From contig OZ254086.1 of the NCBI GenBank assembly GCA_965267575.1, positions 1,696,001-1,760,000 of the forward strand: DNA of 64,000 bases, given 5' to 3'. Source of the stretch: Calditrichales bacterium (GTDB lineage: Bacteria; Calditrichota; Calditrichia; Calditrichales; J004). The notes under the pieces were generated by a model, which saw only the letters and a list, made by a program, of their open reading frames with translations, did not search any database and was not told where the DNA came from. A program made the translations under genes and the position numbers. Shown one piece after another: positions 1 to 64,000 of this stretch (position 1 is its first letter; each line of letters starts with the position of its first letter).

Positions 1-158
1 ACTTTCCCGGTTATGCGATTTTTGATTAAACATCAATTGGGTCAATCTCTGCCAAGATTACACATTTTTCTTATACGGATAAACGCTTGTCGATTATAAA
101 TATTTGCCAGACTGGCAAATCAAAAAAACAATCAAAGTATAAACAGGAGTTGCTATTC

Positions 159-1382
159 ATGAGTCGTATTTTTCCAGTATTTATCATATTAATCTTATTA
201 TTATCAAGTGCTTCAGCACAGGAACCTATACAGGTATTTGGATTTTTTCAAACCCGCTTAATGCAGGTAAACGGAACAAGTGATGTGATTGCACGGGATG
301 TTCCCGTAGCCATTAATCCTCAAACAGGCATGCCCGTTTTTCAGGATGTAACAGTCAGTGAGGTCGAGGAAGACCGCCTTACCGCTGATATTCAGCAATT
401 AAACCTGTTTTTCAGAAAAGAGATTGATCCGCGCTTTACAGCCTGGGTAAACCTTGAACTTACAAATACCTACTCTTCCGAGCGCGGATGGGGAACAATC
501 AATCTTGAAGAAGCATGGCTGCGCTACACCCGCACTGATGCCTTTGTTGTAAAAGCCGGCTTGCTGATCCCCAAATTCAACAGTATGAATGAAATCAAAA
601 ACCGTATGCCCCTGCTGCCTTATATCATCCGCCCGCTGGTGTATGAGGCATCGCTTTCGGCGATTTTTAACCAGGGCGACTTCATTCCCGGACGTGCTTT
701 TGTCCAGGTTTATGGCAGCATTCCCGTGGGCAAAGCCATTTTTAACTATGCCGTTCATGCCGGTCACGCTGAAAAAGAATACTTTGTTTCCGGAGATGCA
801 GTAGGCGCCCAGGTGGCCGGAACCGACACAACCACGTTCAAGGCATTCGGCGGTCGCGCCGGTGTTGAGTATGGCAACGTGAAAGCCGGTGTATCTTTCA
901 CCTATGACTATGACAATCAATATATACCGCTGGCCATGGGCGTACCCGCGCTTAACCAGGATGTACCGCGTACACGTTTGGGTGCAGACCTGGCCTTTAC
1001 ATTGGGTGATGCCTATTTCGAGGGCGAATTTATCCAGGTAACCGAAGATCCTGATACGGACCCGGTTCTTGGCGACGTGGACCTCGACAAGATGTTTTAT
1101 TATGGAACAGCCGGCTACAATTTTACTGATCAGTGGTTTGGTTATGGCAGCTACAGCTATATCGAAGACAACGCAGTGGACTTTCTTGGTGACGGCATGC
1201 AGAGCTATCTCGTGGGTTTTGGTTTCCGTCCGGCCTACTCGGTTGTACTGAAAGCCCAGTATGCCCATTACGTTGTCGATAACGGCACAACAAGCATCCC
1301 GATTCCTGAAGTGGGTGTTGTGCCCGGAACGGTAGATATCAAATATGATGCGTTTGGCGTGGCCCTTAGTATCATTCTGTAG
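159..1382 (+). CDS. Outer-membrane porin-like beta-barrel (OprO/OprP-like)
   Basis: Signal peptide (…SSASA-Q); porin-type segments 'INLEEAWLRY…VKAGLLIPKF'; alternating beta strands. Start moved to ATG 159, with AGGAG at 145-149. Confidence 0.75.
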   Translation: MSRIFPVFIILILLLSSASAQEPIQVFGFFQTRLMQVNGTSDVIARDVPVAINPQTGMPVFQDVTVSEVEEDRLTADIQQLNLFFRKEIDPRFTAWVNLELTNTYSSERGWGTINLEEAWLRYTRTDAFVVKAGLLIPKFNSMNEIKNRMPLLPYIIRPLVYEASLSAIFNQGDFIPGRAFVQVYGSIPVGKAIFNYAVHAGHAEKEYFVSGDAVGAQVAGTDTTTFKAFGGRAGVEYGNVKAGVSFTYDYDNQYIPLAMGVPALNQDVPRTRLGADLAFTLGDAYFEGEFIQVTEDPDTDPVLGDVDLDKMFYYGTAGYNFTDQWFGYGSYSYIEDNAVDFLGDGMQSYLVGFGFRPAYSVVLKAQYAHYVVDNGTTSIPIPEVGVVPGTVDIKYDAFGVALSIIL

Positions 1383-1412
1383 TAACCATAAATACGAGTA
1401 GCGGAGATTATA

Positions 1413-1826
1413 ATGAAAAAGATTTTGATTTTAATACTGGCAATGTGCGCTATGACAATTGCGTCGGCAAACGCGCAGGTAGCAGTAATCGTAAATAATT
1501 CTGTCGGAGAAGACGCACTTGATCAGACAAAACTGGCGCAAATCTATACACTGAAGGTTAAAAGCTGGGATGATGGCAGTAAGATCGTTGTCTTTGATTC
1601 AAAGGATGATATATCCGATCAGTTTTACAGCTATATCGGGAAGTCAGCAGCGGATTTGCGCAAGGAGTGGATGCGCGCACAGCTTACCGGTGAAGGTAAG
1701 GCGCCAAAGGCCCTCAAAAACGACGCGGAAGTCATCGAAAGTGTTGCCGCAACGCCCGGAGCTATCGGCTATGTCAGTGAGGCATCTGTCACCGACAAGG
1801 TAAAAGTGGTGGCAACCATTAAGTAA
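1413..1826 (+). CDS. Small periplasmic binding-protein-like protein (half PBP/PstS-like)
   Basis: Signal peptide; 'VAVIVN…LAQIY…W.DG…[11 protein letters not shown]' pattern of ~140-aa PBP-like proteins. Confidence 0.75.
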
Positions 1827-1839
1827 CCATGGAGAAGAC

Positions 1840-4254
1840 ATGGAAGTATTAACATTCCTGAAAAAATCGGTTAAGTGGAAGCTGGTTGCGGCCTGCAGCG
1901 CAATCTTAATTGTGCTGATCGTATTCACCTCCATCTACTTTCCATCGAAACAAAAATCACTGGCCCTGGATTACGCGCAGACGCAGGTGCACACGCTGAG
2001 CGAAATGATCGCCTTTACAGCTGGCGCCGGTCTTTATGACGGTAACATCGAGCTTGTTTCCGCGGCTATGGATTGGGCGAAAAAGGATCCTAATGCCGTC
2101 TATATCCGCATTGTGGATAACGACGGTAATCAGATCATAGAGTACAACCCTTCGAATCTGTCGTTGCAAGGTGTAGCATCCATGGCTGCCGGCGAAACGA
2201 AGGTAGACGGCGAGTACATTCTGGCACTTGCCAAAATGGATTATCAGGAGACAGAGTTTGGCCAGATACATATTGGCTATTCGCTGGAAGCGGTGAATGA
2301 CAAGATCGGCGGCACAGTGGTTGTCTCGGTGCTGATCAATCTGCTGCTTTTTGCCATCGGCATCGGGCTGATCCTGTTTATCAGCAATTACCTTACGCGG
2401 CAGATTGTAAACATCCGCAATGCCGCGCGTCAGGTGGGTGAAGGCGATCTTGATGTGGAACTTTACGTAACCAGCGAAGACGAAATCGGTGAGTTGAGCC
2501 AGTCCATCAACAGCATGGTACAATCGCTGCGCTTAAACCGCGAGCAGACGCTGGAGCAGGCCCGTACCGCCGATAACATCGTGCGTGAAGTAGATGGTGT
2601 GGCCGACCGCCTGCGCGAGGGTGATATTGACGCCCGCGCCAATGTGGACAGCGTAAATGAAGATCACTACAAGCGTATGCTTTTAGGCTTTAACCAGGCT
2701 CTGGACGCGGTTATCCACCCCACGCTGGAAGCTATGGAGATCATCAGCGAATATGCCGCCGGTAACCTGGAGCGCGAAATGCGTACGCTTCCCGGTAAGC
2801 AGATTGCGCTTACAAATGCCATAAATACAATCCGAAATAACCTGAAAACATTGATTGGCGAGTTGCTGATGCTGGTGAAGGCGGCCGAAGAGGGCAATCT
2901 TTCCGTACGCGGCGATCTGGATAAATTTGACGGCAGCTATGAGGAGATCATCCGTGGCGTCAACAATATCATTGCCCGGATAATAGAACCGGTCCGTGAT
3001 GCCATCGGCGTGCTGCAGGATATCGCCACAGGCAACCTTGCCGTGGAGGTCCGCGGCGACTACAAGGGCGATCATGCCAATATGAAAATCGCCATGAACA
3101 AAACGCTGAGCGCCCTTAACAACGCTTTGGGCAAGGTTTCCCGTTCCGTAGATATGGTGCGCTCAAGCGCCGGACAGATTTCCGATAATAACCATTCGCT
3201 GTCGCAGGGTGCGTCCGAGCAGGCCAGCTCTTTGGAGCAGATAACAGCCTCGATGAAGGAAATTCAATCACAGACGAATAACAACTCCGCCAGCGCCGTA
3301 CAGGCCAGCAAGCTTACCGGGGAGGCTTCCAGCTTCGCGCACAAAGGAAACAGCAAAATGCAGAGTATGCTTGAGGCCATGAATGAGATCAACGGTTCAT
3401 CTGAAGAGATCTCCAAGATCATTAAGGCCATAGACGAGATCGCGTTTCAAACCAACCTGCTGGCGCTGAACGCGGCCGTGGAAGCGGCACGCGCCGGTGT
3501 ACACGGCAAAGGCTTCGCCGTTGTTGCCGAGGAGGTGCGCAGTCTGGCGCAACGCAGCGCCAAGGCGGCCAATGAGACAACAGAGCTGATCGAGAATTCC
3601 GTCTCGAAAGTGAAGAACGGCATGCAGATTGCCAATGAGACGGCCGAGGCCCTGGAGTCGATTGTAAGCCAGGTGACCAAAGCATCGGATCTGGTGAACG
3701 AAATCGCCGTAGCCAGCAAGGAACAGGCGGAGGGCATTTCACAGGTAAACAGCGGCTTGGAACAGATTGACAAGGTAACCCAGCAGAATACGGCCAATGC
3801 CGAAGAAAGCGCTTCAACCGCCCATGAACTGTTCAACCAGTCCAGCGAGTTGCAGCAGCTTATCGGTAAGTTTAAGCTGCGCCGTGCCCGGCAGGATCTG
3901 CATCAGGCACCAAAAGTGAGCAATGGTTTTCAAAAGCCGCAAGAACAGGCTGCCACCCGGCCGGCAAAACCGCTCCCAAAGCCCGTGGCAAAAACAACGG
4001 CAAAGCCTGCGGCCAAAGAAGCGGAGAAACCCGCCGCTAACAATAGTGATTCAACTGATAAAAACAGCAGGCGAAGAGTGGATAATGTTTCCGCAAAACC
4101 TGTTGTCAAAAATGGCAAAAAAGAAAAAGCCGACGCACCCGCGCCGGCTTCTAAAAAGAAAGCTCCCGATAACGATCACCATTTTGGCATGGAACATTCC
4201 GACGATGATGATATCATTATCAATCTTGATGATGACGATTTCGGAGATTTTTAG
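1840..4254 (+). CDS. Methyl-accepting chemotaxis protein with multiple HAMP domains
   Basis: Two TM helices, periplasmic sensor, repeated HAMP units, signalling hairpin '[33 protein letters not shown]', Pro/Lys/Ala-rich tether ending in pentapeptide DFGDF. Confidence 0.95.
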
Positions 4255-4258
4255 CGGA

Positions 4259-6115
4259 TTACTTGATAAGAACCAGCTTCTGGCTTAAAGCCCGGCCGGT
4301 CGCTACAAGACGAACGAAATAAATCCCGGATGCAAGCTCTTCGCCCGAATAGCGCTGAGAATGCAGGCCGGGATTTTTTTTGCCTTCAACCAGGGTCGCC
4401 ACAACGCGCCCGTTGATGTCATAAATTTTTAGGGCAACTGTTTCGGTCCTGTCAAGCTTGTAGCGAATGTTTATCTGGCTGTTAAAGGGATTGGGATATG
4501 CCGGAAGCAGTTCAAATGTTGTGGGACTGTTTGATTGCAGCCGCTCATCCTGCAGTGACGTCAGGATCAGGTCTTCAGGGCGGTTGCTGTTAACCAGCAT
4601 AACCGCGTCGCTGAACAGGATATCACCATCGGGCAAGTTGTGATTATCCAGGCGCAGGAACGTTTGTTCACCCTCCTGCAAATAAACATCGCCCACCTTA
4701 TGCCAGCGGCGGTGCCCGGGCTTGCGCTGATTGACATACACCGTGTCAGCGGGTCCATTGCTGTGCAGAAGCTGGTAAGGTGCCTGCTGATGTGCCGCAA
4801 ATTGATATATAATCCAGGCGTATACTTCGTACCAGCCTTCACGCGGCACCTGCGCGCTGTAAGTGATGGCGGCGGCGTCATTATCGGTAGCGTAAATACA
4901 ATCGGTATCTTCAAAACCCGGCAAAGTTGTGTAGGTCGTCCACGACCCGCTTTGCTGCACGGCGCTGCTGTCTTCGTTAATTATGATGGCCGGCAGGCGC
5001 CAGTCAGCCGGACGGTAGGGTACGTTTACTTTTTCGCTGTAAGGTCCGTTTTTCAACGTTTCATAATAAGCGCCCAGCCGCGCGTGATACCAGATCACGT
5101 GACCGGTCAGCCCCTCGTTGCGCGTTGTCTCAATCATTTTTACCAGCTCGGAAGGCGGCGTCTCATTGCTGTTTGCGATTGTCGAGATGCCGGGATAGAC
5201 CAATGTGTCGTTGTTTGTTTTTTTCAGTTCTTCGTTGAGACGGAAAGAATAGCTGCTGTTGCTGCTGTAGTAGACCTGCGGTGTCACCGTATCCAGCCAG
5301 CCATTGTTGATCCATGCCGGCCAGTCCTGGCAGAATTGTTCATAGCCGTACCACAGAGGCGCGTTGCTCACGTGCATTTCGGGATTAACCGCTTTTATGG
5401 AATCATACATTTCAGCCATGAACAGGTTAAGCTTGTCCGCCCGCCAGCGAATCCAGGCGGAGTTGCCGATGCTTGTGGGCGGCTCCTGCCCGTTGTGTTC
5501 GGACTTATATAGTTCCACCGTGGCCGAATCATAACCGCAATCCAGATCGGGGTAACGGACGCGGTCGAATTCTACGCCATCCAGATCATAGCGGCGAACG
5601 GCATCCAGTACGAATTGTATCAGAAATTCCTGGGCATCGCGGTTTACGTGGCTTAGCCATTTGTACTGCACGCCGCCGTTCGCTTCGAAGGTGGTATTGC
5701 CGTTACGCTTTTCGGCAAACCATTCCGGGTGTTCATTAAACAGGGCAAGATTGTTTCCCGCACAGGCCTGGAAGCCGGCCTCGAACCAGGCATCCACATT
5801 CAGACCATAGCGGTGGCCTTCGGCGATCATATCGGCCATGACATCGCGGCCTTCTTCCAGCAGCGGGTCCGTGTAATGGCCCGTTTCTTCATGAAACACA
5901 TTGCTGCGGAAGTAGGGCCAGCCAAAGCGCCATACATCCACGTATACAGTGTTAAAATTATTTTCTGAAAGCAGGCGCATCGCTTCGCTGATTTCTTCCT
6001 TGGACGGTATATCGTTACCGGCCCAGGCCAGCCAGGCTCCGCGTACTTCTCCTGCGTTAAGACCAAAGGCCATCAACAATGTAATTACGATGGAAATAAA
6101 CAATCTTTTTATCAC
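4259..6115 (-). CDS. Secreted GHL10 (DUF187) glycosyl hydrolase with golvesin/Xly-like CBM and T9SS-type C-terminal domain
   Basis: 'EVRGAWL', 'NFNTVY', 'HRYGLNVDAWFE', 'YDLDGVEFD', 'QDWPAW', 'PQVY'; CBM-like 'GWYEVYAW…WHKVG…DAVM'; CTD 'AYPNPFN…QKLVLIK'. Confidence 0.85.
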   Translation of the reverse strand: MIKRLFISIVITLLMAFGLNAGEVRGAWLAWAGNDIPSKEEISEAMRLLSENNFNTVYVDVWRFGWPYFRSNVFHEETGHYTDPLLEEGRDVMADMIAEGHRYGLNVDAWFEAGFQACAGNNLALFNEHPEWFAEKRNGNTTFEANGGVQYKWLSHVNRDAQEFLIQFVLDAVRRYDLDGVEFDRVRYPDLDCGYDSATVELYKSEHNGQEPPTSIGNSAWIRWRADKLNLFMAEMYDSIKAVNPEMHVSNAPLWYGYEQFCQDWPAWINNGWLDTVTPQVYYSSNSSYSFRLNEELKKTNNDTLVYPGISTIANSNETPPSELVKMIETTRNEGLTGHVIWYHARLGAYYETLKNGPYSEKVNVPYRPADWRLPAIIINEDSSAVQQSGSWTTYTTLPGFEDTDCIYATDNDAAAITYSAQVPREGWYEVYAWIIYQFAAHQQAPYQLLHSNGPADTVYVNQRKPGHRRWHKVGDVYLQEGEQTFLRLDNHNLPDGDILFSDAVMLVNSNRPEDLILTSLQDERLQSNSPTTFELLPAYPNPFNSQINIRYKLDRTETVALKIYDINGRVVATLVEGKKNPGLHSQRYSGEELASGIYFVRLVATGRALSQKLVLIK

Positions 6116-6130
6116 GGTTTTCCCCTATAC

Positions 6131-6152
6131 AAAAAAGGGGGCCGCAGCCCCC
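6131..6152 (-). terminator. Rho-independent terminator upstream of the last GHL10 gene
   Basis: Minus strand GGGGGC-TGCG-GCCCCC followed by TTTTTT. Confidence 0.7.
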
Positions 6153-6160
6153 ATATAAAA

Positions 6161-8107
6161 CTACTTTATTAAAACCATCTTTCTGGTGGATATAATCCTG
6201 TCGTTGGCAACCAGCCTGTAGAAGTAGACACCGCTGGTCAGGCTGCCGGCATTGAATGTGACCGAATGTGTGCCGCTGTTTTTGTTGCCCTGGTCTACTT
6301 TGGCAACCTGGCGTCCGGCTATATCAAAAATCTCGATACGCACGTCTGCTTTGCGCGGCAGACTATAGGTAATTTCGGTTGTCGGGTTGAAAGGGTTGGG
6401 ATAGTTCTGCTCCAGCGTAAAGCGGCGCGGCTGCTCAATGGGCTTGTCGCCGATAGCCGTCAGCGTGCTGCGCACCACGTTCACATAATTGGTATCCGTC
6501 GGAAAGTAGCCCTCGCCAAGCTGGTCGACATAGTAATAATGGGTAAATTTGGCATTGGCGCCCAGCGGGTTTTTATCCGGGAAGGAAGCTTCCACGCCCT
6601 GACCGTTGCTGGCCATGTAGGCCATAACCGCCACTTCGCCGGTCAAAGCGCCCACACCCGCGTCGTTACGGATTGCGGAGACTTCGGTAACCTTGTCCTC
6701 GCCCTCATCGGCAAAAGCCAAAGCACCCTGCGCGGCCACGTTGCCGTCAAAAAGGTTTTCTTCCCAGCTGCTGCCGTTCCATTTCCAGATGGTGCCCAGA
6801 AGGAAATCGGCCTCATCCCAGGGCTCCACTTCATAAACGATGTCCGCCTTGAAAGGCAGAGCGTTTATGCCGCCGCGGGCCACCGGTGGTGTCTGTGTGC
6901 CGTTGGGACCTTCGGGATCCAAATCAAAGGCGATATAGAGAAATCTTTCTTCCGTCGGGTCCACCAGGCCGTCACCGCTGAGGCCAAAGAAAACTTTGCC
7001 CACGGACCAGGTGAAGAACATATCACGGCCATTGCTAGTGCCAACGTGATCGGTCGGGAAATAGTCATTGATACCGTCAATGCTCACCACCAGGTTGCTG
7101 TCGCGCGGAGCAGAAGCTTTCAGCAGATTATCCATGCTCAGCGAACCGATGCTGTTAAAGCCCATCAGCGTGATCAGCGAATGCCGCCGGGAATCATAAT
7201 CCACAACCGCCGTGGCGTTGGGGTTGCTGTTAAGGCCGGAGCTGTAGAACAGCGCCGATGAGTCGGAGTTTTCCCCAAAATAGTCGTAGGTGACTGTGCC
7301 CAGTTCATCCTCAAAATAGCGCACGGTTCTCACCGTTGCGGCGTAGGCATTGGAGACGGTTAACAGCTTGTATTGGCCAAGTTTTAGTGCTTTCACATGA
7401 GACGTGCCGCCGGGTGACGCAAAGCTGTCCGGTACGCTGGAAATAAGGGTGCCGCCGGATGAAAGCAATGTAGGCGGGTGCTCGGGGTTGGCCGAATTGA
7501 TCCATAAGTTGCCGTTTGCCAGCGGTGAAATGCCGTGGCGGGCATTTCCGGGTACCGGTAATACCGGCTGACTGTCCAGGGTTGCCGTAGCGCCGCCGGT
7601 GTCACGGATAACAACAACATCGACCGTCTCAAAACCGGACGAGTAAAGCAGCTTATCGGAGCCGAATGTTCTTACCGCGAAAGAATCGCCGTAGCGTTTA
7701 TCATCCAGCGCGTCATCAAATATGGTTTCAGGTGCGGCCGATTCATCGGCGTAGCGGTATATTTTGAATGTGGCGCCCGGTGTAAATTGCGGCGCTGAAA
7801 GATTGCACACATAGATCGTACCATCTTCGGCCACGTCAATCAGGTTGATCGGGTACGTGCCTCCACTCAGCCCTTCGGTATTCATCATGCCAAGGGAGTC
7901 GCCGGTGGCCGCATCCAGAATGATAATACGCACGCCGCCCTTACGCGTAGCCACCAGCACATGGTCGGTTGTGGCGTTATAGGCTACGCCCCGGGTATTG
8001 TCGCCGCCGATGTCAATAAATTCGTGGCTGACCCAGTTTAGCGGGTAGGTGCTTTGGGCAAGCGACATGCCCAGAAACAACCCAAGAAAAAGTAACATTC
8101 GCTTCAT
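6161..8107 (-). CDS. Secreted protein, DUF4623-like beta-propeller with T9SS-type C-terminal domain
   Basis: Signal peptide; 'TRGVAYN…DGTIYVCNL…FKIYRY…RYGDSF'; CTD 'LEQNYPNPFNPTT…RKMVLIK'. Confidence 0.7.
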   Translation of the reverse strand: MKRMLLFLGLFLGMSLAQSTYPLNWVSHEFIDIGGDNTRGVAYNATTDHVLVATRKGGVRIIILDAATGDSLGMMNTEGLSGGTYPINLIDVAEDGTIYVCNLSAPQFTPGATFKIYRYADESAAPETIFDDALDDKRYGDSFAVRTFGSDKLLYSSGFETVDVVVIRDTGGATATLDSQPVLPVPGNARHGISPLANGNLWINSANPEHPPTLLSSGGTLISSVPDSFASPGGTSHVKALKLGQYKLLTVSNAYAATVRTVRYFEDELGTVTYDYFGENSDSSALFYSSGLNSNPNATAVVDYDSRRHSLITLMGFNSIGSLSMDNLLKASAPRDSNLVVSIDGINDYFPTDHVGTSNGRDMFFTWSVGKVFFGLSGDGLVDPTEERFLYIAFDLDPEGPNGTQTPPVARGGINALPFKADIVYEVEPWDEADFLLGTIWKWNGSSWEENLFDGNVAAQGALAFADEGEDKVTEVSAIRNDAGVGALTGEVAVMAYMASNGQGVEASFPDKNPLGANAKFTHYYYVDQLGEGYFPTDTNYVNVVRSTLTAIGDKPIEQPRRFTLEQNYPNPFNPTTEITYSLPRKADVRIEIFDIAGRQVAKVDQGNKNSGTHSVTFNAGSLTSGVYFYRLVANDRIISTRKMVLIK

Positions 8108-8146
8108 ACATATTCTCCTTTGTCAGGATTTTCGTTTGTCTTATGG

Positions 8147-8782
8147 CTAAAAATTATACCGGATACCCAGGCCAAGATTGAGCGTCTGCAAACCGGAGAC
8201 ATTTTCCAGTTCGATGCCGGGTTGCAGCGTCGGCCACAATTCGCCGATCACCACACGGTAATAGACAACGGGTTCCAGCTCCAGCCTGTTCCAGCTGTAG
8301 TTAAAAGACAGGCCGCCTTTAAAGCCCCAGTTCCACTCCTCCAGCCTTCGCTCGGCGATGAGCGGTATGGGCGGGTTGGCGTCCGGCTCGGCTTCAACGC
8401 GCCCGCGGATGCCCTTCCAGTAGTAGAGCCCTCCGCCCACATTGAGGCGCATGGTTATTCCGGAAAATTGTGTAAGCGGATAGAGTCCGTTCAGTGTGAA
8501 GGAGCCGTGCTCCAGAAAAAGATCCACGCGCCGCTTGCGCTCGGCATCCAGGTTCTCGTCATCAAATCGCGCGTAGGAAGCGCCATATTCCAGGTACCAT
8601 TGGTTGTCTGCCTGCTTGCCGAACTTAACGGCAATGGCCGGCGCCGGGTTAAACCAGTTGGCCAGTTCTCCGATCGGTACACTGTACTCCGGCTGCACCG
8701 AAACAGACCAGCCGCCTTGCTGCGCCTGCAGCGGTAAAAGCAATCCGCCGCATAAAAAAATGAATGCAATCTTTTTAAGCAT
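8147..8782 (-). CDS. Outer-membrane beta-barrel protein (8-stranded OMP-like)
   Basis: Signal peptide, amphipathic strands, C-terminal 'LGLGIRYNF'. Confidence 0.75.
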   Translation of the reverse strand: MLKKIAFIFLCGGLLLPLQAQQGGWSVSVQPEYSVPIGELANWFNPAPAIAVKFGKQADNQWYLEYGASYARFDDENLDAERKRRVDLFLEHGSFTLNGLYPLTQFSGITMRLNVGGGLYYWKGIRGRVEAEPDANPPIPLIAERRLEEWNWGFKGGLSFNYSWNRLELEPVVYYRVVIGELWPTLQPGIELENVSGLQTLNLGLGIRYNF

Positions 8783-8790
8783 TTTTAAAC

Positions 8791-9654
8791 CTAATATTTG
8801 ATGACCAGGCCAAACTGCAGCATCATTTTGTAGTAGACAGGAAAATCACGCTGATCGCCGGCCGGTATGTTGAATAATTTCTCCAGTGGTTCGACGAGAT
8901 CACGATCGATATAGCCCACCATACGCCCATCAAGCTCCAGGTCAAATCCGGGACTGAGCGTATAGGTGACACCCAGCGCCGGAGCAATAAAAAAGCGTGT
9001 GCCGTCTTTGGGCGGTGCGAAGTGGGTCAGGTCAAAGTCGTAATTATAATCGTACTCTTCGGTCGAAGTGGAATCCAGTTTGAAACGTTTGATCCAGTGC
9101 TCGTCCATGCGCAGTTCGCGTGTGTAGAGGCTGGCGCCCACACTCAGTTCGGCGTTGACCTGCCACTTTTCCAAAAGGCGTTCACTCCAGGAAGCGCCAA
9201 TGCTCAGGCGCAGCTCTTTCAGCGATTGTATCGGTTCAAACACGGCGGAGTAGATGCCATCGTTACTTTCATAGCGCAGTGTGCGGTTCACTTCCGCCAG
9301 GTCATTGCCGCGGGCACCAATGAATTCCAGGTAAGTGTCTTCCCAGTAGGGCCAGTTCCATTCGGTCAAAACATCATCCTGGTAGAGACGTTGGTTGTCG
9401 TAGCTGACGCGGAAGATCCCTTTGAGCTTTTCGGTAAACTTGTAGCGGAATTCCCCGGAGAAGTTAAAGCCACCGTCAATGCTGTCAGGCAGGCCCAGGT
9501 AATGGGCGCCGATGCCGGTGTTTTCCGCGCTGCGCGTTCTGTCCAGAATGTTGATGTGCCCGGCGCTGAATTTTACTTCCAGCGGCAGGTTTTGAGCTGC
9601 GCTTGATGTCAGCAGAAGAAACAGGGTTATCGGAATAATCAGGAAATAACGCAT
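8791..9654 (-). CDS. Outer-membrane beta-barrel protein
   Basis: Signal peptide, amphipathic strands with long aromatic loops, C-terminal 'LQFGLVIKY'. Start directly abuts the upstream stop. Confidence 0.65.
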   Translation of the reverse strand: MRYFLIIPITLFLLLTSSAAQNLPLEVKFSAGHINILDRTRSAENTGIGAHYLGLPDSIDGGFNFSGEFRYKFTEKLKGIFRVSYDNQRLYQDDVLTEWNWPYWEDTYLEFIGARGNDLAEVNRTLRYESNDGIYSAVFEPIQSLKELRLSIGASWSERLLEKWQVNAELSVGASLYTRELRMDEHWIKRFKLDSTSTEEYDYNYDFDLTHFAPPKDGTRFFIAPALGVTYTLSPGFDLELDGRMVGYIDRDLVEPLEKLFNIPAGDQRDFPVYYKMMLQFGLVIKY

Positions 9655-10599
9655 CTACAACTCCATCATCAGGGTATAGCGCATGGTGCTGTCCAGGTAA
9701 TCATGCTGCATCCAGCCAAAATCAAAGCGCACGTTGCGGCCCTTAAAATCAAAGCGCAGACCACCGCCCAAACTGAGGTTTTCATCTTCCAGGCCGAATT
9801 TATAGCCGGCGCGGGCCACAAAGCGTTTCCACAAAACCTGCTCCAGGCCAAGCTGCACATACTCGCTGATATCATTGGGATGGGCCGCCTCGGCGATCAG
9901 GGTTAAATAGGTGTCTTCGCCACGCTCGCCCCACACCTCCGCGGAAGCGCCCAGCTTAAGCATCTGCGGCATTTTGAATTTCTCTTCCAGGTATTTGGCC
10001 TCCAGCCCGAAGTGCTGCAGGTAAGCGCCGATGCGCAGGCTGTGAAAACGGGTAAAGTAGAGAAAGCCGATATCCACTACCACGTTGTCCGCGCTGTATG
10101 TGTCGATCGTTTCATTGACATATTTGACCGTGCCGCCAAAACTGAACAGGTCGGTCAGACGCCGCGAGTAGGTTAAGCCGATCGAATAGGCCGACGCGCT
10201 GTACGTGCCCAGGTCAACAAAGGAGCCGCCTTCCGTCGGGAAGGGGTTGCGTGTTTTGGCCATCTCGCCAAAATCGAAATAGATCACCTGCAGGCCGATG
10301 GTGCCTAGTCCGGGCCGGTTAAAGGTAATGCCCGCCGCCTGGTGTGTTGTCTCCACGTACCAGCTGGCATAAGTAAGCTGGGCGCTAAGCGTCTTATCAG
10401 ACAAACTGGCCAGGGCCGGGTTCATGCTCAGGCCCTCAACACCGGCATCGGGCAGGGTTATACCCGTTTCGCCCAGGCCGACATAGCGCGCGGAAACCGG
10501 GATATTTAAAAAGACAAATCCCGTGGTGCCTACTTTGGAAAAATCCTGCGCCGGCAAAACGGTTGCAAGGATCAGTAAAATGATAATGTGACGTTTCAT
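9655..10599 (-). CDS. PorV/PorQ-family (UPF0164) outer-membrane barrel
   Basis: 'KVGTTGFVFLNIPVSARYVGLGE…NPALA' signature after a signal peptide. Start moved to ATG 10599. Confidence 0.85.
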   Translation of the reverse strand: MKRHIIILLILATVLPAQDFSKVGTTGFVFLNIPVSARYVGLGETGITLPDAGVEGLSMNPALASLSDKTLSAQLTYASWYVETTHQAAGITFNRPGLGTIGLQVIYFDFGEMAKTRNPFPTEGGSFVDLGTYSASAYSIGLTYSRRLTDLFSFGGTVKYVNETIDTYSADNVVVDIGFLYFTRFHSLRIGAYLQHFGLEAKYLEEKFKMPQMLKLGASAEVWGERGEDTYLTLIAEAAHPNDISEYVQLGLEQVLWKRFVARAGYKFGLEDENLSLGGGLRFDFKGRNVRFDFGWMQHDYLDSTMRYTLMMEL

Positions 10600-10667
10600 C
10601 GCTTTGGCTTTGGTTTGTCCGCTCTTCCGCAACGGACGTGTATGAATTTTCGCTACAGAATCTCCGG

Positions 10668-12674
10668 TTATTTCACGATGGCGAATTTACCTTTTCGGAC
10701 ATCGCCCTGTTCATTCTCAATGTGATAGAAGTAGAGCCCGCTTTTTACAAGCTGCCCGAACTGGCTAACCTGGTTCCAGGCAATCACGCCGGATTCGGGG
10801 TTGTCGTGTTCGATTTTTCTCACCAGGTCACCACGTACGGTAAAGATGCGCAGGGTGCATTTACGCGGCACGTTTACGAATTGTATGATGTTGCCGTCGC
10901 CCAGACCCGGCAGACCGGAATTTCGGTAAAACGGGTTGGGCGAAACAGCGATGTCTTCCAGGCTTCTTTCCGTAGGACGCAGGGTGCTGCGCACCGGGAA
11001 TGATGTTTTATTGGCAAACAGCGATGACTCCAGCGGCGGCACTTCCACGGTGGGGTCAACCGCCCAGGAACCGTGCCCGTTGTCGTAGCTGGTAACCGCG
11101 TAGTAGTATGAATAGCCCAACGCCACATCATTGTCGATAAAGCGGTAAGTGCCACTGGCTGCGTCGTAAAAATCCTCGTCCCCGATAGAAATATCGGCAA
11201 TTTCCTCCCATGGACCTATCGGCAGCCGGAAGCTGCGGTAGATACGATATCCGGCAACATCAACAACGCCCTGGTGCGGATCGGGGATTGTTTCAACTGT
11301 ATCCCCGAACGTGACCACATTGGCGATAACACCACCTTCATCAAGCGAGTTGACGCTGAATTCCGGTCCGGGCGGCGGCATCGGTACAATATAATTATTG
11401 GCGTAGGTCTGGCTTACGCGGTTGCTGAGATAAGTCACTGCGGAATCACCGGCTGCGCGGATGGTCTCTTTAGTTGAGGAAGGATCTATGGCTGTTTTAT
11501 AGTCGGCGCCGCCCACAAACTGCGCGATAACAATTTTGACCGAATCACGACCACGGGCCTGCAGCGTGTAGGGGCCCAGCGAAAAATTAGCAAGCGTGCG
11601 GCTGCGGCCCATCGCGGGATCATCCGCAGAGCTGAAAGCATCGGAAAGTTTGCTTACATCTTCCATGGCCTCGTATTTGGCATCCAGGCCCGTAACACCT
11701 AAAAACGGTGCGGTGGAGCTGCCCGAAGGAGGCGCCGTGGACCAGGTAAAGCCGTTGATGCGATTGGCCACGCCAAATGTATCCGGCGAGATATATAAAA
11801 ATTTGATGCCCGCGTGTCCGTGAGCGATAAACTCCGGTTCGGTATCAAAATTGTCTTCAACGGGATCATAAACCTGGTTCTCAAAATAGTCGTAGCTGTC
11901 ATCAACGCCGGGGCTGTCCTTGAAATCACCCGCCCAGAAGGTCAGCAGCCGTTCGTTCGGGTCCCAGTAGCTTTCCACGTTACGCGCGCCCGACGTCAGG
12001 TTGGGATAAGTTAGATTCCAGCCGCGGTTATTTGGCGATAAGGCGTATGTAAATAAAAGATAAACACCTTCCAGATCGTTGCGGCGGTTGACGTTGGTTA
12101 AAATGTATTCGCTAATAATGTAGTCCTGGTCTACTTCGGAGCCGGACCATTGCCGCACAACGCGGCTAACGCTCACCGGTATATTCTGGTTGTCTGTAGG
12201 CTGGAACCAGGCCCCGTTAAATTCCCAGTTGGTTTCAACGACTTCTTCGGCGTCGAATGGATTCTGGGCCAGGTGCCAGTTGGCGCCATCCTTATAGCGC
12301 GAACGGTGGCGCGAAACGAGATAGCGGTTGGCGTCGCCGCTTATGCCGACCGATGCTACACTGTTAACGGCAAAGTCATCCCAGCCGTAGACCGTTCCGG
12401 AATCGGTTTTGGCCGTAATAAAAAAACCGCCGGTAACAAGGTAGCTGTTATAGCCGCCAATGTTCACGGACAAACTGTCCTGATTGTATCCCGGCCAGTC
12501 AAGACCGTAGCCGTTGCGCTGCCAGGCCGTCATCGGCGCGACATCCTGAGAGAAATGAAGCGAATGCCAGAGCCTGCCCCTGTCAAGGATTATAAAATTA
12601 CCCTCTGTAAGCTGAGCAAACGCCGAAGTCGAAGTCAGTATCAGAAGTACGAATATGATATTTTTCAATCGCAT
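10668..12674 (-). CDS. Secreted hypothetical protein with FN3-like domain and T9SS-like C-terminal domain (TBDR/PorV partner)
   Basis: Signal peptide; 'VAGYRIYRS…YYYAVTSYD…LESS'; CTD 'VSPNPFY…FVNVP.KCTLRIFT.RGDLVR…SGLYFYHI…KFAIVK'. Confidence 0.75.
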   Translation of the reverse strand: MRLKNIIFVLLILTSTSAFAQLTEGNFIILDRGRLWHSLHFSQDVAPMTAWQRNGYGLDWPGYNQDSLSVNIGGYNSYLVTGGFFITAKTDSGTVYGWDDFAVNSVASVGISGDANRYLVSRHRSRYKDGANWHLAQNPFDAEEVVETNWEFNGAWFQPTDNQNIPVSVSRVVRQWSGSEVDQDYIISEYILTNVNRRNDLEGVYLLFTYALSPNNRGWNLTYPNLTSGARNVESYWDPNERLLTFWAGDFKDSPGVDDSYDYFENQVYDPVEDNFDTEPEFIAHGHAGIKFLYISPDTFGVANRINGFTWSTAPPSGSSTAPFLGVTGLDAKYEAMEDVSKLSDAFSSADDPAMGRSRTLANFSLGPYTLQARGRDSVKIVIAQFVGGADYKTAIDPSSTKETIRAAGDSAVTYLSNRVSQTYANNYIVPMPPPGPEFSVNSLDEGGVIANVVTFGDTVETIPDPHQGVVDVAGYRIYRSFRLPIGPWEEIADISIGDEDFYDAASGTYRFIDNDVALGYSYYYAVTSYDNGHGSWAVDPTVEVPPLESSLFANKTSFPVRSTLRPTERSLEDIAVSPNPFYRNSGLPGLGDGNIIQFVNVPRKCTLRIFTVRGDLVRKIEHDNPESGVIAWNQVSQFGQLVKSGLYFYHIENEQGDVRKGKFAIVK

Positions 12675-15578
12675 TTAAAAGGTGATCTCCGCTGTAAAAA
12701 AGATTTGCCGCGGTATATTGCGGAAAGTCTGGAAATAGTTGTAGATCTCAACGTCTCTTTGGATTCTTTCACCATTTATGTCATAGTCTCTGCTGTTATA
12801 TGTCACGCCTCGCAGAACCCATCTTTGAAGTTCTTCGCTTCCACTGATCGGCGTCAGGTGCTGGTTGTCAAAAAGATTGAGAATACGCATGCCCAGCTTC
12901 AATTTGTAGTCGCCAAAGCCAATGCTTTTTTGCAGTTTCAAATCGGTCGATGATTCCAGCGGATAGCGGCGGTTGGATTCCACTTCAAAATTGGTCTGGA
13001 ACGTTGGTGAATAAAAATAGGGCGCGCCGCTGGCCAAACGGTAAACGACATTGGCCGTAAAATTTTCCAGCGGATAGAATCCGAATATTTGAGGACCCTC
13101 ATTATCAAACCAGTTATAGGTAAGCGAGCCGTTAAAACGATGGGTCCGGTCTTCAGGTGCTATCAAATCCGTGGCATCATAAATAAAACGATCTTCAAGC
13201 AGAGCGCTTGCCTGGGCCACTTCTTTAATATCGCCGTAATAGCCAAAGGTTGTCTGGCTCAACGAGTAGCTGAAGCTGTAAAGCAGGTTACGGTCCTGGC
13301 GGTTGCGGAACTGAATCTCCACGCCGCGTGAGTTGCCGTAGCCGTTGTTTCTGTATGAAAGATAGGTCCCGGTTAGGTTGCGGTCGCTGGTGGAGCTTGC
13401 GGTGGGCGATTCAATGTAAACAACGGAAATCTGATCCTGCAGGTCGTTGTAGTAAGTCACGACGTCCAGTTGGTGCGTGTCCCATAGATTTTGTTGTACG
13501 CCCACTTCATAATTAACACTCAGCTTTGGCTTCAAATTAGGGTTACCATAATGATTCCAGCCATTGAAAGTTTGCTGGTCAAGCGCCTGATTAAAGGTGG
13601 GCATGGAACGGAAATGACCATACTGAACGCGGAAGGCGGTTCTTTCCCCAATCGGGAAGGAGATACCAAGCCGCGGGGAGAAGAAGGAGTAAGTTTTGGA
13701 ATCCTCCCACTCGGGCAAGCCTCGATTGGTGTTGCCATCGGCCTGATAAAAAATATTGTGTTCATCAACAGGAACATCGGCGCCAAAATTGTAAGCATCA
13801 AAGCGCACACCGGCATTGGCAATCATACCCGAAAATTCCAGCTTGTCCTGAACGTAGGCGGCCGTGTACCAGGATTTTGCCTTGTAGTTACTGGCAAACC
13901 CGGTGCGCCAGATATAAGCAGAAACCGTCTGCGATGAAGAGGCATTATAGTTCTGATCAAGAATCCAGCCTTCAAATCCTGCTTTAAAAAGATTGCCTTT
14001 ATCCAACTGGCTGCTAAAATGGCTTTTCAATTCGTAAAAATCAGAAAGCGAAGCCTGGTTGTAGAGGCTGGACCAGGTAAAGTAAGGACGATAATCAAGT
14101 GTGGTTATGCTTTCAAGAACACGGTCTTCTATTTCAGGATTTAATTGCCGGTCGCGATCGGTTCCCGGTGTGGGCGTTTGCAAAGCATAAAGCCGTTCAC
14201 TCTGATGCGTGAACGTTGTTTCCAGAAAAGATCGCGGCGAGAAAATGAGCTTGTAGTTTACGCTTTGCGCAAAAACGGTTTCTTCGCGCGGCGAGTCGTA
14301 GATCAGTGTGTATTTACGCTTGGCGCCGTACGTGCCCCACAGGCCGGCCCAGCGTATATCGCGTGAACCTGAGCCGATACCACTGTAAAAATACTGGTAC
14401 AGGCCGGTAAACTTCAGGTGGTGCTTCTCGTTTGGTTTATAGGCCACCACCAGCGAATAGTTTTGCAGACGCTGGATTTTTTCGCGGGTGGGCAGGCGTG
14501 TCGGATTGTTTTTAAGTTCGCCGGAAAGGAAAAATGTCATGTTGGTGTTGGCGCCGCCCAACGGGCCGCCCAGACTGAACAGGTAGCGCGTGTACGGATC
14601 GTTGCGGTAATCGTAAACACCCAAAGGATTGTCCGGCCCCGGTGTGTGATTGCGTATCCATTTTTCGTAATTAAGCTGCGCCAGGTTGCTATCTACCATA
14701 CCGGTATTTTGGTCGCGGTAAAGATTGTACCAGGTTTCATCCAGTTCGCCGTAGAGCTGCCATTCCGGTTGATCTTTGGAGTAGAGATATTCGCCCCAAT
14801 GGTATTTACCGGCCGGGCGGTATTCCATCATAAATCCGCCGGAAAACTGCGGTCCGCCATCTTTTGTGACGACTTTGACCACACCGGCCTGGGCGTTGCC
14901 GTATTCGGCGTTAAAGCCCCCTGTGATCAGCTCCATCTGCTCCACAGCCAGCGGGTTTATGTCATATTTCCAGTCGTTGTCCGACTTCTGGCCTGTCCCG
15001 TAAGCCGGCTGCCCGGAGTTGGTGGTAATACTTTTTATACCGTTGATTGTGTAGTTGATCTCGTCGGAGCCGCTGCCGCGGATGGAGAGCGTACCATCGG
15101 CGTTGCGGTTGATGGCTGCGTTCAGTTCCAGCACGTCGGTCAAAGCTTCGGCGGCCACGGCACGTATTTCCTGCGCTTCAAAGTGGCGCGAGCTGAATGT
15201 TTTGTCTGTTTCCACGATCGGGCGGTCGGCTGTTACCACAACGGCTTCGCTCATCTCCACGGCCTCTTCCCTCAGCTGCTGGTCGATGCGCGTGGTGCGG
15301 TCGATCTTTACGGATACATCTTCCACAACCACGGTCTGGTAACCGATGTAGGAAAATTCCAGGGTGTGGCTGCCGGGCGGCACGTTGAGGATAACGTAGT
15401 TGCCGTCTATATCGGTAGAGGCGCCAAGCTGCTGATTCTTAACGACGACGTTAACGCCGATGAGCGCTTCGCCGGTGCCGGCATCACTGACATAACCGGC
15501 TATTTTGCCGCTCTGGCCGAAAGCAATCGAAGAAAAAACAAAGCAAAACAAAATGGAGTAATAATTGAATCGATTCAC
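12675..15578 (-). CDS. TonB-dependent receptor
   Basis: N-terminal carboxypeptidase-regulatory-like domain 'GKIAGYVSDAGTGEALIGVNV', plug 'IRGS…TGGFNAEYGNAQAGVV', C-terminal 'PRQIFFTAEITF'. Confidence 0.92.
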   Translation of the reverse strand: MNRFNYYSILFCFVFSSIAFGQSGKIAGYVSDAGTGEALIGVNVVVKNQQLGASTDIDGNYVILNVPPGSHTLEFSYIGYQTVVVEDVSVKIDRTTRIDQQLREEAVEMSEAVVVTADRPIVETDKTFSSRHFEAQEIRAVAAEALTDVLELNAAINRNADGTLSIRGSGSDEINYTINGIKSITTNSGQPAYGTGQKSDNDWKYDINPLAVEQMELITGGFNAEYGNAQAGVVKVVTKDGGPQFSGGFMMEYRPAGKYHWGEYLYSKDQPEWQLYGELDETWYNLYRDQNTGMVDSNLAQLNYEKWIRNHTPGPDNPLGVYDYRNDPYTRYLFSLGGPLGGANTNMTFFLSGELKNNPTRLPTREKIQRLQNYSLVVAYKPNEKHHLKFTGLYQYFYSGIGSGSRDIRWAGLWGTYGAKRKYTLIYDSPREETVFAQSVNYKLIFSPRSFLETTFTHQSERLYALQTPTPGTDRDRQLNPEIEDRVLESITTLDYRPYFTWSSLYNQASLSDFYELKSHFSSQLDKGNLFKAGFEGWILDQNYNASSSQTVSAYIWRTGFASNYKAKSWYTAAYVQDKLEFSGMIANAGVRFDAYNFGADVPVDEHNIFYQADGNTNRGLPEWEDSKTYSFFSPRLGISFPIGERTAFRVQYGHFRSMPTFNQALDQQTFNGWNHYGNPNLKPKLSVNYEVGVQQNLWDTHQLDVVTYYNDLQDQISVVYIESPTASSTSDRNLTGTYLSYRNNGYGNSRGVEIQFRNRQDRNLLYSFSYSLSQTTFGYYGDIKEVAQASALLEDRFIYDATDLIAPEDRTHRFNGSLTYNWFDNEGPQIFGFYPLENFTANVVYRLASGAPYFYSPTFQTNFEVESNRRYPLESSTDLKLQKSIGFGDYKLKLGMRILNLFDNQHLTPISGSEELQRWVLRGVTYNSRDYDINGERIQRDVEIYNYFQTFRNIPRQIFFTAEITF

Positions 15579-15591
15579 GGTAAACCGGGGG

Positions 15592-15607
15592 TTGGTTTAT
15601 AAACTAA
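15592..15607. promoter_or_regulatory. Near-perfect 16-bp palindrome, candidate repressor operator
   Basis: TTGGTTTA|TAAACTAA, 13 bp upstream of the TBDR start codon. Confidence 0.35.
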
Positions 15608-15663
15608 ACAATCTTAATACCTTTCATCGATTATTGCAAAAGCATTTTGCTTTTTTCGGCTGC

Positions 15664-16830
15664 TTATCGGCGAAGAAAAGCCGGATTATGAGGCAGGCGG
15701 GCTTTAGTTTTGTAAGGGCCATTTAACAGCGTTTTTGCCAACAAATTGTTTTTTTTGCGCAGGCCCTCGTAAAAGAAGAAAACCTCTCCGTTAAGCCCAA
15801 AGCTTCGATTTAAGCGCACTTTCTCCAGCAGCATATCCTCCTCAATCACATATTCGCCCACATTCATCAATATGCCGGGATATATAATTTGCAGATCGTC
15901 TTCATTCAGGCCGACCGAATCGCTGCGAAAGGCCTGCAAAGTCTCCTCATAGCCATCCAGCGTGTAGCGATAGCATTGCGGATTAATCACGTCGGCGTAC
16001 CCGCCGTGGAGCCAATCGGGCCAGACCTGTAAATACTCCTGGTAGGACCAGGGGTAAATGCTGGGCGACCACGACACCCATACCGGCGACTTGATTGCCT
16101 TTACGCCTTCATACAGCCGGCGCCCGAAATCATTCAGCTTGGCGGCACGCCAGCGCAGCCACTCAGGGTCGTGATGGTCGCGCGGCGGTTCCTCGCCCGT
16201 TTCGCTCTCGTAAAGTGCGCGCGTGTACGGGCTATAACCCCCTTCCGATGGAATTGCCGGCAAACGGTCATCGCCCTGAACCCCGTCCACGTCATAATTG
16301 CGCACCACCTCCTGTACAAGACTCAAAAGCAAACTCTGCACATCAGGGTGGAAAGCATTCATCCACTCAAAGCCGTTCTTTGTAAGCAGGTTGCCTTCCG
16401 CATCCAACGCGGCCCATTCCGGAAAGGCGCGCAAAATGTGACCGCCGCCCTTTTCATGGGAGGCGGCAAAACCGTACTCAAACCAGGCGATGACAGCGAT
16501 GCCACGCTTGTGCGCCTCTTCCACGACTTCGGCTAAAGGGTCCCTTCCGGCGTAGGCGCTGTCAATGGGCAGATCAAACAGTGAATCCATCACCGCGCTG
16601 GGATAGAGCGTGCGCGCGTCGTTCCAGACGACGGGGTAAACCACGTTAAAATTATGTTGCGCCAGAAAGTCCATGGCCTCGGCGATGTTTTCACGGCTGT
16701 CAAGCACATCGCTGTCCACGTTTGTAAGCCAGACGCCGCGCCATTCATAAAAATTATCAGGCTGCGGTTCTTCGGCGCTGCAGGAGGAAAGCAGGGATAA
16801 AAGCATAAGCAGTATCGCGATTGTTTTCAT
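15664..16830 (-). CDS. GHL10 (DUF187) glycosyl hydrolase lipoprotein
   Basis: Lipobox LSSC; 'EWRGVWLTNVDS', 'RDPLAEVVEEAHKRGI.VIAWFEYG', 'YDVDGVQGDDR', 'PQCYR'. Confidence 0.88.
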   Translation of the reverse strand: MKTIAILLMLLSLLSSCSAEEPQPDNFYEWRGVWLTNVDSDVLDSRENIAEAMDFLAQHNFNVVYPVVWNDARTLYPSAVMDSLFDLPIDSAYAGRDPLAEVVEEAHKRGIAVIAWFEYGFAASHEKGGGHILRAFPEWAALDAEGNLLTKNGFEWMNAFHPDVQSLLLSLVQEVVRNYDVDGVQGDDRLPAIPSEGGYSPYTRALYESETGEEPPRDHHDPEWLRWRAAKLNDFGRRLYEGVKAIKSPVWVSWSPSIYPWSYQEYLQVWPDWLHGGYADVINPQCYRYTLDGYEETLQAFRSDSVGLNEDDLQIIYPGILMNVGEYVIEEDMLLEKVRLNRSFGLNGEVFFFYEGLRKKNNLLAKTLLNGPYKTKARLPHNPAFLRR

Positions 16831-18626
16831 GGTAGTTCCGCTGTAAGGGTTGAAAAGGGCTCAAAAATACTGTCCACAAGAAAAGCGAATTCGGCGCGGG
16901 TGATCGGTTTGTGCATTTTGCCGTTAGTGCCCTCCAAAAAATGCAGCGGACGTTTGCCGGATTTGTCCGTCTCCTGGCGGGATTTTATCTGGGCGCTCAG
17001 CAACAACGTCAGAGCATCAACGCGCGTTACCGGTGTCGATTTCGGTTTAAGGTCAAAAGAGGCGATGATATGCTTTTCCGCGAGCTTATCCAGAATGCGC
17101 TGCATCTCTTCCAGCGTTAGTTCAGCCTGAGGGTAGAAGTTGTAATGGTTGGCCCAGTTTTCGGTTTTGGCCTCGCCGCCCATAATGCCGCATACTGCCA
17201 GGCGCTGCACGGCGTAGAAAAACCAGTCATTGGCCTTCAGGTCCGTAAAAGGCATCAGCCAGCAGCCCGCTTCCAGCAGCGATTGCTGTACGGCGCGGAC
17301 ATCCGTTTTAGGCACGGGGAGGTTTTTTTTCGCGCAGAGTGCCGCTGCGGCTCCTGCTGCCTGCCCGATGCCCATCACCACCGGCTGCAACCTTGTGGCG
17401 CCGTTGGCCAGGTGGCTCACCGATATTGCTTTTTCGGCCACCAGCAATCCGCCGATTTCCTTAGGCAGCAGAGCGCCAAAAGGCACATAAAAAGCTTTAA
17501 TATCCGGCAAGTCTTCTTTCTCCTTCAAAGGCCCGCGATCGTGATGGTGGTCCAGCGGGTAGTTGCCCACGGCGATGGCATGATCCAGCAAGTGTCTCGA
17601 TTCTGCAGCGTATGGTTCGGCCAGGTCGTTGGCTGTCAGGGTTGCCCGTCCCTGAAGGCGTCGTCCTTCGCGATGGTAGGGGATCATGGCCAGACCGTCC
17701 GCGGTGGGAAATTCATCGCCGGCAATGCCCCAGTTTTTAAAACCAAGCTCATGCTGGATAAAATAGACAAACTGCAGTGTCCGGACTTTGGCTTGCTCAA
17801 ATGCGTCTTTGCGGGCATGCTCGTCGGCCTCCGCTACATTCACATAATAATCGTTGCCGCGGATGGGCCAGTTGATCATGGTTTTGTTGTTTGGCAGGCG
17901 GCCGTAGCTCAGCATTTTTTCAGCCGCAGGCGGATTGTTTTTGTCACCGGATGAAGCAAACTCGGCGCAGCAGCCGCGGAACAGCTCCGGGTCGTAACCT
18001 GCGGGGCGGGCAATGGTCTTATCCGCGTCTTTGCCGTAATCCTTCAGGATGGCCACCCAGGTCAAATCCTGAATGATGTCGTCGGCGGTTTTAGGCGCGC
18101 CTTTTTCGTTAAACGTTTCCCGGGCGTCCCGTCCCACGTTGTAGGCGCAACCGGCTGCAGCCAGCACATCGCCCAGCTCCGTCGCATCAATCGTTATTTT
18201 TGCTTCTACATCCAGCTCACCATCGGCTGAAACAAAACGCGCCCCGCGAACAACACCGTCATTTTTGAGTACGGCATCAAAACGCAGTGGCCAACGGAAC
18301 TTCAGATTTTTTTCAGCGGCGATTATATCCAGCAAAATCGTTCGCGCCACCGACGGTTCAAAGCAGGTGTGGCTCACCCAGCCCGTGGCCAGTTTGTCCG
18401 CGCCGCCGTAATGCTGTTCAAGGCGCCGGCGCAGCTCGCCAAAAATACCGGAAGGCAGGTCATGGTTGCCATCGATGCAACTTACGCCGGCAGCGGTCAG
18501 CATTCCGCCCGGCCAGTCATGCTCTTCGGTTAAAACGACCTTTGCTCCCAGCCGCGCCGCCTGGATAGCCGCGCTAACTCCGGAAGCCCCGGCCCCGATT
18601 ACCAATACATCACAGGATAGATTCAT
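16827..18626 (-). CDS. FAD-dependent oxidoreductase (FAD_oxidored family) with C-terminal SLH-like domain
   Basis: 'DVLVIGAGASGVSAAIQAAR', 'IDATELGD', 'PYHREGRRL.G', 'EKAISVSH.ANGATRLQP..M.IGQAAG'; tail 'FTDLKANDWF…GIMGG…FYP', 'ITRAEFA'. No signal peptide. Confidence 0.85.
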   Translation of the reverse strand: MNLSCDVLVIGAGASGVSAAIQAARLGAKVVLTEEHDWPGGMLTAAGVSCIDGNHDLPSGIFGELRRRLEQHYGGADKLATGWVSHTCFEPSVARTILLDIIAAEKNLKFRWPLRFDAVLKNDGVVRGARFVSADGELDVEAKITIDATELGDVLAAAGCAYNVGRDARETFNEKGAPKTADDIIQDLTWVAILKDYGKDADKTIARPAGYDPELFRGCCAEFASSGDKNNPPAAEKMLSYGRLPNNKTMINWPIRGNDYYVNVAEADEHARKDAFEQAKVRTLQFVYFIQHELGFKNWGIAGDEFPTADGLAMIPYHREGRRLQGRATLTANDLAEPYAAESRHLLDHAIAVGNYPLDHHHDRGPLKEKEDLPDIKAFYVPFGALLPKEIGGLLVAEKAISVSHLANGATRLQPVVMGIGQAAGAAAALCAKKNLPVPKTDVRAVQQSLLEAGCWLMPFTDLKANDWFFYAVQRLAVCGIMGGEAKTENWANHYNFYPQAELTLEEMQRILDKLAEKHIIASFDLKPKSTPVTRVDALTLLLSAQIKSRQETDKSGKRPLHFLEGTNGKMHKPITRAEFAFLVDSIFEPFSTLTAELP

Positions 18627-18702
18627 GTGCTAATGTGGTTTTGTGTTATGGTGTTAATGTGCTCCATCCATCTTGATCATGATCGTGATCATACTCCTGA
18701 TC
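18626..18702 (-). repeat. Leader repeat (GATCAY hexamers plus AACACAWT-like octamers), copy 1
   Basis: Reverse complement matches 22693-22768 at 31/32 and 32/37 nt in two blocks. Abuts the oxidoreductase ATG. Confidence 0.85.
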
Positions 18703-18719
18703 TACTTTTGCGATCGGGA

Positions 18720-18756
18720 GATCCCGGTGTGGCAAAAGGACGCCAACCGGGACGAC
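18720..18756. repeat. REP-like hairpin ATCCCGGTGT…ACCGGGAYGAC
   Basis: Stem TCCCGGT-G-TGGC/GCCA-ACCGGGA; related copies at 26151, 27602 and 32618. Confidence 0.75.
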
Positions 18757-18933
18757 AGTCTGAAAAGCTGATTGTCCTGAAACACCGCGCGCCATGATTT
18801 AATAAATAAAAAATAGCCAAGCGCAAAATCATAGTCCATCCTAAAATCAAATTAATCAAATTCCAGACTTTTTTGTGCAATAAAGTTGTGCCTTGTTTAT
18901 TTTGTTCACTAATCAAACTTACCTCCTAAAAAT

Positions 18934-20397
18934 ATGCAAAACCTGCAACTGATCTTATTCCTGCTGATTTTCCTGGTGATGGCCGGCAGCATGTTTCTGC
19001 GCAAAATACCGGCTTTGCTGGCCCTGCCGCTAATGGCTTTCCTGATCCCGCTTGCCGGCGGTGTCGATCTGGACAGTACCATCCAGCTTGTTATCGGGGA
19101 AGGCGCGCTTAAACTGCACAACGCCTATACTGTAGCCATTTTCGGAAGCATGCTCAGCATTTTGCTGCAAAAAACCGGCGTGGCCGAAAGCTTTATCAAA
19201 AAAGGCGCGGAGCTGGCCGGCGACAATCCCTGGACCATCGGCGTGTTGATGATGATTTTGATTACCCTGCTGTTTACCACGCTGGGCGGTCTGGGCGCCA
19301 TCATTATGGTGGCCACCATCGTCCTGCCGATTATGTCATCCATTGGTATCGGGCCTATGACGGTGGTAGGCATTTTCCTGATCGGCCTTAGTATGGGCGG
19401 TATCCTTAACGCCGGCAATTGGGCGGTGTACGTCGACGTCATGGGACTTACCGTGGAAGAAATCCGCCCGTTTGCGTTGACCATGTTTGCCATAACCTTT
19501 GTGGCCGCGCTGCTCTACATCACCATTCAGTTGTACCGTGACGGCCACGACCTGCAGTGGAAACGAATAGGCTGGGGTGCCGCCATTTTTTTAGCGCTGA
19601 TTGTCGTGGCTGCCACCTTATACCTTAACGCCGGTGATGCCACCCGTGCCCAACTGGCGCGGTTTGGCGATATTCTCTCCAACGGCCTGAGCTGGCTGGT
19701 GGGGATCGGCCTGGCCTTGCTGGCGCTGTTGGTGATCATCCGTTTTGTGCGCTCGCTGCGTTCGCACTCCCGCGAAATTTACTGGGCGGCCTATTTCACA
19801 CCGCTGGTGCCGCTGCTGTTGATCCTTGTTTTTGCCATGAATTTTATTGCCGCCTTTATCTGCGGGTTGATTTACGGATTTATGGCCACGTACCGCAAAG
19901 GCAGTCTTAATACCCTGGTGCAATCGGTGCTGGAAGGCGGCGCCGTGGTTATGCCCGCCGTAGCCCTGATGCTAGGCATCGGCATGCTGTTGAACGCCAT
20001 TATCGGACCGGGGCCATCCTGGAGCGGTGAGTGGCCCGTGTTAACATTGTTGCGTCCCTTGCTTTTGGAGATTGTGCCCGAACAAAGCTGGAGTTATGTG
20101 TTGCTTTTTGGCCTTGCCGCACCCCTGGCGCTCTACCGCGGACCGCTTAACGTCTGGGGTATGGGTTATGGACTGGCCGCCGTGTTTCTGGCCAGCGGTA
20201 TGCAGCCCGGCGCGGTGATGGGCGTGCTGCTGGCAGTGGGCCAGGTGCAGGGTATCAGCGATCCGACAAACACGCACAACGTCTGGCTGGCCAATGAAAT
20301 GCAGCAGGACGTGCAAAAAGTATTGTGGAACACCATCCCTTACACATGGGCGGTGGCGGTGGTGGGCTTGATAGCCGCTGCAATCATATTCTATTAA
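18934..20397 (+). CDS. Ion-transporter superfamily permease (citrate transporter/GntP-like)
   Basis: About 12-13 TM helices; 'KIPALLALP', 'LFTTLGGLGAIIMVATIVLP', 'LYRGPLNVWGMG', 'DPTNTHNVW'. Confidence 0.75.
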   Translation: MQNLQLILFLLIFLVMAGSMFLRKIPALLALPLMAFLIPLAGGVDLDSTIQLVIGEGALKLHNAYTVAIFGSMLSILLQKTGVAESFIKKGAELAGDNPWTIGVLMMILITLLFTTLGGLGAIIMVATIVLPIMSSIGIGPMTVVGIFLIGLSMGGILNAGNWAVYVDVMGLTVEEIRPFALTMFAITFVAALLYITIQLYRDGHDLQWKRIGWGAAIFLALIVVAATLYLNAGDATRAQLARFGDILSNGLSWLVGIGLALLALLVIIRFVRSLRSHSREIYWAAYFTPLVPLLLILVFAMNFIAAFICGLIYGFMATYRKGSLNTLVQSVLEGGAVVMPAVALMLGIGMLLNAIIGPGPSWSGEWPVLTLLRPLLLEIVPEQSWSYVLLFGLAAPLALYRGPLNVWGMGYGLAAVFLASGMQPGAVMGVLLAVGQVQGISDPTNTHNVWLANEMQQDVQKVLWNTIPYTWAVAVVGLIAAAIIFY

Positions 20398-20417
20398 TTT
20401 GATAAAGATAAAGAATA

Positions 20418-22571
20418 ATGAGAAAGATAAAGATTGGGATTGACGTAGGGGGCACATTTACGCACGCGGTGGCGGTGGATATCGCCGATTTCTCGATTGT
20501 GGGCAAGGCGGTTGTACCCACTACGCACAGGGCCAAGGAAGGTGTTGCCTCCGGCGTGGTGCAATCCCTGGATAAGCTGCTGGAAGAAGCACGTATCAAG
20601 CGTGAAGAAGTGATCCTTATCGCTCATTCCACCACGCAGGCCACAAACGCGCTGCTGGAAGGCGACGTGGCCACGGTAGGCATCATCGGGATGGGCAAGG
20701 GCTTTGAAGGCAAAATAGCCGCCCGCGAAACCAACCCTAAAAACATCGAACTGGCGCCGGGCAAGTTTCTGCAAACGCGCCACGTTTTTCTGGATACGGC
20801 AAATGGCCTGAAAGACAACCGGATTAAAGAAGCTCTGCAAACGCTGAAAAAACAGGGCGCGGAAGTGATCGTGGCTTCTGAGGCTTTTGGTGTGGACGAT
20901 ACGCGCCATGAAGAACGCGTGATGACAATGGCCCGCGAGATGGGTTTTCTGGCGACGGCAGCCAGTACAATTTCGCAGCTTTACGGTCTGCGCATCCGCA
21001 CGCGCACAGCGGTCATTAATGCCAGCATGATGCCGCGCATGCTGGAAACAGCCAACATGACCGAGCAGTCCGTCCGTGAAAGCGGGATTGAAGCGCCGCT
21101 GATGATCATGCGTTCGGACGGCGGTATTATGGACATCAACGAGATGCGTAAGCGTCCCATTTTAACGATGCTTTCCGGGCCGGCGGCGGGCGTGGCCGCG
21201 GCACTAATGTACGCACGTATCTCTGACGGTATTTTCATCGAAGTGGGCGGTACGTCCAGCGACATCTCAGTGATCAAGAACGGCAAGCCGCAGGTGAAAA
21301 GCGCACAGATTGGCGGCAACCGGCTTTTTCTGCGCACGCTGGATGTGCGCACACTGGGTATCGCCGGGGGCTCCATGCCGCGCCTGAAAGATAACCACTT
21401 CGTGGACGTGGGTCCGCGTAGCGCCCATATCGCCGACCTGGCCTATATTTCCTTCGCCGCCGATGCCGATTTCAGCGCTTTTGAGATGGAATTTTTCCGG
21501 CCAAAGGAGGGCGACCCGGAGGATTATTTTTACGTTCAGCCGCAAAACAACACCACCCGCTATACGATCACGCCAACCGGCGCAGCCAATTTTTTGGGCT
21601 ACGTAAAAACGGAAGGACACGGCGCGGCGGAAATGTCCGTTCTGCAATCTTTTTTTAAGGCCTTTTCCCAAAAGACCGGACGCGATGCCGAGGAACTGGC
21701 CCGCGAAATCCTGACCCTTAGCGCGGAGAAAATCAAACCGGTTATTAAGCGGCTGATGCGCGAATATAAGCTGGACCCGGAGATGGTGCGCTTTGTGGGT
21801 GGCGGTGGCGGCGCGCCGGCGCTGGTGCCCTTCACCGCGGAGTTCATGGAAGTGGAGCACACCATCGCTGAAAACACGGAGGTCATTTCCGCCATTGGCG
21901 CGGCGCTTGGGATTATTCGTGATTCTGTGGAACGCACCGTGCTCAATCCAACGGAAAGCGATATTGTTTCCATCCGCCAGGAGGCGATGCAATCGGTCGA
22001 AGCTATGGGTGCCGTGCCCGAAAGCATCGAGGTGAGCGTGGAGGTGGATACGCGCAATAAACGGTTGATCGCCGTAGCCACCGGTTCCAGCGAAATGCGT
22101 GCCCGCGACCTGGAGATTGCCGAGAAAAGCGAAGAGGAAATCGCTGAAATTGCTGCGCGCTCCCTGAAAACGGACAGGGCCAAAGTGGGGATGGTCGGCA
22201 AAACCAATTTTCTCTGCGCTGCGATTGCAGAAATCGAAAAGAGTTACTTTTTTGGCCTGCTGAAGGAAAAAGAGAAGCGCGTGAGAGTCATCGACCGCGA
22301 GGGCGTTGTTCGGTTGCAGGTAAACGATTGCCTTGCAGAAGAAGTACGCGCCGGAGAAGCCCGGTCGACGATCTCGCGCATGATTGAAGAGCTGACCGCT
22401 TATGGCGATGCAGGCGCCCTTGTGCCGGACATTTTTGTGCTCGTCTCGTCGCGCATTGTCGACCTGACCGGGCTGGTGCAGGAAAGCCAGATCGCCGCGT
22501 TGGTGGATATCGAGCTCAAGTCCCTGCCCGACAGCGAAGCGGTGATCATTATCGCCCAGCGCAAAAAGTGA
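20418..22571 (+). CDS. Hydantoinase/oxoprolinase A-family (ASKHA-fold) ATPase, stand-alone
   Basis: '[10 protein letters not shown]', '[13 protein letters not shown]', 'MRSDGG', 'TMLSGPAAG', 'EVGGTSSDI', 'VGPRSA', 'GGGGG…SAIGAA'. Confidence 0.88.
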
Positions 22572-22593
22572 TAGGATAGTGAGTGGGGGGAAA

Positions 22594-22687
22594 GTCTGAA
22601 CTTTGATTATTTTGATTGCGTGATGGACTATGATTTAGAAATCTAAATATCAAGAAATCATTTCATCATATAAATCACGGTTTAGAC
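22594..22687. repeat. 94-bp imperfect palindromic element GTCTGAAC…GTTYAGAC, copy 1
   Basis: 80/94 ungapped identity with the reverse complement of 32507-32600. Confidence 0.88.
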
Positions 22688-22692
22688 AGAAG

Positions 22693-22768
22693 GATCAGGC
22701 GTATGATCACGATCATGATCAAGAGGCGTAGGCACATTAACACAATAACACACAAACACGTTAACACA
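22693..22768 (+). repeat. Leader repeat (GATCAY hexamers plus AACACAWT-like octamers), copy 2
   Basis: Matches the reverse complement of 18626-18702; ends 13 nt before ATG 22782. Confidence 0.85.
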
Positions 22769-22781
22769 ATCTTTAATCTTC

Positions 22782-24149
22782 ATGCGCCTTAACAGCCTGG
22801 ATGCTTTACGCGGCATCGCCATCCTGGGGATGGTTCTTTCGGGGACGATTCCCTATGGCAGCCTGCCCACATGGATGTACCACGCCCAGCTTCCCCCGCC
22901 GGACCACGCTTTTTCTCCCGACCTGCCCGGCTTCACCTGGGTCGACCTCGTTTTCCCGCTTTTTTTATTTGCGCTGGGCGCGGCCATCCCGTTGGCCCTG
23001 CAGCGCCGACTGGACAAAGGGGCGAGTGTCAGAGAAGTTTCTTTTTACATTGTGCACCGCAGTTTTCTTCTGGCCTTTTTTGCCATCTTTCTGCAGCATG
23101 TGCGTCCGCACCAAATTGCCAATCCCCCGACGGCACAGGCCTGGTTGTTGGCCCTGGCCGGTTTTGTCGTGCTTTTCCTGATCTTTATGCGCCTGCCGCA
23201 ATCTATCGGCAAAATAAAAACGTGGGGCCTGCGTGCCGCGGGTTGGCTGGGCGCCTTGTTGCTACTGGTTTTTGTTCAATTTCCGGATGGCGGCGGTTTC
23301 TCCCTGCAACGCAGCGATATCATCATCCTGGTTTTGGCCAACATGTATTTTTTTGGCGCTTTTATCTGGCTGGCCACACGCAAAAACGCCGAATGGCGCT
23401 GGGCGGTTTTGGCGCTCTACCTGGCCTGGCGTTTGTCGCACGGCGAGGCGGAGTGGCTGGAAGCGGCCTGGAACTGGTCGCCGGCGCCGTGGTTGTATAA
23501 AGCCGGTTTCCTGAAATACCTGTTTATCGTTCTGCCCGGCACAATGGCCGGGGAGTGGTGGATGCGGCGTAAGGAGCAAACCGACCGGATGCCCGCGGCA
23601 AGACGTGTTCTTTTTTCGGTACTGGTCGTCGCTATGATTTTCCTGCTTTTCGCCGGGCTGCACTCCAGGCATGTGGCTCTTACTTTTGCCTGTTCGATTG
23701 CCTTGCTGCTGGCGGGACATTTTATGGTCAAACCGGCGGCATTATTTTTCAGGCAGACATACCTTCTGGCTGCCTTTTGTCTTGTGCTGGGATTGATCTG
23801 GGAGCCATTTGAAGGCGGCATCAAAAAAGATCCATCGACGATGAGCTTCTATTTTGTCACGCTGGGCATGTCGCTGATTGTGTTGCTTTTGCTGCACCTG
23901 GTGCTGGATCGCGGCGAGCCCGGCTGGTTTGGTCGCCTGCTTTTGAATAACGGGCGCAACCCGATGATCGCCTATGTAGGTATGGCCAACCTCATCTGGC
24001 CGTTGACGCATTTGAGCGGCATACAAAAAATAATCGAGCAATGGACGGCAGCACCCTGGCCGGGCTTTTTACGCGGGCTGGCCTTTACGCTCTTACTGGC
24101 CTGGATCGTGCACCTGTTTACACAAAAAAAATGGATTTGGAGAGCTTAA
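22782..24149 (+). CDS. DUF5009/NagX-like membrane protein (heparan-alpha-glucosaminide N-acetyltransferase-like)
   Basis: 'RLNSLDALRGIAILGMVL', 'WMYHAQ.PPP', 'GFTWVDLVFPLFLF..G.AIP', 'GIKKDPST.S', 'GRNPMIAY'. Confidence 0.85.
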   Translation: MRLNSLDALRGIAILGMVLSGTIPYGSLPTWMYHAQLPPPDHAFSPDLPGFTWVDLVFPLFLFALGAAIPLALQRRLDKGASVREVSFYIVHRSFLLAFFAIFLQHVRPHQIANPPTAQAWLLALAGFVVLFLIFMRLPQSIGKIKTWGLRAAGWLGALLLLVFVQFPDGGGFSLQRSDIIILVLANMYFFGAFIWLATRKNAEWRWAVLALYLAWRLSHGEAEWLEAAWNWSPAPWLYKAGFLKYLFIVLPGTMAGEWWMRRKEQTDRMPAARRVLFSVLVVAMIFLLFAGLHSRHVALTFACSIALLLAGHFMVKPAALFFRQTYLLAAFCLVLGLIWEPFEGGIKKDPSTMSFYFVTLGMSLIVLLLLHLVLDRGEPGWFGRLLLNNGRNPMIAYVGMANLIWPLTHLSGIQKIIEQWTAAPWPGFLRGLAFTLLLAWIVHLFTQKKWIWRA

Positions 24150-26044
24150 TGATACGATTTCTGAAAACGGCTTTTGTAATGGTCATTTTTTCGGCAATGA
24201 CCTTGCCGGCGCAAGTTAAGGAATTCCGCGCCGTAAAGATTACCAACGTGGACAGCGAGGTCATGTTTTTCGACGGGGCCATTGCCTCTGCCATGGATTA
24301 CCTGGCGTCAATCAATATCAACGTGGTGCTGGTGGTGGTCTGGAATGGCAGTCAAACCGACGGCACGCATACGCTTTATCCCAGCGCGGTGATGGATTCG
24401 CTTTTTGGCCGGCCCATTCACCCACACCCCAAAATTGTCGGCCGTGATCCGCTTAAACGCATCATCATTGAAGCGCATCGCAACGGCATCGAGGTGTTCC
24501 CCTGGTTTGAACTGGGCTTTGCCACGGGATACAATCAGAACGGCGGCTATATTTTAAAGCAAAAACCGGAGTGGACCCTGCGTGACCGCCAGGGCAACCT
24601 GGTAAATGAAAACGGCTTCGACTGGATGAGCGCCATCCATCCCGGGCCGCAGCAAATGATCCTGGACCTGGCGCTGGAAGTAGTGGATAAGTACGACGTG
24701 GATGGCGTGGAATGGTCGGACCGCATACCTGCACTGCCCGTGGAAGGCGGCTACGAAGACACCACCGTGGCCATGTACAAAGCGGAGCATAACGGGCAAT
24801 CGCCGCCGCAGGACTATAACAATAGTGCCTGGAAAGAGTGGCGCGCAGACAAAATGACCGACTACCTGGGCCGCGTGCGCGATTCCATTAAAGGACGGGG
24901 CGAACACCTCATCTTTTCGTCGAGCCCGTCGGTCTATCCCTGGGGTTATGACAACTACTTGCAGGACTCCGAAGAGTGGGTCGACCGCGGCATCATTGAC
25001 AACCTGATCCCGCAGCTTTACCGCTATTCGCTGGAGGACTACATCGCCGAACTGGATAAATCGCTCAGCTATGTGCCGCTCTCCTGGCATAACCGTTTTT
25101 ACGCCGGGTTATTGGTTAGATCGGGCAGCTATGTAATCGACCCGGAATTCATGCTGGAATCGATTGCTGCCAACCGTGCCCGCAATGTTTACGGCGATGT
25201 TTTCTTTTTTTACGAAGGCCTGCGCGCCAACGACGACTTGCTGGGGGATACGCTGAAAGCGACATACTACGGCGAGAAAGCACTGAATCCGGAAAGGGAG
25301 GGTGTGTGGCGTCCGCTGCCGGAAATCGTGAATGAGGATGACGACAATGTGGCCGCTGAAGGCGACTGGACAGAGACATCGAGCAATGGCTACGACGATA
25401 CCATTCTCTACGCCGCCGGCTCTTCGGATGCTTCTATTACCTATAGCTTTGATGTGCCCTACGACGGCTGGTTCGATCTATTTGCGTATGTGGTCACCGG
25501 CGGGCTGGCCGCGGAAAACGCGCCTTATACCGTGCTGCATCCTGACGGCGACAGCACCAGTATCATCATCAACCAGGTGGATGGCCGCAATGGGGGCTGG
25601 CAACCGCTGGAAACGCTTTACCTGGAACAAGGCTTACATACGCTGCTACGCCTCTCCACGGATGGTGTTGCCGCGGACCGCAAGGTTACCGCCGATGCCG
25701 CCATGCTGATGCTGAACCGCAAGCTGTCGCCGGATGTGCTCGTCACCGGCATCGATAAAGAACCCGTCTTGGCAAGGGTTGAAAACTTTACTCTTTACGA
25801 AAACTATCCCAACCCTTTCAACGGGCAGACGACGATTCGCTTTGAATTACAGCGCGCCGCGCATGTGCGTTTGGAGGTTTTTGATTTACTGGGCAGGAAG
25901 GTGCAGACATTGTTAAACGAACAGCGCCCGGCGGGAGCACACACAGCCCGTTTCAACAGCGCCACTCTTTCCAGCGGTTTCTACTTCTACCGCCTTACAG
26001 ATGGAAAAAATACGCAAGCGCGCAAGATGCTGTTGATTAAGTAG
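24149..26044 (+). CDS. Secreted GHL10 glycosyl hydrolase with golvesin/Xly-like CBM and T9SS-type C-terminal domain
   Basis: TAATG overlap with the upstream stop; signal peptide; 'EFRAVKITNVDS', 'RDPL…EAHRNGIEV.PWFE', 'YDVDGVEWSDR'; CTD 'NYPNPFN…RKMLLIK'. Confidence 0.87.
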   Translation: MIRFLKTAFVMVIFSAMTLPAQVKEFRAVKITNVDSEVMFFDGAIASAMDYLASININVVLVVVWNGSQTDGTHTLYPSAVMDSLFGRPIHPHPKIVGRDPLKRIIIEAHRNGIEVFPWFELGFATGYNQNGGYILKQKPEWTLRDRQGNLVNENGFDWMSAIHPGPQQMILDLALEVVDKYDVDGVEWSDRIPALPVEGGYEDTTVAMYKAEHNGQSPPQDYNNSAWKEWRADKMTDYLGRVRDSIKGRGEHLIFSSSPSVYPWGYDNYLQDSEEWVDRGIIDNLIPQLYRYSLEDYIAELDKSLSYVPLSWHNRFYAGLLVRSGSYVIDPEFMLESIAANRARNVYGDVFFFYEGLRANDDLLGDTLKATYYGEKALNPEREGVWRPLPEIVNEDDDNVAAEGDWTETSSNGYDDTILYAAGSSDASITYSFDVPYDGWFDLFAYVVTGGLAAENAPYTVLHPDGDSTSIIINQVDGRNGGWQPLETLYLEQGLHTLLRLSTDGVAADRKVTADAAMLMLNRKLSPDVLVTGIDKEPVLARVENFTLYENYPNPFNGQTTIRFELQRAAHVRLEVFDLLGRKVQTLLNEQRPAGAHTARFNSATLSSGFYFYRLTDGKNTQARKMLLIK

Positions 26045-26146
26045 AAGGCCCCGCTGTTGGCGGCTGGCCAAAACAGGTGATGACAGCACGGGAGTATCTA
26101 CTTTTTAAAGACAGGAAAACGCCGCCTGTTCTTTTCTTTGATTAAT

Positions 26147-26180
26147 AAAAATCCCGGGTGACGTTTTGCCACACCGGGAT
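26147..26180 (-). terminator. REP-derived hairpin, probable terminator of the yeeE operon
   Basis: Minus strand ATCCCGG-TGTGGCAAAACGTCAC-CCGGGAT followed by TTTTATT; shares ATCCCGGTGTGGCAAAA with 18721. Confidence 0.6.
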
Positions 26181-26193
26181 TCCCCCTCGCGGA

Positions 26194-26373
26194 TCAATCA
26201 CATGTGGAAGGTGTGGGCGGAGGCAGAGAGGCGTTTTTTGCCACCTGCACGCTGTCGACCGGGTTGTGCGCGGCCGGCACGTTATATTCAGACGGGTCGC
26301 CGAGGAGCAGGGCAAGCAGGCCCAGCAACATAAAAAGCAGGCCGAACACGGACAAGGCGCGGCTTGGTTTCAT
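26194..26373 (-). CDS. 59-aa membrane-anchored small protein ending in TCD (not in the ORF track)
   Basis: Hand translation: MKPSRALSVFGLLFMLLGLLALLLGDPSEYNVPAAHNPVDSVQVAKNASLPPPTPSTCD*. ATGA overlap with the yeeE stop. Confidence 0.7.
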   Translation of the reverse strand: MKPSRALSVFGLLFMLLGLLALLLGDPSEYNVPAAHNPVDSVQVAKNASLPPPTPSTCD

Positions 26374-26939
26374 CGGTTTATCCGGTTCTCGATAATCTCG
26401 GCAACAAAAAAGGCGGCCAGCGCCGAAACAATCACCGCAAAAACGGTGGCGCCGTAGCTGAGTTGAAACAGGTGTGGCAGAAAAACATTACCTTCCTGCC
26501 CGCTAAGATAAACGCTTTCCCACCAGTCAAAACTTTCTCCAAACAGCCACATGCCCCCGATCATGCCACCCAGGAACCAGAGTGCGTCGCGCTTGCTACC
26601 GGCCATGCCCACCACGCAGGTCCCCGGACAATAGCCGCCCATCACAAACCCGATGCCCAGCAGCAGGCCGCCCAAAAGCTGCGCGCCCCAGTAGGTATCG
26701 GTAAAAGCCAGTCGCGCAAAATCCATCCATCCCATCCAGGTTAAGAAAAAGATGCCGGCCATGGCTGTTAATATGGCGCTGAACATCATTTTGAAGACGG
26801 TCATATCCGTGAGGTAGAATTGCGCCACCAGCTTGCGGGCATTGCCCAGCCCGGCGCGTTCCAGGAAAAAACCAAAGGCCACGCCCGCGCCCAGGGCGTA
26901 CAAAAGATTGAAGCTGCCCTCAGGAAAGACCGGGAACAT
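26370..26939 (-). CDS. yeeE: YeeE/YedE sulfur (thiosulfate) transporter family, half 2
   Basis: 'GVAFGFFLERAG', 'GGLLLGIGF.MGGYCPGT'. Start at the TAATG overlap, 26939. Confidence 0.88.
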   Translation of the reverse strand: MFPVFPEGSFNLLYALGAGVAFGFFLERAGLGNARKLVAQFYLTDMTVFKMMFSAILTAMAGIFFLTWMGWMDFARLAFTDTYWGAQLLGGLLLGIGFVMGGYCPGTCVVGMAGSKRDALWFLGGMIGGMWLFGESFDWWESVYLSGQEGNVFLPHLFQLSYGATVFAVIVSALAAFFVAEIIENRINR

Positions 26940-27454
26940 TAGTACCACTCCCGGCGCAGCAAACGCGCCACCAGGTAACCGCCCACAAAAATCATGATCA
27001 TAAACAGCCAACTGCCCCCGTTAAGCAGGGCGCCACCCGTTAAGGCCTGGCCGCTGGTACAGCCACGGCCCAACCGTGAACCAACACCCACCAGCGCACC
27101 GCCGCCAATGGCAAAAAGCTTTCTACGCCTGTCGGATACACCCGGCCCTTTAACGATCTCTTTTCCGGCGCGCCCGGCCAGTCTGGCTGACAACCAGCCT
27201 CCCGTGTACACACCGATCACTTCAACAAAAACCCATGTGCCCAGCAAGCCCGGCCCGCTGATGTAGCGACTGAAATAATCATGAAAGGTGGCGTGTGTGC
27301 CGGTGAGGACCGCAAGCGTGTTGCTCATCGCCCGGTTCAACGCGCCGGATACACCGATGCCGTGACCGGTGATCAGAAATGTGAGCAACAATACCAGCCC
27401 CAGCCCAAAGCCGGCCAGGTAGGGATTCATATATTTTGTTTCATGCTTGATCAT
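26939..27454 (-). CDS. yeeE: YeeE/YedE sulfur (thiosulfate) transporter family, half 1
   Basis: 'NPYLAGFGLG', 'GIGVSG', 'GGALVGVGSRLGRGCTSGQALTGG'. Start moved to ATG 27454. Confidence 0.88.
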   Translation of the reverse strand: MIKHETKYMNPYLAGFGLGLVLLLTFLITGHGIGVSGALNRAMSNTLAVLTGTHATFHDYFSRYISGPGLLGTWVFVEVIGVYTGGWLSARLAGRAGKEIVKGPGVSDRRRKLFAIGGGALVGVGSRLGRGCTSGQALTGGALLNGGSWLFMIMIFVGGYLVARLLRREWY

Positions 27455-27601
27455 GATTATTTTCCTGTCATCCGCCCATGCATCGGGGCTGACAAACACA
27501 GTTCTCTTCCAGGGATGGGCTTAGGATGTGTTACCTCTGCACGTACCAACAATTCACCCTTCACAACCCTTAATTCAGCCTCTTGCCCCTTCCGGCAATG
27601 T

Positions 27602-27636
27602 ATCCCGGTGTTGGCTGCTCGCCATACCGGGATGAC
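27602..27636. repeat. REP-like hairpin
   Basis: ATCCCGGTGTTGGC-TGCTC-GCCATACCGGGATGAC. Confidence 0.75.
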
Positions 27637-27655
27637 GTGTCAGGTAATACAATTG

Positions 27656-28834
27656 TCACTTGGTCACTCCGTCACTTATTTTGCGGCCTTTTTCCGTGCG
27701 CCCGGTCATGATGAATTCTACTGTGCCGGGTTTTGCCTCGGGGAAGTGGAATTGCCAGTTGTAATCCCGGGTGAAGAAAAGGTGCTCGTTGTCGGCGCGC
27801 AATAAGACAGGCTTATTATTCCACGGCGGTATCATCACAAAGCCGCTGTCATGCAAGGCAAATTGAAGTTTGGAATCGCCCACCTGGTAGGAACCGCTTA
27901 ATTGCCGCAGTTTCGTATCAGGCACATCAACGCCGCTCCAATAAACTGCGTACTCTTTCACATCCAGCTTGCCCAGCATGCGTTTGGCCCGGGTGTAGCC
28001 GGGGTTGCTTTGCGCCAGCTTTTTGTATGTGGCGATTGCTTCCTTGTCTTGTCCGGCATCCATCTGTACCCGGCCCAGCATGTCCCGTTCGCTCCATGCC
28101 TGGGGATGCACATCGAGAAGCATCTGCAACGCGGCGATAGCATCCGCATATTTTTTATCGCCGTAATACTCCATGGCGATGCTGTGTATCTGTTGCTGTG
28201 AAAAAGGAGCGAAACTCGGATTGCGTCTGCGTTCGGCACGGAATTTGGGCAATGCTTTTTGCGCGCCTTCTGCGCGGATCATTTTTACAAAATCCGATTC
28301 AAAGCGGTACTCCGGGTCGGCACCGTATTTTTTTAAACCCTCTTCGATGAAGGTGTGCCACGTTCCCGTCGGATACCAGATTTCATCCATCCATTTTTTG
28401 GCCTCAGTTTTGGGTACACCCAGTTGGGTAACGCGGTAGACGTACATAAAAGCGCTGGCACGCATGTTGGCCTGGCAATGGAAAAAGACCTTTTCACCCT
28501 CGTGCATTTTCATATCGTCCACAAAAGCCTGCAGGTTTTCCATACTCGGGTCACGCCACTCCACGGGGATTTGTGTGAATGTCATGCCCAGGTCCTGCAC
28601 CACCTGTTTCTCATCTTCCTGGTCACCCGGCAGCAGGGTGATTACGTGGCTAAAGCCGTAATCCCTTACGAATTGAAACTGGTGATCTTTCACATAACCG
28701 GCGCTGGCCAGGTCATCTTGCACAAGCTGGAAGGCGCGGATGGTATTGAGCGAATCGACGACGGGCTGGCTGTACAGCGGGGACAACACCGAAAATGCAA
28801 AAAATAGAAGGCAACTTCTCATAACGTGATCCAT
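27656..28834 (-). CDS. Exported DUF442/PTP-like (CX4R) sulfurtransferase or phosphatase with TPR repeats
   Basis: Signal peptide; 'LASAG', 'VITLLP', 'QIPVEW..P', 'VFFHCQANMRASAF'; TPR-like helices 'YYGDKKYADAIAAL…LGRV…EAIATYKK'. Confidence 0.75.
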   Translation of the reverse strand: MDHVMRSCLLFFAFSVLSPLYSQPVVDSLNTIRAFQLVQDDLASAGYVKDHQFQFVRDYGFSHVITLLPGDQEDEKQVVQDLGMTFTQIPVEWRDPSMENLQAFVDDMKMHEGEKVFFHCQANMRASAFMYVYRVTQLGVPKTEAKKWMDEIWYPTGTWHTFIEEGLKKYGADPEYRFESDFVKMIRAEGAQKALPKFRAERRRNPSFAPFSQQQIHSIAMEYYGDKKYADAIAALQMLLDVHPQAWSERDMLGRVQMDAGQDKEAIATYKKLAQSNPGYTRAKRMLGKLDVKEYAVYWSGVDVPDTKLRQLSGSYQVGDSKLQFALHDSGFVMIPPWNNKPVLLRADNEHLFFTRDYNWQFHFPEAKPGTVEFIMTGRTEKGRKISDGVTK

Positions 28835-28891
28835 GGTTTAATCAAACAGGCAAAGGCAATTAAAAGGTAGGAAAACGTGTGTGCAACTATC

Positions 28892-28917
28892 GGACAAAAA
28901 GCGGTCAAGAAAGGACA
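28892..28917 (-). promoter_or_regulatory. Candidate AraC/GlxA-family operator (TGTCC-N16-TGTCC)
   Basis: GGACA at 28892 and 28913 (21-bp period), upstream of the DUF442 gene and next to a GlxA-family regulator. Confidence 0.4.
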
Positions 28918-29010
28918 GAAGTTTTTAAATTTTGATCGAATATCCGGCTGATACAAAGAGCATCATGAGAATGAGCATTTTGATGGATTTCTGCCTTCGC
29001 GGGAAGGACA

Positions 29011-29946
29011 TCAGGAGGAACGTAAACGTGAGTATCTGTTCCAAACCCTTCTGAACTGCCTTACACTGCCAAAGCCGCACGCTTCTGCGACTTCCGTGAT
29101 GTTGAGATTGGGGTCATCCATCAGCTCACGGGCCCGCTCCATGCGCATACGCTGGGTAAATTCGCGGATTGTAATGCCGGTGCTTTGCTTAAACTGGCGC
29201 GTCAGGTGGCGCGGACTAACGTGCGCTAACTCGGCCAGGTCATCATTGCTGTGCTCGCGGTCCAGGTTCTGAACGATCCAGTCTTGCACGCGGTGTACGT
29301 TCAGGTTGATATGGTTACGAAAGTTCAGCAAAGGGCTGTGCTGGCTGCTGCCGGAATCACGACGAATATAAAGCACCATTTCGCGTGCCACCTTCAGCGT
29401 TATCCGCGGGCCGTAATCCTCTTCCAGGATCGAAAGGGCCAGGTCAATGCCCGAGGCAATCCCCGCGCTGCTGTAGATGTTCTCATCCTTTACAAAAAGT
29501 ACATCCCGCACAACTTCGATCGCTGGAAACATTTGCTGTAATTGATCAAAGCGTTCCCAGTGGGTGGTGCATTTTTTACCATCCAGCAAACCGGCATAAG
29601 CCGGAATGAGCGCGGCATTGCAAATGCTGCAAATCGACGCTTTTTTTGCAGCCTGGCACAGCCACTCAAAAAAGGGTTCGCCCAGGCTCTGCAGATAATG
29701 CATCGAAAAGTTCTGCGACGCTACGCCGGGAAGAAAAATGTAGTCGCCCTTTTGCGGCCGTATGGTATCAAACAGTGTGAGCTTGCTGCTTGTTAAGCCT
29801 TGTCCGGACGTGACTTCTTGTTCCAGCCCGGTAAAGTGTATGCTGTATTGGGCGCCAAAGCGATTGGAACAATCAAACACTTGCAGCGGTCCGTTCAGGT
29901 CCAGCGCCTGGTAGCCGGGGAGCAGGACGAAATAGAGACTTTTCAT
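29011..29946 (-). CDS. GlxA-family transcriptional regulator (DJ-1/PfpI plus AraC HTH)
   Basis: 'LDLNGPLQVF', 'SICNAA…AGLLDG..CTTHW', 'SSAGIASGIDLAL', 'LAELAHVSPRHLTRQF', 'VAEACGFGS'. Confidence 0.93.
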   Translation of the reverse strand: MKSLYFVLLPGYQALDLNGPLQVFDCSNRFGAQYSIHFTGLEQEVTSGQGLTSSKLTLFDTIRPQKGDYIFLPGVASQNFSMHYLQSLGEPFFEWLCQAAKKASICSICNAALIPAYAGLLDGKKCTTHWERFDQLQQMFPAIEVVRDVLFVKDENIYSSAGIASGIDLALSILEEDYGPRITLKVAREMVLYIRRDSGSSQHSPLLNFRNHINLNVHRVQDWIVQNLDREHSNDDLAELAHVSPRHLTRQFKQSTGITIREFTQRMRMERARELMDDPNLNITEVAEACGFGSVRQFRRVWNRYSRLRSS

Positions 29947-30009
29947 AGGCAATTAAGACAATCGACAAAACAGCCTTTATAACGCAGCGATGCGCGCGAT
30001 GTTGCGCCG

Positions 30010-31749
30010 CTACTTAAGAAGCAGGCATTTGCGCGTTAGCGATGTACCTGTCGCCTCCAGCCGGTAATAGTAAACCCCGGAAGCGAGATCGCCTCCGTCG
30101 ATTTTGAGAAAGTGTCTTCCGGCTTGCTGCGTTCCACGGAAAAGCGTTTTAATCTTTTGGCCGATCGTATTATACAGTGCGATTTCAATGTAACCGGGCC
30201 GGGGCAGATGGTAGCTGAACTGTGCTTTTCCGTTGAACGGATTCGGCCGGGGCTGCTCCAGTTCGTAGCTTGCGGCAACGGCTAATTCGGTCGGACCATA
30301 CATTGTGCGCTTGCCGCTGAAATCCACCTGCTCCAGCCAGTAAGTCAACTTTTCGGCAGGCGGCAGGTCCGGGTCCACAAACGCATAGTCAGCGCCGATA
30401 CTGCTGTTTCCTTGCCCTTCTATCAGCCCTGATATAAGCTGCATGTTGGCGCCGCCGCCTGACCGGTATAAATAAAAGCCAAGATTGTCCTGCTCGGAGT
30501 GTGTGCGCCATTCTATCACGGCCCGCTCCCCGGCGGGATCATATCGCGCCAAAAACGAAGCGGCGTCAAAAGAAACAGGCAGCGAAGCGTCATCCTGATT
30601 CCACTGGTAAGTAAGAAAACGCGGACGGTAGGTGTCGGCATTGTCGTACAGTTCAAACACATCCGACGTGTTGACGTTGTAGCTGATGAGCATGTTGCCG
30701 TTATCGCTCAGATGGGGATGGGCCTTGGCGTTGTAGACGAATCCGCCGGTGTACAACGTGTCCTCCGGGCATTCATACAAATAATGGACCGGATCAAAAG
30801 GACCGGTTACGTCGTCTGCGAAGCGCACGCAAACCCATGTATCAAATTCAAACGTCGCCATAAAGCGCCCGTTGCTCAGCGGCGTCATGCTGAATTCCTG
30901 CGAGATGCTGTCGGTAATCACAGCGCAGTTTTCAATGCTGCTTTGCCAGCCGCCGCCATCCCAGAAGCGGTAGCTGGAGAAATTTTCGATGCTGTCCGCC
31001 GGTACGCGTGCCACCACCATCTGCTTTACCTGCAGCGGCCGGTTGCGTGGCCCGTAAATATAAATATAACCATCCGGATTGGGATTCCCGGATGCCGCAG
31101 TCATCGGCATAACAGCCTGGCCGATGACAATCTCATTATCCGAAGCATCTTTATAGTAAAGAGGCGCATCCACATGGGTGTAGTTAATAATATTGTTGCT
31201 AGCATCCAGCTCAAAGGAAATCAGCGTTACACCATTTGGTTCAAAGCCAAGAAAGCCGGGCGGGTCGAACAGCTTCAACCCATAAATATAAAAACGCCCG
31301 TTGATGTTGATGCCATCCATCGGCCAGATCCATTCGCCCGCGGCGGATTCCGGGGTGTCTGCTTCAAACAAAGCCTTCGGATCACCACTGCCATCGCTAT
31401 CCCAGTAAAATGTCATCTCGTTAAACAGGGGCGACTTTGTGCTCAATATTCCGATCGTATTACGGATAAGAACGCTGTTTTGGCGGGCCTTGGTTTCGTC
31501 CACCTCGCCGATGAAGGTATCTCCAAACAAAAACATGGTGCTGTCATCGGCGGCACTTCCCGGCGCATCATAGCCGGAAAAGGGGATGGAATAAACCGCG
31601 TCACTGCCTGTCCAGCCGGAGTCGCGTTCAAACAGGGCGGTCCATTGCGGTTCAAGAGAAACATACGGACTGTTGCTTTGCGCGGTGACCGGCCCGCAAA
31701 AAATAAACAGGCAAAGCATAGCGGATAGCAGGGATTTAGGGAATGCCAT
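30010..31749 (-). CDS. Secreted DUF4185/DUF5005-like beta-propeller (putative glycosidase) with T9SS-type C-terminal domain
   Basis: 'GWTGSDAVYSIP', 'FLFGDTF', 'YNAKAHP', 'LISYNVN', 'YRPRF'; 'LPV…W.T.SE.DNLGF'; 'PNPFN…RKCLLLK'. Confidence 0.7.
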   Translation of the reverse strand: MAFPKSLLSAMLCLFIFCGPVTAQSNSPYVSLEPQWTALFERDSGWTGSDAVYSIPFSGYDAPGSAADDSTMFLFGDTFIGEVDETKARQNSVLIRNTIGILSTKSPLFNEMTFYWDSDGSGDPKALFEADTPESAAGEWIWPMDGININGRFYIYGLKLFDPPGFLGFEPNGVTLISFELDASNNIINYTHVDAPLYYKDASDNEIVIGQAVMPMTAASGNPNPDGYIYIYGPRNRPLQVKQMVVARVPADSIENFSSYRFWDGGGWQSSIENCAVITDSISQEFSMTPLSNGRFMATFEFDTWVCVRFADDVTGPFDPVHYLYECPEDTLYTGGFVYNAKAHPHLSDNGNMLISYNVNTSDVFELYDNADTYRPRFLTYQWNQDDASLPVSFDAASFLARYDPAGERAVIEWRTHSEQDNLGFYLYRSGGGANMQLISGLIEGQGNSSIGADYAFVDPDLPPAEKLTYWLEQVDFSGKRTMYGPTELAVAASYELEQPRPNPFNGKAQFSYHLPRPGYIEIALYNTIGQKIKTLFRGTQQAGRHFLKIDGGDLASGVYYYRLEATGTSLTRKCLLLK

Positions 31750-31752
31750 TTT

Positions 31753-32451
31753 TCACTTCATTGCTTTTACAAAGCGTTCGGTTATCAGCCAGGGACGCGT
31801 GATGGCCGAGCCAACAACCACCGCGTGAGCGCCGAGGTCCAGCGCCTGGCGCGCCTGCTCCGGCGTCCAGATGCGGCCTTCGGCAATGACCGGTATGTGC
31901 GGGGCGAATTCTTTTACACATTGCTGTAGTAATTCAAAATCAGGCAGATTGTCTTTTGCACGTGCTTTGGTTTCTTCGGTGTAGCCCGACAAAGTGGTCC
32001 CGATCAGGTCAAACCCGAGTTTGGTTGCATGGCGGGCATCGTCAAGCGTGGCAATATCGGCCATGAGCAGGGCGGGTGTGCTGGCGCGCAGTTTGGCTAT
32101 CATCGCAGACAGATCGGCATTTTCGGGTCGCACGCGCCTCGTGGCGTCCATGGCGATGATCGCGCAGCCGGTTGCTGCCACGGCCATGGCCTCCTTTTCA
32201 GTCGGCGTAATAAATACGGGGCTATCGGCATATTCCTTTTTAAAAATCCCGATCACAGGCATTTTAACGACACGTGCAATGGCCCGGATATTTTCGGGGT
32301 AGTTTGCGCGAATACCGGCGGCGCCGCCTAAGACAGCCGCCTTGGCCATGGCCGCCAGAATATGCGGCTGCCCCAAAGGCTCATGGCCCTCCGCCTGGCA
32401 GGAAACAATCAGACGGTTTTTGATGTGATTTAAAAGCTCTTTTTTGTCCAT
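31753..32451 (-). CDS. nanE: N-acetylmannosamine-6-phosphate 2-epimerase
   Basis: 'LIVSCQA', 'MAKAA..GGAAGIRAN', 'PVIGI.K', 'VFITPT', 'MADI', 'GTTLSGYT', 'VIAEG', 'VVVGSAITRP'. Confidence 0.95.
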   Translation of the reverse strand: MDKKELLNHIKNRLIVSCQAEGHEPLGQPHILAAMAKAAVLGGAAGIRANYPENIRAIARVVKMPVIGIFKKEYADSPVFITPTEKEAMAVAATGCAIIAMDATRRVRPENADLSAMIAKLRASTPALLMADIATLDDARHATKLGFDLIGTTLSGYTEETKARAKDNLPDFELLQQCVKEFAPHIPVIAEGRIWTPEQARQALDLGAHAVVVGSAITRPWLITERFVKAMK

Positions 32452-32460
32452 AGTTTTTAA

Positions 32461-32500
32461 GTCCTGATGTCTCGAGGTCTTGATGTCTTGAAGTCATGAT
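32461..32500. repeat. Five tandem imperfect octamers (GTCYTGAW)
   Basis: gtcctgat gtctcgag gtcttgat gtcttgaa gtcatgat, 9 nt upstream of the nanE ATG. Confidence 0.8.
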
Positions 32501-32506
32501 TCCTCT

Positions 32507-32600
32507 GTCTGAACTGTGATTTGTGTGATGAAATGATTTCTTGATTTTAAGAATTCTGAATCATCGTCCATCAGGTAATCATAAGAATCATAGTTCAGAC
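32507..32600. repeat. 94-bp imperfect palindromic element, copy 2
   Basis: Terminal inverted repeats GTCTGAACTGTGATT…AATCATAGTTCAGAC; 80/94 identical to 22594-22687 in inverted orientation. Confidence 0.88.
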
Positions 32601-32617
32601 TTTGTGTGTTATCCCGG

Positions 32618-32652
32618 GATCCCGGTGTCGCTCGTCCGCGAACCGGGATGAC
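32618..32652. repeat. REP-like hairpin
   Basis: GATCCCGGTGTCGC-TCGTCC-GCGAACCGGGATGAC, immediately after the GH94 stop. Confidence 0.75.
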
Positions 32653-32655
32653 ACA

Positions 32656-35082
32656 TTACGTCGTAGGTTGTAAAACGCACTTTATCTCAAGGCTGTCTTT
32701 GCCGGCCAGCAGTTTCGCTACGCTTTTATCCCGCAAGTCTATCAGCGCGCCGTTCAGGGCTGTACCATCAATCTCCATTTCAACCCGGCCTTTATTCAAG
32801 CCATGCGGGTTTTCGATACGGAAATTGTATATGGTGCCGCGGTACTTACGCCGCACTTTGTAGCTTTTCCACTCTTTCGGGATACAGGGATCCACAAGCA
32901 GACCATGGTAGGTGGGACGGATGCCGCAGATATGGTCGGTGGCGTCACGCAGCATCCAGGTGGAAGAGCCGGTGAGCCAGCTGTGACTGGCCTGGCCGTA
33001 GGTCGGGTGGTCGGGGCTGGTGACATATTCGGCGTAGACATAAGGCTCCACCTCGTAACGGTCAATGTCGATCACCGGGTTCATGGGCAGGGCTTTTTTG
33101 TAAATTTCAAAAGCGCGCTCGCCACGGCCATGAACGCATTCGGCCAAAACGGCCCAGCTTACTGGGTGATTGAACACGGCGCCGTTCTCTTTTTTGCCGG
33201 GAACACAGCGCGTAGCCAGGCCAATGTTGTCGTTGATTTTCGTATAGGCCGGGTGCAGGATTTTAGGGCCCTTTGGCGTATCCAGGTGATCGATCACCGC
33301 GTCCAGGCATTTTTGGGCGCGCTCTCCCTGCGCCACACCGCTGATCACGGCCCAGGTTTGCACATTCAGAAAAATTTTGCCCTCTTCATTTTTAGAAGAA
33401 CCGATTACATCGCCCAGATCGTTGGTGCCTCGGGTATACCATTCGCCGTCCCAGCAGTGTGTGTTAATCGCCTGGCTAATGCGGTCGTATTCCTTCCGGT
33501 AGCGTTTTTCCGTTTTCTCACTACCGATGGCCCGGCACAGGGCAATGGTCTCACGCAGGATATAGCAAAGATACATGGTTACCCACACGCTCTCGCCCTT
33601 GCCGCCGCGACCCAGGTAATCCAGCGTGTCATTCCAGTCGCCGGGGCCAAATTTGGCCAGCCCCCGATCGGACAAATTGCGGATCGTATAATCGATGGCG
33701 GCGCACAGGTGTCCAAAGATGGTGGCATCGTCTTCATCGTAATAGCGTACTTTTTCTTCCAAAAAGGCGAAATCGCCGGTTTCCTTCAAATAGACCATAA
33801 TCGAGAGCGGCAGCCACAGCGGGGTATCGGTGTGACCGGTTTGCTCACCGCCGCCGGTTAGCGGGAAGTAAAGATGAAACACCTTGCCTTCCTTAAACTG
33901 GTAACCGGCCATCTCCGTGATACGTTTTTTGACCCACTGCGGCCGCGGCATCACCGGACCCATGATGTCCTGGCAGCTGTCACGGTATCCGCGCCCAAAC
34001 AGCAATCCGCCATGATAATAAGAGGCATCACGGCTGAACAGGAACGTCACCGAGGTCTGATACTGGTTCCAGACGTTGATCATGCGGTTCATGTCTTCGT
34101 CCGGCGTATCAACCTGCACGTGGCTAATGTAATCACTCCAGTGGTTGCGCAGGTTGAAATAAGCTTGTTCAACCACATTCTCGCTGCGGTATTTTTTTAC
34201 AATCCGGGTGGCTTCGTTTTTATAATCCGCGCGTGGTACGACACCCAGCATAAGCGAAAACTCTATGTCCTCGCCCGGCGCCAGGGTTACTTCGTTTTGC
34301 AGAACGGCCACGGCGTCGCCCGCGGTGATGGCTGTATTGCGGCATTGGCCCTCTTCCACGGCCAGCGGATTTTCTTCCGATCGCCAACGGCCGATAAATT
34401 CATTTTTGCTGCCGTCAAAACCCTTTACCGGCAGAGTAGAGGCAAAAAAAACATAGCGATCCCAGGCTTCATTGGCCTGCTTTACGGTCGCGCCGGAGTA
34501 GCGCACCCAGTAGCGCTTGGAGGCAAAAAGGATTTCCTCGCCTTTGTCAAAAAAAACATCGTTAAAATGCTGATCGTTCGGCTGGTTGATCAGGTCTACA
34601 AGGGCATGGCCGAGGCACAGTTCCACGAATCCGAAAATGTCAAAGGTGCGTTTTTTCCTGCTGTCGTTTTTCAGTTGCACACGCCAGATCTCCAGGTCGT
34701 CATCTTCCGGCACGAAGTACAATACCTCATGGCTGCAGCCGTGGGCCGCCGACTCGATGCGTGTGTAATACTGCCCGTGGTGGCAGGCGTATGTGTCCAG
34801 CTTTGTAAAAGTCGGCTGCCAGGTGGGCGACCAGTATTCGCCGGTCTCACGGTCACGGAAGTAGATGTAGCGTCCCGGCCGGTCCACGGGCAGGCTGTTA
34901 TAGCGCCAACGCGTGATACGGCTGTCTTTGGGTGAGCGGTAAAAGCTAAAGCCGCCTCCGGTATTACTGACAAGCCCGTTGTAGCGTCCGTTGGAAATAT
35001 AGTTCACCCACGGTGCCGGCGTATCGGGCCGGGTAATTATAAATTCGCGGTTATCTTCCGAAAAATATCCGTACTTCTGCAT
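32656..35082 (-). CDS. GH94 glycoside phosphorylase (cellobiose/chitobiose phosphorylase-like)
   Basis: 'YGYF..DNREFIITRPDTPAPWVNY', 'SNTGGGFSFY', 'GRGYRDSCQD', 'GDWNDTL', 'KENGAVFNH', 'SWLTGS'. Confidence 0.93.
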   Translation of the reverse strand: MQKYGYFSEDNREFIITRPDTPAPWVNYISNGRYNGLVSNTGGGFSFYRSPKDSRITRWRYNSLPVDRPGRYIYFRDRETGEYWSPTWQPTFTKLDTYACHHGQYYTRIESAAHGCSHEVLYFVPEDDDLEIWRVQLKNDSRKKRTFDIFGFVELCLGHALVDLINQPNDQHFNDVFFDKGEEILFASKRYWVRYSGATVKQANEAWDRYVFFASTLPVKGFDGSKNEFIGRWRSEENPLAVEEGQCRNTAITAGDAVAVLQNEVTLAPGEDIEFSLMLGVVPRADYKNEATRIVKKYRSENVVEQAYFNLRNHWSDYISHVQVDTPDEDMNRMINVWNQYQTSVTFLFSRDASYYHGGLLFGRGYRDSCQDIMGPVMPRPQWVKKRITEMAGYQFKEGKVFHLYFPLTGGGEQTGHTDTPLWLPLSIMVYLKETGDFAFLEEKVRYYDEDDATIFGHLCAAIDYTIRNLSDRGLAKFGPGDWNDTLDYLGRGGKGESVWVTMYLCYILRETIALCRAIGSEKTEKRYRKEYDRISQAINTHCWDGEWYTRGTNDLGDVIGSSKNEEGKIFLNVQTWAVISGVAQGERAQKCLDAVIDHLDTPKGPKILHPAYTKINDNIGLATRCVPGKKENGAVFNHPVSWAVLAECVHGRGERAFEIYKKALPMNPVIDIDRYEVEPYVYAEYVTSPDHPTYGQASHSWLTGSSTWMLRDATDHICGIRPTYHGLLVDPCIPKEWKSYKVRRKYRGTIYNFRIENPHGLNKGRVEMEIDGTALNGALIDLRDKSVAKLLAGKDSLEIKCVLQPTT

Positions 35083-35125
35083 TTCTTTCCTTTTATATTT
35101 TTGATTTCTTTGTTACAGTGCGGAA

Positions 35126-36520
35126 CTAACTTTGCATCATTTCGCGGCCGGCAGCAAGCAGTTTTTTAACGAACGCATCATCCCCACCGCCGCAATAAAC
35201 CCGGAACAGCGGCTCCGTGTCAGACAGGCGGATAAGCATCCAGGCGTTATCCAAATAAAACTTGATGCCGTCTTTGGTGACAATGCGCTCAACCTTACGT
35301 CCGGCGATTGCGTCGGGAGGCTGCCTGAGCAAATTTTGCAGATTGCTTCTCAGCGCGTCCGGCTTGCCGTAGGCATCGATACGGCGATAATGAAACGGCC
35401 CGAAACGGTCGCGAAGCTCTTCCACAAGTTGGGAGGGCGGTACCTTCCGCTCGGCCAGCAATTCCAGAAACAACAGGCAGGAAAGTACCCCGTCACGTTC
35501 GGGGATGTGGCCGGAAAAGCCGAACCCGCCGCTCTCTTCGCCCCCGATGAGCACATCGCCTTTGAGCATCTCTTCGGTAATATTTTTAAAGCCCACGGCT
35601 ACTTCACACACTTCCGTGTTATATTCCGCGGCCATTTTGTCCACCGTATCCGCCATGGAACTTGTGCGTACCACGCGTCCTGTTTTACCGCGGCTCTTTA
35701 CCAGGTGCTCAAACAGCAGCGGCAGCAGATCGTGCAATTCTAAAAAATTACCCTTTTCGTCGATGACGCCAAAGCGGTCGGCATCGCCATCGGTTGCAAA
35801 ACCGCACAGGGCTTTGTTTTGCACAACGGCATCGGACAGGGGTTGCAGCGCCGGCATAAGTGGTTCGGGATTCACGCCGCCGAACATCGGGTCGGGATGG
35901 TCGCGCAGTTTCAGCACCTGCAGGCCGGTTAATTCTTCCAGCTTATCGGCAACTGCGCAACCGGCCCCCTGCATGGCATCAAAGACAATGGTTCTACCTT
36001 TAAGGGCTTTCAGTTTTCCGGCGCCCACGAAGGTATTGAGGCTGTTCAGCCAGGGCGTCAGCATATCAACCGCCAACAGGGCAGGATCATCCCTGTTTGC
36101 AGCCTTTACCTGTTGCGCCAGCAGCGTTTCAATACGGTGCGTCCAGCGCGGCAGCATGGGACCGCCATACTCCCCCTTGAATTTTATACCATTGTAAAAA
36201 TAGGGGTTATGGCTGGCGGTAAACATAACGCCTCCGGCCAGCTTGTTGCGTGCTACATAAAGAGACAACGCCGGTGTGGGAAGAAAACGATCGCTTAAAA
36301 GCGCATTAACGCCATTACCCTCCAGCTGCTGCGCGAAGGCCTCGGCAAAACGGTCGGAAAGAAAGCGCGTGTCAAAACCCACGGCCACGTTTTTATTGGC
36401 AGTTTCCTGCTGTTTGAGCCAGGCGGCATAGGCGTCTGCCACGCGGCGCACGTTTTCAAATGTAAAACTATCGGCAATAGGCGCGCGCCAGCCGTCGGTG
36501 CCAAAACGGATCTCTTTCAT
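35126..36520 (-). CDS. Phosphoglucomutase/phosphomannomutase family
   Basis: 'FGTDGWR', 'TASHNP', 'DGDADR', 'GGEESGG', 'R.S.TEP'. Start moved to ATG 36520. Confidence 0.93.
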   Translation of the reverse strand: MKEIRFGTDGWRAPIADSFTFENVRRVADAYAAWLKQQETANKNVAVGFDTRFLSDRFAEAFAQQLEGNGVNALLSDRFLPTPALSLYVARNKLAGGVMFTASHNPYFYNGIKFKGEYGGPMLPRWTHRIETLLAQQVKAANRDDPALLAVDMLTPWLNSLNTFVGAGKLKALKGRTIVFDAMQGAGCAVADKLEELTGLQVLKLRDHPDPMFGGVNPEPLMPALQPLSDAVVQNKALCGFATDGDADRFGVIDEKGNFLELHDLLPLLFEHLVKSRGKTGRVVRTSSMADTVDKMAAEYNTEVCEVAVGFKNITEEMLKGDVLIGGEESGGFGFSGHIPERDGVLSCLLFLELLAERKVPPSQLVEELRDRFGPFHYRRIDAYGKPDALRSNLQNLLRQPPDAIAGRKVERIVTKDGIKFYLDNAWMLIRLSDTEPLFRVYCGGGDDAFVKKLLAAGREMMQS

Positions 36521-36525
36521 AAGCC

Positions 36526-37968
36526 TCACACATGAACATATACGGAAATGGCCAGGAATACGGCAGATGCCAGGATCAGCAATCCAAACAGCGGCAGCAT
36601 AAAGCGCCACCATTTTTGCAGCGGAATGCCTGCCAGGCTTAGCATGGCCATTAGTACGCCGGATGTGGGGATGATGCTGTTGGAAAAACCATCGCCACAG
36701 GTAAAAGCAAAAACGGCTGTCTGGCGGCTGAGACCAAGCACATCGGCCAGCGGCGCCATCAGCGGCATGGTAACCGCAGCCTGCCCGGAACCGGACGGGA
36801 TGAAGAAATTTAGCGTGCCCTGGAAAACAAGCATACCCCAGGCGGCAAACACATTGTGGAAATCACGCAGCAGGTTGGCCGCACCGTAGATCAAGGAATC
36901 CAGGATCTGGCCGTCTGAGAGAACCACTTCGATGCCACGGGCAAAACCAACAACCAGCGCGGCCACAACCATCTCTTCCATGCCCTTAACGAAGGCTTCC
37001 ATCGCCTCTTTTAATTTCAGGTCGCTGATCATCCAGGCCACGATGCCCATCAAAAAGAAACCGCCGGACATCTCGTTCATCCACCAGCCCAGTGTCTGCA
37101 CTGCCGTGAGGATCAGGGCAAATATTGCCACCGTGGCGACAAGAATATAAACGTGGCGTTTTGTCAGGCTTTCTTTTTGTATTTCCAGGTGCGAGAGGTC
37201 AAAATCATCTTGTGGCATCAACGACTTGGACGGGTCTTTTTTGATACGCCGGCCATAGCGCAGAGTATACGTGATGGCAATGGCCAGGCAGACGACAAGA
37301 AAAATCACCCGGAAGCCGATTTCGCTGTTCAGAGGCAGTTCGGCAATACCCTGGGCGATGTTTACGGTAAACGGATTGGTCGTTGCCGCGGCGAAGCCTA
37401 TTTCCGCCGCTATCAGAACCATGGCCAGACCGTAAATACGATCGTAACCCATTTGTTTTGAAATAAGCAGAAAGATCGGTACAAGGGGGATGAATTCTTC
37501 TCCCATGCCAAGGGTCGATCCGCCAACGGCGATAACAATCATTATAATAATGGTAAGCAAAGCGTCCGACTTGCGAAATTTTTCCACCATCTTTTGCAGT
37601 ACGGCCACAATGGTGCCTGTACGTTGAATAACACCCAGCGCACCACCGATGATAAAGATGAAAAAGATGATGTCGGCCGCTTCCTGCATGCCACGGGGTA
37701 TGGCGCTTAAAAAGCCCAGCAGGCTCACCGGGGAGGCTTTACCTTCCGCCTCATCGCCAATGATCAGGCCTTTGGCGGAAATATGTTTTTCAATGGGTTG
37801 GAAAGTACCCGGCTGAACGACATTTCTGGTCAATCCGCCAACGACTTTTGTTTCACGCTCATACGAGCCGGAAGGGATGAAATAGGTAAGCAATGAACAG
37901 AACAGAATAACATACACCAACAATGTGAAAACGTGGGGCATTTCCACGTTCCTGAACCATGACCTCAT
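36526..37968 (-). CDS. YfcC/DcuC-like transporter
   Basis: 'MPHVFTLL', 'IPSGSYER', 'NPFTV.IAQ.IAELP', 'FFIPSGSGQAAVTMP.MAPL.D', 'GDGFSN'. Confidence 0.88.
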   Translation of the reverse strand: MRSWFRNVEMPHVFTLLVYVILFCSLLTYFIPSGSYERETKVVGGLTRNVVQPGTFQPIEKHISAKGLIIGDEAEGKASPVSLLGFLSAIPRGMQEAADIIFFIFIIGGALGVIQRTGTIVAVLQKMVEKFRKSDALLTIIIMIVIAVGGSTLGMGEEFIPLVPIFLLISKQMGYDRIYGLAMVLIAAEIGFAAATTNPFTVNIAQGIAELPLNSEIGFRVIFLVVCLAIAITYTLRYGRRIKKDPSKSLMPQDDFDLSHLEIQKESLTKRHVYILVATVAIFALILTAVQTLGWWMNEMSGGFFLMGIVAWMISDLKLKEAMEAFVKGMEEMVVAALVVGFARGIEVVLSDGQILDSLIYGAANLLRDFHNVFAAWGMLVFQGTLNFFIPSGSGQAAVTMPLMAPLADVLGLSRQTAVFAFTCGDGFSNSIIPTSGVLMAMLSLAGIPLQKWWRFMLPLFGLLILASAVFLAISVYVHV

Positions 37969-38044
37969 TAGACCTCCCTGAAAAATCGGCTTTGATTGAG
38001 TAGCGGGTTAAAACCCAATTTAGCAATAATTGTAATACGCTGCC

Positions 38045-39334
38045 TCAAGGCCCCTTATTGTCTTCCTTTACCTTTACCAGCAGGTATTTAAAAAAGACGG
38101 GTCCCATCAATTCATTCAGAACAACTGTGGCGATCAGAATTGTGCTGAGCTGTGTCCCGATCTCGCCGGGAAACGTGCGTTCGATTATTGTTGCCAGCCC
38201 GACGGCGATACCGGCCTGCCCAATGTAGCCCATCCAGGAGTAATGGCGCAATGCCTTGTCCCCGGAGACAGGCCGCATACCCAGATAGTTGCCCACGTAG
38301 AATAAAGCCAGCCGCGTAAAGACCAAAAAAAGCGTCAGCCATAATACATTCTGCAGATTTTCCAGGTGCAGGCCTGCGCCGGCAAAGGAGAAAAAGATGA
38401 TATATAGCGGCAGGGAGCTGCGCTCGATGCCGTTAACGAGAGCCTCGCCCTGTTTGGAATAATTCTCCACAAGAATGCCCGTTATCATCGCTGTAAGCAA
38501 AATTTCCATGCCGAAAAGCTGACTCAGCTCGGTCAACACAATCGCCATGCACAAAAGGAAAAGCCCGCGTTCCACATTTACATATTTCAGATACCAGATG
38601 ATGATCACCCCGACACCCGCGCCGGCCAGCAGGGAGCCGCCGAATTGCTGTGCCAGTTGATATAACAGCTCGCTGCCAAAACCGGAACCCGGTATCAGGT
38701 AATGTTTGGCCCAGGCCACGAAAACCGGAAAGAGCGCCACCACGGCGAAGGAGTTTAAAACAGTGACCGATAAAACGATTTCCGTAACGCGCCCTTTGGC
38801 CCGCAGCTCGGTGATGATGCCGATGACCGTTGCCGGCGACATGGAGATGGCCGTGGCCGAAAAGAGAATCGCAAAGCCAAGCAAATAGTCTTTATTCAGC
38901 GCGGCCAGAAAAGGGAAGAGGGGGGCCAGTGTAAGCAACAGAAAAAAGAGCCCCCAGAAAACAACAGCGATTTGCCCCACGAGCACAAAAAGCACCAGGC
39001 GCAGGTTGTTTTTGAGTCGGGAAAATCTAAGCTCGCCGCCGGCGGTGATGGCGATGAAGGCCAGTGCCAGGTTCTCCAGGAAGTGCAGACGCTCCAGCAT
39101 ATCATGCTCAAGAAAATTAAAGCCGGCCGGGCCGAGCACAATGCCCAGTGCCATGTAGCCGGTCAGTTTTGGAAGCTTTACGTTCTTGAGAAGTAAGGCC
39201 AGCAAATAGGCGCACACCAGCACGATTCCTGTCAATACGGTCGTTCTCGCGGCAATATTCTCCCGCTCGGTGGGCAGATAGTCCAGTGAAAAATAGAGCA
39301 GAATAAGAGCAAGAATTATTAATAATTTTTTCAT
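38045..39334 (-). CDS. Cation:proton antiporter (CPA2/Na_H_Exchanger)
   Basis: 'KLPKLTGY..LGIVLGP', 'ALAFIA..AGGEL', 'SPAT', 'FFSFAGA.L', 'QAGIAVGLA', 'NELMGP'. Confidence 0.88.
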   Translation of the reverse strand: MKKLLIILALILLYFSLDYLPTERENIAARTTVLTGIVLVCAYLLALLLKNVKLPKLTGYMALGIVLGPAGFNFLEHDMLERLHFLENLALAFIAITAGGELRFSRLKNNLRLVLFVLVGQIAVVFWGLFFLLLTLAPLFPFLAALNKDYLLGFAILFSATAISMSPATVIGIITELRAKGRVTEIVLSVTVLNSFAVVALFPVFVAWAKHYLIPGSGFGSELLYQLAQQFGGSLLAGAGVGVIIIWYLKYVNVERGLFLLCMAIVLTELSQLFGMEILLTAMITGILVENYSKQGEALVNGIERSSLPLYIIFFSFAGAGLHLENLQNVLWLTLFLVFTRLALFYVGNYLGMRPVSGDKALRHYSWMGYIGQAGIAVGLATIIERTFPGEIGTQLSTILIATVVLNELMGPVFFKYLLVKVKEDNKGP

Positions 39335-39350
39335 AATCGATTAAGGCTGT

Positions 39351-39725
39351 TCAATTCCGGTCATCCTGTTTGCGGCCATGGATAAATTCATAAACAAAGA
39401 GGGACAAAAAAAGAAGCGATAGTAAAGACATCAGTGCTTTTTGGCCATCGAGAGGGTCAGGGTCTGTTTCCATGATCCAGTCGTATGCCGCGCCAAGGGT
39501 TGTAACAAAAGCGATCAGCGTCACGATCGTTGCACCGTGCGAGGCGATAAGCCGCAGATCCTGCTTAAGGGCCAGTGCTGCAAGCAGCAGCAATAGTCCG
39601 CCAAACATGGCCGGGAAAAGCGTATTGGGGTTGCCGGGCTCTCCAAGCAGAAATGCAATGGCCAGCAGCAGCAGCGCGTAGATAAATATAAAAAGCGCCA
39701 TTCGTTTGGGAGGCGTCATATTCAA
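39351..39725 (-). CDS. Small 4-TM membrane protein
   Basis: Four hydrophobic segments; start overlaps the phzF-like stop. Confidence 0.7.
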   Translation of the reverse strand: MNMTPPKRMALFIFIYALLLLAIAFLLGEPGNPNTLFPAMFGGLLLLLAALALKQDLRLIASHGATIVTLIAFVTTLGAAYDWIMETDPDPLDGQKALMSLLSLLFLSLFVYEFIHGRKQDDRN

Positions 39726-40522
39726 ACCTCAACGGGGACGTTGATTTCACCTGTCATATACGTCACTGCCCGGCCGCCAATTTCTACCCGCTCTGCGAGA
39801 TTCCGGCAATACAGGGTCCCGCCGCGGGGCGAGACCTGGTGTGCCGTCAGGCGATCCTTGCCAAGGCGATCGGCCCAGTAGGGCACCAGCGCGCAATGTG
39901 CGGAGCCGGTAACGGGATCTTCCGGAATCCCGGCGTAGGCAGCGAAATAGCGCGACACAAAATCGAATGCCGTTCCGTTGCCCGGCGCGGTGATGATGAT
40001 GCCGGCGTCATCTATGCCGGCCAATTTTTCGAAATCAGGTTTAAAACCAATCACATCGTCGGCGGATTCAAACACGGCCATGTAATTAAGATCTTTGAAC
40101 AGGGCGGCGGGTTGCATGCCAAGCGCGTGTCCGATTTTTTCGTCGTCTTTGGCCGGGGCCGGATGACGGGCGGGAAAATTAAGAAGGATAAGGCCGTCTT
40201 TTTGGCTGACGGTTAATTTTCCGCTGAGGCTTTCGAAGGTTATTTGCGGTAGCTTAAAGCCCAGATGATTAAATAATACGTGGGCGCTGGCCAGGGTTGC
40301 GTGGCCGCACAGCTCCACTTCCACGGTTGGCGTAAACCAGCGTAGCTCAAATGTCTGCGCATCATTTTGTACAAAAAAAGCGGTTTCGGAAAGATTGTTT
40401 TCCTGGGCGATCTGCTGCATGGTTTTTGGTGTGAGCCATTTTTGCAGCGGCACCACTGCCGCCGGATTACCGCTAAACAAATCAGCGGTGAAAGCATCCA
40501 CCTGGTAAATAGGCAATCGCAT
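39722..40522 (-). CDS. PhzF-family isomerase/epimerase
   Basis: 'YQVDAF…GNPAAV', 'ENNLSETAF', 'RWFTP..EV.LCGHATLA', 'EDPVTGSAH'. Confidence 0.93.
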   Translation of the reverse strand: MRLPIYQVDAFTADLFSGNPAAVVPLQKWLTPKTMQQIAQENNLSETAFFVQNDAQTFELRWFTPTVEVELCGHATLASAHVLFNHLGFKLPQITFESLSGKLTVSQKDGLILLNFPARHPAPAKDDEKIGHALGMQPAALFKDLNYMAVFESADDVIGFKPDFEKLAGIDDAGIIITAPGNGTAFDFVSRYFAAYAGIPEDPVTGSAHCALVPYWADRLGKDRLTAHQVSPRGGTLYCRNLAERVEIGGRAVTYMTGEINVPVEV

Positions 40523-40763
40523 GTTTATTCTCCCGGGGATTTAAGCCGAATAAATGTTTTAATAGACGAACGGAATAAAATGCGCTAAATTTGGGAAAAA
40601 TTCTAACAAATTTTTGCTTTTACAGATTATCGCGTTTGCCACGATTACGGATCATTTACGATATCCGGCATTTTAATCAATAAAAGCCGGCTCACAAAGA
40701 GTGCGCTTTTGCTTTGATTGTTATCGTCACTATGTTTAACTGTTTCATTTGCCGAGCCCGTTT

Positions 40764-43700
40764 ATGTTGAGAATTTTGTTGATCGCAATGATGCTTTATG
40801 GCGCTTCCCAGGCCCAGGAGTATCGCTTTGAACATCTGATCCCCAAGGAGGGCATAAACCATAACCTTACCTATGCCATTTTGCAGGACAGTTATGGCTT
40901 TATGTGGTTCGGTACGTTTTACGGCCTCATCCGCTACGACGGGCATCAGTTTACCACCTACCGTCATATCCCCCTGGATTCCACTACGCTTTCGTCGGAT
41001 GATATCATTTCCCTGTATGAGGATGAAGAAGGCGCCATTTGGGTAGGAACCTGGTCCGGCGGGCTAAACCGCTTTGACCCCGTGCGCGAGGAGTTCCGGC
41101 AGTTCCGTCATGATCCTTCCGATCCGCTGAGCCTCAGCAGCGATGTAGTGTACGCCATATGTGAAGATAAAAAAGGCCGCCTGTGGGTAGGCACCGAAAA
41201 AGGCCTGGATCGTCTGGTGCCGGCGGAGGCGCCCGGTAACCCTTATGGCCGCTCCTATTTTGTACACTACCGCCACGAACCGGATAATCCCTTCTCGCTT
41301 AATAACAATCCTGTGCGCGCCTTGTACAGGGATAACCGCGGCAGGCTGTGGGTGGGTGTGTATGAAGGCGGTCTGCATTATTACGATGACGCTGCCGATC
41401 GTTTCATCCGGCTGGAAGAAGTGACCCATGACGGCAGCACCAGCATTGTTGCCATCCATGAGGATAACCAGAACAGGCTATGGGTAGGCACCTGGGGCGG
41501 CGGCCTGAAAAGGGTAGTCCCGCTGGAATCGGAGCCGGACACGATAATCGGTCTGCGCACCCGGCGCTTCCAACACGATCAAAGCGATCGCCACACGATA
41601 AGCAACGATTATATCTGGTCGATAGGAACAGATCGTAACGGCAACATCTGGGTCGGTTCTGACAACGGGCTGAACCGCTTTAACCCCGAGCGTGAAACAT
41701 TCGATCGCTATTACAGCGACAGCAACAATGCCAATACGATCTCCAGTAACAAGGTATCCGCCATTTACCTGGATCGTTCCGGTGTGCTGTGGATCGGAAC
41801 ATTTCGCGGCGGCATAGACAAGATCGTGCCCGACCAGAGTGAATTCGAGTATTTCCTGCATAACCCGTTTGACCCCAACAGCCTGATCGGTAAGAGCGTC
41901 AACGCCCTGCTGGAAGATGAGCGCGGACGCATTTGGGCGGGTACGTCGGGCGGCATAACGCAAATCTCAAAAAAAGACAAAGATTATAGTTACCGGCATC
42001 TGCGGCTGACGCTGAATTCTTCCACACAAAAAAGCGACAACTACATTACTTCCATGGTGCGCGATGAAAACGGCACCATATGGGCGGGCACCTATAACGG
42101 CCTCAAGTCCATATCGCCAAAAGGCCGGGTAAAGCATTATAACCTGCCGGTGCTGCCCGGAGAAAACGAGCAGGGCAATGTAGTCACCTCCCTGCTTCTG
42201 GACAGCAAAGGCTGGCTGTGGGTGGGCAGCATAACGCACGGTCTGAATATTTTTGACCGCAAAAGCAAAGTGTTCACATCTTTCCGCTATAATCCGGAGG
42301 ATTCATCTTCGCTGAGTTCCAATTATGTCATCTCCCTCTACGAGGACAAAGATGGTGTTGTCTGGGTTGGCACTTACAGCGGCCTGAATGCTCTGACGCT
42401 TTTGTCGCCGTCAATGGCACAGCCGCGTGTAGCCTTCGTGCGGGATATCCAAACGGTCTCGGGACGGAATAAAATCAACGATAATATTTTCTGCGTTTAT
42501 GAAGACAGCAAGCGGCGCCTTTGGGTGGGCACAAACGAAGGCCTTTACCGCTATGACAAAAAGGATCTTTCATTAAAACGGATCACCGAACAGGACGGGC
42601 TTTCCAGCAACGTGGTCAGCGCGGTAGTGGAAGACACGCTGGGCAATATCTGGATCAGCACGCACAAAGGTATTGTTAAACATCAGCCCGGCAAAGATTC
42701 TTACCATAACTATTATGCGCTGCATGGGCTTCAGGGTGATGTGTTTGTTTCCGGCTCCTATCTTAGAGACAGCGACGGTAAGATCTGGTTTGGTGGCATC
42801 AACGGACTCAATTGCTTCAACCCCAGCAATATCAGCAGTGCCGAAGACGGACCGGAGATCGTCTTTACGTCCTTCAGGGTTTTCAGCCGTGAGAAAAAGT
42901 TTGACAAAATGCTCAACGAGCTTGAAGAAATAAGGCTCAATCATGATGAAAATTTCTTTACGATAAATTTTGCTGCCATGGATTTCCGCATGCCCGAACG
43001 TAACCAATACTATTATTTCCTGGAGGGGTTTGACCGCGACTGGGTTTACAGCGGCACGCGCAATTATGCAAGCTATACCAACCTCGATCCGGGCAACTAT
43101 GTGTTTCATGTAAAAGCGGCCAACAGCGATGGCGTTTGGAATGAAAAGGGTGCCGAGATCGCGCTGATGATTGCGCCGCCGTTTTGGCTAACGTGGTGGT
43201 TTAAAAGTGCCATAGCTCTCGTTACGCTGGTGGCATTGCTGTTTATAATTTATCTGGTGCAGCGGCACGAAAAGCGCAAAACAGAATTGAACCGCAAGCT
43301 TTCGGAGTTGAAGCTGCAAGCCTTGCGTGCCCAAATGAATCCCCATTTTATTTTCAATACGATCAACTCAATCCAATACTTCATTTCCTGTAATGATCAG
43401 AAATCGGCCTTTTTGTACCTGTCAAAGTTCTCAAAGCTGATGCGCCAGACGCTGGAAAATTCGGAAAAATCGACGCTGCCGTTGCAGTCCGAGATTGAAA
43501 TGCTGCGTCTGTATCTGGACCTGCAGCGCCTGCGCTTTGAGAATAAGTTTGACTACTCCATTGAAGTAGATCCGGATATCGATGTGCACAACTGCGAGAT
43601 CCCGTCGATGCTTATCCAGCCCTATATCGAAAACGCGATTAACCACGGTATCAGTCACAAAGAGAGCAAGGGTCATTTACAGGTAGAACTGACGCGCAAC

Positions 43701-43940
43701 GGGGAAAAACTGATATGCACGGTGAAAGATGATGGCATCGGAATAAACGCGGGTTTGCGGCTGCGCCAGACGCGTCAGCAGGATCACACCTCATCCGGCA
43801 TGCGTCTTACCCGTGAGCGGCTGGACATCATCAATTCCGGCAAGCGCAACAACGTGTCAGTTTCCGTGGCCGACCTTGGCGAGGAAAATAATGGTTGCAG
43901 CGGAACGCGTGTTACTATTCATATACCAATGCATTTTTAG
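40764..43940 (+). CDS. Sensor histidine kinase with periplasmic beta-propellers, YYY domain and LytS-type kinase
   Basis: Many 'D..G.LW.GT..GL' repeats, 'ASYTNLDPGNYVFHVKA', TM 'PPFWLTWWF', 'LRAQMNPHFIFN.INSI', 'IQPYIENAI.HG', 'DDGIG'. Confidence 0.93.
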   Translation: MLRILLIAMMLYGASQAQEYRFEHLIPKEGINHNLTYAILQDSYGFMWFGTFYGLIRYDGHQFTTYRHIPLDSTTLSSDDIISLYEDEEGAIWVGTWSGGLNRFDPVREEFRQFRHDPSDPLSLSSDVVYAICEDKKGRLWVGTEKGLDRLVPAEAPGNPYGRSYFVHYRHEPDNPFSLNNNPVRALYRDNRGRLWVGVYEGGLHYYDDAADRFIRLEEVTHDGSTSIVAIHEDNQNRLWVGTWGGGLKRVVPLESEPDTIIGLRTRRFQHDQSDRHTISNDYIWSIGTDRNGNIWVGSDNGLNRFNPERETFDRYYSDSNNANTISSNKVSAIYLDRSGVLWIGTFRGGIDKIVPDQSEFEYFLHNPFDPNSLIGKSVNALLEDERGRIWAGTSGGITQISKKDKDYSYRHLRLTLNSSTQKSDNYITSMVRDENGTIWAGTYNGLKSISPKGRVKHYNLPVLPGENEQGNVVTSLLLDSKGWLWVGSITHGLNIFDRKSKVFTSFRYNPEDSSSLSSNYVISLYEDKDGVVWVGTYSGLNALTLLSPSMAQPRVAFVRDIQTVSGRNKINDNIFCVYEDSKRRLWVGTNEGLYRYDKKDLSLKRITEQDGLSSNVVSAVVEDTLGNIWISTHKGIVKHQPGKDSYHNYYALHGLQGDVFVSGSYLRDSDGKIWFGGINGLNCFNPSNISSAEDGPEIVFTSFRVFSREKKFDKMLNELEEIRLNHDENFFTINFAAMDFRMPERNQYYYFLEGFDRDWVYSGTRNYASYTNLDPGNYVFHVKAANSDGVWNEKGAEIALMIAPPFWLTWWFKSAIALVTLVALLFIIYLVQRHEKRKTELNRKLSELKLQALRAQMNPHFIFNTINSIQYFISCNDQKSAFLYLSKFSKLMRQTLENSEKSTLPLQSEIEMLRLYLDLQRLRFENKFDYSIEVDPDIDVHNCEIPSMLIQPYIENAINHGISHKESKGHLQVELTRNGEKLICTVKDDGIGINAGLRLRQTRQQDHTSSGMRLTRERLDIINSGKRNNVSVSVADLGEENNGCSGTRVTIHIPMHF

Positions 43941-43965
43941 AATCCTATAACGTTTGGGGGACCAT

Positions 43966-44754
43966 ATGATCAGAGCCGTTATTATCGATGATGAAGAAAA
44001 GAGCAGAATGCTGCTGCGCAATTTGCTGATAGATTACTGCCCGCAGGTGGAAGTGCTTGACATGGCTGATTCGGTCAAAAGCGGCCTGAAGCTCGTTCAG
44101 TCACACCGGCCCGATCTTATTTTTCTGGACATCGAAATGCCGGACGGAACAGGCTTTAATCTGCTGGAGCAACTGGATGACGCTCACCCCGAAGTTATAT
44201 TTACGACCGCCTATGACAAATATGCCATCCAGGCGATCCATTTCAGCGCGCTGGACTATTTGCTGAAGCCGATCAGCGTGGACGATCTTAAAAACGCGGT
44301 GGAGAAAGTGCAGCAGGAAATAGAGGCACGGCTGGAAAAGCAGTCTATGAATGAGAGCCTGCAGGTACTGCTGGAGAACAAGAAGGCCCAGGCAGGCAAT
44401 AAGAAGATCGGTCTGCCCACGCAGAGCGGGATCAACTTTGTTCACATCAAAAACATTGTCATGTGCAAGGCGGAAGGTAATTACAGTATTATTTACTTAT
44501 CGGACAGGCAGCATCAGGAGATTGTTTCGCGTACGCTGAAGGAGTTTGAGGATATGCTTTCGGAATTCAATTTTTTTCGCGTGCACCGCTCCTACCTTAT
44601 CAACCTGGAACACGTGAAAGAGTACAGCAGAACCAACCAGTCTTCGGATTATGACGGTGACGGGGGCAGCGTGATCATGATGAATAGTCTGCATGTCCCG
44701 GTTTCGAGGGACCGCCGCAAGCATTTGCTGGAGCGTTTTTCACGCCCGTTTTAA
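43966..44754 (+). CDS. LytTR-family response regulator
   Basis: Receiver 'IIDDE…FLDIEMP…FTTAYD…DYLLKP'; LytTR 'A.GNYS…FFRVHRSYLIN…PVSR'. Confidence 0.95.
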   Translation: MIRAVIIDDEEKSRMLLRNLLIDYCPQVEVLDMADSVKSGLKLVQSHRPDLIFLDIEMPDGTGFNLLEQLDDAHPEVIFTTAYDKYAIQAIHFSALDYLLKPISVDDLKNAVEKVQQEIEARLEKQSMNESLQVLLENKKAQAGNKKIGLPTQSGINFVHIKNIVMCKAEGNYSIIYLSDRQHQEIVSRTLKEFEDMLSEFNFFRVHRSYLINLEHVKEYSRTNQSSDYDGDGGSVIMMNSLHVPVSRDRRKHLLERFSRPF

Positions 44755-46787
44755 GCGCCGGAAGGGGCCTTTTCCTGGCTGTTGATGACACTGGACCAGT
44801 GCGCGATCGTCTCTTTTAGCTTTTGCGCGTCCACCGGCTTTGAAATATAATCAACCATACCGGCCTCAAAGCACATTTCCTTGTCCTGGTTCTCGGCGTT
44901 TGCCGTCATGGCGACTATTTTGGGCGCCGCCGCACCGCGCTCGCTGTACGTCTGCAATATATTTCTTGTGGCGGACAGTCCATCCAGCTCCGGCATTTCA
45001 ACATCCATAAATATGAGATCGTATTTTTCCCTGCCTGCCATTTCCACGGCCTGAACACCGTCGAGTGCCACATCGATGTTGTAGCCGAGGCGCGCGGCAA
45101 GCTGGCTGATCAGTTTACGGTTGATGGAGTTGTCGTCCGCCAAAAGAATTTTAAGCGGCAGCGAACGGGTCTCCTCCTTCTGCGGATTATTACCGCTGCT
45201 TTGGCTGAATATTTCAAGCAGCATGGCGTAGAGCCGTCCCTGGTTAACGGGCTTTTTAAGCATGTTGGCCGTACCCGGCGAACCGTTCTCCCCGGCCAGA
45301 ATAATCTTTGGTAAATCGGCTGGGAAATGCCCGCTGCACGATTGCACCAGCTGCTCATCGATGAGAACAACATCCACCACATGTTGATGCAGCAGCATCC
45401 CGACCGTCTCGCAGTCCCCTGCGGATTTGGGCAGCATACCCCAGCCGTGGCATTGAACGGAAAGCATCCTGCGCGTTTCGGCTGTTTCATCTACAATCAG
45501 CACGTGTTTGTTTTTGAGAATGTGGCTTTTCTGCTGCTCGTAGAGCTGCTGCGCTTTTTCGCTTACCGTAAAAGGAATCTGCACAAAAACGGTGGTACCT
45601 CTGGATATTTCGCTTTCCAGCCAGATCTTGCCATCCATTCGCGTCACAAGCTGTCCGGCAATGGCCATGCCCAATCCGGACCCGCCAAAACGGTGCTCGC
45701 CCTTTTCAGCAATCCTCGAAAAGGGTTTAAAAATATAGCGTAATCTTTCCGGTGGAATACCCGGTCCGGTGTCGCTTAACAAAAACTGGATATCGCATTG
45801 GTCGCCTGCTTGCTGCACGCGGTAAACACGCAGGAAAACTTCCCCCTTGCGCGTATAGCGCAGTGCATTATCAAGGAGCTTTTCCAACACTTTGCGCAGC
45901 CTTTTTTCATCGCCAAGGATCGTATCCGGAACATCGGGCTCTATGATGTAGACCAGTTCAAGCTGCTTTTCTTCGGCCGCCGGCCGCTGCCTGTCGATAA
46001 GCTCATCGAGCATCGAGCGCAATGAGAAAAAGACGCGGTCCAGCTCCAGGCGCCCGGCCTCTATCTGGACATAGTCGAGAATATTTTCGATGATGGTTAC
46101 TAGGTTGTAGCCGCTTTTTTTTACGGATTTGAGATTGTCCTGCTGTTCCTGTACCAGGTGGCTCTCCAGCAGCAGGTCAGTCATCCCGATAACCCCGTTC
46201 AGGGAGGTGCGTATTTCATGACCCATGGCTGAGAGAAATTCGCTTTTAGAGCGTGACGCTGTCAGTGCTTCATCGCGCTGGTCCAGGATGGTGCTGTAAA
46301 GTTCGCTCAGTTTTCGGCGCATGGGTCTTAAAAAGAGGATCATCACGCCGTGCAGTGCCAGCAGCAGGGTAACAAAAATGATCAGATTTGTTTTTTGGAG
46401 CGCCTGCTGTGTGGATTGCTGCCTGGCGTTAAACGCGTTCAGGCTGTCAGCGGCAGCAGAAACGGCTTTGTCCAGTGCTTTGTTGAACTCTTCTGTTTGG
46501 GAGGCGCCGGCCGCTTCAGAGAGTTCCTGAAAGCCGAAATTTGCAAGGGCCGGATTTGCGGCCAATTCATAAAGGGAGCGCAGTTGGCCGGTTACGGGCA
46601 GCCCGTCATCAAGTGTGCTCAGGCGGGTAAGCAGGCGCGTGTAGATCTCACGGTCGCGGTTATAGGCATCTATATCGTTTAAAAAATTGTACTGGACAAT
46701 GAATTCAACAATCAGGATTAATACGATCAGCGCCATAGCGCTTACGTATTTGGCAGTTATATATCTGCTGATTTTTTTTTCGTTCAT
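44751..46787 (-). CDS. Hybrid sensor histidine kinase/response regulator (two receivers, first degenerate)
   Basis: Two TMs; 'KSEFLSAMGHEIRT', 'DTGPGI', 'GGSGLG'; receivers 'VLIVDE…VLID' and 'LLADDN…FMDVEMP…KP'. Confidence 0.93.
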   Translation of the reverse strand: MNEKKISRYITAKYVSAMALIVLILIVEFIVQYNFLNDIDAYNRDREIYTRLLTRLSTLDDGLPVTGQLRSLYELAANPALANFGFQELSEAAGASQTEEFNKALDKAVSAAADSLNAFNARQQSTQQALQKTNLIIFVTLLLALHGVMILFLRPMRRKLSELYSTILDQRDEALTASRSKSEFLSAMGHEIRTSLNGVIGMTDLLLESHLVQEQQDNLKSVKKSGYNLVTIIENILDYVQIEAGRLELDRVFFSLRSMLDELIDRQRPAAEEKQLELVYIIEPDVPDTILGDEKRLRKVLEKLLDNALRYTRKGEVFLRVYRVQQAGDQCDIQFLLSDTGPGIPPERLRYIFKPFSRIAEKGEHRFGGSGLGMAIAGQLVTRMDGKIWLESEISRGTTVFVQIPFTVSEKAQQLYEQQKSHILKNKHVLIVDETAETRRMLSVQCHGWGMLPKSAGDCETVGMLLHQHVVDVVLIDEQLVQSCSGHFPADLPKIILAGENGSPGTANMLKKPVNQGRLYAMLLEIFSQSSGNNPQKEETRSLPLKILLADDNSINRKLISQLAARLGYNIDVALDGVQAVEMAGREKYDLIFMDVEMPELDGLSATRNILQTYSERGAAAPKIVAMTANAENQDKEMCFEAGMVDYISKPVDAQKLKETIAHWSSVINSQEKAPSGA

Positions 46788-46814
46788 TGATGCCTGTTGG
46801 TGCCTTTTTGTTAA

Positions 46815-46841
46815 AGTTCGGATTTACCGTCGAAGTCTTGA
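46815..46841 (-). promoter_or_regulatory. Candidate sigma28 (FliA) promoter
   Basis: TCAA-N15-TCCGAACT versus consensus TAAA-N15-GCCGATAA. Confidence 0.4.
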
Positions 46842-47242
46842 GAAAATGGTGGAGCGCATTGCCGGTCAATGGCGGAAATCAGCTTGTTGAAAAATGTATT
46901 CCGTTTAAACATCAAAGTGTGCGCTTTACTCAGTGGCGGTTATCAATCGCTTTTAAAAAGCTTATATATAAATCTCGCAGGGGAACAGTCCGCATTCGCG
47001 GTCCGGTTCGATCAACAAAAGGAGAAAAGGGTGCTTTTTAAAAGATCCGGACAAAAATATCCTGATGCCGCAAACATCTGCCCGGGGGATAACAAGGCAA
47101 ATGTGTTTCGGCAGATCGTAAACCGGGCCGCTTTGTTTTTTTTCAGATCCTTCAGGAACGGCTTCACTTTCCGCGATATGAGCCACTCTTTCCTGCTTAC
47201 ACTTATAACGATTGAATCTCTCTTTAACCTACTCTTCGATTT

Positions 47243-49222
47243 TTATTTTCTGTTCTGGACATCGTAAGCCCGGTACTGCGTCCAGTCCGACAGTACTTTC
47301 TTAAACTCCTCAAAAACGATAGGTTTGCTCAGGTAGTCATCCATGCCGGCCTGGAGGCAGCGTTCGCGGTCTCCCTCCATGGCATTGGCTGTGAGCGCGA
47401 TGATCGGAATGTGTTTGTCGCCCGTATCTTCAAGGCGGCGAATCGCGCGTGTGGCCTCATATCCATCCATGTCCGGCATTTGAATATCCATTAATATCAG
47501 ATCGTATTTTTCCCGTTTATAGGCATCTACGGCTTCCGCGCCATTTACCGCCAGGTCGCTTTCATATCCCAGCTTGTGGGTAAATCTTTTGGCCAGTTTC
47601 TGGTTAATGATATTGTCTTCCGCGATGAGTACCCGGTAGGTCCGCAGATCGCCGGGGTGTTCATTAGCGATTGCTTTAAGCTCATGGTCGCTTCTTTCCA
47701 GCTGTCCGGTGCGGATATGTTCCAGGGGAATTGAAAACCAGAAACAGGCGCCCTCGCCTTCATGACTTTCGATACCGATCTCACCATCCATCAGCTGGAC
47801 CAGGTGCCGGCAGATGGTTAGCCCGAGGCCGGTGCCGCCGTATTGCCGCGAGGTGCTTCCGTCGGCCTGGGTAAAGCTTTCAAAAATAAGCTGGTGCTTT
47901 TCACGGGCGATACCGATGCCCGTATCGTGAACCGCAAAGCGGACATTATACATTTGCATCTGCCAGCTCTCCGCAGAAACATCAAGGCTAACACCGCCTT
48001 TTTCCGTAAACTTGACCGCATTGCTGATCAGGTTTACCAATATCTGGCGCAAGCGGATGATGTCGCCGTTTAGGATAGCAGGAATGTTTTTATCGCGCGT
48101 AATTTTAAAGAAGATATTTTTTCTTTTTACGTGTGGTTCAAAAAAGAGCGCCAACTCCTCCAGAAGGTCGCTTAGCAAAAAGGGTGAATAAACCAGTTCC
48201 AGCCTTCCGGCTTCAATTTTTGAAATGTCCAGGATATCGTTGATGATACGCAGCAGCGATTCCGAACTGTTATGAATTATGCTTACCGATTCTGCCTGAT
48301 CCGGCGTAAGCGGCGTGTCAGACAATAAACGCGTCATACCGATAATGCCGTTCATCGGCGTGCGGATTTCATGGCTCATATTGGCCAGGAATTCCGACTT
48401 AAGTCGGTTGGCCTCTTCCGCCTGCCGGCGCTTTTCTTCCAGTTCGCGGTTGCTGTTTTGCAGCTCGATGGTCCTGTCCTTTACCATCGTCTCCAAATTG
48501 CGCGTATAGTGATTTATCTTCTGACGCTGCTTTTTCAGATCGATGATCATTTTATTGAATGCCCCTGCCAGATCGCCGATCTCATCGGTGCTTGTTTCAA
48601 AAATATGCACATCCATATCGCCCTCACCAATACGCCGGGCTGCGGCGGCCAATTTTTGGATAGGCCTGATGATGAGGTTGCTGAGCCCGTATACCGTGAG
48701 CAGCGTAAGCAGGAAAATGAGCCCAAGCATGGCAGTGAGAGTAAGCAGGTCTTCTTGTAACCGCGCGTTTAGCGGTGCGCTGCTCAGAGCCAGTTGCAGT
48801 GAACCATGGACATCACCGTCAATAGCATAAACGGGGACTTTTACCTGCAGGTATTCGTCGTTTATGTTTGCTTCCTGCAGGATTCTGAATTCAGAATAAC
48901 GTTTTCCAAGGTTGGGAGCATTGTAGGAAGCGACGGTGGAATCATTTTTATCGCGCACATATACAAACAGAATATCTTCGTTGCTGCGCGCTGTTTTGAG
49001 GACGTTTTTAATGTTTTCCAGGTCGTTGAATTCCAGGCCTACCGAAATTCCCTGTGCCAGAAGGTGCGCGTTGCTAAGGGCTTCGTTTCGCAATTGGTCA
49101 TGGCCGTAGTCCCAAAAGCGTTGCTGGAAATAGGCAAAAATGACAAGCGGCACGACCAGCACGAGCAAAGAAACCGGGAACAGCATTTTCTTTTTAAATG
49201 AAAGGCTATTGAACAATCGCAT
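47243..49222 (-). CDS. Hybrid sensor histidine kinase/response regulator with Cache/CHASE-like sensor and HAMP
   Basis: Two TMs, HAMP '[13 protein letters not shown]', '[18 protein letters not shown]', '[10 protein letters not shown]', receiver 'LMDIQMP'. ATG 49222 follows GAGG. Confidence 0.95.
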
Positions 49223-49248
49223 CCATTTCCTCAATCGATTTTAGGTCA

Positions 49249-49275
49249 TTATCGGGGCTTAACTAATTACGTTTA
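49249..49275 (-). promoter_or_regulatory. Candidate sigma28 (FliA) promoter
   Basis: TAAA-N15-CCCGATAA, one mismatch to consensus. Confidence 0.6.
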
Positions 49276-49406
49276 GGTTAAACTTTGATAAGAACGGAAT
49301 ACAATCAGCAAAAAACAGTTTTGTGAGGATTGTGTTAGAAGGGCCGTTCACGTTGGGAAAACTGTAATCATTTGCTACATTTCACTAACACTTTCATGGA
49401 GTCTCA

Positions 49407-51488
49407 ATGGCAGCGAATCGTAACTATATAAACCGTGAAATCAGCTGGCTTTCATTTAATGAGCGGGTTTTACAGGAGGCAGCGGACCCCAGTGTTCCTT
49501 TGCTGGAGCGGCTCAAGTTCCTGGGCATTTTTTCCAACAACCTGGATGAGTTTTTCCGGGTGCGCGTGGCAACGCTTAAACGCATGGTAAATGCCGGGAT
49601 AGGCAGCAGTAAAGCGACGGCCGGGCAATCTCCAAAAAAGGTGCTGAAAAAAATTCACGATAAAGTGATGCATCTGCGTGAACGTTTTGATCTGATCTTT
49701 AACCAAACGCTGGAAGCTCTGGAACAGGAAAATATCTACATGATCAACGAGAAAGAGCTGAGCCCGGAGCAGCATGAATATGTGTTGCAATACTTTGCCG
49801 ATGAAGTGCGCCCGCGCCTGGTGCCGATCATGCTCGACAAATCACGGCCCTTCCCCCGGCTGGAAAACCAGGTTATCTATCTCGCGATCAAAATGCAGCG
49901 CACCGATGAACCGAAAAATTTTCAATACGCGCTGATTGAACTGCTGACCGATGTTCTGCCGCGTTTTGTACAACTGCCCGATCGTGACGGAAAAAAGATG
50001 CTGATCATGCTTGATGATGTCATCCGCATCGGGCTGCCGGATATCTTCGTTACCCTCAATTACGATCGCTTTGACGCTTACACGATAAAACTGACCCGCG
50101 ATGCCGAATTTGATATCAGCGATGACATTACAAAGAGCTTTTATGAAAAAATAGCCAAAAGCATCAAGCAGCGTGAACAGGGCCAGGCCGTACGCTTCGT
50201 TTATGACCGCGAAATGCCCGAAGACCTGCTGCATTTTGTGCTCAAGAAAAACGCCCTGCAGAATTTCGAAAACCTGATCCCGGGTGGACGGTATCACAAT
50301 GCGCGCGATTTTATCAGGTTTCCGACCATGGGGCTCGATCATCTGGTTTACCCGGACGAGGAAGCTTTGGCGCATCGTGACTTACTGCCTAAATCCAGCT
50401 TATTTGAGTCCATTCGCCAGCGCGATATCCTGCTGCACTATCCCTATCAGTCTTTCCATTACATTATAGATCTGTTGCGTGAAGCGGCAATTGACCCAAG
50501 GGTAAAGTCAATCAAAATTACGCTTTACCGCGTGGCCAAGTACTCCAATGTTGTTAACGCGTTGATCAACGCCATCCGCAATGGTAAAAAAGTGACCGCG
50601 GTGATGGAACTGCAGGCAAGGTTTGACGAAGAGGCCAATATCTACTGGACCAACGAGCTGGCCGATGAAGGCGCCCATATTTTAAGCGGCATACCGGGCC
50701 TGAAGGTGCATGCCAAACTGTGCCAGATTACGCGCCGCGAGAACGACGAAGATGTCCATTACACCTATATTGCCACCGGAAATTTTAACGAAACCACGGC
50801 TACAATCTACAGTGACCACGGTCTGTTTACATCGCATGAAGGCATCTCCAAAGAAGTTTCCAAGCTGTTTGATTTTATGGAGCATAACTATAAAAACTAC
50901 AATTACCGCCATATTCTTGTTTCGCCTTTTTATATGCGCCGCAAGCTAAAGAAGCTTATACGGGCTGAGATCAAAAACGCCAAAGCCGGCAAGGAAGCCT
51001 ATATCCTGATCAAACTGAATAACCTGGTGGATACCGATCTGATCGACAAGCTGTATCAGGCCGGTAATGCCGGCGTAAAGATAAAAATGCTGGTCCGCGG
51101 GATTTGCTCGATCATACCCGGCGAGAAAGGGCTAAGCGAGAACATCGAGGTGTACAGCATCGTCGACAAGTATCTGGAGCATTCGCGCATTATGATATTT
51201 TGCCATGGTGGCAACGAGCAATATTACCTCACTTCTGCCGACTGGATGATCCGCAACCTGGACAACCGCATCGAAGTGGCCACACCGGTCTACGACGAAA
51301 ACGTGCGCCGTGAACTGAAAGAGTTCATGGAAATTCAGCTCAGGGACCGTGTAAAGTCGCGCATCATAAACGCGGCCCAGGATAACCCCTATCGCCGTGA
51401 TAAAGATGGCACTGCCCTCCGCGCTCAAGAGGAGCACTATCGCGTGCTGAAAGACAAATTGAAATCGCTCAGGCAGGAAGCTGTATGA
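49407..51488 (+). CDS. ppk1: Polyphosphate kinase 1
   Basis: 'NREISWLSFNERVLQEA', 'NLDEFFRVRVA', 'HYPYQSF', 'ELQARFDEEANI', 'KVHAK', 'LEHSRI', 'SADWM.RNLD.RIEV'. Confidence 0.97.
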   Translation: MAANRNYINREISWLSFNERVLQEAADPSVPLLERLKFLGIFSNNLDEFFRVRVATLKRMVNAGIGSSKATAGQSPKKVLKKIHDKVMHLRERFDLIFNQTLEALEQENIYMINEKELSPEQHEYVLQYFADEVRPRLVPIMLDKSRPFPRLENQVIYLAIKMQRTDEPKNFQYALIELLTDVLPRFVQLPDRDGKKMLIMLDDVIRIGLPDIFVTLNYDRFDAYTIKLTRDAEFDISDDITKSFYEKIAKSIKQREQGQAVRFVYDREMPEDLLHFVLKKNALQNFENLIPGGRYHNARDFIRFPTMGLDHLVYPDEEALAHRDLLPKSSLFESIRQRDILLHYPYQSFHYIIDLLREAAIDPRVKSIKITLYRVAKYSNVVNALINAIRNGKKVTAVMELQARFDEEANIYWTNELADEGAHILSGIPGLKVHAKLCQITRRENDEDVHYTYIATGNFNETTATIYSDHGLFTSHEGISKEVSKLFDFMEHNYKNYNYRHILVSPFYMRRKLKKLIRAEIKNAKAGKEAYILIKLNNLVDTDLIDKLYQAGNAGVKIKMLVRGICSIIPGEKGLSENIEVYSIVDKYLEHSRIMIFCHGGNEQYYLTSADWMIRNLDNRIEVATPVYDENVRRELKEFMEIQLRDRVKSRIINAAQDNPYRRDKDGTALRAQEEHYRVLKDKLKSLRQEAV

Positions 51489-52420
51489 AGCTTGCCGCAA
51501 TCGATGTGGGGTCTAACGCCGTGCGCCTTTTGCTTTCACGGGTTTATGAAACCGACAACGGGCCGTATTTTAAAAAAATATCACTTATCCGAATGCCTAT
51601 TCGCCTTGGTGACGATGCCTTCCGTGACGGTAGGATCTCAGCTGCTAAAATGGAAAGCCTTTGTGACGCTTTCATCGGGTTCAAATATCTCATCAAATCC
51701 TACGGACCTGAAGCATACCTGGCCTGCGCCACATCGGCCATGCGCGAAGCGAGTAATGGAAGTGAGCTGGTGCGCCGCATATGTGAAAGCAGCGGTATAA
51801 ACCTGGAGATCATCGACGGGGAGCGCGAAGCACACATTATCTATTCCAACCACATCGCTGAATACCTGCAGCGCGGGAAGGCTTATCTCTATGTGGATGT
51901 TGGCGGGGGAAGCACGGAGTTGACTCTGTTTTATCAGGATCGTGTGGTGGACTCGCGCTCCCTCAATATCGGTACGGTGCGTTTGCTGGAAGGGCTGGTG
52001 AACGATGAAAAATGGGACGACATGAAGCGCTGGCTTAATGAAAAAAAGAAAGAATTTCCGGAAGCGGCAGCGATCGGCAGCGGTGGAAACATAAACAAAA
52101 TGCACCGCATGCTGAATATTAAAACGGGTAAACCTGTTTTGTTATCACAACTGAAAAAGCTGCGCAAGCACCTGGAAAATTACAGCGTGAAACAGCGCAT
52201 AACGGAGCTTGGCCTGCGGCCTGACCGCGCCGACGTGATTGTGCCCGCCGTGCAGATCTATACATCGGCGATGAAATGGGCCGGTATAAAGGAGATGTAC
52301 GTTCCGCAGGTGGGCCTAGCTGACGGCCTCATCGCTGAGCTATATGAAAAACAAAAAGCAGGAAAACAGAAAAGGATAGATTGTGACCATTCGTTTGGAG
52401 CGGGAAAAAGGCTGGCGTGA
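51485..52420 (+). CDS. ppx: Exopolyphosphatase, Ppx/GppA family (short form without HD domain)
   Basis: 'AAIDVGSNAVRL', 'ATSAMREA.N', 'DG.REA', 'DVGGGSTE', 'DRADVI'. Confidence 0.93.
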   Translation: MKLAAIDVGSNAVRLLLSRVYETDNGPYFKKISLIRMPIRLGDDAFRDGRISAAKMESLCDAFIGFKYLIKSYGPEAYLACATSAMREASNGSELVRRICESSGINLEIIDGEREAHIIYSNHIAEYLQRGKAYLYVDVGGGSTELTLFYQDRVVDSRSLNIGTVRLLEGLVNDEKWDDMKRWLNEKKKEFPEAAAIGSGGNINKMHRMLNIKTGKPVLLSQLKKLRKHLENYSVKQRITELGLRPDRADVIVPAVQIYTSAMKWAGIKEMYVPQVGLADGLIAELYEKQKAGKQKRIDCDHSFGAGKRLA

Positions 52421-53879
52421 TTTTTCGCAGAAGTTGCCGCCGGAATACAACGCCGTACGCAAAAATAAGCAGGCGCTTTCGATCGTCTTGCTGGACAGCT
52501 TTGACTGGCGGGTTTACAACAGCGGGCATACCCTGCGTCTGGCGGACGGCCTTTTGCAGCTCCGTGCCATCGAAGATGGTTTACCTGTTTTTGAAAGCCG
52601 CCAGAGAAAAGGCGTATTGTCCGTCTGGCCAAAAGACGTTAAAGATGCGCATCTCTCGGCATGGCTGGCGGATGTGCTGGATGTGCGCGCCCTGCTGGTT
52701 CACAGCCTCTGGCAGGGCAGCAGCGAAGAGTTCGATTTGCTCAACACAGACCGTAAAACGATCGCCCGCGGCATTTTTTATAACTTGAATAATGGCAATG
52801 CCGGATTGCGCTTGCTTGAGGTACAGCCATTGCGCGGCTACGAACAGGTGTGTGAGGTTATCTTTGCACCCTGGAAAATACTTGCGGCCGACAACAGTGA
52901 TTCGCTGCTTTACGCGGAGGCGGGGGTTGTGCCCGGCGGTTACCGGGGTTCACGTCCCGAGCTGGATTTTTCACAGGAATCCTCTCTCTCTGCCGCATTG
53001 AAGGAAATATTAACCGCAAATTTTAAAATGATGCTTCTCAATGAGCCCGGTGTTAGGGAAGATATAGATACGGAGTTTCTGCATGATTACCGGGTCTGTG
53101 GCCGGCGCATGCGTTCCGCGTTGAGCCGCATTAAAGGCGTGCTGAAAGAAGAGACCGTTCTTCAGCTGCAAAACGATCTAAAACGCATCGGAAACTTTAC
53201 CGGCCCCGTGCGTGATTGGGACGTTTTTCTGTTACGCCGCGCAGGTTTTGAAAGCGTTTTGCCGCCGCAGTTTCATAAAGGCCTGGGCAAGCTTATGAGC
53301 AATTGCGCCCGCCGCCGGAGCATGGCGTTCAGCAGCCTGCATAGTTTTTTGGAAAGCAAAGAATATAGTCAGATTATCGCGAGAATTGATGCCACGCTAA
53401 GTGATTATGAACATCATTTGGTGACCGATGCAGATTTAAAGACTTCTGCCGCTCGCTGGATAAAGGCGCGTTTTAAAAAAATACGCAAGCAAGGCGCGGA
53501 GCTAAGCGATGAGGCCGGGGACAGCGCCTTCCACGACCTGCGCATAGAGTGCAAAAAGCTGCGCTACCTGCTGGAGTTCTTTCAGAGTGCCTTCAAGGAA
53601 AAGCCGTCGCGGAAAGCCATTGCCATGCTTAAAAAACTTCAGGATAATCTGGGCAGCATGAACGATATGTCGGTTCAGGAAGAGCTGTTGACGGAGATTT
53701 ATTTGACGGCCAAAAAGAAAAATCAGGCGGAATTGACAGAGACGGCTGCCGCCCTGATTGGCCATACCCGCACGGAGAAAAAGCGGTTGCGGCGCGACTT
53801 CAGGAGCCTGTTTAGCGGCTTTGCATCATCCAAAAGCCGCCATCTTTATAAAAGTAGTTTCACCGTGGAGGGCGAATGA
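52383..53879 (+). CDS. CHAD-domain polyphosphate-binding protein
   Basis: 'DTEFLHDYRV..RRMRS', 'VRDWDV', 'FHDLRIECKKLRYLLEFF', 'LQDNLG.MND'. Start uncertain (overlaps ppx). Confidence 0.88.
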   Translation: MTIRLEREKGWRDFSQKLPPEYNAVRKNKQALSIVLLDSFDWRVYNSGHTLRLADGLLQLRAIEDGLPVFESRQRKGVLSVWPKDVKDAHLSAWLADVLDVRALLVHSLWQGSSEEFDLLNTDRKTIARGIFYNLNNGNAGLRLLEVQPLRGYEQVCEVIFAPWKILAADNSDSLLYAEAGVVPGGYRGSRPELDFSQESSLSAALKEILTANFKMMLLNEPGVREDIDTEFLHDYRVCGRRMRSALSRIKGVLKEETVLQLQNDLKRIGNFTGPVRDWDVFLLRRAGFESVLPPQFHKGLGKLMSNCARRRSMAFSSLHSFLESKEYSQIIARIDATLSDYEHHLVTDADLKTSAARWIKARFKKIRKQGAELSDEAGDSAFHDLRIECKKLRYLLEFFQSAFKEKPSRKAIAMLKKLQDNLGSMNDMSVQEELLTEIYLTAKKKNQAELTETAAALIGHTRTEKKRLRRDFRSLFSGFASSKSRHLYKSSFTVEGE

Positions 53880-54619
53880 AGATAGTGGCCCTCTACAGCA
53901 TGAAAGGCGGCGTCGGCAAAACGGCGGCCTGTGTCAACCTGGCCTGGCATTGCGCGCACCGTGGATATAAAACACTCTTGTGCGATCTCGATCCGCAGGG
54001 TTCGTCCGGTTATTATTTGCGCATACGCCCTGTAAAAAAGCACGATACCCGCGTGCTTGTAAAAGGCGGAAAAAAGCTGGACAAAAGCATCCGTGAAAGT
54101 GACTTTAACAACCTTTACCTGTTGCCATCCGATATGACATACCGCAATCTGGATTTATTGCTGGATGAGTTTAAAAAGCCTTCTAAAAAACTGAAGAAAA
54201 CATTCAAACCGCTGGCGGAGGAATTTGATTTCATCTTTCTGGATTGTCCGCCAAACATTACGCTAGTTTCCGAGAATGTTTTCCAGGCAGCGGATAAAAT
54301 AATCGTGCCTATTATTCCTACGACCTTATCGCAGCTTACATATGAAAAGCTATTGCAATTTTTTGCGGATGCCGGCTACGATGTCAAAAAGCTCTATGCC
54401 TTTTTCTCCATGTTTGAGAAGCGCAAGTCGCTGCACCGCACAATTATGAACACACTGCCGGAACAGCACGATCGTTTCTTAAAAAGCGCCATCCCTTATT
54501 CCAGCGATGTTGAGAAGATGGGGCTGGAACGTGCCCCGTTGGGCAGTTATAAAGAAAAGTCCGCGGCCAACCGCGCTTTCGAAATGTTGTGGAAGGAACT
54601 GGAAAATATTTCCGGCTAA
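53876..54619 (+). CDS. Orphan ParA/MinD-family ATPase
   Basis: Deviant Walker A 'KGGVGKT', 'DLDPQG', 'LDCPP'. ATGA overlap with the CHAD gene; no parB nearby. Confidence 0.92.
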   Translation: MKIVALYSMKGGVGKTAACVNLAWHCAHRGYKTLLCDLDPQGSSGYYLRIRPVKKHDTRVLVKGGKKLDKSIRESDFNNLYLLPSDMTYRNLDLLLDEFKKPSKKLKKTFKPLAEEFDFIFLDCPPNITLVSENVFQAADKIIVPIIPTTLSQLTYEKLLQFFADAGYDVKKLYAFFSMFEKRKSLHRTIMNTLPEQHDRFLKSAIPYSSDVEKMGLERAPLGSYKEKSAANRAFEMLWKELENISG

Positions 54620-54631
54620 TTCAGCGCTATT

Positions 54632-55588
54632 CTAAATGCCGTTTACCACGTTAACCGGTTTTCCCTCAAGAAATGCTCTTACGTTTTCTACAGCCTGGTT
54701 CATCAGGCGCTGTCTGGCCTCCAGCGTTCCCCAGGCCTGGTGCGGGGTTATGTAACAGTTACGGGCCTTCAGCAACGGATGATCTGCAGGCGGTGGTTCC
54801 TGCGACAAAACATCCAGCCCGGCCCCGGCAATGATACCCTGGTTGAGCGCTTCGGCCAAAGCCTGTTCGTCAATCAACCCGCCCCGGGCGGTGTTTACAA
54901 GAAAAGCCGTCCGCTTCATCAGCGCCATGTTTTCCGCATTGATTATTTTTTCGGTTTCGTTTGTCAGCGGGCAATGCATGCTTACAAAATCGCTTTCACG
55001 AAGCAATTGCTGCAGGTCTGTGCCGGTTGCCCAGGCGTCCAGCTCATGCCAGCGCGGTGTTGTAAAAAGTACGTTCATACCGAGGGTGCGGGCCAGTTTT
55101 GCCAGCCGCCGTCCAATCCGGCCATATCCGATGATACCCAGTGTTTTGCCGTTTAATTCCATCATCTGAAAATCCCAGTAACACCAGTCTTTACGCGCGC
55201 TCCAACCGCCGTTCCGCACGCTGTCTGTGTGGTGGCAGAACCGTCCGGCCAGGTTAAGAATATGGGTTAAAGCGGCTTGCGCCACGGAGTCGCTACCGTA
55301 AGTTGGAATGTTTGTAACCGGGATGCTGTGTTTTGCCGCGGCCTCAATATCCACAACGTTGTAGCCGGTGGCCAGCACGCCGATATATTTTAGTTTTGGC
55401 AGTTGCGCGATTGTTTCCGAGCTGAGCGGTGTTTTATTTGTGAGGATAATGTCGGCTTCTTTGGCCTGGTCTGTGATCTCATCCGCGGTACAGCGTGGAT
55501 AGATGTTGCAGGAACCCAGCTTTTCCAGTTCCGACCAGCTCAGGTCTCCGGGATTAAGCGTATGTCCGTCCAATACTGTGATGTTCAT
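54632..55588 (-). CDS. D-2-hydroxyacid dehydrogenase (glycerate dehydrogenase/hydroxypyruvate reductase-like)
   Basis: 'VLDGHTLNPGDLSW', 'LATGYNVVD', 'GIIGYGRIG', 'HCPL', 'NTARG', 'DVL..EPP', 'TPH'. Confidence 0.92.
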   Translation of the reverse strand: MNITVLDGHTLNPGDLSWSELEKLGSCNIYPRCTADEITDQAKEADIILTNKTPLSSETIAQLPKLKYIGVLATGYNVVDIEAAAKHSIPVTNIPTYGSDSVAQAALTHILNLAGRFCHHTDSVRNGGWSARKDWCYWDFQMMELNGKTLGIIGYGRIGRRLAKLARTLGMNVLFTTPRWHELDAWATGTDLQQLLRESDFVSMHCPLTNETEKIINAENMALMKRTAFLVNTARGGLIDEQALAEALNQGIIAGAGLDVLSQEPPPADHPLLKARNCYITPHQAWGTLEARQRLMNQAVENVRAFLEGKPVNVVNGI

Positions 55589-55616
55589 GATATTCAAAGC
55601 AAAATTTAAAAACAGA

Positions 55617-55639
55617 AGAGACGCAAAATTTGCGTCTCT
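55617..55639. repeat. Palindrome AGAGACGCAAAATTTGCGTCTCT (GTAG-class REP-like hairpin)
   Basis: 10-bp perfect stem in the spacer between serC and the dehydrogenase. Confidence 0.6.
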
Positions 55640-55776
55640 CAGTTTTGGCTTAATGCTATAAAAATTGCTGTTTATTTTGTCAAAAGAAGCATATCATACC
55701 GGCCTGCGCGCCGGGATTCCAGTCCTCCCTGACCAAAGAAATTATAATACGGATTCTGCCGTAATCTCAGCGTTCA

Positions 55777-56859
55777 TCAGCCGTTTGTGCGCTCAAACTC
55801 CTTCATGAAGTCCACAAGCACTTTAACCGACTCCGGCGGCACGGCATTGTAAATCGAAGCGCGGATACCACCGACCGAACGGTGCCCCTTTACGCCTATG
55901 ATCTCGGCCTTTTCCATGGCTTCGGCAATGAACTTCTGCTCCAACTCTTCCGAAGGCAGGCGGAACGTCACGTTCATCATTGAGCGGCTGTCCTTGGCGG
56001 CGGTACCGCGGAAAAACTCGCTGCCGTCGATGGTGTTATAGATCATGTCCGCCTTTTCATTATTGATCTTTTCAATCCCATCCAGACCGCCTTTTTTGAT
56101 CATCCATTCGCAGATCAGTTTGAGGATATAGATGCCAAAGGTGGGCGGTGTGTTGTACAATGAGTCTTTGCCGCCGATTATTTTGTAGCTGAGCATTGTC
56201 GGAATATTATCGGGGCTTTTCTGCAGCAGCTCTTCCTTCATGATCACAACTGTTACACCGGAAGGCCCCATGTTTTTCTGGGCGCCGGCGTAGATCAGTG
56301 CGAACTTGCTTACATCCACTTTGCGGCAGTTGATATCCGAAGACATATCGGCCACGAGCGGCACGCTGCCGGCATCCGGATAGCTGGCCCACTGTGTGCC
56401 AAAAATTGTGTTGTTGCTGGTGATGTGCAGGTAGGCAGCATCGGGATCAATCTTGAATTGCTTCGGGATATAGGAAAAATTGTCATTTTCCGATGATGCA
56501 ATCATGTTAAACTTTTTATTTAATTTACGCGCCTCGGCGATTGCCTTTTGCGACCATGAGCCTGTGTTGATGTAGTCGGCAAACTGCCCTTCGCCAATCA
56601 GGTTGAGCGGTACGGCGGCAAATTGCAGCGTTGCGCCGCCCTGCATAAAGATCACCTTGTAGCCGGCGGGTATGCCCATAACCTCTTTGAGCAGTTTTTC
56701 GGCGTCTTTGATGATATTGTCAAAAGTTTTGCTGCGGTGGCTCATTTCCATTACGGAAAGGCCTTCCCCGTGATAGTCGATCAGTTCTTCCTGAACCTGC
56801 TGCAGGACTTCGAGGGGAAGGGCGGCCGGTCCGGCATTAAAATTGTGTATGCGTTTCAT
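55777..56859 (-). CDS. serC: Phosphoserine aminotransferase
   Basis: 'NFNAGPAALP', 'EMSHRS', 'QGGATLQF', 'NNTIFG', 'DMSS', 'YAGAQKN.GP', 'NTPP', 'GHRSVGG.RASIYNA'. Confidence 0.97.
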   Translation of the reverse strand: MKRIHNFNAGPAALPLEVLQQVQEELIDYHGEGLSVMEMSHRSKTFDNIIKDAEKLLKEVMGIPAGYKVIFMQGGATLQFAAVPLNLIGEGQFADYINTGSWSQKAIAEARKLNKKFNMIASSENDNFSYIPKQFKIDPDAAYLHITSNNTIFGTQWASYPDAGSVPLVADMSSDINCRKVDVSKFALIYAGAQKNMGPSGVTVVIMKEELLQKSPDNIPTMLSYKIIGGKDSLYNTPPTFGIYILKLICEWMIKKGGLDGIEKINNEKADMIYNTIDGSEFFRGTAAKDSRSMMNVTFRLPSEELEQKFIAEAMEKAEIIGVKGHRSVGGIRASIYNAVPPESVKVLVDFMKEFERTNG

Positions 56860-57078
56860 TGTTCCTCCGGGATTTGCATGTAAAAAATCGTATCACGAAT
56901 ATAATCACGGTGACTGTCAAATGAAATTATGGAATTGACTTTGTTGCTGTAATTGCACGCCGGGAGACCACAGGTCCACAGCCTGAACGGTCATCGGCCA
57001 GATCAGAAAATTTTTGTAACTCCAAATTTCCATAAGAAGTCTAAAATGTCTAAAATTGATGGTAATTAAAAAACCGGA

Positions 57079-58317
57079 ATGAATGTGATGAAGCTTTTTA
57101 CTTTAATTATTGCCTTTGCGCTTCTTGGCGGAGCAGTCCACGCGCAGTTTGACCCAAACAGTGTTTATCTCGATTACGGTAATTACGAGGTAAGTACATA
57201 CCAGGCGCAGCAGGAAAAGGCCCACGGCAACTGGAAGCATCTGCCTTACCGCACCGCCGCGTTCAACCCAACGCAGATTTTGCCTGGCAGCGTACTTTTT
57301 ATCCCTGGGCTTATCGGTGTTAGGCTGAGTGGCGGAACCTACCACGACGGCTATTTTTTCGCGCACGCCGCCAACACAAAGCTTGGCTCCGGCAAGATTG
57401 AATTATGCGTGGAACAAGGCCATAATCCTTTTGCCGGCAGATTAAACGAGCCCATGCAGGTGCATGTTGTCCGCGGTACCATGGCCAAAAGCCTGCGTAC
57501 CCGTTACGCGCCGCAGTATGAAATAGAACGCATAAAGCCCACCTACCTGATGGTCGCTTCCGAGTTTACCGAGCTAATGAAGACGGCCCGCGAAAAGTAT
57601 CCCGATATCGATGAGCGCATACAGTATCTGTCTGAACGCGGCCTGGGCACGCCTTATCTCATCTTTAATCTTGGTGAGGGAGCAGGCTCCAGTCCCGACC
57701 CCGACCCGACGATCGATTTTGCGCGCACTGATTGCATGACTTTTTGCGAGCATACCCTGGCCCTGGCCATTTCCACGGATTATCCGCAAATGTACAATAA
57801 GCTGCAGCAGATCCGCTACAAAGACGGTAAAATAAGCTATACAACCCGCAACCACTACACCATCGCCGACTGGCTGCCCAATAACAGCTGGCTGCTTTAT
57901 GACGCCACCCCCGAGATAGGACCGGGACTAACGCGCACTATGAGCAAGACAATCGACCGTAAGAGTTTTTATAAAAACAACGGCGTTGCGGAAGAAAACC
58001 TGGCTGATGCGCCGGGCCCAATGGATTATAAGGTTTCGCATATCCCGACGGAAAACCTGATGCACGCCGCGCCCAATTTAAAGGGCGGAGAGATCGCTTC
58101 GATCGTAACAACGCATCCGGCTGTGATCTCCGCGCATATGGGGATTATTGTGCGGGATGAATGGGACAACCTTATCTTCCGCCACGCCTCCAGCCCGCCT
58201 GAAACCGGCGAGGTGATGGACGAAAAGTTCAGTGAAGTGGTACAGCGACTGGAAAAATCGAAATCCCGCGTGGGCATGATTTTTATGAGAGCCAGGGAGG
58301 ACAGCGATTCTTATTGA
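57079..58317 (+). CDS. Exported DUF1460 (AmiA-like, NlpC/P60 superfamily) peptidoglycan amidase with N-terminal degenerate 3D domain
   Basis: Signal peptide; 'LGTPY…LGEG…DPDP.IDF..TDCMTFCE..LALA', 'IRY', 'RNHY', 'AHMGI', 'RHASS'. Confidence 0.8.
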   Translation: MNVMKLFTLIIAFALLGGAVHAQFDPNSVYLDYGNYEVSTYQAQQEKAHGNWKHLPYRTAAFNPTQILPGSVLFIPGLIGVRLSGGTYHDGYFFAHAANTKLGSGKIELCVEQGHNPFAGRLNEPMQVHVVRGTMAKSLRTRYAPQYEIERIKPTYLMVASEFTELMKTAREKYPDIDERIQYLSERGLGTPYLIFNLGEGAGSSPDPDPTIDFARTDCMTFCEHTLALAISTDYPQMYNKLQQIRYKDGKISYTTRNHYTIADWLPNNSWLLYDATPEIGPGLTRTMSKTIDRKSFYKNNGVAEENLADAPGPMDYKVSHIPTENLMHAAPNLKGGEIASIVTTHPAVISAHMGIIVRDEWDNLIFRHASSPPETGEVMDEKFSEVVQRLEKSKSRVGMIFMRAREDSDSY

Positions 58318-58785
58318 TGTAGACTTTAGCAGCTTATGTTAGGGGTAAAGTTGTAACTTCCCGTTTTGAGATGTATGGAAAATATCCCTATATTAGACCC
58401 ATATATCTTCTTGTAGTAGCAAACAAACTGACGTGGACTAGTTTTGGCGAAAGCGAAGCTTTATGACCAAAAAACAGTCAGGGAGGATGCGCCTTTCTTT
58501 TGGCCTCACAAGCACAGGACGCTTGTTAATTTGCGAATCAGGTGTACCGGCTCTTCAGAAATTCCGGTATCATCGTGTTTGCGATCTGCTTTTGTTCTAT
58601 TATCCTTTTTTAGACGTATTATTATATTTCCATTTACCGGTCGTTTTATTTCAACTCCATTTATTATTCTAAGAAGATTTTCTACTGTCCGATTCAAAAA
58701 CATTCTCATGAATACGCAGGAAAGGGGGTGGTAGAAAAACATCAAGCACGACCTGACTTAAGTTTAACCTAACCAGGAGGCTTTA

Positions 58786-61401
58786 ATGTTTAGAGCTACA
58801 ATTATAGCGTTACTTTTTTGCGCATCGCTTTCGTTTGCCCAGACCGGCGAAATTGCGGGGATGGTAACCGATGAAGACGGCGGTCCGCTTACCGGCGCCA
58901 ACGTTTTTATTGAAGGTACAACCATGGGTGCATCTACCGACCTCAACGGAGAATATGTAATTCTGAATGTACCCGAGGGCGAATTTACACTGATGATAGA
59001 TTATGTAGGATACCAGGCGGAAGAGGCCACGGTTTCCGTGCTACCGGGGGAGACAACCCAGCAAGATTTTGTCCTTCAATCGGACATGCTGAATATGAGC
59101 GCGGTAGTGGTTACCGGTACGGCTACACCCAAGAAAAAGCTGGAATCCAGCGTGGCTATTACCACGGTTGATCCCCTGAAGATTGAGCGCATGGCGCCGC
59201 GCAATACGGCAGACCTGCTCAAAGCTATCCCGGGCTTTTATGTCGAAAGCTCCGGCGGTGAAGGGGGCAATAACCTCTTTACGCGCGGTATTCCGGCGGA
59301 CGGCAGTTTCCGCTATGTTTCCGTACAGGAAGACGGCATGCCGGTTTTTGCCGCACCCGAATGTATGTTTTTCAACATAGACCTTGCAGTAAGGCTGGAT
59401 GAAAATATCGAGCGCATGGAAAGTGTCCGTGGCGGCTCCGGTTCCATTTTTGCCAGCAATGCCGCGGGCGGAATTATCAACTACATCAGCAAGACGGGCG
59501 GTTCGGAGTTTGACGGAAATGTTAAATTTTCCGCCGGTGATTACGGTATGTTCCGTACCGACCTGGAATTTGGCGGCCCTATTTCCGAAAGCCTGCGCTA
59601 TCATGTGGGTGGTTTCTACCGCACGGACCAGGGTATTCGTCCGACAGGCTTTACTGCCAACAACGGCGGCCAGCTCAAAGCAAACCTGACCTACCTGATG
59701 GACCGCGGCCATGTCCGCCTTTACGGAAAATATCTCAATGACAGAAACGTATTTTACCTGCCGATTCCTCTAACGGGTTTGGATGAAGAGCTGTCCGGCT
59801 TTGATGCCAACTATGGCACCATGACCAGTCAGGATCTGTTCTATCTGAACGTGCGCAAGCCCGAGGGACGCGGATACCAGGAGCAGCACCTGGACCGTGG
59901 TATGAATCCTGAGCTAACTACATTTGGCGGTGAGCTTAATTATGCTTTAACGGATAATATTACCGTTCGCGAAAAGTTCAAGCGCAGTGTACTTGATCAT
60001 CAGTTCAACGCCATTTTCTCGCTGAACGATCCTATGACAGCTGAAGGCTACGCGGCGGATAAGGGTATTGCGGATCCCATGTGGAGTTACGCCCGCGGCG
60101 GCAATATCGGTGGTAACGCAGCCATGCAAAATCTCAACGGCAACGGGCTGGTTGTGGAAGTCGGCTGGTGGGCCGTTACCATGCCCATGCAGGACTTTAT
60201 AAACGATCTATCTTTTAATATTGATATTGCTGATCATAGCCTTACGATCGGCCATTATTTCGGCCATGACAAGCAGGAAGGCCATTGGTGGTGGCACAAC
60301 GTGTTGACCGAAGTTGGTGAGGACCCGATGGCCCTGGACCTTGTTGACGGAAACACGGGTGTTTCGCTGACCGATAATGGTTTTACACGCTATGGATCGA
60401 ATTACCTTAACTACAATTTCTCCAATTTCATAAATGCCGTATATGTAAATGACGAGTTCTCATTTGACGCCTTTACATTTGATATCGGCTTCCGCTATGA
60501 GGTTGGCGATATAAACGGTATGACGGAGAACACCAGCACCTATGATATGGGTGACGCGACCACGATGGCTGATGATAATGTCCTCTACGGAAACGGCAGT
60601 TATCAGACATGGGATTTCGAGTATGATGAATTTGCCTATTCCGCTGGCCTGAACTATAAGCTGAACGATAATCTGGCTGCCTTTGGCCGGATCAGCAATG
60701 GTTTTCGCGCGCCGGATGATAACAATCTGGTATTTGATGCCGCGGCCAGCGCCCGTGTAGAAGATATCTCGCAATATGAAGTCGGTGGTAAATACAACTC
60801 GCCTAACTTGGCTGCATTTGGTACCTTCTTTTACAGTACTCTGAACGACTTCCCCTTCAGCGATGAAGTTGTCGATCCGCAAACCGGTACGGTTTCAGCC
60901 GCTACCCGTTTTGCCGATGCGACGGCCATGGGGCTGGAGCTTGAAGTGATCGGAAAGTACAATGATTTCGGTGTAGATTTCACGGGTACTTTCCAGGATG
61001 TTACCTATCGTGACTACCAATTTACGCAAAGTGGTCAGGATTTTGATTTTGACGGTAACCAGGTGCGTCGTATTCCTCAGATATTCTTCACCTTAACGCC
61101 TTTTTATGAGTTGGGTGACCTGCGTGTAGATTTTACTGTTCAGCACTTTGGCGATCGTTTTACGGATGATGCCAATACGGCAAGCGCAAAGCTGCCTGCA
61201 TTTACGCAGTTCAACGCGGGGGCAGCCTACGATTTTGGTGATTTCACCATTGGCGCCAATGCCGTTAACCTGACCAACGTCATTGGTATCACAGAAGGTA
61301 ACCCGCGTACGGAATCTGTTCAGGCGGGACAAAAAGCCTTCCGGATGGCCCGTCCGATAATGGGACGTACGATTGTTGGATTTATAAGCTATAATTTCTA
61401 A
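58786..61401 (+). CDS. TonB-dependent receptor
   Basis: AGGAGG RBS; N-terminal carboxypeptidase-regulatory-like domain; plug 'ESSGGEGGNN…RG…VRGGSGS…GGIINYIS'; C-terminal 'ISYNF'. Confidence 0.93.
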   Translation: MFRATIIALLFCASLSFAQTGEIAGMVTDEDGGPLTGANVFIEGTTMGASTDLNGEYVILNVPEGEFTLMIDYVGYQAEEATVSVLPGETTQQDFVLQSDMLNMSAVVVTGTATPKKKLESSVAITTVDPLKIERMAPRNTADLLKAIPGFYVESSGGEGGNNLFTRGIPADGSFRYVSVQEDGMPVFAAPECMFFNIDLAVRLDENIERMESVRGGSGSIFASNAAGGIINYISKTGGSEFDGNVKFSAGDYGMFRTDLEFGGPISESLRYHVGGFYRTDQGIRPTGFTANNGGQLKANLTYLMDRGHVRLYGKYLNDRNVFYLPIPLTGLDEELSGFDANYGTMTSQDLFYLNVRKPEGRGYQEQHLDRGMNPELTTFGGELNYALTDNITVREKFKRSVLDHQFNAIFSLNDPMTAEGYAADKGIADPMWSYARGGNIGGNAAMQNLNGNGLVVEVGWWAVTMPMQDFINDLSFNIDIADHSLTIGHYFGHDKQEGHWWWHNVLTEVGEDPMALDLVDGNTGVSLTDNGFTRYGSNYLNYNFSNFINAVYVNDEFSFDAFTFDIGFRYEVGDINGMTENTSTYDMGDATTMADDNVLYGNGSYQTWDFEYDEFAYSAGLNYKLNDNLAAFGRISNGFRAPDDNNLVFDAAASARVEDISQYEVGGKYNSPNLAAFGTFFYSTLNDFPFSDEVVDPQTGTVSAATRFADATAMGLELEVIGKYNDFGVDFTGTFQDVTYRDYQFTQSGQDFDFDGNQVRRIPQIFFTLTPFYELGDLRVDFTVQHFGDRFTDDANTASAKLPAFTQFNAGAAYDFGDFTIGANAVNLTNVIGITEGNPRTESVQAGQKAFRMARPIMGRTIVGFISYNF

Positions 61402-61414
61402 GGTCAGACTCTTG

Positions 61415-61444
61415 GCGGGGCGGTTTTTCCGCCCCGCTTTTTTT
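61415..61444 (+). terminator. Rho-independent terminator between the TBDR and the symporter
   Basis: GCGGGGCGG-TTTTT-CCGCCCCGC followed by T7. Confidence 0.8.
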
Positions 61445-61472
61445 AACTAACCTTCACCATCACGGATAAAAT

Positions 61473-63056
61473 ATGCCACAGTTTTCGCTTGCACCGGTAG
61501 ACCTGATCGTAATCGCTGTCTATTTTGTGTTTGTAATCTGGCTTGGAATCAGCCTGGGTAAGAAACATGAGTCGGCTGAAGACTATTTTCTTGCCGGCCG
61601 TTCAATGATATGGCCGTTTATCGGTATTTCACTCTTTGCGTCCAATATATCCAGCACCACCCTTATTGGCCTGGCCGGTGATGCTTACAGCACCGGGATT
61701 TCCGTTTTCAATTATGAATGGTTTGCGGTTGTTATTCTGATCATTTTTGCCATTTTCTTTTTGCCGTTTATCCTTCAGGCTCGCATTTTCACAATGCCGG
61801 AATTTCTAGAGAAACGTTTTGATGGACGGGCACGCACATATTTTTCCGTGCTAACGCTCTTTTTAAACATAGTGGTGGATACAGCCGGCAGCCTTTATGC
61901 CGGCGGGTTGATGCTGAAGCTGATCTTTCCGGAAATCCCCATGTGGCAGACGATTACAATTCTGGCGGTAGTGGCAGGCGTATATACCATTGCCGGCGGT
62001 CTGGCAGCTGTCATTTATACGGATGCCGCCCAAACCATTTTGCTTCTGATCGGCGCGGTAACCGTTACGATCATGGCCCTGGATAAAATCGGCGGCTGGG
62101 GGAACGTTACCGAGGTTATTCCGGCTGATATGCTTAGCCTGGTACGGCCGCTGGACGACCCCAGTGTACCCTGGCTTGGGCTTATCACCGGGGTACCGCT
62201 TTTGGGCTTTTATTTCTGGTGCACGAATCAATTTATGGTGCAGCGCGTGCTCAGCGCCAAAAACCTGGAGCATGGCCGCTGGGGCAGCCTGCTGGCAGGA
62301 TTGCTAAAGCTTCCCGTTTTATTCATTATGGTGCTGCCAGGCACTATGGCCATTCTTCTTTACCCGGATTTGCCAAAGCCGGACCTCGTTTACCCCACGT
62401 TGATGTTTGATCTGTTGCCGGTTGGGTTATTGGGTCTGGTAATCGCAGGGTTTATCGCAGCGCTTATGTCGCAAATCGATTCAACGCTCAATTCGGCCTC
62501 CACGCTGGTTACGATGGATTTTATCCACAAGTGGCGGCCCAACCTGGACAGCCGCCAGCTTATGAAAACAGGGCGCTGGGTAACATTTGGCTTTATGATC
62601 CTGGCCGCACTTTGGGCGCCGCAGATCGAAAATTTCGGGTCGCTCTTTAAATATTTACAGAAAGTGCTTTCCTACGCCGTCCCGCCGGTGGTGGCCATGT
62701 TTATCGTAGGCGTGCTCTGGAAAAGGGCCAACGCGCAGGGCGCTTTTATTTCGCTGGTTATTGGTGTAATCCTGGGCGCTGTGTTTTTTGTATTTAATGA
62801 GTTACTGGGTATAACAGACGTACATTTTCTCTACATCGCGCCTATCCTGTTTGTCTTAAGCTCCGCCGCTCTGGTTATGGGAAGCCTGATGACCGGGTTA
62901 CCGGCAAAGGAAAAAGTGGAAAATTTTACCTGGTCGCGTGAATTTTATGACAACGAAACCAAAGAGCTGGCCGGCTTGCCCTGGTACAAAAATTTCCGTA
63001 TTCAATCCGTAATACTGTTGGTGGTAACCGCCGTTCTGGTTGTTTCATTCTGGTAA
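61473..63056 (+). CDS. Sodium:solute symporter (SGLT-like)
   Basis: 'DYFLAGRS', 'SLFASNISS', 'TMPEFLEKRF', 'GGLAAVIYTD', 'YFWCTNQFMVQR.L', 'AALMS.IDSTLNS.STL.T.D'. Confidence 0.95.
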   Translation: MPQFSLAPVDLIVIAVYFVFVIWLGISLGKKHESAEDYFLAGRSMIWPFIGISLFASNISSTTLIGLAGDAYSTGISVFNYEWFAVVILIIFAIFFLPFILQARIFTMPEFLEKRFDGRARTYFSVLTLFLNIVVDTAGSLYAGGLMLKLIFPEIPMWQTITILAVVAGVYTIAGGLAAVIYTDAAQTILLLIGAVTVTIMALDKIGGWGNVTEVIPADMLSLVRPLDDPSVPWLGLITGVPLLGFYFWCTNQFMVQRVLSAKNLEHGRWGSLLAGLLKLPVLFIMVLPGTMAILLYPDLPKPDLVYPTLMFDLLPVGLLGLVIAGFIAALMSQIDSTLNSASTLVTMDFIHKWRPNLDSRQLMKTGRWVTFGFMILAALWAPQIENFGSLFKYLQKVLSYAVPPVVAMFIVGVLWKRANAQGAFISLVIGVILGAVFFVFNELLGITDVHFLYIAPILFVLSSAALVMGSLMTGLPAKEKVENFTWSREFYDNETKELAGLPWYKNFRIQSVILLVVTAVLVVSFW

Positions 63057-63062
63057 TTTTTT

Positions 63063-64000
63063 ATGGCTGATTCAGGTATTGCTTACGAAAAAGCATTGGC
63101 CCTGTTAAAACGGGCAGCTACCCCTTTTGGCATTCTGGCCAGCGTGGACGCGCGCGACAATTACCGCCGCGTCTGGGCGCGGGATGGGGTTATTGCCGGC
63201 TTGGCCGGACTGCTCACCGGCGATACGCAGATCCGGCAATCATTTAAGAGCACACTGTTGCTTTTAGTAGAAAATACCGGAGCCCAGGGACAGATTGCGT
63301 CCAACATCGCGCTGGACGAGGGGGGCAACATAAGCAGTATCAGCTATGGCGGCCTTGCCGGTCGCGTGGATGCGATACCGTGGTTTATCATCGGCGTTTG
63401 CCAATACAGAATATTATGCGATGATGCCGAAATTTTTGAGCGCTGCGGTACAGCAATCCGCGCAGGGCTGGCGTTGCTCAAAAGCTGGGAGTATAACAAC
63501 CGCGGCCTGGTCTATGTACCACAGGCGGGCGATTGGGCCGATGAATATATTTTGCACGGCTATGTTTTTTATGACCAGGTACTGCGCTTGTGGGCCACAA
63601 AACTCTATGCCCGTCTCAGCAATGATGCAGAAGCGGCGAAACAGGCGCGAACGATTCAGCAGCTTATTGAAATAAATTTCTGGCCGGAGCAGGGGGCAGA
63701 GCAACCGTTTTACCATCCGGGCGCGGCAGAAAGACTGCTTGCCGGAAAAGGGAAACTCGTGTACCCGCCGGCCGCCCTATCCCCGGGAGGATATTTCCCG
63801 CAGTTCGACGGACTGGGTAGCGCGCTGGCTTTGCTGGCAGGATTATTCACGCCTGAAAAAAGACAATCGCTGATAAATTATATGTTGTCTTTAAAAGGGG
63901 AAGTAAACAGCGCCATGATACCGGCGTTTTGGCCGGCCATAAATAAAGGTGACAGCCTGTGGCCGATGCTTGCCGGCAATTATGCGTTTGAGTTTAAGAA
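63063..64000 (+). CDS. GH100-like / (alpha/alpha)6 glycoside hydrolase, truncated by the window end (not in the ORF track)
   Basis: Hand translation from ATG 63063: 'MADSGIAYEKALALL…DNYRRVWARDG…GQIASN…SYGGLAGRVDA..WF…GDWADEY…YDQVLR'; open to the end of the window. Confidence 0.75.
   Translation, partial: MADSGIAYEKALALLKRAATPFGILASVDARDNYRRVWARDGVIAGLAGLLTGDTQIRQSFKSTLLLLVENTGAQGQIASNIALDEGGNISSISYGGLAGRVDAIPWFIIGVCQYRILCDDAEIFERCGTAIRAGLALLKSWEYNNRGLVYVPQAGDWADEYILHGYVFYDQVLRLWATKLYARLSNDAEAAKQARTIQQLIEINFWPEQGAEQPFYHPGAAERLLAGKGKLVYPPAALSPGGYFPQFDGLGSALALLAGLFTPEKRQSLINYMLSLKGEVNSAMIPAFWPAINKGDSLWPMLAGNYAFEFK

Follow-up and report, generated by a model that had tools for sequence, protein, structure and literature searches.

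A degenerate S-layer-homology trimer as a fixed C-terminal domain of an FCB-group flavoprotein family: a possible binding element for anionic amino sugars

S-layer-homology (SLH; Pfam PF00395, PROSITE PS51272) modules are known as non-covalent wall anchors, which raises the question of what such a module does at the end of a flavoenzyme that starts directly at its Rossmann motif. The protein concerned here is a 599-aa flavoprotein (P0001), encoded by an open reading frame at 16827..18626 on the minus strand of the window, i.e., the whole stretch of 64,000 nucleotides that was analyzed. The sequence-only reading, which had proposed a cytoplasmic flavoenzyme with an SLH tail, gave the exact coordinates, and the peptides that it quoted are all present in the translation, with 'PFTDLKANDWFFYAVQRLAVCGIMGG...FYPQAELT' starting at residue 459, 'PVTRVD' at residues 532–537 and 'PITRAEFA' at residues 574–581; the Rossmann motif GAGASG occupies residues 11–16.

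The last ~140 residues of the flavoprotein are a compacted, degenerate SLH trimer. That the tail is truly SLH-derived was borne out by Pfam, by a profile search of PDB sequences, by two fold searches and by a reciprocal profile search. With PF00395 (cut-off 20.8 bits), the whole protein scored 21.4 bits and the tail alone 26.9 bits (E 4.6e-6); the match covered residues 459–508, i.e., repeat 1, and repeats 2 and 3 had no PF00395 score on their own. When the single tail sequence was compared with PDB sequences, the OmpM SLH entries were the only three matches at E<=10, and when a profile built from 24 tails was used, the six best of nine matches were all SLH proteins, Sap (3pyw) being the top one (E 2.3e-6). 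A tail-only AlphaFold model (pLDDT 86), with three core helices, retrieved SLH trimers at all of ranks 1–15 in Foldseek, and in VIA-align only two of 48,161 chains reached Z>=8 (SpaA-SLH, 9.4; Sap-SLH, 9.1), the next one scoring 5.2. In the reciprocal direction, the tail profile found 16,441 matches at E<=1e-3 among 1.84 billion proteins. Seventeen of the best 150 have at least four matched stretches, and all 17 are canonical multi-SLH proteins (PF00395 E between 1.5e-32 and 5.7e-79). PF00395 at E<=0.01 was reached by just nine of the 24 family tails.

The module consists of three TRAE-type core helices, headed by TLEE, TRVD and TRAE; of its three lobes, one is full, one deleted and one reduced. 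Residue conservation was counted in the columns of a 94-sequence alignment of family members. Repeat 1 (residues 459–517; 17076..17252, minus strand) is complete, as delimited by PF00395, the OmpM SLH alignment, column counts and secondary structure. It holds PFTD, Trp468 (present in 31 of the 94 sequences only), the GIIxG-type motif GIMGG with Gly480 (92/94) and Gly484 (85/94), and the TLEE core helix, which lacks the arginine; it also has a β-hairpin insert carrying Trp491 and Asn493, which, like Gln474 in helix α1 of the lobe, are invariant (94/94 each). Repeat 2 (residues 533–549; 16980..17030, minus strand), delimited by profile alignment, the model helix and Arg535 (59/94), has lost its lobe, and its TRVD core helix is all that is left. 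This helix spans residues 535–549 in the AlphaFold model, and its family consensus aligned with the TRAE helix of Sap SLH1 in the tail profile. Repeat 3 (residues 560–593; 16848..16949, minus strand) was delimited by the tail alignment, its profile alignment to Sap SLH repeats and column counts. It contains 'ITRAEFAFLVD' with Arg577 (90/94, Lys in the remaining four), Ala581 (89/94) and Asp585 (85/94), and is complete in most relatives, the flavoprotein itself having a deletion with respect to most of 23 relatives in the tail alignment; the model has low pLDDT at residues 551–570. Repeats 2 and 3 have no GIIxG-type motif. The pseudo-threefold 'three-prong spindle' of SLH domains, with its parallel three-helix core, is a putative fold for the tail: the predicted model matched whole SLH trimers, but lacks one lobe and has another in reduced form.

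The Gram-positive SLH trimers of B. anthracis Sap (3PYW/6BT4) and P. alvei SpaA (6CWC and related entries) are thus homologous to the tail by profile and by fold (TMq 0.60 in Foldseek; Z 9.1–9.4 in VIA), and share with it three core helices, each with a TRAE-type head. Unlike them, with their ~165–170 residues, the ~140-residue tail has a single candidate groove left, bears the hairpin with the invariant Trp-x-Asn, and is fused to the C-terminus of an enzyme without a signal peptide; its hosts are FCB-group diderms, and the flavoprotein's own genome, the sole one checked, has no PF04230 pyruvyltransferase (genome 98% complete). For repeat 1, the best single-sequence relative came from OmpM of diderm Firmicutes, whose SLH domain (8BZ2, 8BYS, 8BYM; E 0.064 from the single sequence and 1.6e-5 from the profile) likewise works in a diderm. 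Each OmpM chain contains a single SLH repeat, and the protein forms trimers that link the outer membrane to peptidoglycan, whereas the flavoprotein has three degenerate repeats in one chain, joined to a flavoenzyme.

According to the available sections of a study of SpaA (PMC6081394), an SLH groove combines Gly29 of SLHn, Trp13 of SLHn+1 and Arg43 of SLHn+2; the SpaA core helices carry TRAE, TVEE and TRAQ motifs, the Gly/Arg pair of groove G1 grips the pyruvate carboxylate of 4,6-pyruvyl-ManNAc, and TRAE mutants misfold. Set against this rule, one of the three classical grooves of the tail keeps key residues, namely that of repeat 1, which shares with SpaA groove G1 the GIIxG glycine (Gly484) and the TRAE arginine (Arg577, from repeat 3). 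The glycine is absent from grooves 2 and 3, and a complete Gly29/Trp13/Arg43 site was not found, as repeat 2 has no helix to bear Trp13. The proposal of an SLH tail with a TRAE motif held for homology and for the motif itself, but only one repeat of three is complete and only one groove keeps its residues. Gln474, Trp491 and Asn493 belong to the same lobe as the Gly484 groove, and, judged from sequence, Trp491 could stand in for Trp13. Tryptophan, asparagine and glutamine are residues typical of sugar binding.

In the reading that we prefer, with a probability of roughly 45%, the module would be an enzyme-integral binding element for an anionic HexNAc derivative and not a wall anchor: the Gly484/Arg577 groove would bind an N-acetylhexosamine derivative by its anionic group, either a carboxylate or a phosphate, and the flavin domain would convert this derivative. 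A sugar-recognition role is reasonable because the neighboring genes are devoted to amino-sugar glycans and include ManNAc-linked epimerases. Against the preferred reading, the tail lacks the stacking tryptophan of the classical site (repeat 2 is lobeless and Trp468 poorly kept), repeat 3 is shortened in the flavoprotein itself, the genomic context is heterogeneous, the fold matches of the catalytic domain are generic, and the conservation of Arg577 and Gly484 could reflect folding only. This last point leads to an alternative that we regard as rather doubtful, in which the tail is a structural cap or dimerisation scaffold whose conserved residues serve for packing against the catalytic domain and not for ligand binding. 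Two of three lobes are lost or reduced, the classical Trp13 is poorly kept, the TRAE arginine has a folding role too (PMC6081394, available sections), and the pTM of 0.94 of the full-length model points to a tail packed rigidly against the catalytic domain; moreover, all ten matches with one or two matched stretches that were scanned in the reciprocal search contained PF12831, and no other catalytic domain was seen with the tail among these ten non-repeat matches. However, a scaffold does not account readily for the retention, in 85/94 and 90/94 sequences, of precisely the glycine and arginine that form the groove in SpaA (same sections), nor for the invariance of Trp and Asn in the hairpin that adjoins it and of Gln in α1 of the same lobe.

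The catalytic part (residues 6–450; 17277..18611, minus strand) is a full-length PF12831 FAD_oxidored domain (E 1.7e-99, profile positions 1–416 of 416, including the GxGxxG motif), and the only full-length copy in the whole genome. Structure prediction gave a confident model of catalytic domain and tail together (pLDDT 93.6, pTM 0.94). The matches of the catalytic domain were generic two-dinucleotide-fold flavoproteins only: in VIA, residues ~1–450 matched the FAD-binding fold of many flavoprotein classes, such as FixC/ETF-QO, geranylgeranyl reductase, KstD, urocanate and fumarate reductases, MnmG and Thi4, at Z 15–19, with 10–21% identity and Foldseek TM values of 0.24–0.34, and none of these enzymes has an SLH module. 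No solved flavoenzyme close enough to suggest the reaction was found by Foldseek or VIA, and since no known flavoenzyme was preferred, a reaction cannot be transferred to the flavoprotein.

The claim that the stop codon of the flavoprotein gene overlaps the start of a GHL10 gene proved right: the two are translationally coupled by an ATGA overlap, and the GHL10 gene (15664..16830, minus strand; PF02638, E 5e-63) encodes a 388-aa lipoprotein with the N-terminus MKTIAILLMLLSLLSSC. In the same gene string lies a SusC-like TonB-dependent receptor (12675..15578, minus strand; CarbopepD_reg_2, Plug and TonB barrel, with a partial TIGR04056 match), and no Pfam SusD family was found among the downstream genes; the neighboring SusC/SusD pair typical of a Bacteroidota polysaccharide utilisation locus is thus not present. 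Divergently from the flavoprotein gene, a 487-aa polytopic membrane protein (18934..20397, plus strand; 13 hydrophobic 19-aa windows), which had no Pfam or NCBIfam match, is likely an inner-membrane permease. It is followed on the same strand by a 717-aa HyuA-like ASKHA-fold ATPase of the hydantoinase A family (20418..22571; PF01968, PF05378), a DUF5009/HGSNAT-like transmembrane N-acetyltransferase (22782..24149; PF16401, E 2.4e-78, with a weak NagX match) and a secreted protein in which Pfam recognized GHL10, Golvesin_C and a T9SS sorting domain (24041..26044); a second secreted protein of the same composition, also from Pfam, is encoded at 4259..6115 on the minus strand. The TonB-dependent receptor, the T9SS tails and a neighboring PorV/PorQ-like protein support the diderm nature of the host. 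The window's gene arrangement recurs in loci L002–L005, where relatives of the 487-aa protein (60–69% identity) adjoin the flavoprotein gene, and the HyuA-like ATPase gene is kept beside it in L002, L004 and L005.

Further along the minus strand, an operon (31753..37968; Pfam, NCBIfam) encodes NanE, a GH94 phosphorylase, a GlmM-like mutase and a DcuC/YfcC-type transporter, and is probably part of one pathway with the flavoprotein; in L005, a Neomarinimicrobiota MAG, NanE-GH94-PGM directly follows the flavoprotein-GHL10 pair. NanE is present in a single copy in the flavoprotein's own genome, in which neither NanA nor AGE was found, and therefore the source of ManNAc-6-P is not sialic acid.

In the fetched flanks of 80 genome loci, the context of the flavoprotein family is amino-sugar glycan catabolism. 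SusC was present at 39 loci, ROK at 36, SusD at 26, GHL10 at 25, DUF4434 at 23, DUF5009 at 20 and GDSL at 16; a GlcNAc 2-epimerase occurred at 31 (immediately adjacent in 19) and was not found in the fetched flank of 48, and NAGPA occurred at 13 (adjacent in nine). GH92, sulfatase and 3-keto-disaccharide hydrolase genes were also observed at related loci. Most of the 80 are from Bacteroidota and share ROK, GlcNAc 2-epimerase, DUF4434, a sugar transporter and SusC/D with the BT0433-BT0438 locus of B. thetaiotaomicron, a ROK-controlled, predicted NanR regulon of which BT0433 is given as a ROK regulator, 'sialic acid; N-acetylglucosamine', in Table 2 of PMC3878776. This locus would also include a gene of PF12831, the family to which the flavoprotein belongs over its full length; the two genes are likened by gene order and not by the sequence of the BT gene. 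In contrast to that type, the flavoprotein here has no signal peptide, the receptor string is SusD-less, the permease and HyuA-like pair replaces ROK, and NanE replaces AGE.

Among possible substrates, 4,6-pyruvyl-ManNAc, the pyruvate-ketal ManNAc of secondary cell-wall polymers, is an attractive, if speculative, candidate by analogy with SpaA. A bolder version, which we consider unlikely, would make the family a 'depyruvylase', FCB-group scavengers having turned the wall-anchoring module of Gram-positives into a pocket for its own ligand, 4,6-pyruvyl-ManNAc, from which the flavin domain would remove the ketal. By one route, oxidative decarboxylation would yield a cyclic acetoxonium ion and then an O-acetyl ester, to be cleared by co-encoded GDSL esterases, so that ManNAc would be freed for AGE or NanE, while NAGPA, GHL10, GH20 and DUF5009 would act on these polymers at their phosphodiester linkage, their backbone and their de-N-acetylated residues. 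To our knowledge, there is no chemical precedent for ketal removal by a flavin. The enzymatic basis of glycan depyruvylation was stated to be unclear in the available part of a 2026 paper (PMC13750104).

It is also improbable, in our estimate, that the substrate is peptidoglycan-derived MurNAc, in which case the groove would take the free D-lactyl carboxylate of denuded glycan strands and the flavin would oxidise the lactyl ether to GlcNAc and pyruvate, an oxidative route parallel to MurQ. E. coli DigH, a GHL10 member, cleaves denuded glycans. In addition, the sole PDB sequence relative of the coupled GHL10 protein is Cwp19 (E 3.8e-8), described in the source text available as a lytic transglycosylase of peptidoglycan, an AmiA-like amidase gene lies within the window, DUF5009 and GDSL genes would suit N-deacetylated, O-acetylated peptidoglycan, and OmpM, whose SLH domain is nearest to repeat 1, is described as a peptidoglycan tether (PMC10628300, available part). 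Nevertheless, a bona fide MurQ (392 bits, cut-off 302) is already encoded in the genome, a GlcNAc product leaves unexplained the link to ManNAc epimerases (AGE adjacent at 19 of 80 loci; NanE here and in L005), and no recurrent muropeptide amidase or peptidase neighbor was seen among the related loci.

With regard to location, an in-frame TAG lies two codons 5' of the flavoprotein ATG, so that a canonical start leaves no room for a longer N-terminus or a signal peptide, and a 91%-identical homologue from another assembly (P0002) has the identical start. Both observations uphold the earlier claim that a signal peptide is lacking, from which the flavoprotein is inferred to be cytoplasmic. By contrast, in the family as a whole, 73 of 80 genome loci showed an N-terminal extension consistent with export, and only seven, all from non-Bacteroidota MAGs, a start at the Rossmann motif. 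The idea of a cytoplasmic enzyme to which an SLH tail was added must be revised in this respect, as the tail was carried by 94 of 94 aligned members and was thus not added recently. A very large and uncharacterised family of the FCB group has it as a fixed feature; a whole-protein query matched 7,989 of 8,000 scored candidates, and relatives are 42–54% identical to the flavoprotein. Some members of the family are fused to NAGPA (P0228) or to a metallophosphoesterase (P0248, with seven of 15 cluster members having at least 1083 aa). That the missing signal peptide is an artefact (a non-canonical start, frameshift or assembly error), with the flavoprotein being exported like its Bacteroidota relatives, would fit the lipoprotein nature of its GHL10 operon partner and the likely export of most of the family, but is very improbable given the upstream TAG, the start shared with P0002 and the Rossmann-motif start of six other full-length relatives, which carry four different lineage labels. 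Least probable is a classical, non-covalent anchor to wall polymer or peptidoglycan in the cell envelope, an unlikely role here despite the export-compatible extensions of 73 of 80 relatives and the SLH tethering of OmpM in diderm Firmicutes (PMC10628300, available part), because the flavoprotein and six further relatives have no signal peptide and yet carry the same invariant residues in the tail, PF04230 is absent from the genome, and two of three grooves are destroyed.

Under the preferred reading of an enzyme-integral binding element, the secreted and lipoprotein GHL10 enzymes would cleave an amino-sugar polymer of foreign cell envelopes, the fragments would enter through the TonB receptor and the 13-TM permease, and the signal-less flavoprotein and the HyuA-like ATPase would work in the cytoplasm. 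Free amines would be re-acetylated by DUF5009, and GH94, the mutase and NanE would pass ManNAc/GlcNAc phosphates to central metabolism; in Bacteroidota, the flavoprotein would carry out the same step once exported. The module may thereby offer, by analogy, a handle on a candidate substrate class, anionic N-acetylhexosamines, and it names the residues to mutate. If the depyruvylase proposal were true, it would explain the recycling of pyruvylated wall polymers from dead Gram-positive cells. SLH-tailed flavoproteins number in the thousands, from Bacteroidota, KSB1, Calditrichota and kin, and the family is at the core of a very widespread orphan nutrient locus. This locus is present in Bacteroides, Prevotella and Alistipes from the gut, in Pedobacter and Chitinophaga from soil, and in Flavobacteriaceae from marine habitats. 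If an SLH trimer has indeed become a fixed domain of a catabolic flavoenzyme, this would be a new use of the fold.

At the coordinates given in the sequence-only reading (16827..18626), the flavoprotein gene (P0001) was recovered as a single ORF of 599 aa, on the minus strand, and all the peptides quoted in that reading were found in its translation. The lack of a signal peptide was likewise confirmed: the protein opens with MNLSCDVLVIGAGASG, its Rossmann motif occupies residues 11-16, and an in-frame TAG lies two codons 5' of the ATG (18626), therefore leaving no room for such a signal. The overlap claimed for its stop with the start of a GHL10 gene consists of an ATGA shared by the P0001 stop and the GHL10 ATG, and the coupled gene encodes a GHL10 protein (PF02638, E 5e-63) with the lipoprotein-type signal MKTIAILLMLLSLLSSC. 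In the Pfam search, both proposed domains were detected, namely a complete FAD_oxidored domain (PF12831) at residues 6-450 (E 1.7e-99) and, in the tail, an SLH match (PF00395) at residues 459-508 which was borderline in the whole protein (21.4 bits vs a cut-off of 20.8) and scored 26.9 bits (E 4.6e-6) when the tail was searched alone.

The SLH homology of the tail is backed by four independent lines of evidence: a profile search of the PDB, Foldseek, VIA-align and a reciprocal search. When 24 family tails were scanned with Pfam, SLH was the sole family matched, with E≤0.01 in nine of them. The P0001 tail on its own gave three matches at E≤10 among PDB sequences, all OmpM SLH entries, and the profile built from the 24 tails gave nine, of which the top six were all SLH proteins (Sap 3pyw, 2.3e-6; 6bt4, 4.5e-6; OmpM 8bz2, 1.6e-5; 8bys; 8bym; 9g93) and the remaining three had E values of 0.43-0.9. 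When the tail was modelled by itself with AlphaFold, without templates (pLDDT 86.1, pTM 0.83), Foldseek placed SLH trimers (Sap, SpaA) at all of ranks 1-15; 3pyw was the best and the sole match at E≤0.001 (E 3.4e-4, TMq 0.60), and from rank 16 on the probability was at most 0.11. With VIA-align, a fold comparison independent of Foldseek, only two of the 48,161 chains compared reached Z≥8, these being SpaA-SLH (Z 9.4, rmsd 3.0 Å over 104 aligned residues) and Sap-SLH (Z 9.1, rmsd 3.9 Å over 113), followed by a chain at Z 5.2.

A word-index search of a 5.8-billion-protein set with the P0001 tail alone found only two proteins, the tail being too divergent for the index, and it was replaced by a search without word index in which the tail profile was run over 1.84 billion representative proteins. 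Here, 16,441 proteins matched at E≤1e-3, 466 of them at ≤1e-10. Of the top 150, 17 proteins had at least four matched stretches, and every one of these was a canonical multi-SLH protein (PF00395, E 1.5e-32 to 5.7e-79) without PF12831; this domain was present in all ten one- or two-stretch matches scanned.

The structure prediction suggested by the earlier reading gave a confident full-length model (pLDDT 93.6, pTM 0.94), with a helix at 470-478, a beta-hairpin at 485-496 and longer helices at 505-517, 535-549 and 577-588 headed by LTLEE, VTRVD and ITRAE, respectively. The passages on SLH trimers in PMC6081394 describe a core of three parallel helices whose N-termini bear TRAE motifs, and the modelled tail, with its core helices and TRAE-type heads, appears to fit this architecture. 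Repeat 1 is complete (PFTD, Trp468, GIMGG), only the core helix is left of repeat 2, and repeat 3, which most relatives have in full (F-x-D-V ... G-W ... T-R-x-E), is missing its first helix in P0001; this deletion region (residues 551-570) is the sole low-confidence stretch of the full-length model.

According to the same passages, the site beside SLHn requires SLH-Gly29 of SLHn, SLH-Trp13 of SLHn+1 and SLH-Arg43 of SLHn+2 (PMC6081394). In the 94-sequence family alignment, Gly484 (Gly29 of repeat 1) is kept in 85 sequences and Arg577 (Arg43 of repeat 3) in 90, the other four having Lys; Trp468 (Trp13 of repeat 1) is found in 31/94, Arg535 (Arg43 of repeat 2) in 59/94, and position 505, the Arg43 position of repeat 1, is variable. 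The GIIxG glycine is absent from repeats 2 and 3, and therefore groove 1, beside repeat 1, is the only one to keep two of the three determinants; a stacking Trp from repeat 2 is impossible there because the lobe of that repeat is missing. In groove G1 of SpaA, as described in those passages, the pyruvate group is bound by Arg177, in a salt bridge, and by the backbone amide of Gly46 (PMC6081394), the pair to which Arg577 and Gly484 of P0001 correspond. Furthermore, three residues specific to the family are invariant (94/94), namely Gln474 of helix alpha-1 together with Trp491 and Asn493, both from the hairpin after GIMGG, and all three are placed in the lobe lining groove 1. From these residues, we infer that the module serves as an integral binding element and retains one candidate anion-binding groove, the main rival explanation being that the tail is purely structural.

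With regard to the catalytic domain, PDB sequence matches to P0001 were confined to the first ~50 Rossmann residues, with no close solved structure among them. The whole model resembled generic flavoprotein folds only, both in Foldseek (TM 0.24-0.34 to fumarate reductases, KstD, geranylgeranyl reductases, MnmG and others) and in VIA (Z 15-19 to FixC, GGR, urocanate reductase, Thi4 and numerous others, none of which stood out), and these searches gave no lead on function. Conserved polar motifs in the family alignment, such as INWPxxGNDYY, YHRExRR and GxYPxDHHH, together with the invariant Tyr356, Asp359 and His361, point to a polar substrate and name no reaction. The cluster names of eight family members in the database were 'FAD-dependent oxidoreductase' or 'hypothetical', and the atlas names were equally generic. 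A xanthan lyase specific for pyruvated mannose exists, and some PF12831 proteins bear the name 'xanthan lyase'; a link to this family was unsupported, and a literature search and one table gave only an unrelated listing.

A widespread flavoenzyme family thus carries the SLH-derived module as a constant component. The whole-protein search gave at least 7,989 family matches at E≤1e-3 among 8,000 scored candidates; the best 120 homologues, from sources named KSB1, Calditrichota, Zhuqueibacterota, Chitinophaga, Fulvivirga and Cyclobacteriaceae, showed 43-54% identity, bar one at 91%. A genome scan gave at least 583 relatives among the 600 pattern matches listed, and the best 80 loci were mostly from Bacteroidota, including Bacteroides, Prevotella, Phocaeicola, Alistipes, Pedobacter, Sphingobacterium and Flavobacteriaceae. 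In 73 of these 80 loci the N-terminus exceeded that of P0001 by at least 17 residues, with a hydrophobic run in 62 of the 73 by a crude rule and a lipoprotein-like Cys in many. In the other seven (one cut by a contig end) the excess was at most eight residues; all seven come from MAGs, with the labels Calditrichota, KSB1, Neomarinimicrobiota, Caldisericaceae or 'uncultured bacterium'. Proteins without a signal are therefore in the minority in a family that is otherwise exported. The tail and its invariant residues are retained with and without a signal, which speaks for a role inside the enzyme and against a classical wall-anchor role, the latter being rejected for P0001.

Natural fusions also occur in the family. 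P0228 (908 aa) carries a C-terminal NAGPA phosphodiester glycosidase after the flavoprotein and tail, and P0248 an N-terminal calcineurin-like metallophosphoesterase before them; in the P0248 cluster, seven of 15 members have at least 1083 aa (1083-1125), and NCBI gene calls are shorter (593-806 aa). The long forms P0122, P0135, P0269 and P0133 (768-996 aa) have, after the SLH module, a ~340-aa extension that matched no Pfam family even at E≤1 (faint PSII_BNR and NHL only) and may be a beta-propeller. Another homologue, P0003 (829 aa), shows a ~210-residue internal duplication of the N-terminal FAD domain, probably an assembly artefact, and was left out of the family alignment.

The family belongs to amino-sugar glycan loci. 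ORFs were called in the 80 loci, including truncated ones, and clustered, and cluster representatives were annotated. SusC was present in 39 loci, ROK in 36, GlcNAc 2-epimerase (AGE) in 31, SusD in 26, GHL10 (mostly with DUF4985) in 25, DUF4434 in 23, DUF5009 in 20, GDSL esterase in 16, NAGPA phosphodiester glycosidase and SSF in 13 each, DUF5018 in 12, GH20 in eight and GH92 in seven; as direct neighbours of the flavoprotein gene, SusC occurred 26 times, AGE 19, ROK 13 and NAGPA nine. The Bacteroides version corresponds by gene order to BT0433-BT0438, and BT0433 is given as the ROK regulator 'NanR', with 'sialic acid; N-acetylglucosamine', in Table 2 of Ravcheev et al. (PMC3878776). The arrangement in the window recurs in the four nearest non-Bacteroidota loci (L002-L005), with the permease, HyuA-like and DUF5009 genes to one side and, opposite them, the flavoprotein-GHL10 pair; in one of these (L005, a Neomarinimicrobiota MAG), NanE-GH94-PGM (12885-17448) directly follows GHL10. 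In two further loci (L001 and L006), genes for an Antibiotic_NAT acetyltransferase, NAGPA and GDSL come after the flavoprotein gene.

The window's own genome (one contig, 4.73 Mb, 98% complete) contains one full-length PF12831 gene and no PF04230 polysaccharide pyruvyltransferase. Its sole other SLH protein, a lipoprotein of 357 aa, has TPR-like repeats and, C-terminally, two SLH-like repeats, and is encoded on the plus strand (G000:C1:2362987-2364060; 4988-6061 of locus L081). On the strand of P0001, the genes 3' of it encode the GHL10 lipoprotein, a SusC-like receptor, a 668-aa protein with a weak T9SS tail, and then a PorV/PorQ-family protein and further outer-membrane proteins. Divergently upstream lie genes for a 487-aa membrane protein (13 hydrophobic windows), a HyuA-like ATPase, a DUF5009 acetyltransferase (HGSNAT/NagX-like) and a secreted GHL10-Golvesin_C-T9SS protein. 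Three GHL10 paralogues thus fall within 22 kb, at 4259-6115 (-), 15664-16830 (-) and 24041-26044 (+), two with Golvesin_C and a T9SS sorting domain and the third a plain lipoprotein. As called, the ORF at 24041 shares ~109 nt with DUF5009, and the true start of this gene is probably a later Met ahead of the hydrophobic stretch MIRFLKTAFVMVIF.

Thirteen kb further on, an operon on the minus strand (31753-37968) encodes NanE (298 bits vs a cut-off of 189), a GH94 phosphorylase of roughly equal closeness to cellobiose and chitobiose phosphorylases, a GlmM-like mutase and a DcuC/YfcC-type transporter. This NanE is the only one in the genome, in which NanA and AGE were not found; ManNAc-6-P here does not therefore come from sialic-acid cleavage. 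The NanE-GH94-mutase set would be suited to the phosphorolysis of a disaccharide containing ManNAc, such as ManNAc-beta-1,4-GlcNAc, although we know of no description of such a GH94 activity. Immediately 3' of NanE, a DUF4185 protein with a T9SS sorting domain (30010-31749, -) shows short local similarities in L001 and L003-L006 (78-106 aa, 33-44% identity) and a longer weak one in L077 (255 aa, 25%). A second amino-sugar-looking string (57079-63998, +) comprises an AmiA-like N-acetylmuramoyl-L-alanine amidase-like protein, a second CarbopepD_reg/TonB receptor, an SSF transporter and an unannotated ORF running off the window.

Taken together with the module, the putative substrate would be an anionic N-acetylhexosamine derivative from foreign cell-envelope polymers, and in this organism the flavoprotein step would be cytoplasmic, following import. 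The links to ManNAc epimerase, N-acetyltransferase, O-acetyl esterase and phosphodiester cleavage fit pyruvylated secondary cell-wall polymers or teichoic-acid-type HexNAc phosphates. The textbook SLH ligand is 4,6-pyruvyl-ManNAc, and with these neighbours it is thus an attractive candidate, though as the actual substrate it is a long shot. A peptidoglycan/MurNAc substrate is also possible, as the GHL10 protein coupled to P0001 has Cwp19 as its one solved sequence relative; the bona fide MurQ of the genome and the links to ManNAc weaken this reading. A sialic-acid reading was rejected, as the genome has no NanA and neither aldolase nor sialidase was found among the annotated neighbour clusters (1-20, plus 24 of clusters 21-59).

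Literature searches found nothing relevant on PF12831, only Cwp19 and DogH for GHL10/DUF187, and nothing on the flavoprotein locus for DUF4434/DUF4985/DUF5009. The main texts of the Bacteroides literature searched made no mention of BT0434 or BT0435, and the matches listed for 'S-layer homology' with 'FAD-dependent oxidoreductase' included none of relevance; no paper in the main texts searched described the SLH module or the function of the family. The SLH fold and the flavoenzyme superfamily were already known; their combination is new, as is an SLH trimer remodelled into an enzyme domain in FCB diderms. Whatever its predicted chemistry, the SLH module of this flavoenzyme is a solid observation and offers a testable way into a nutrient locus that is both orphan and very common.
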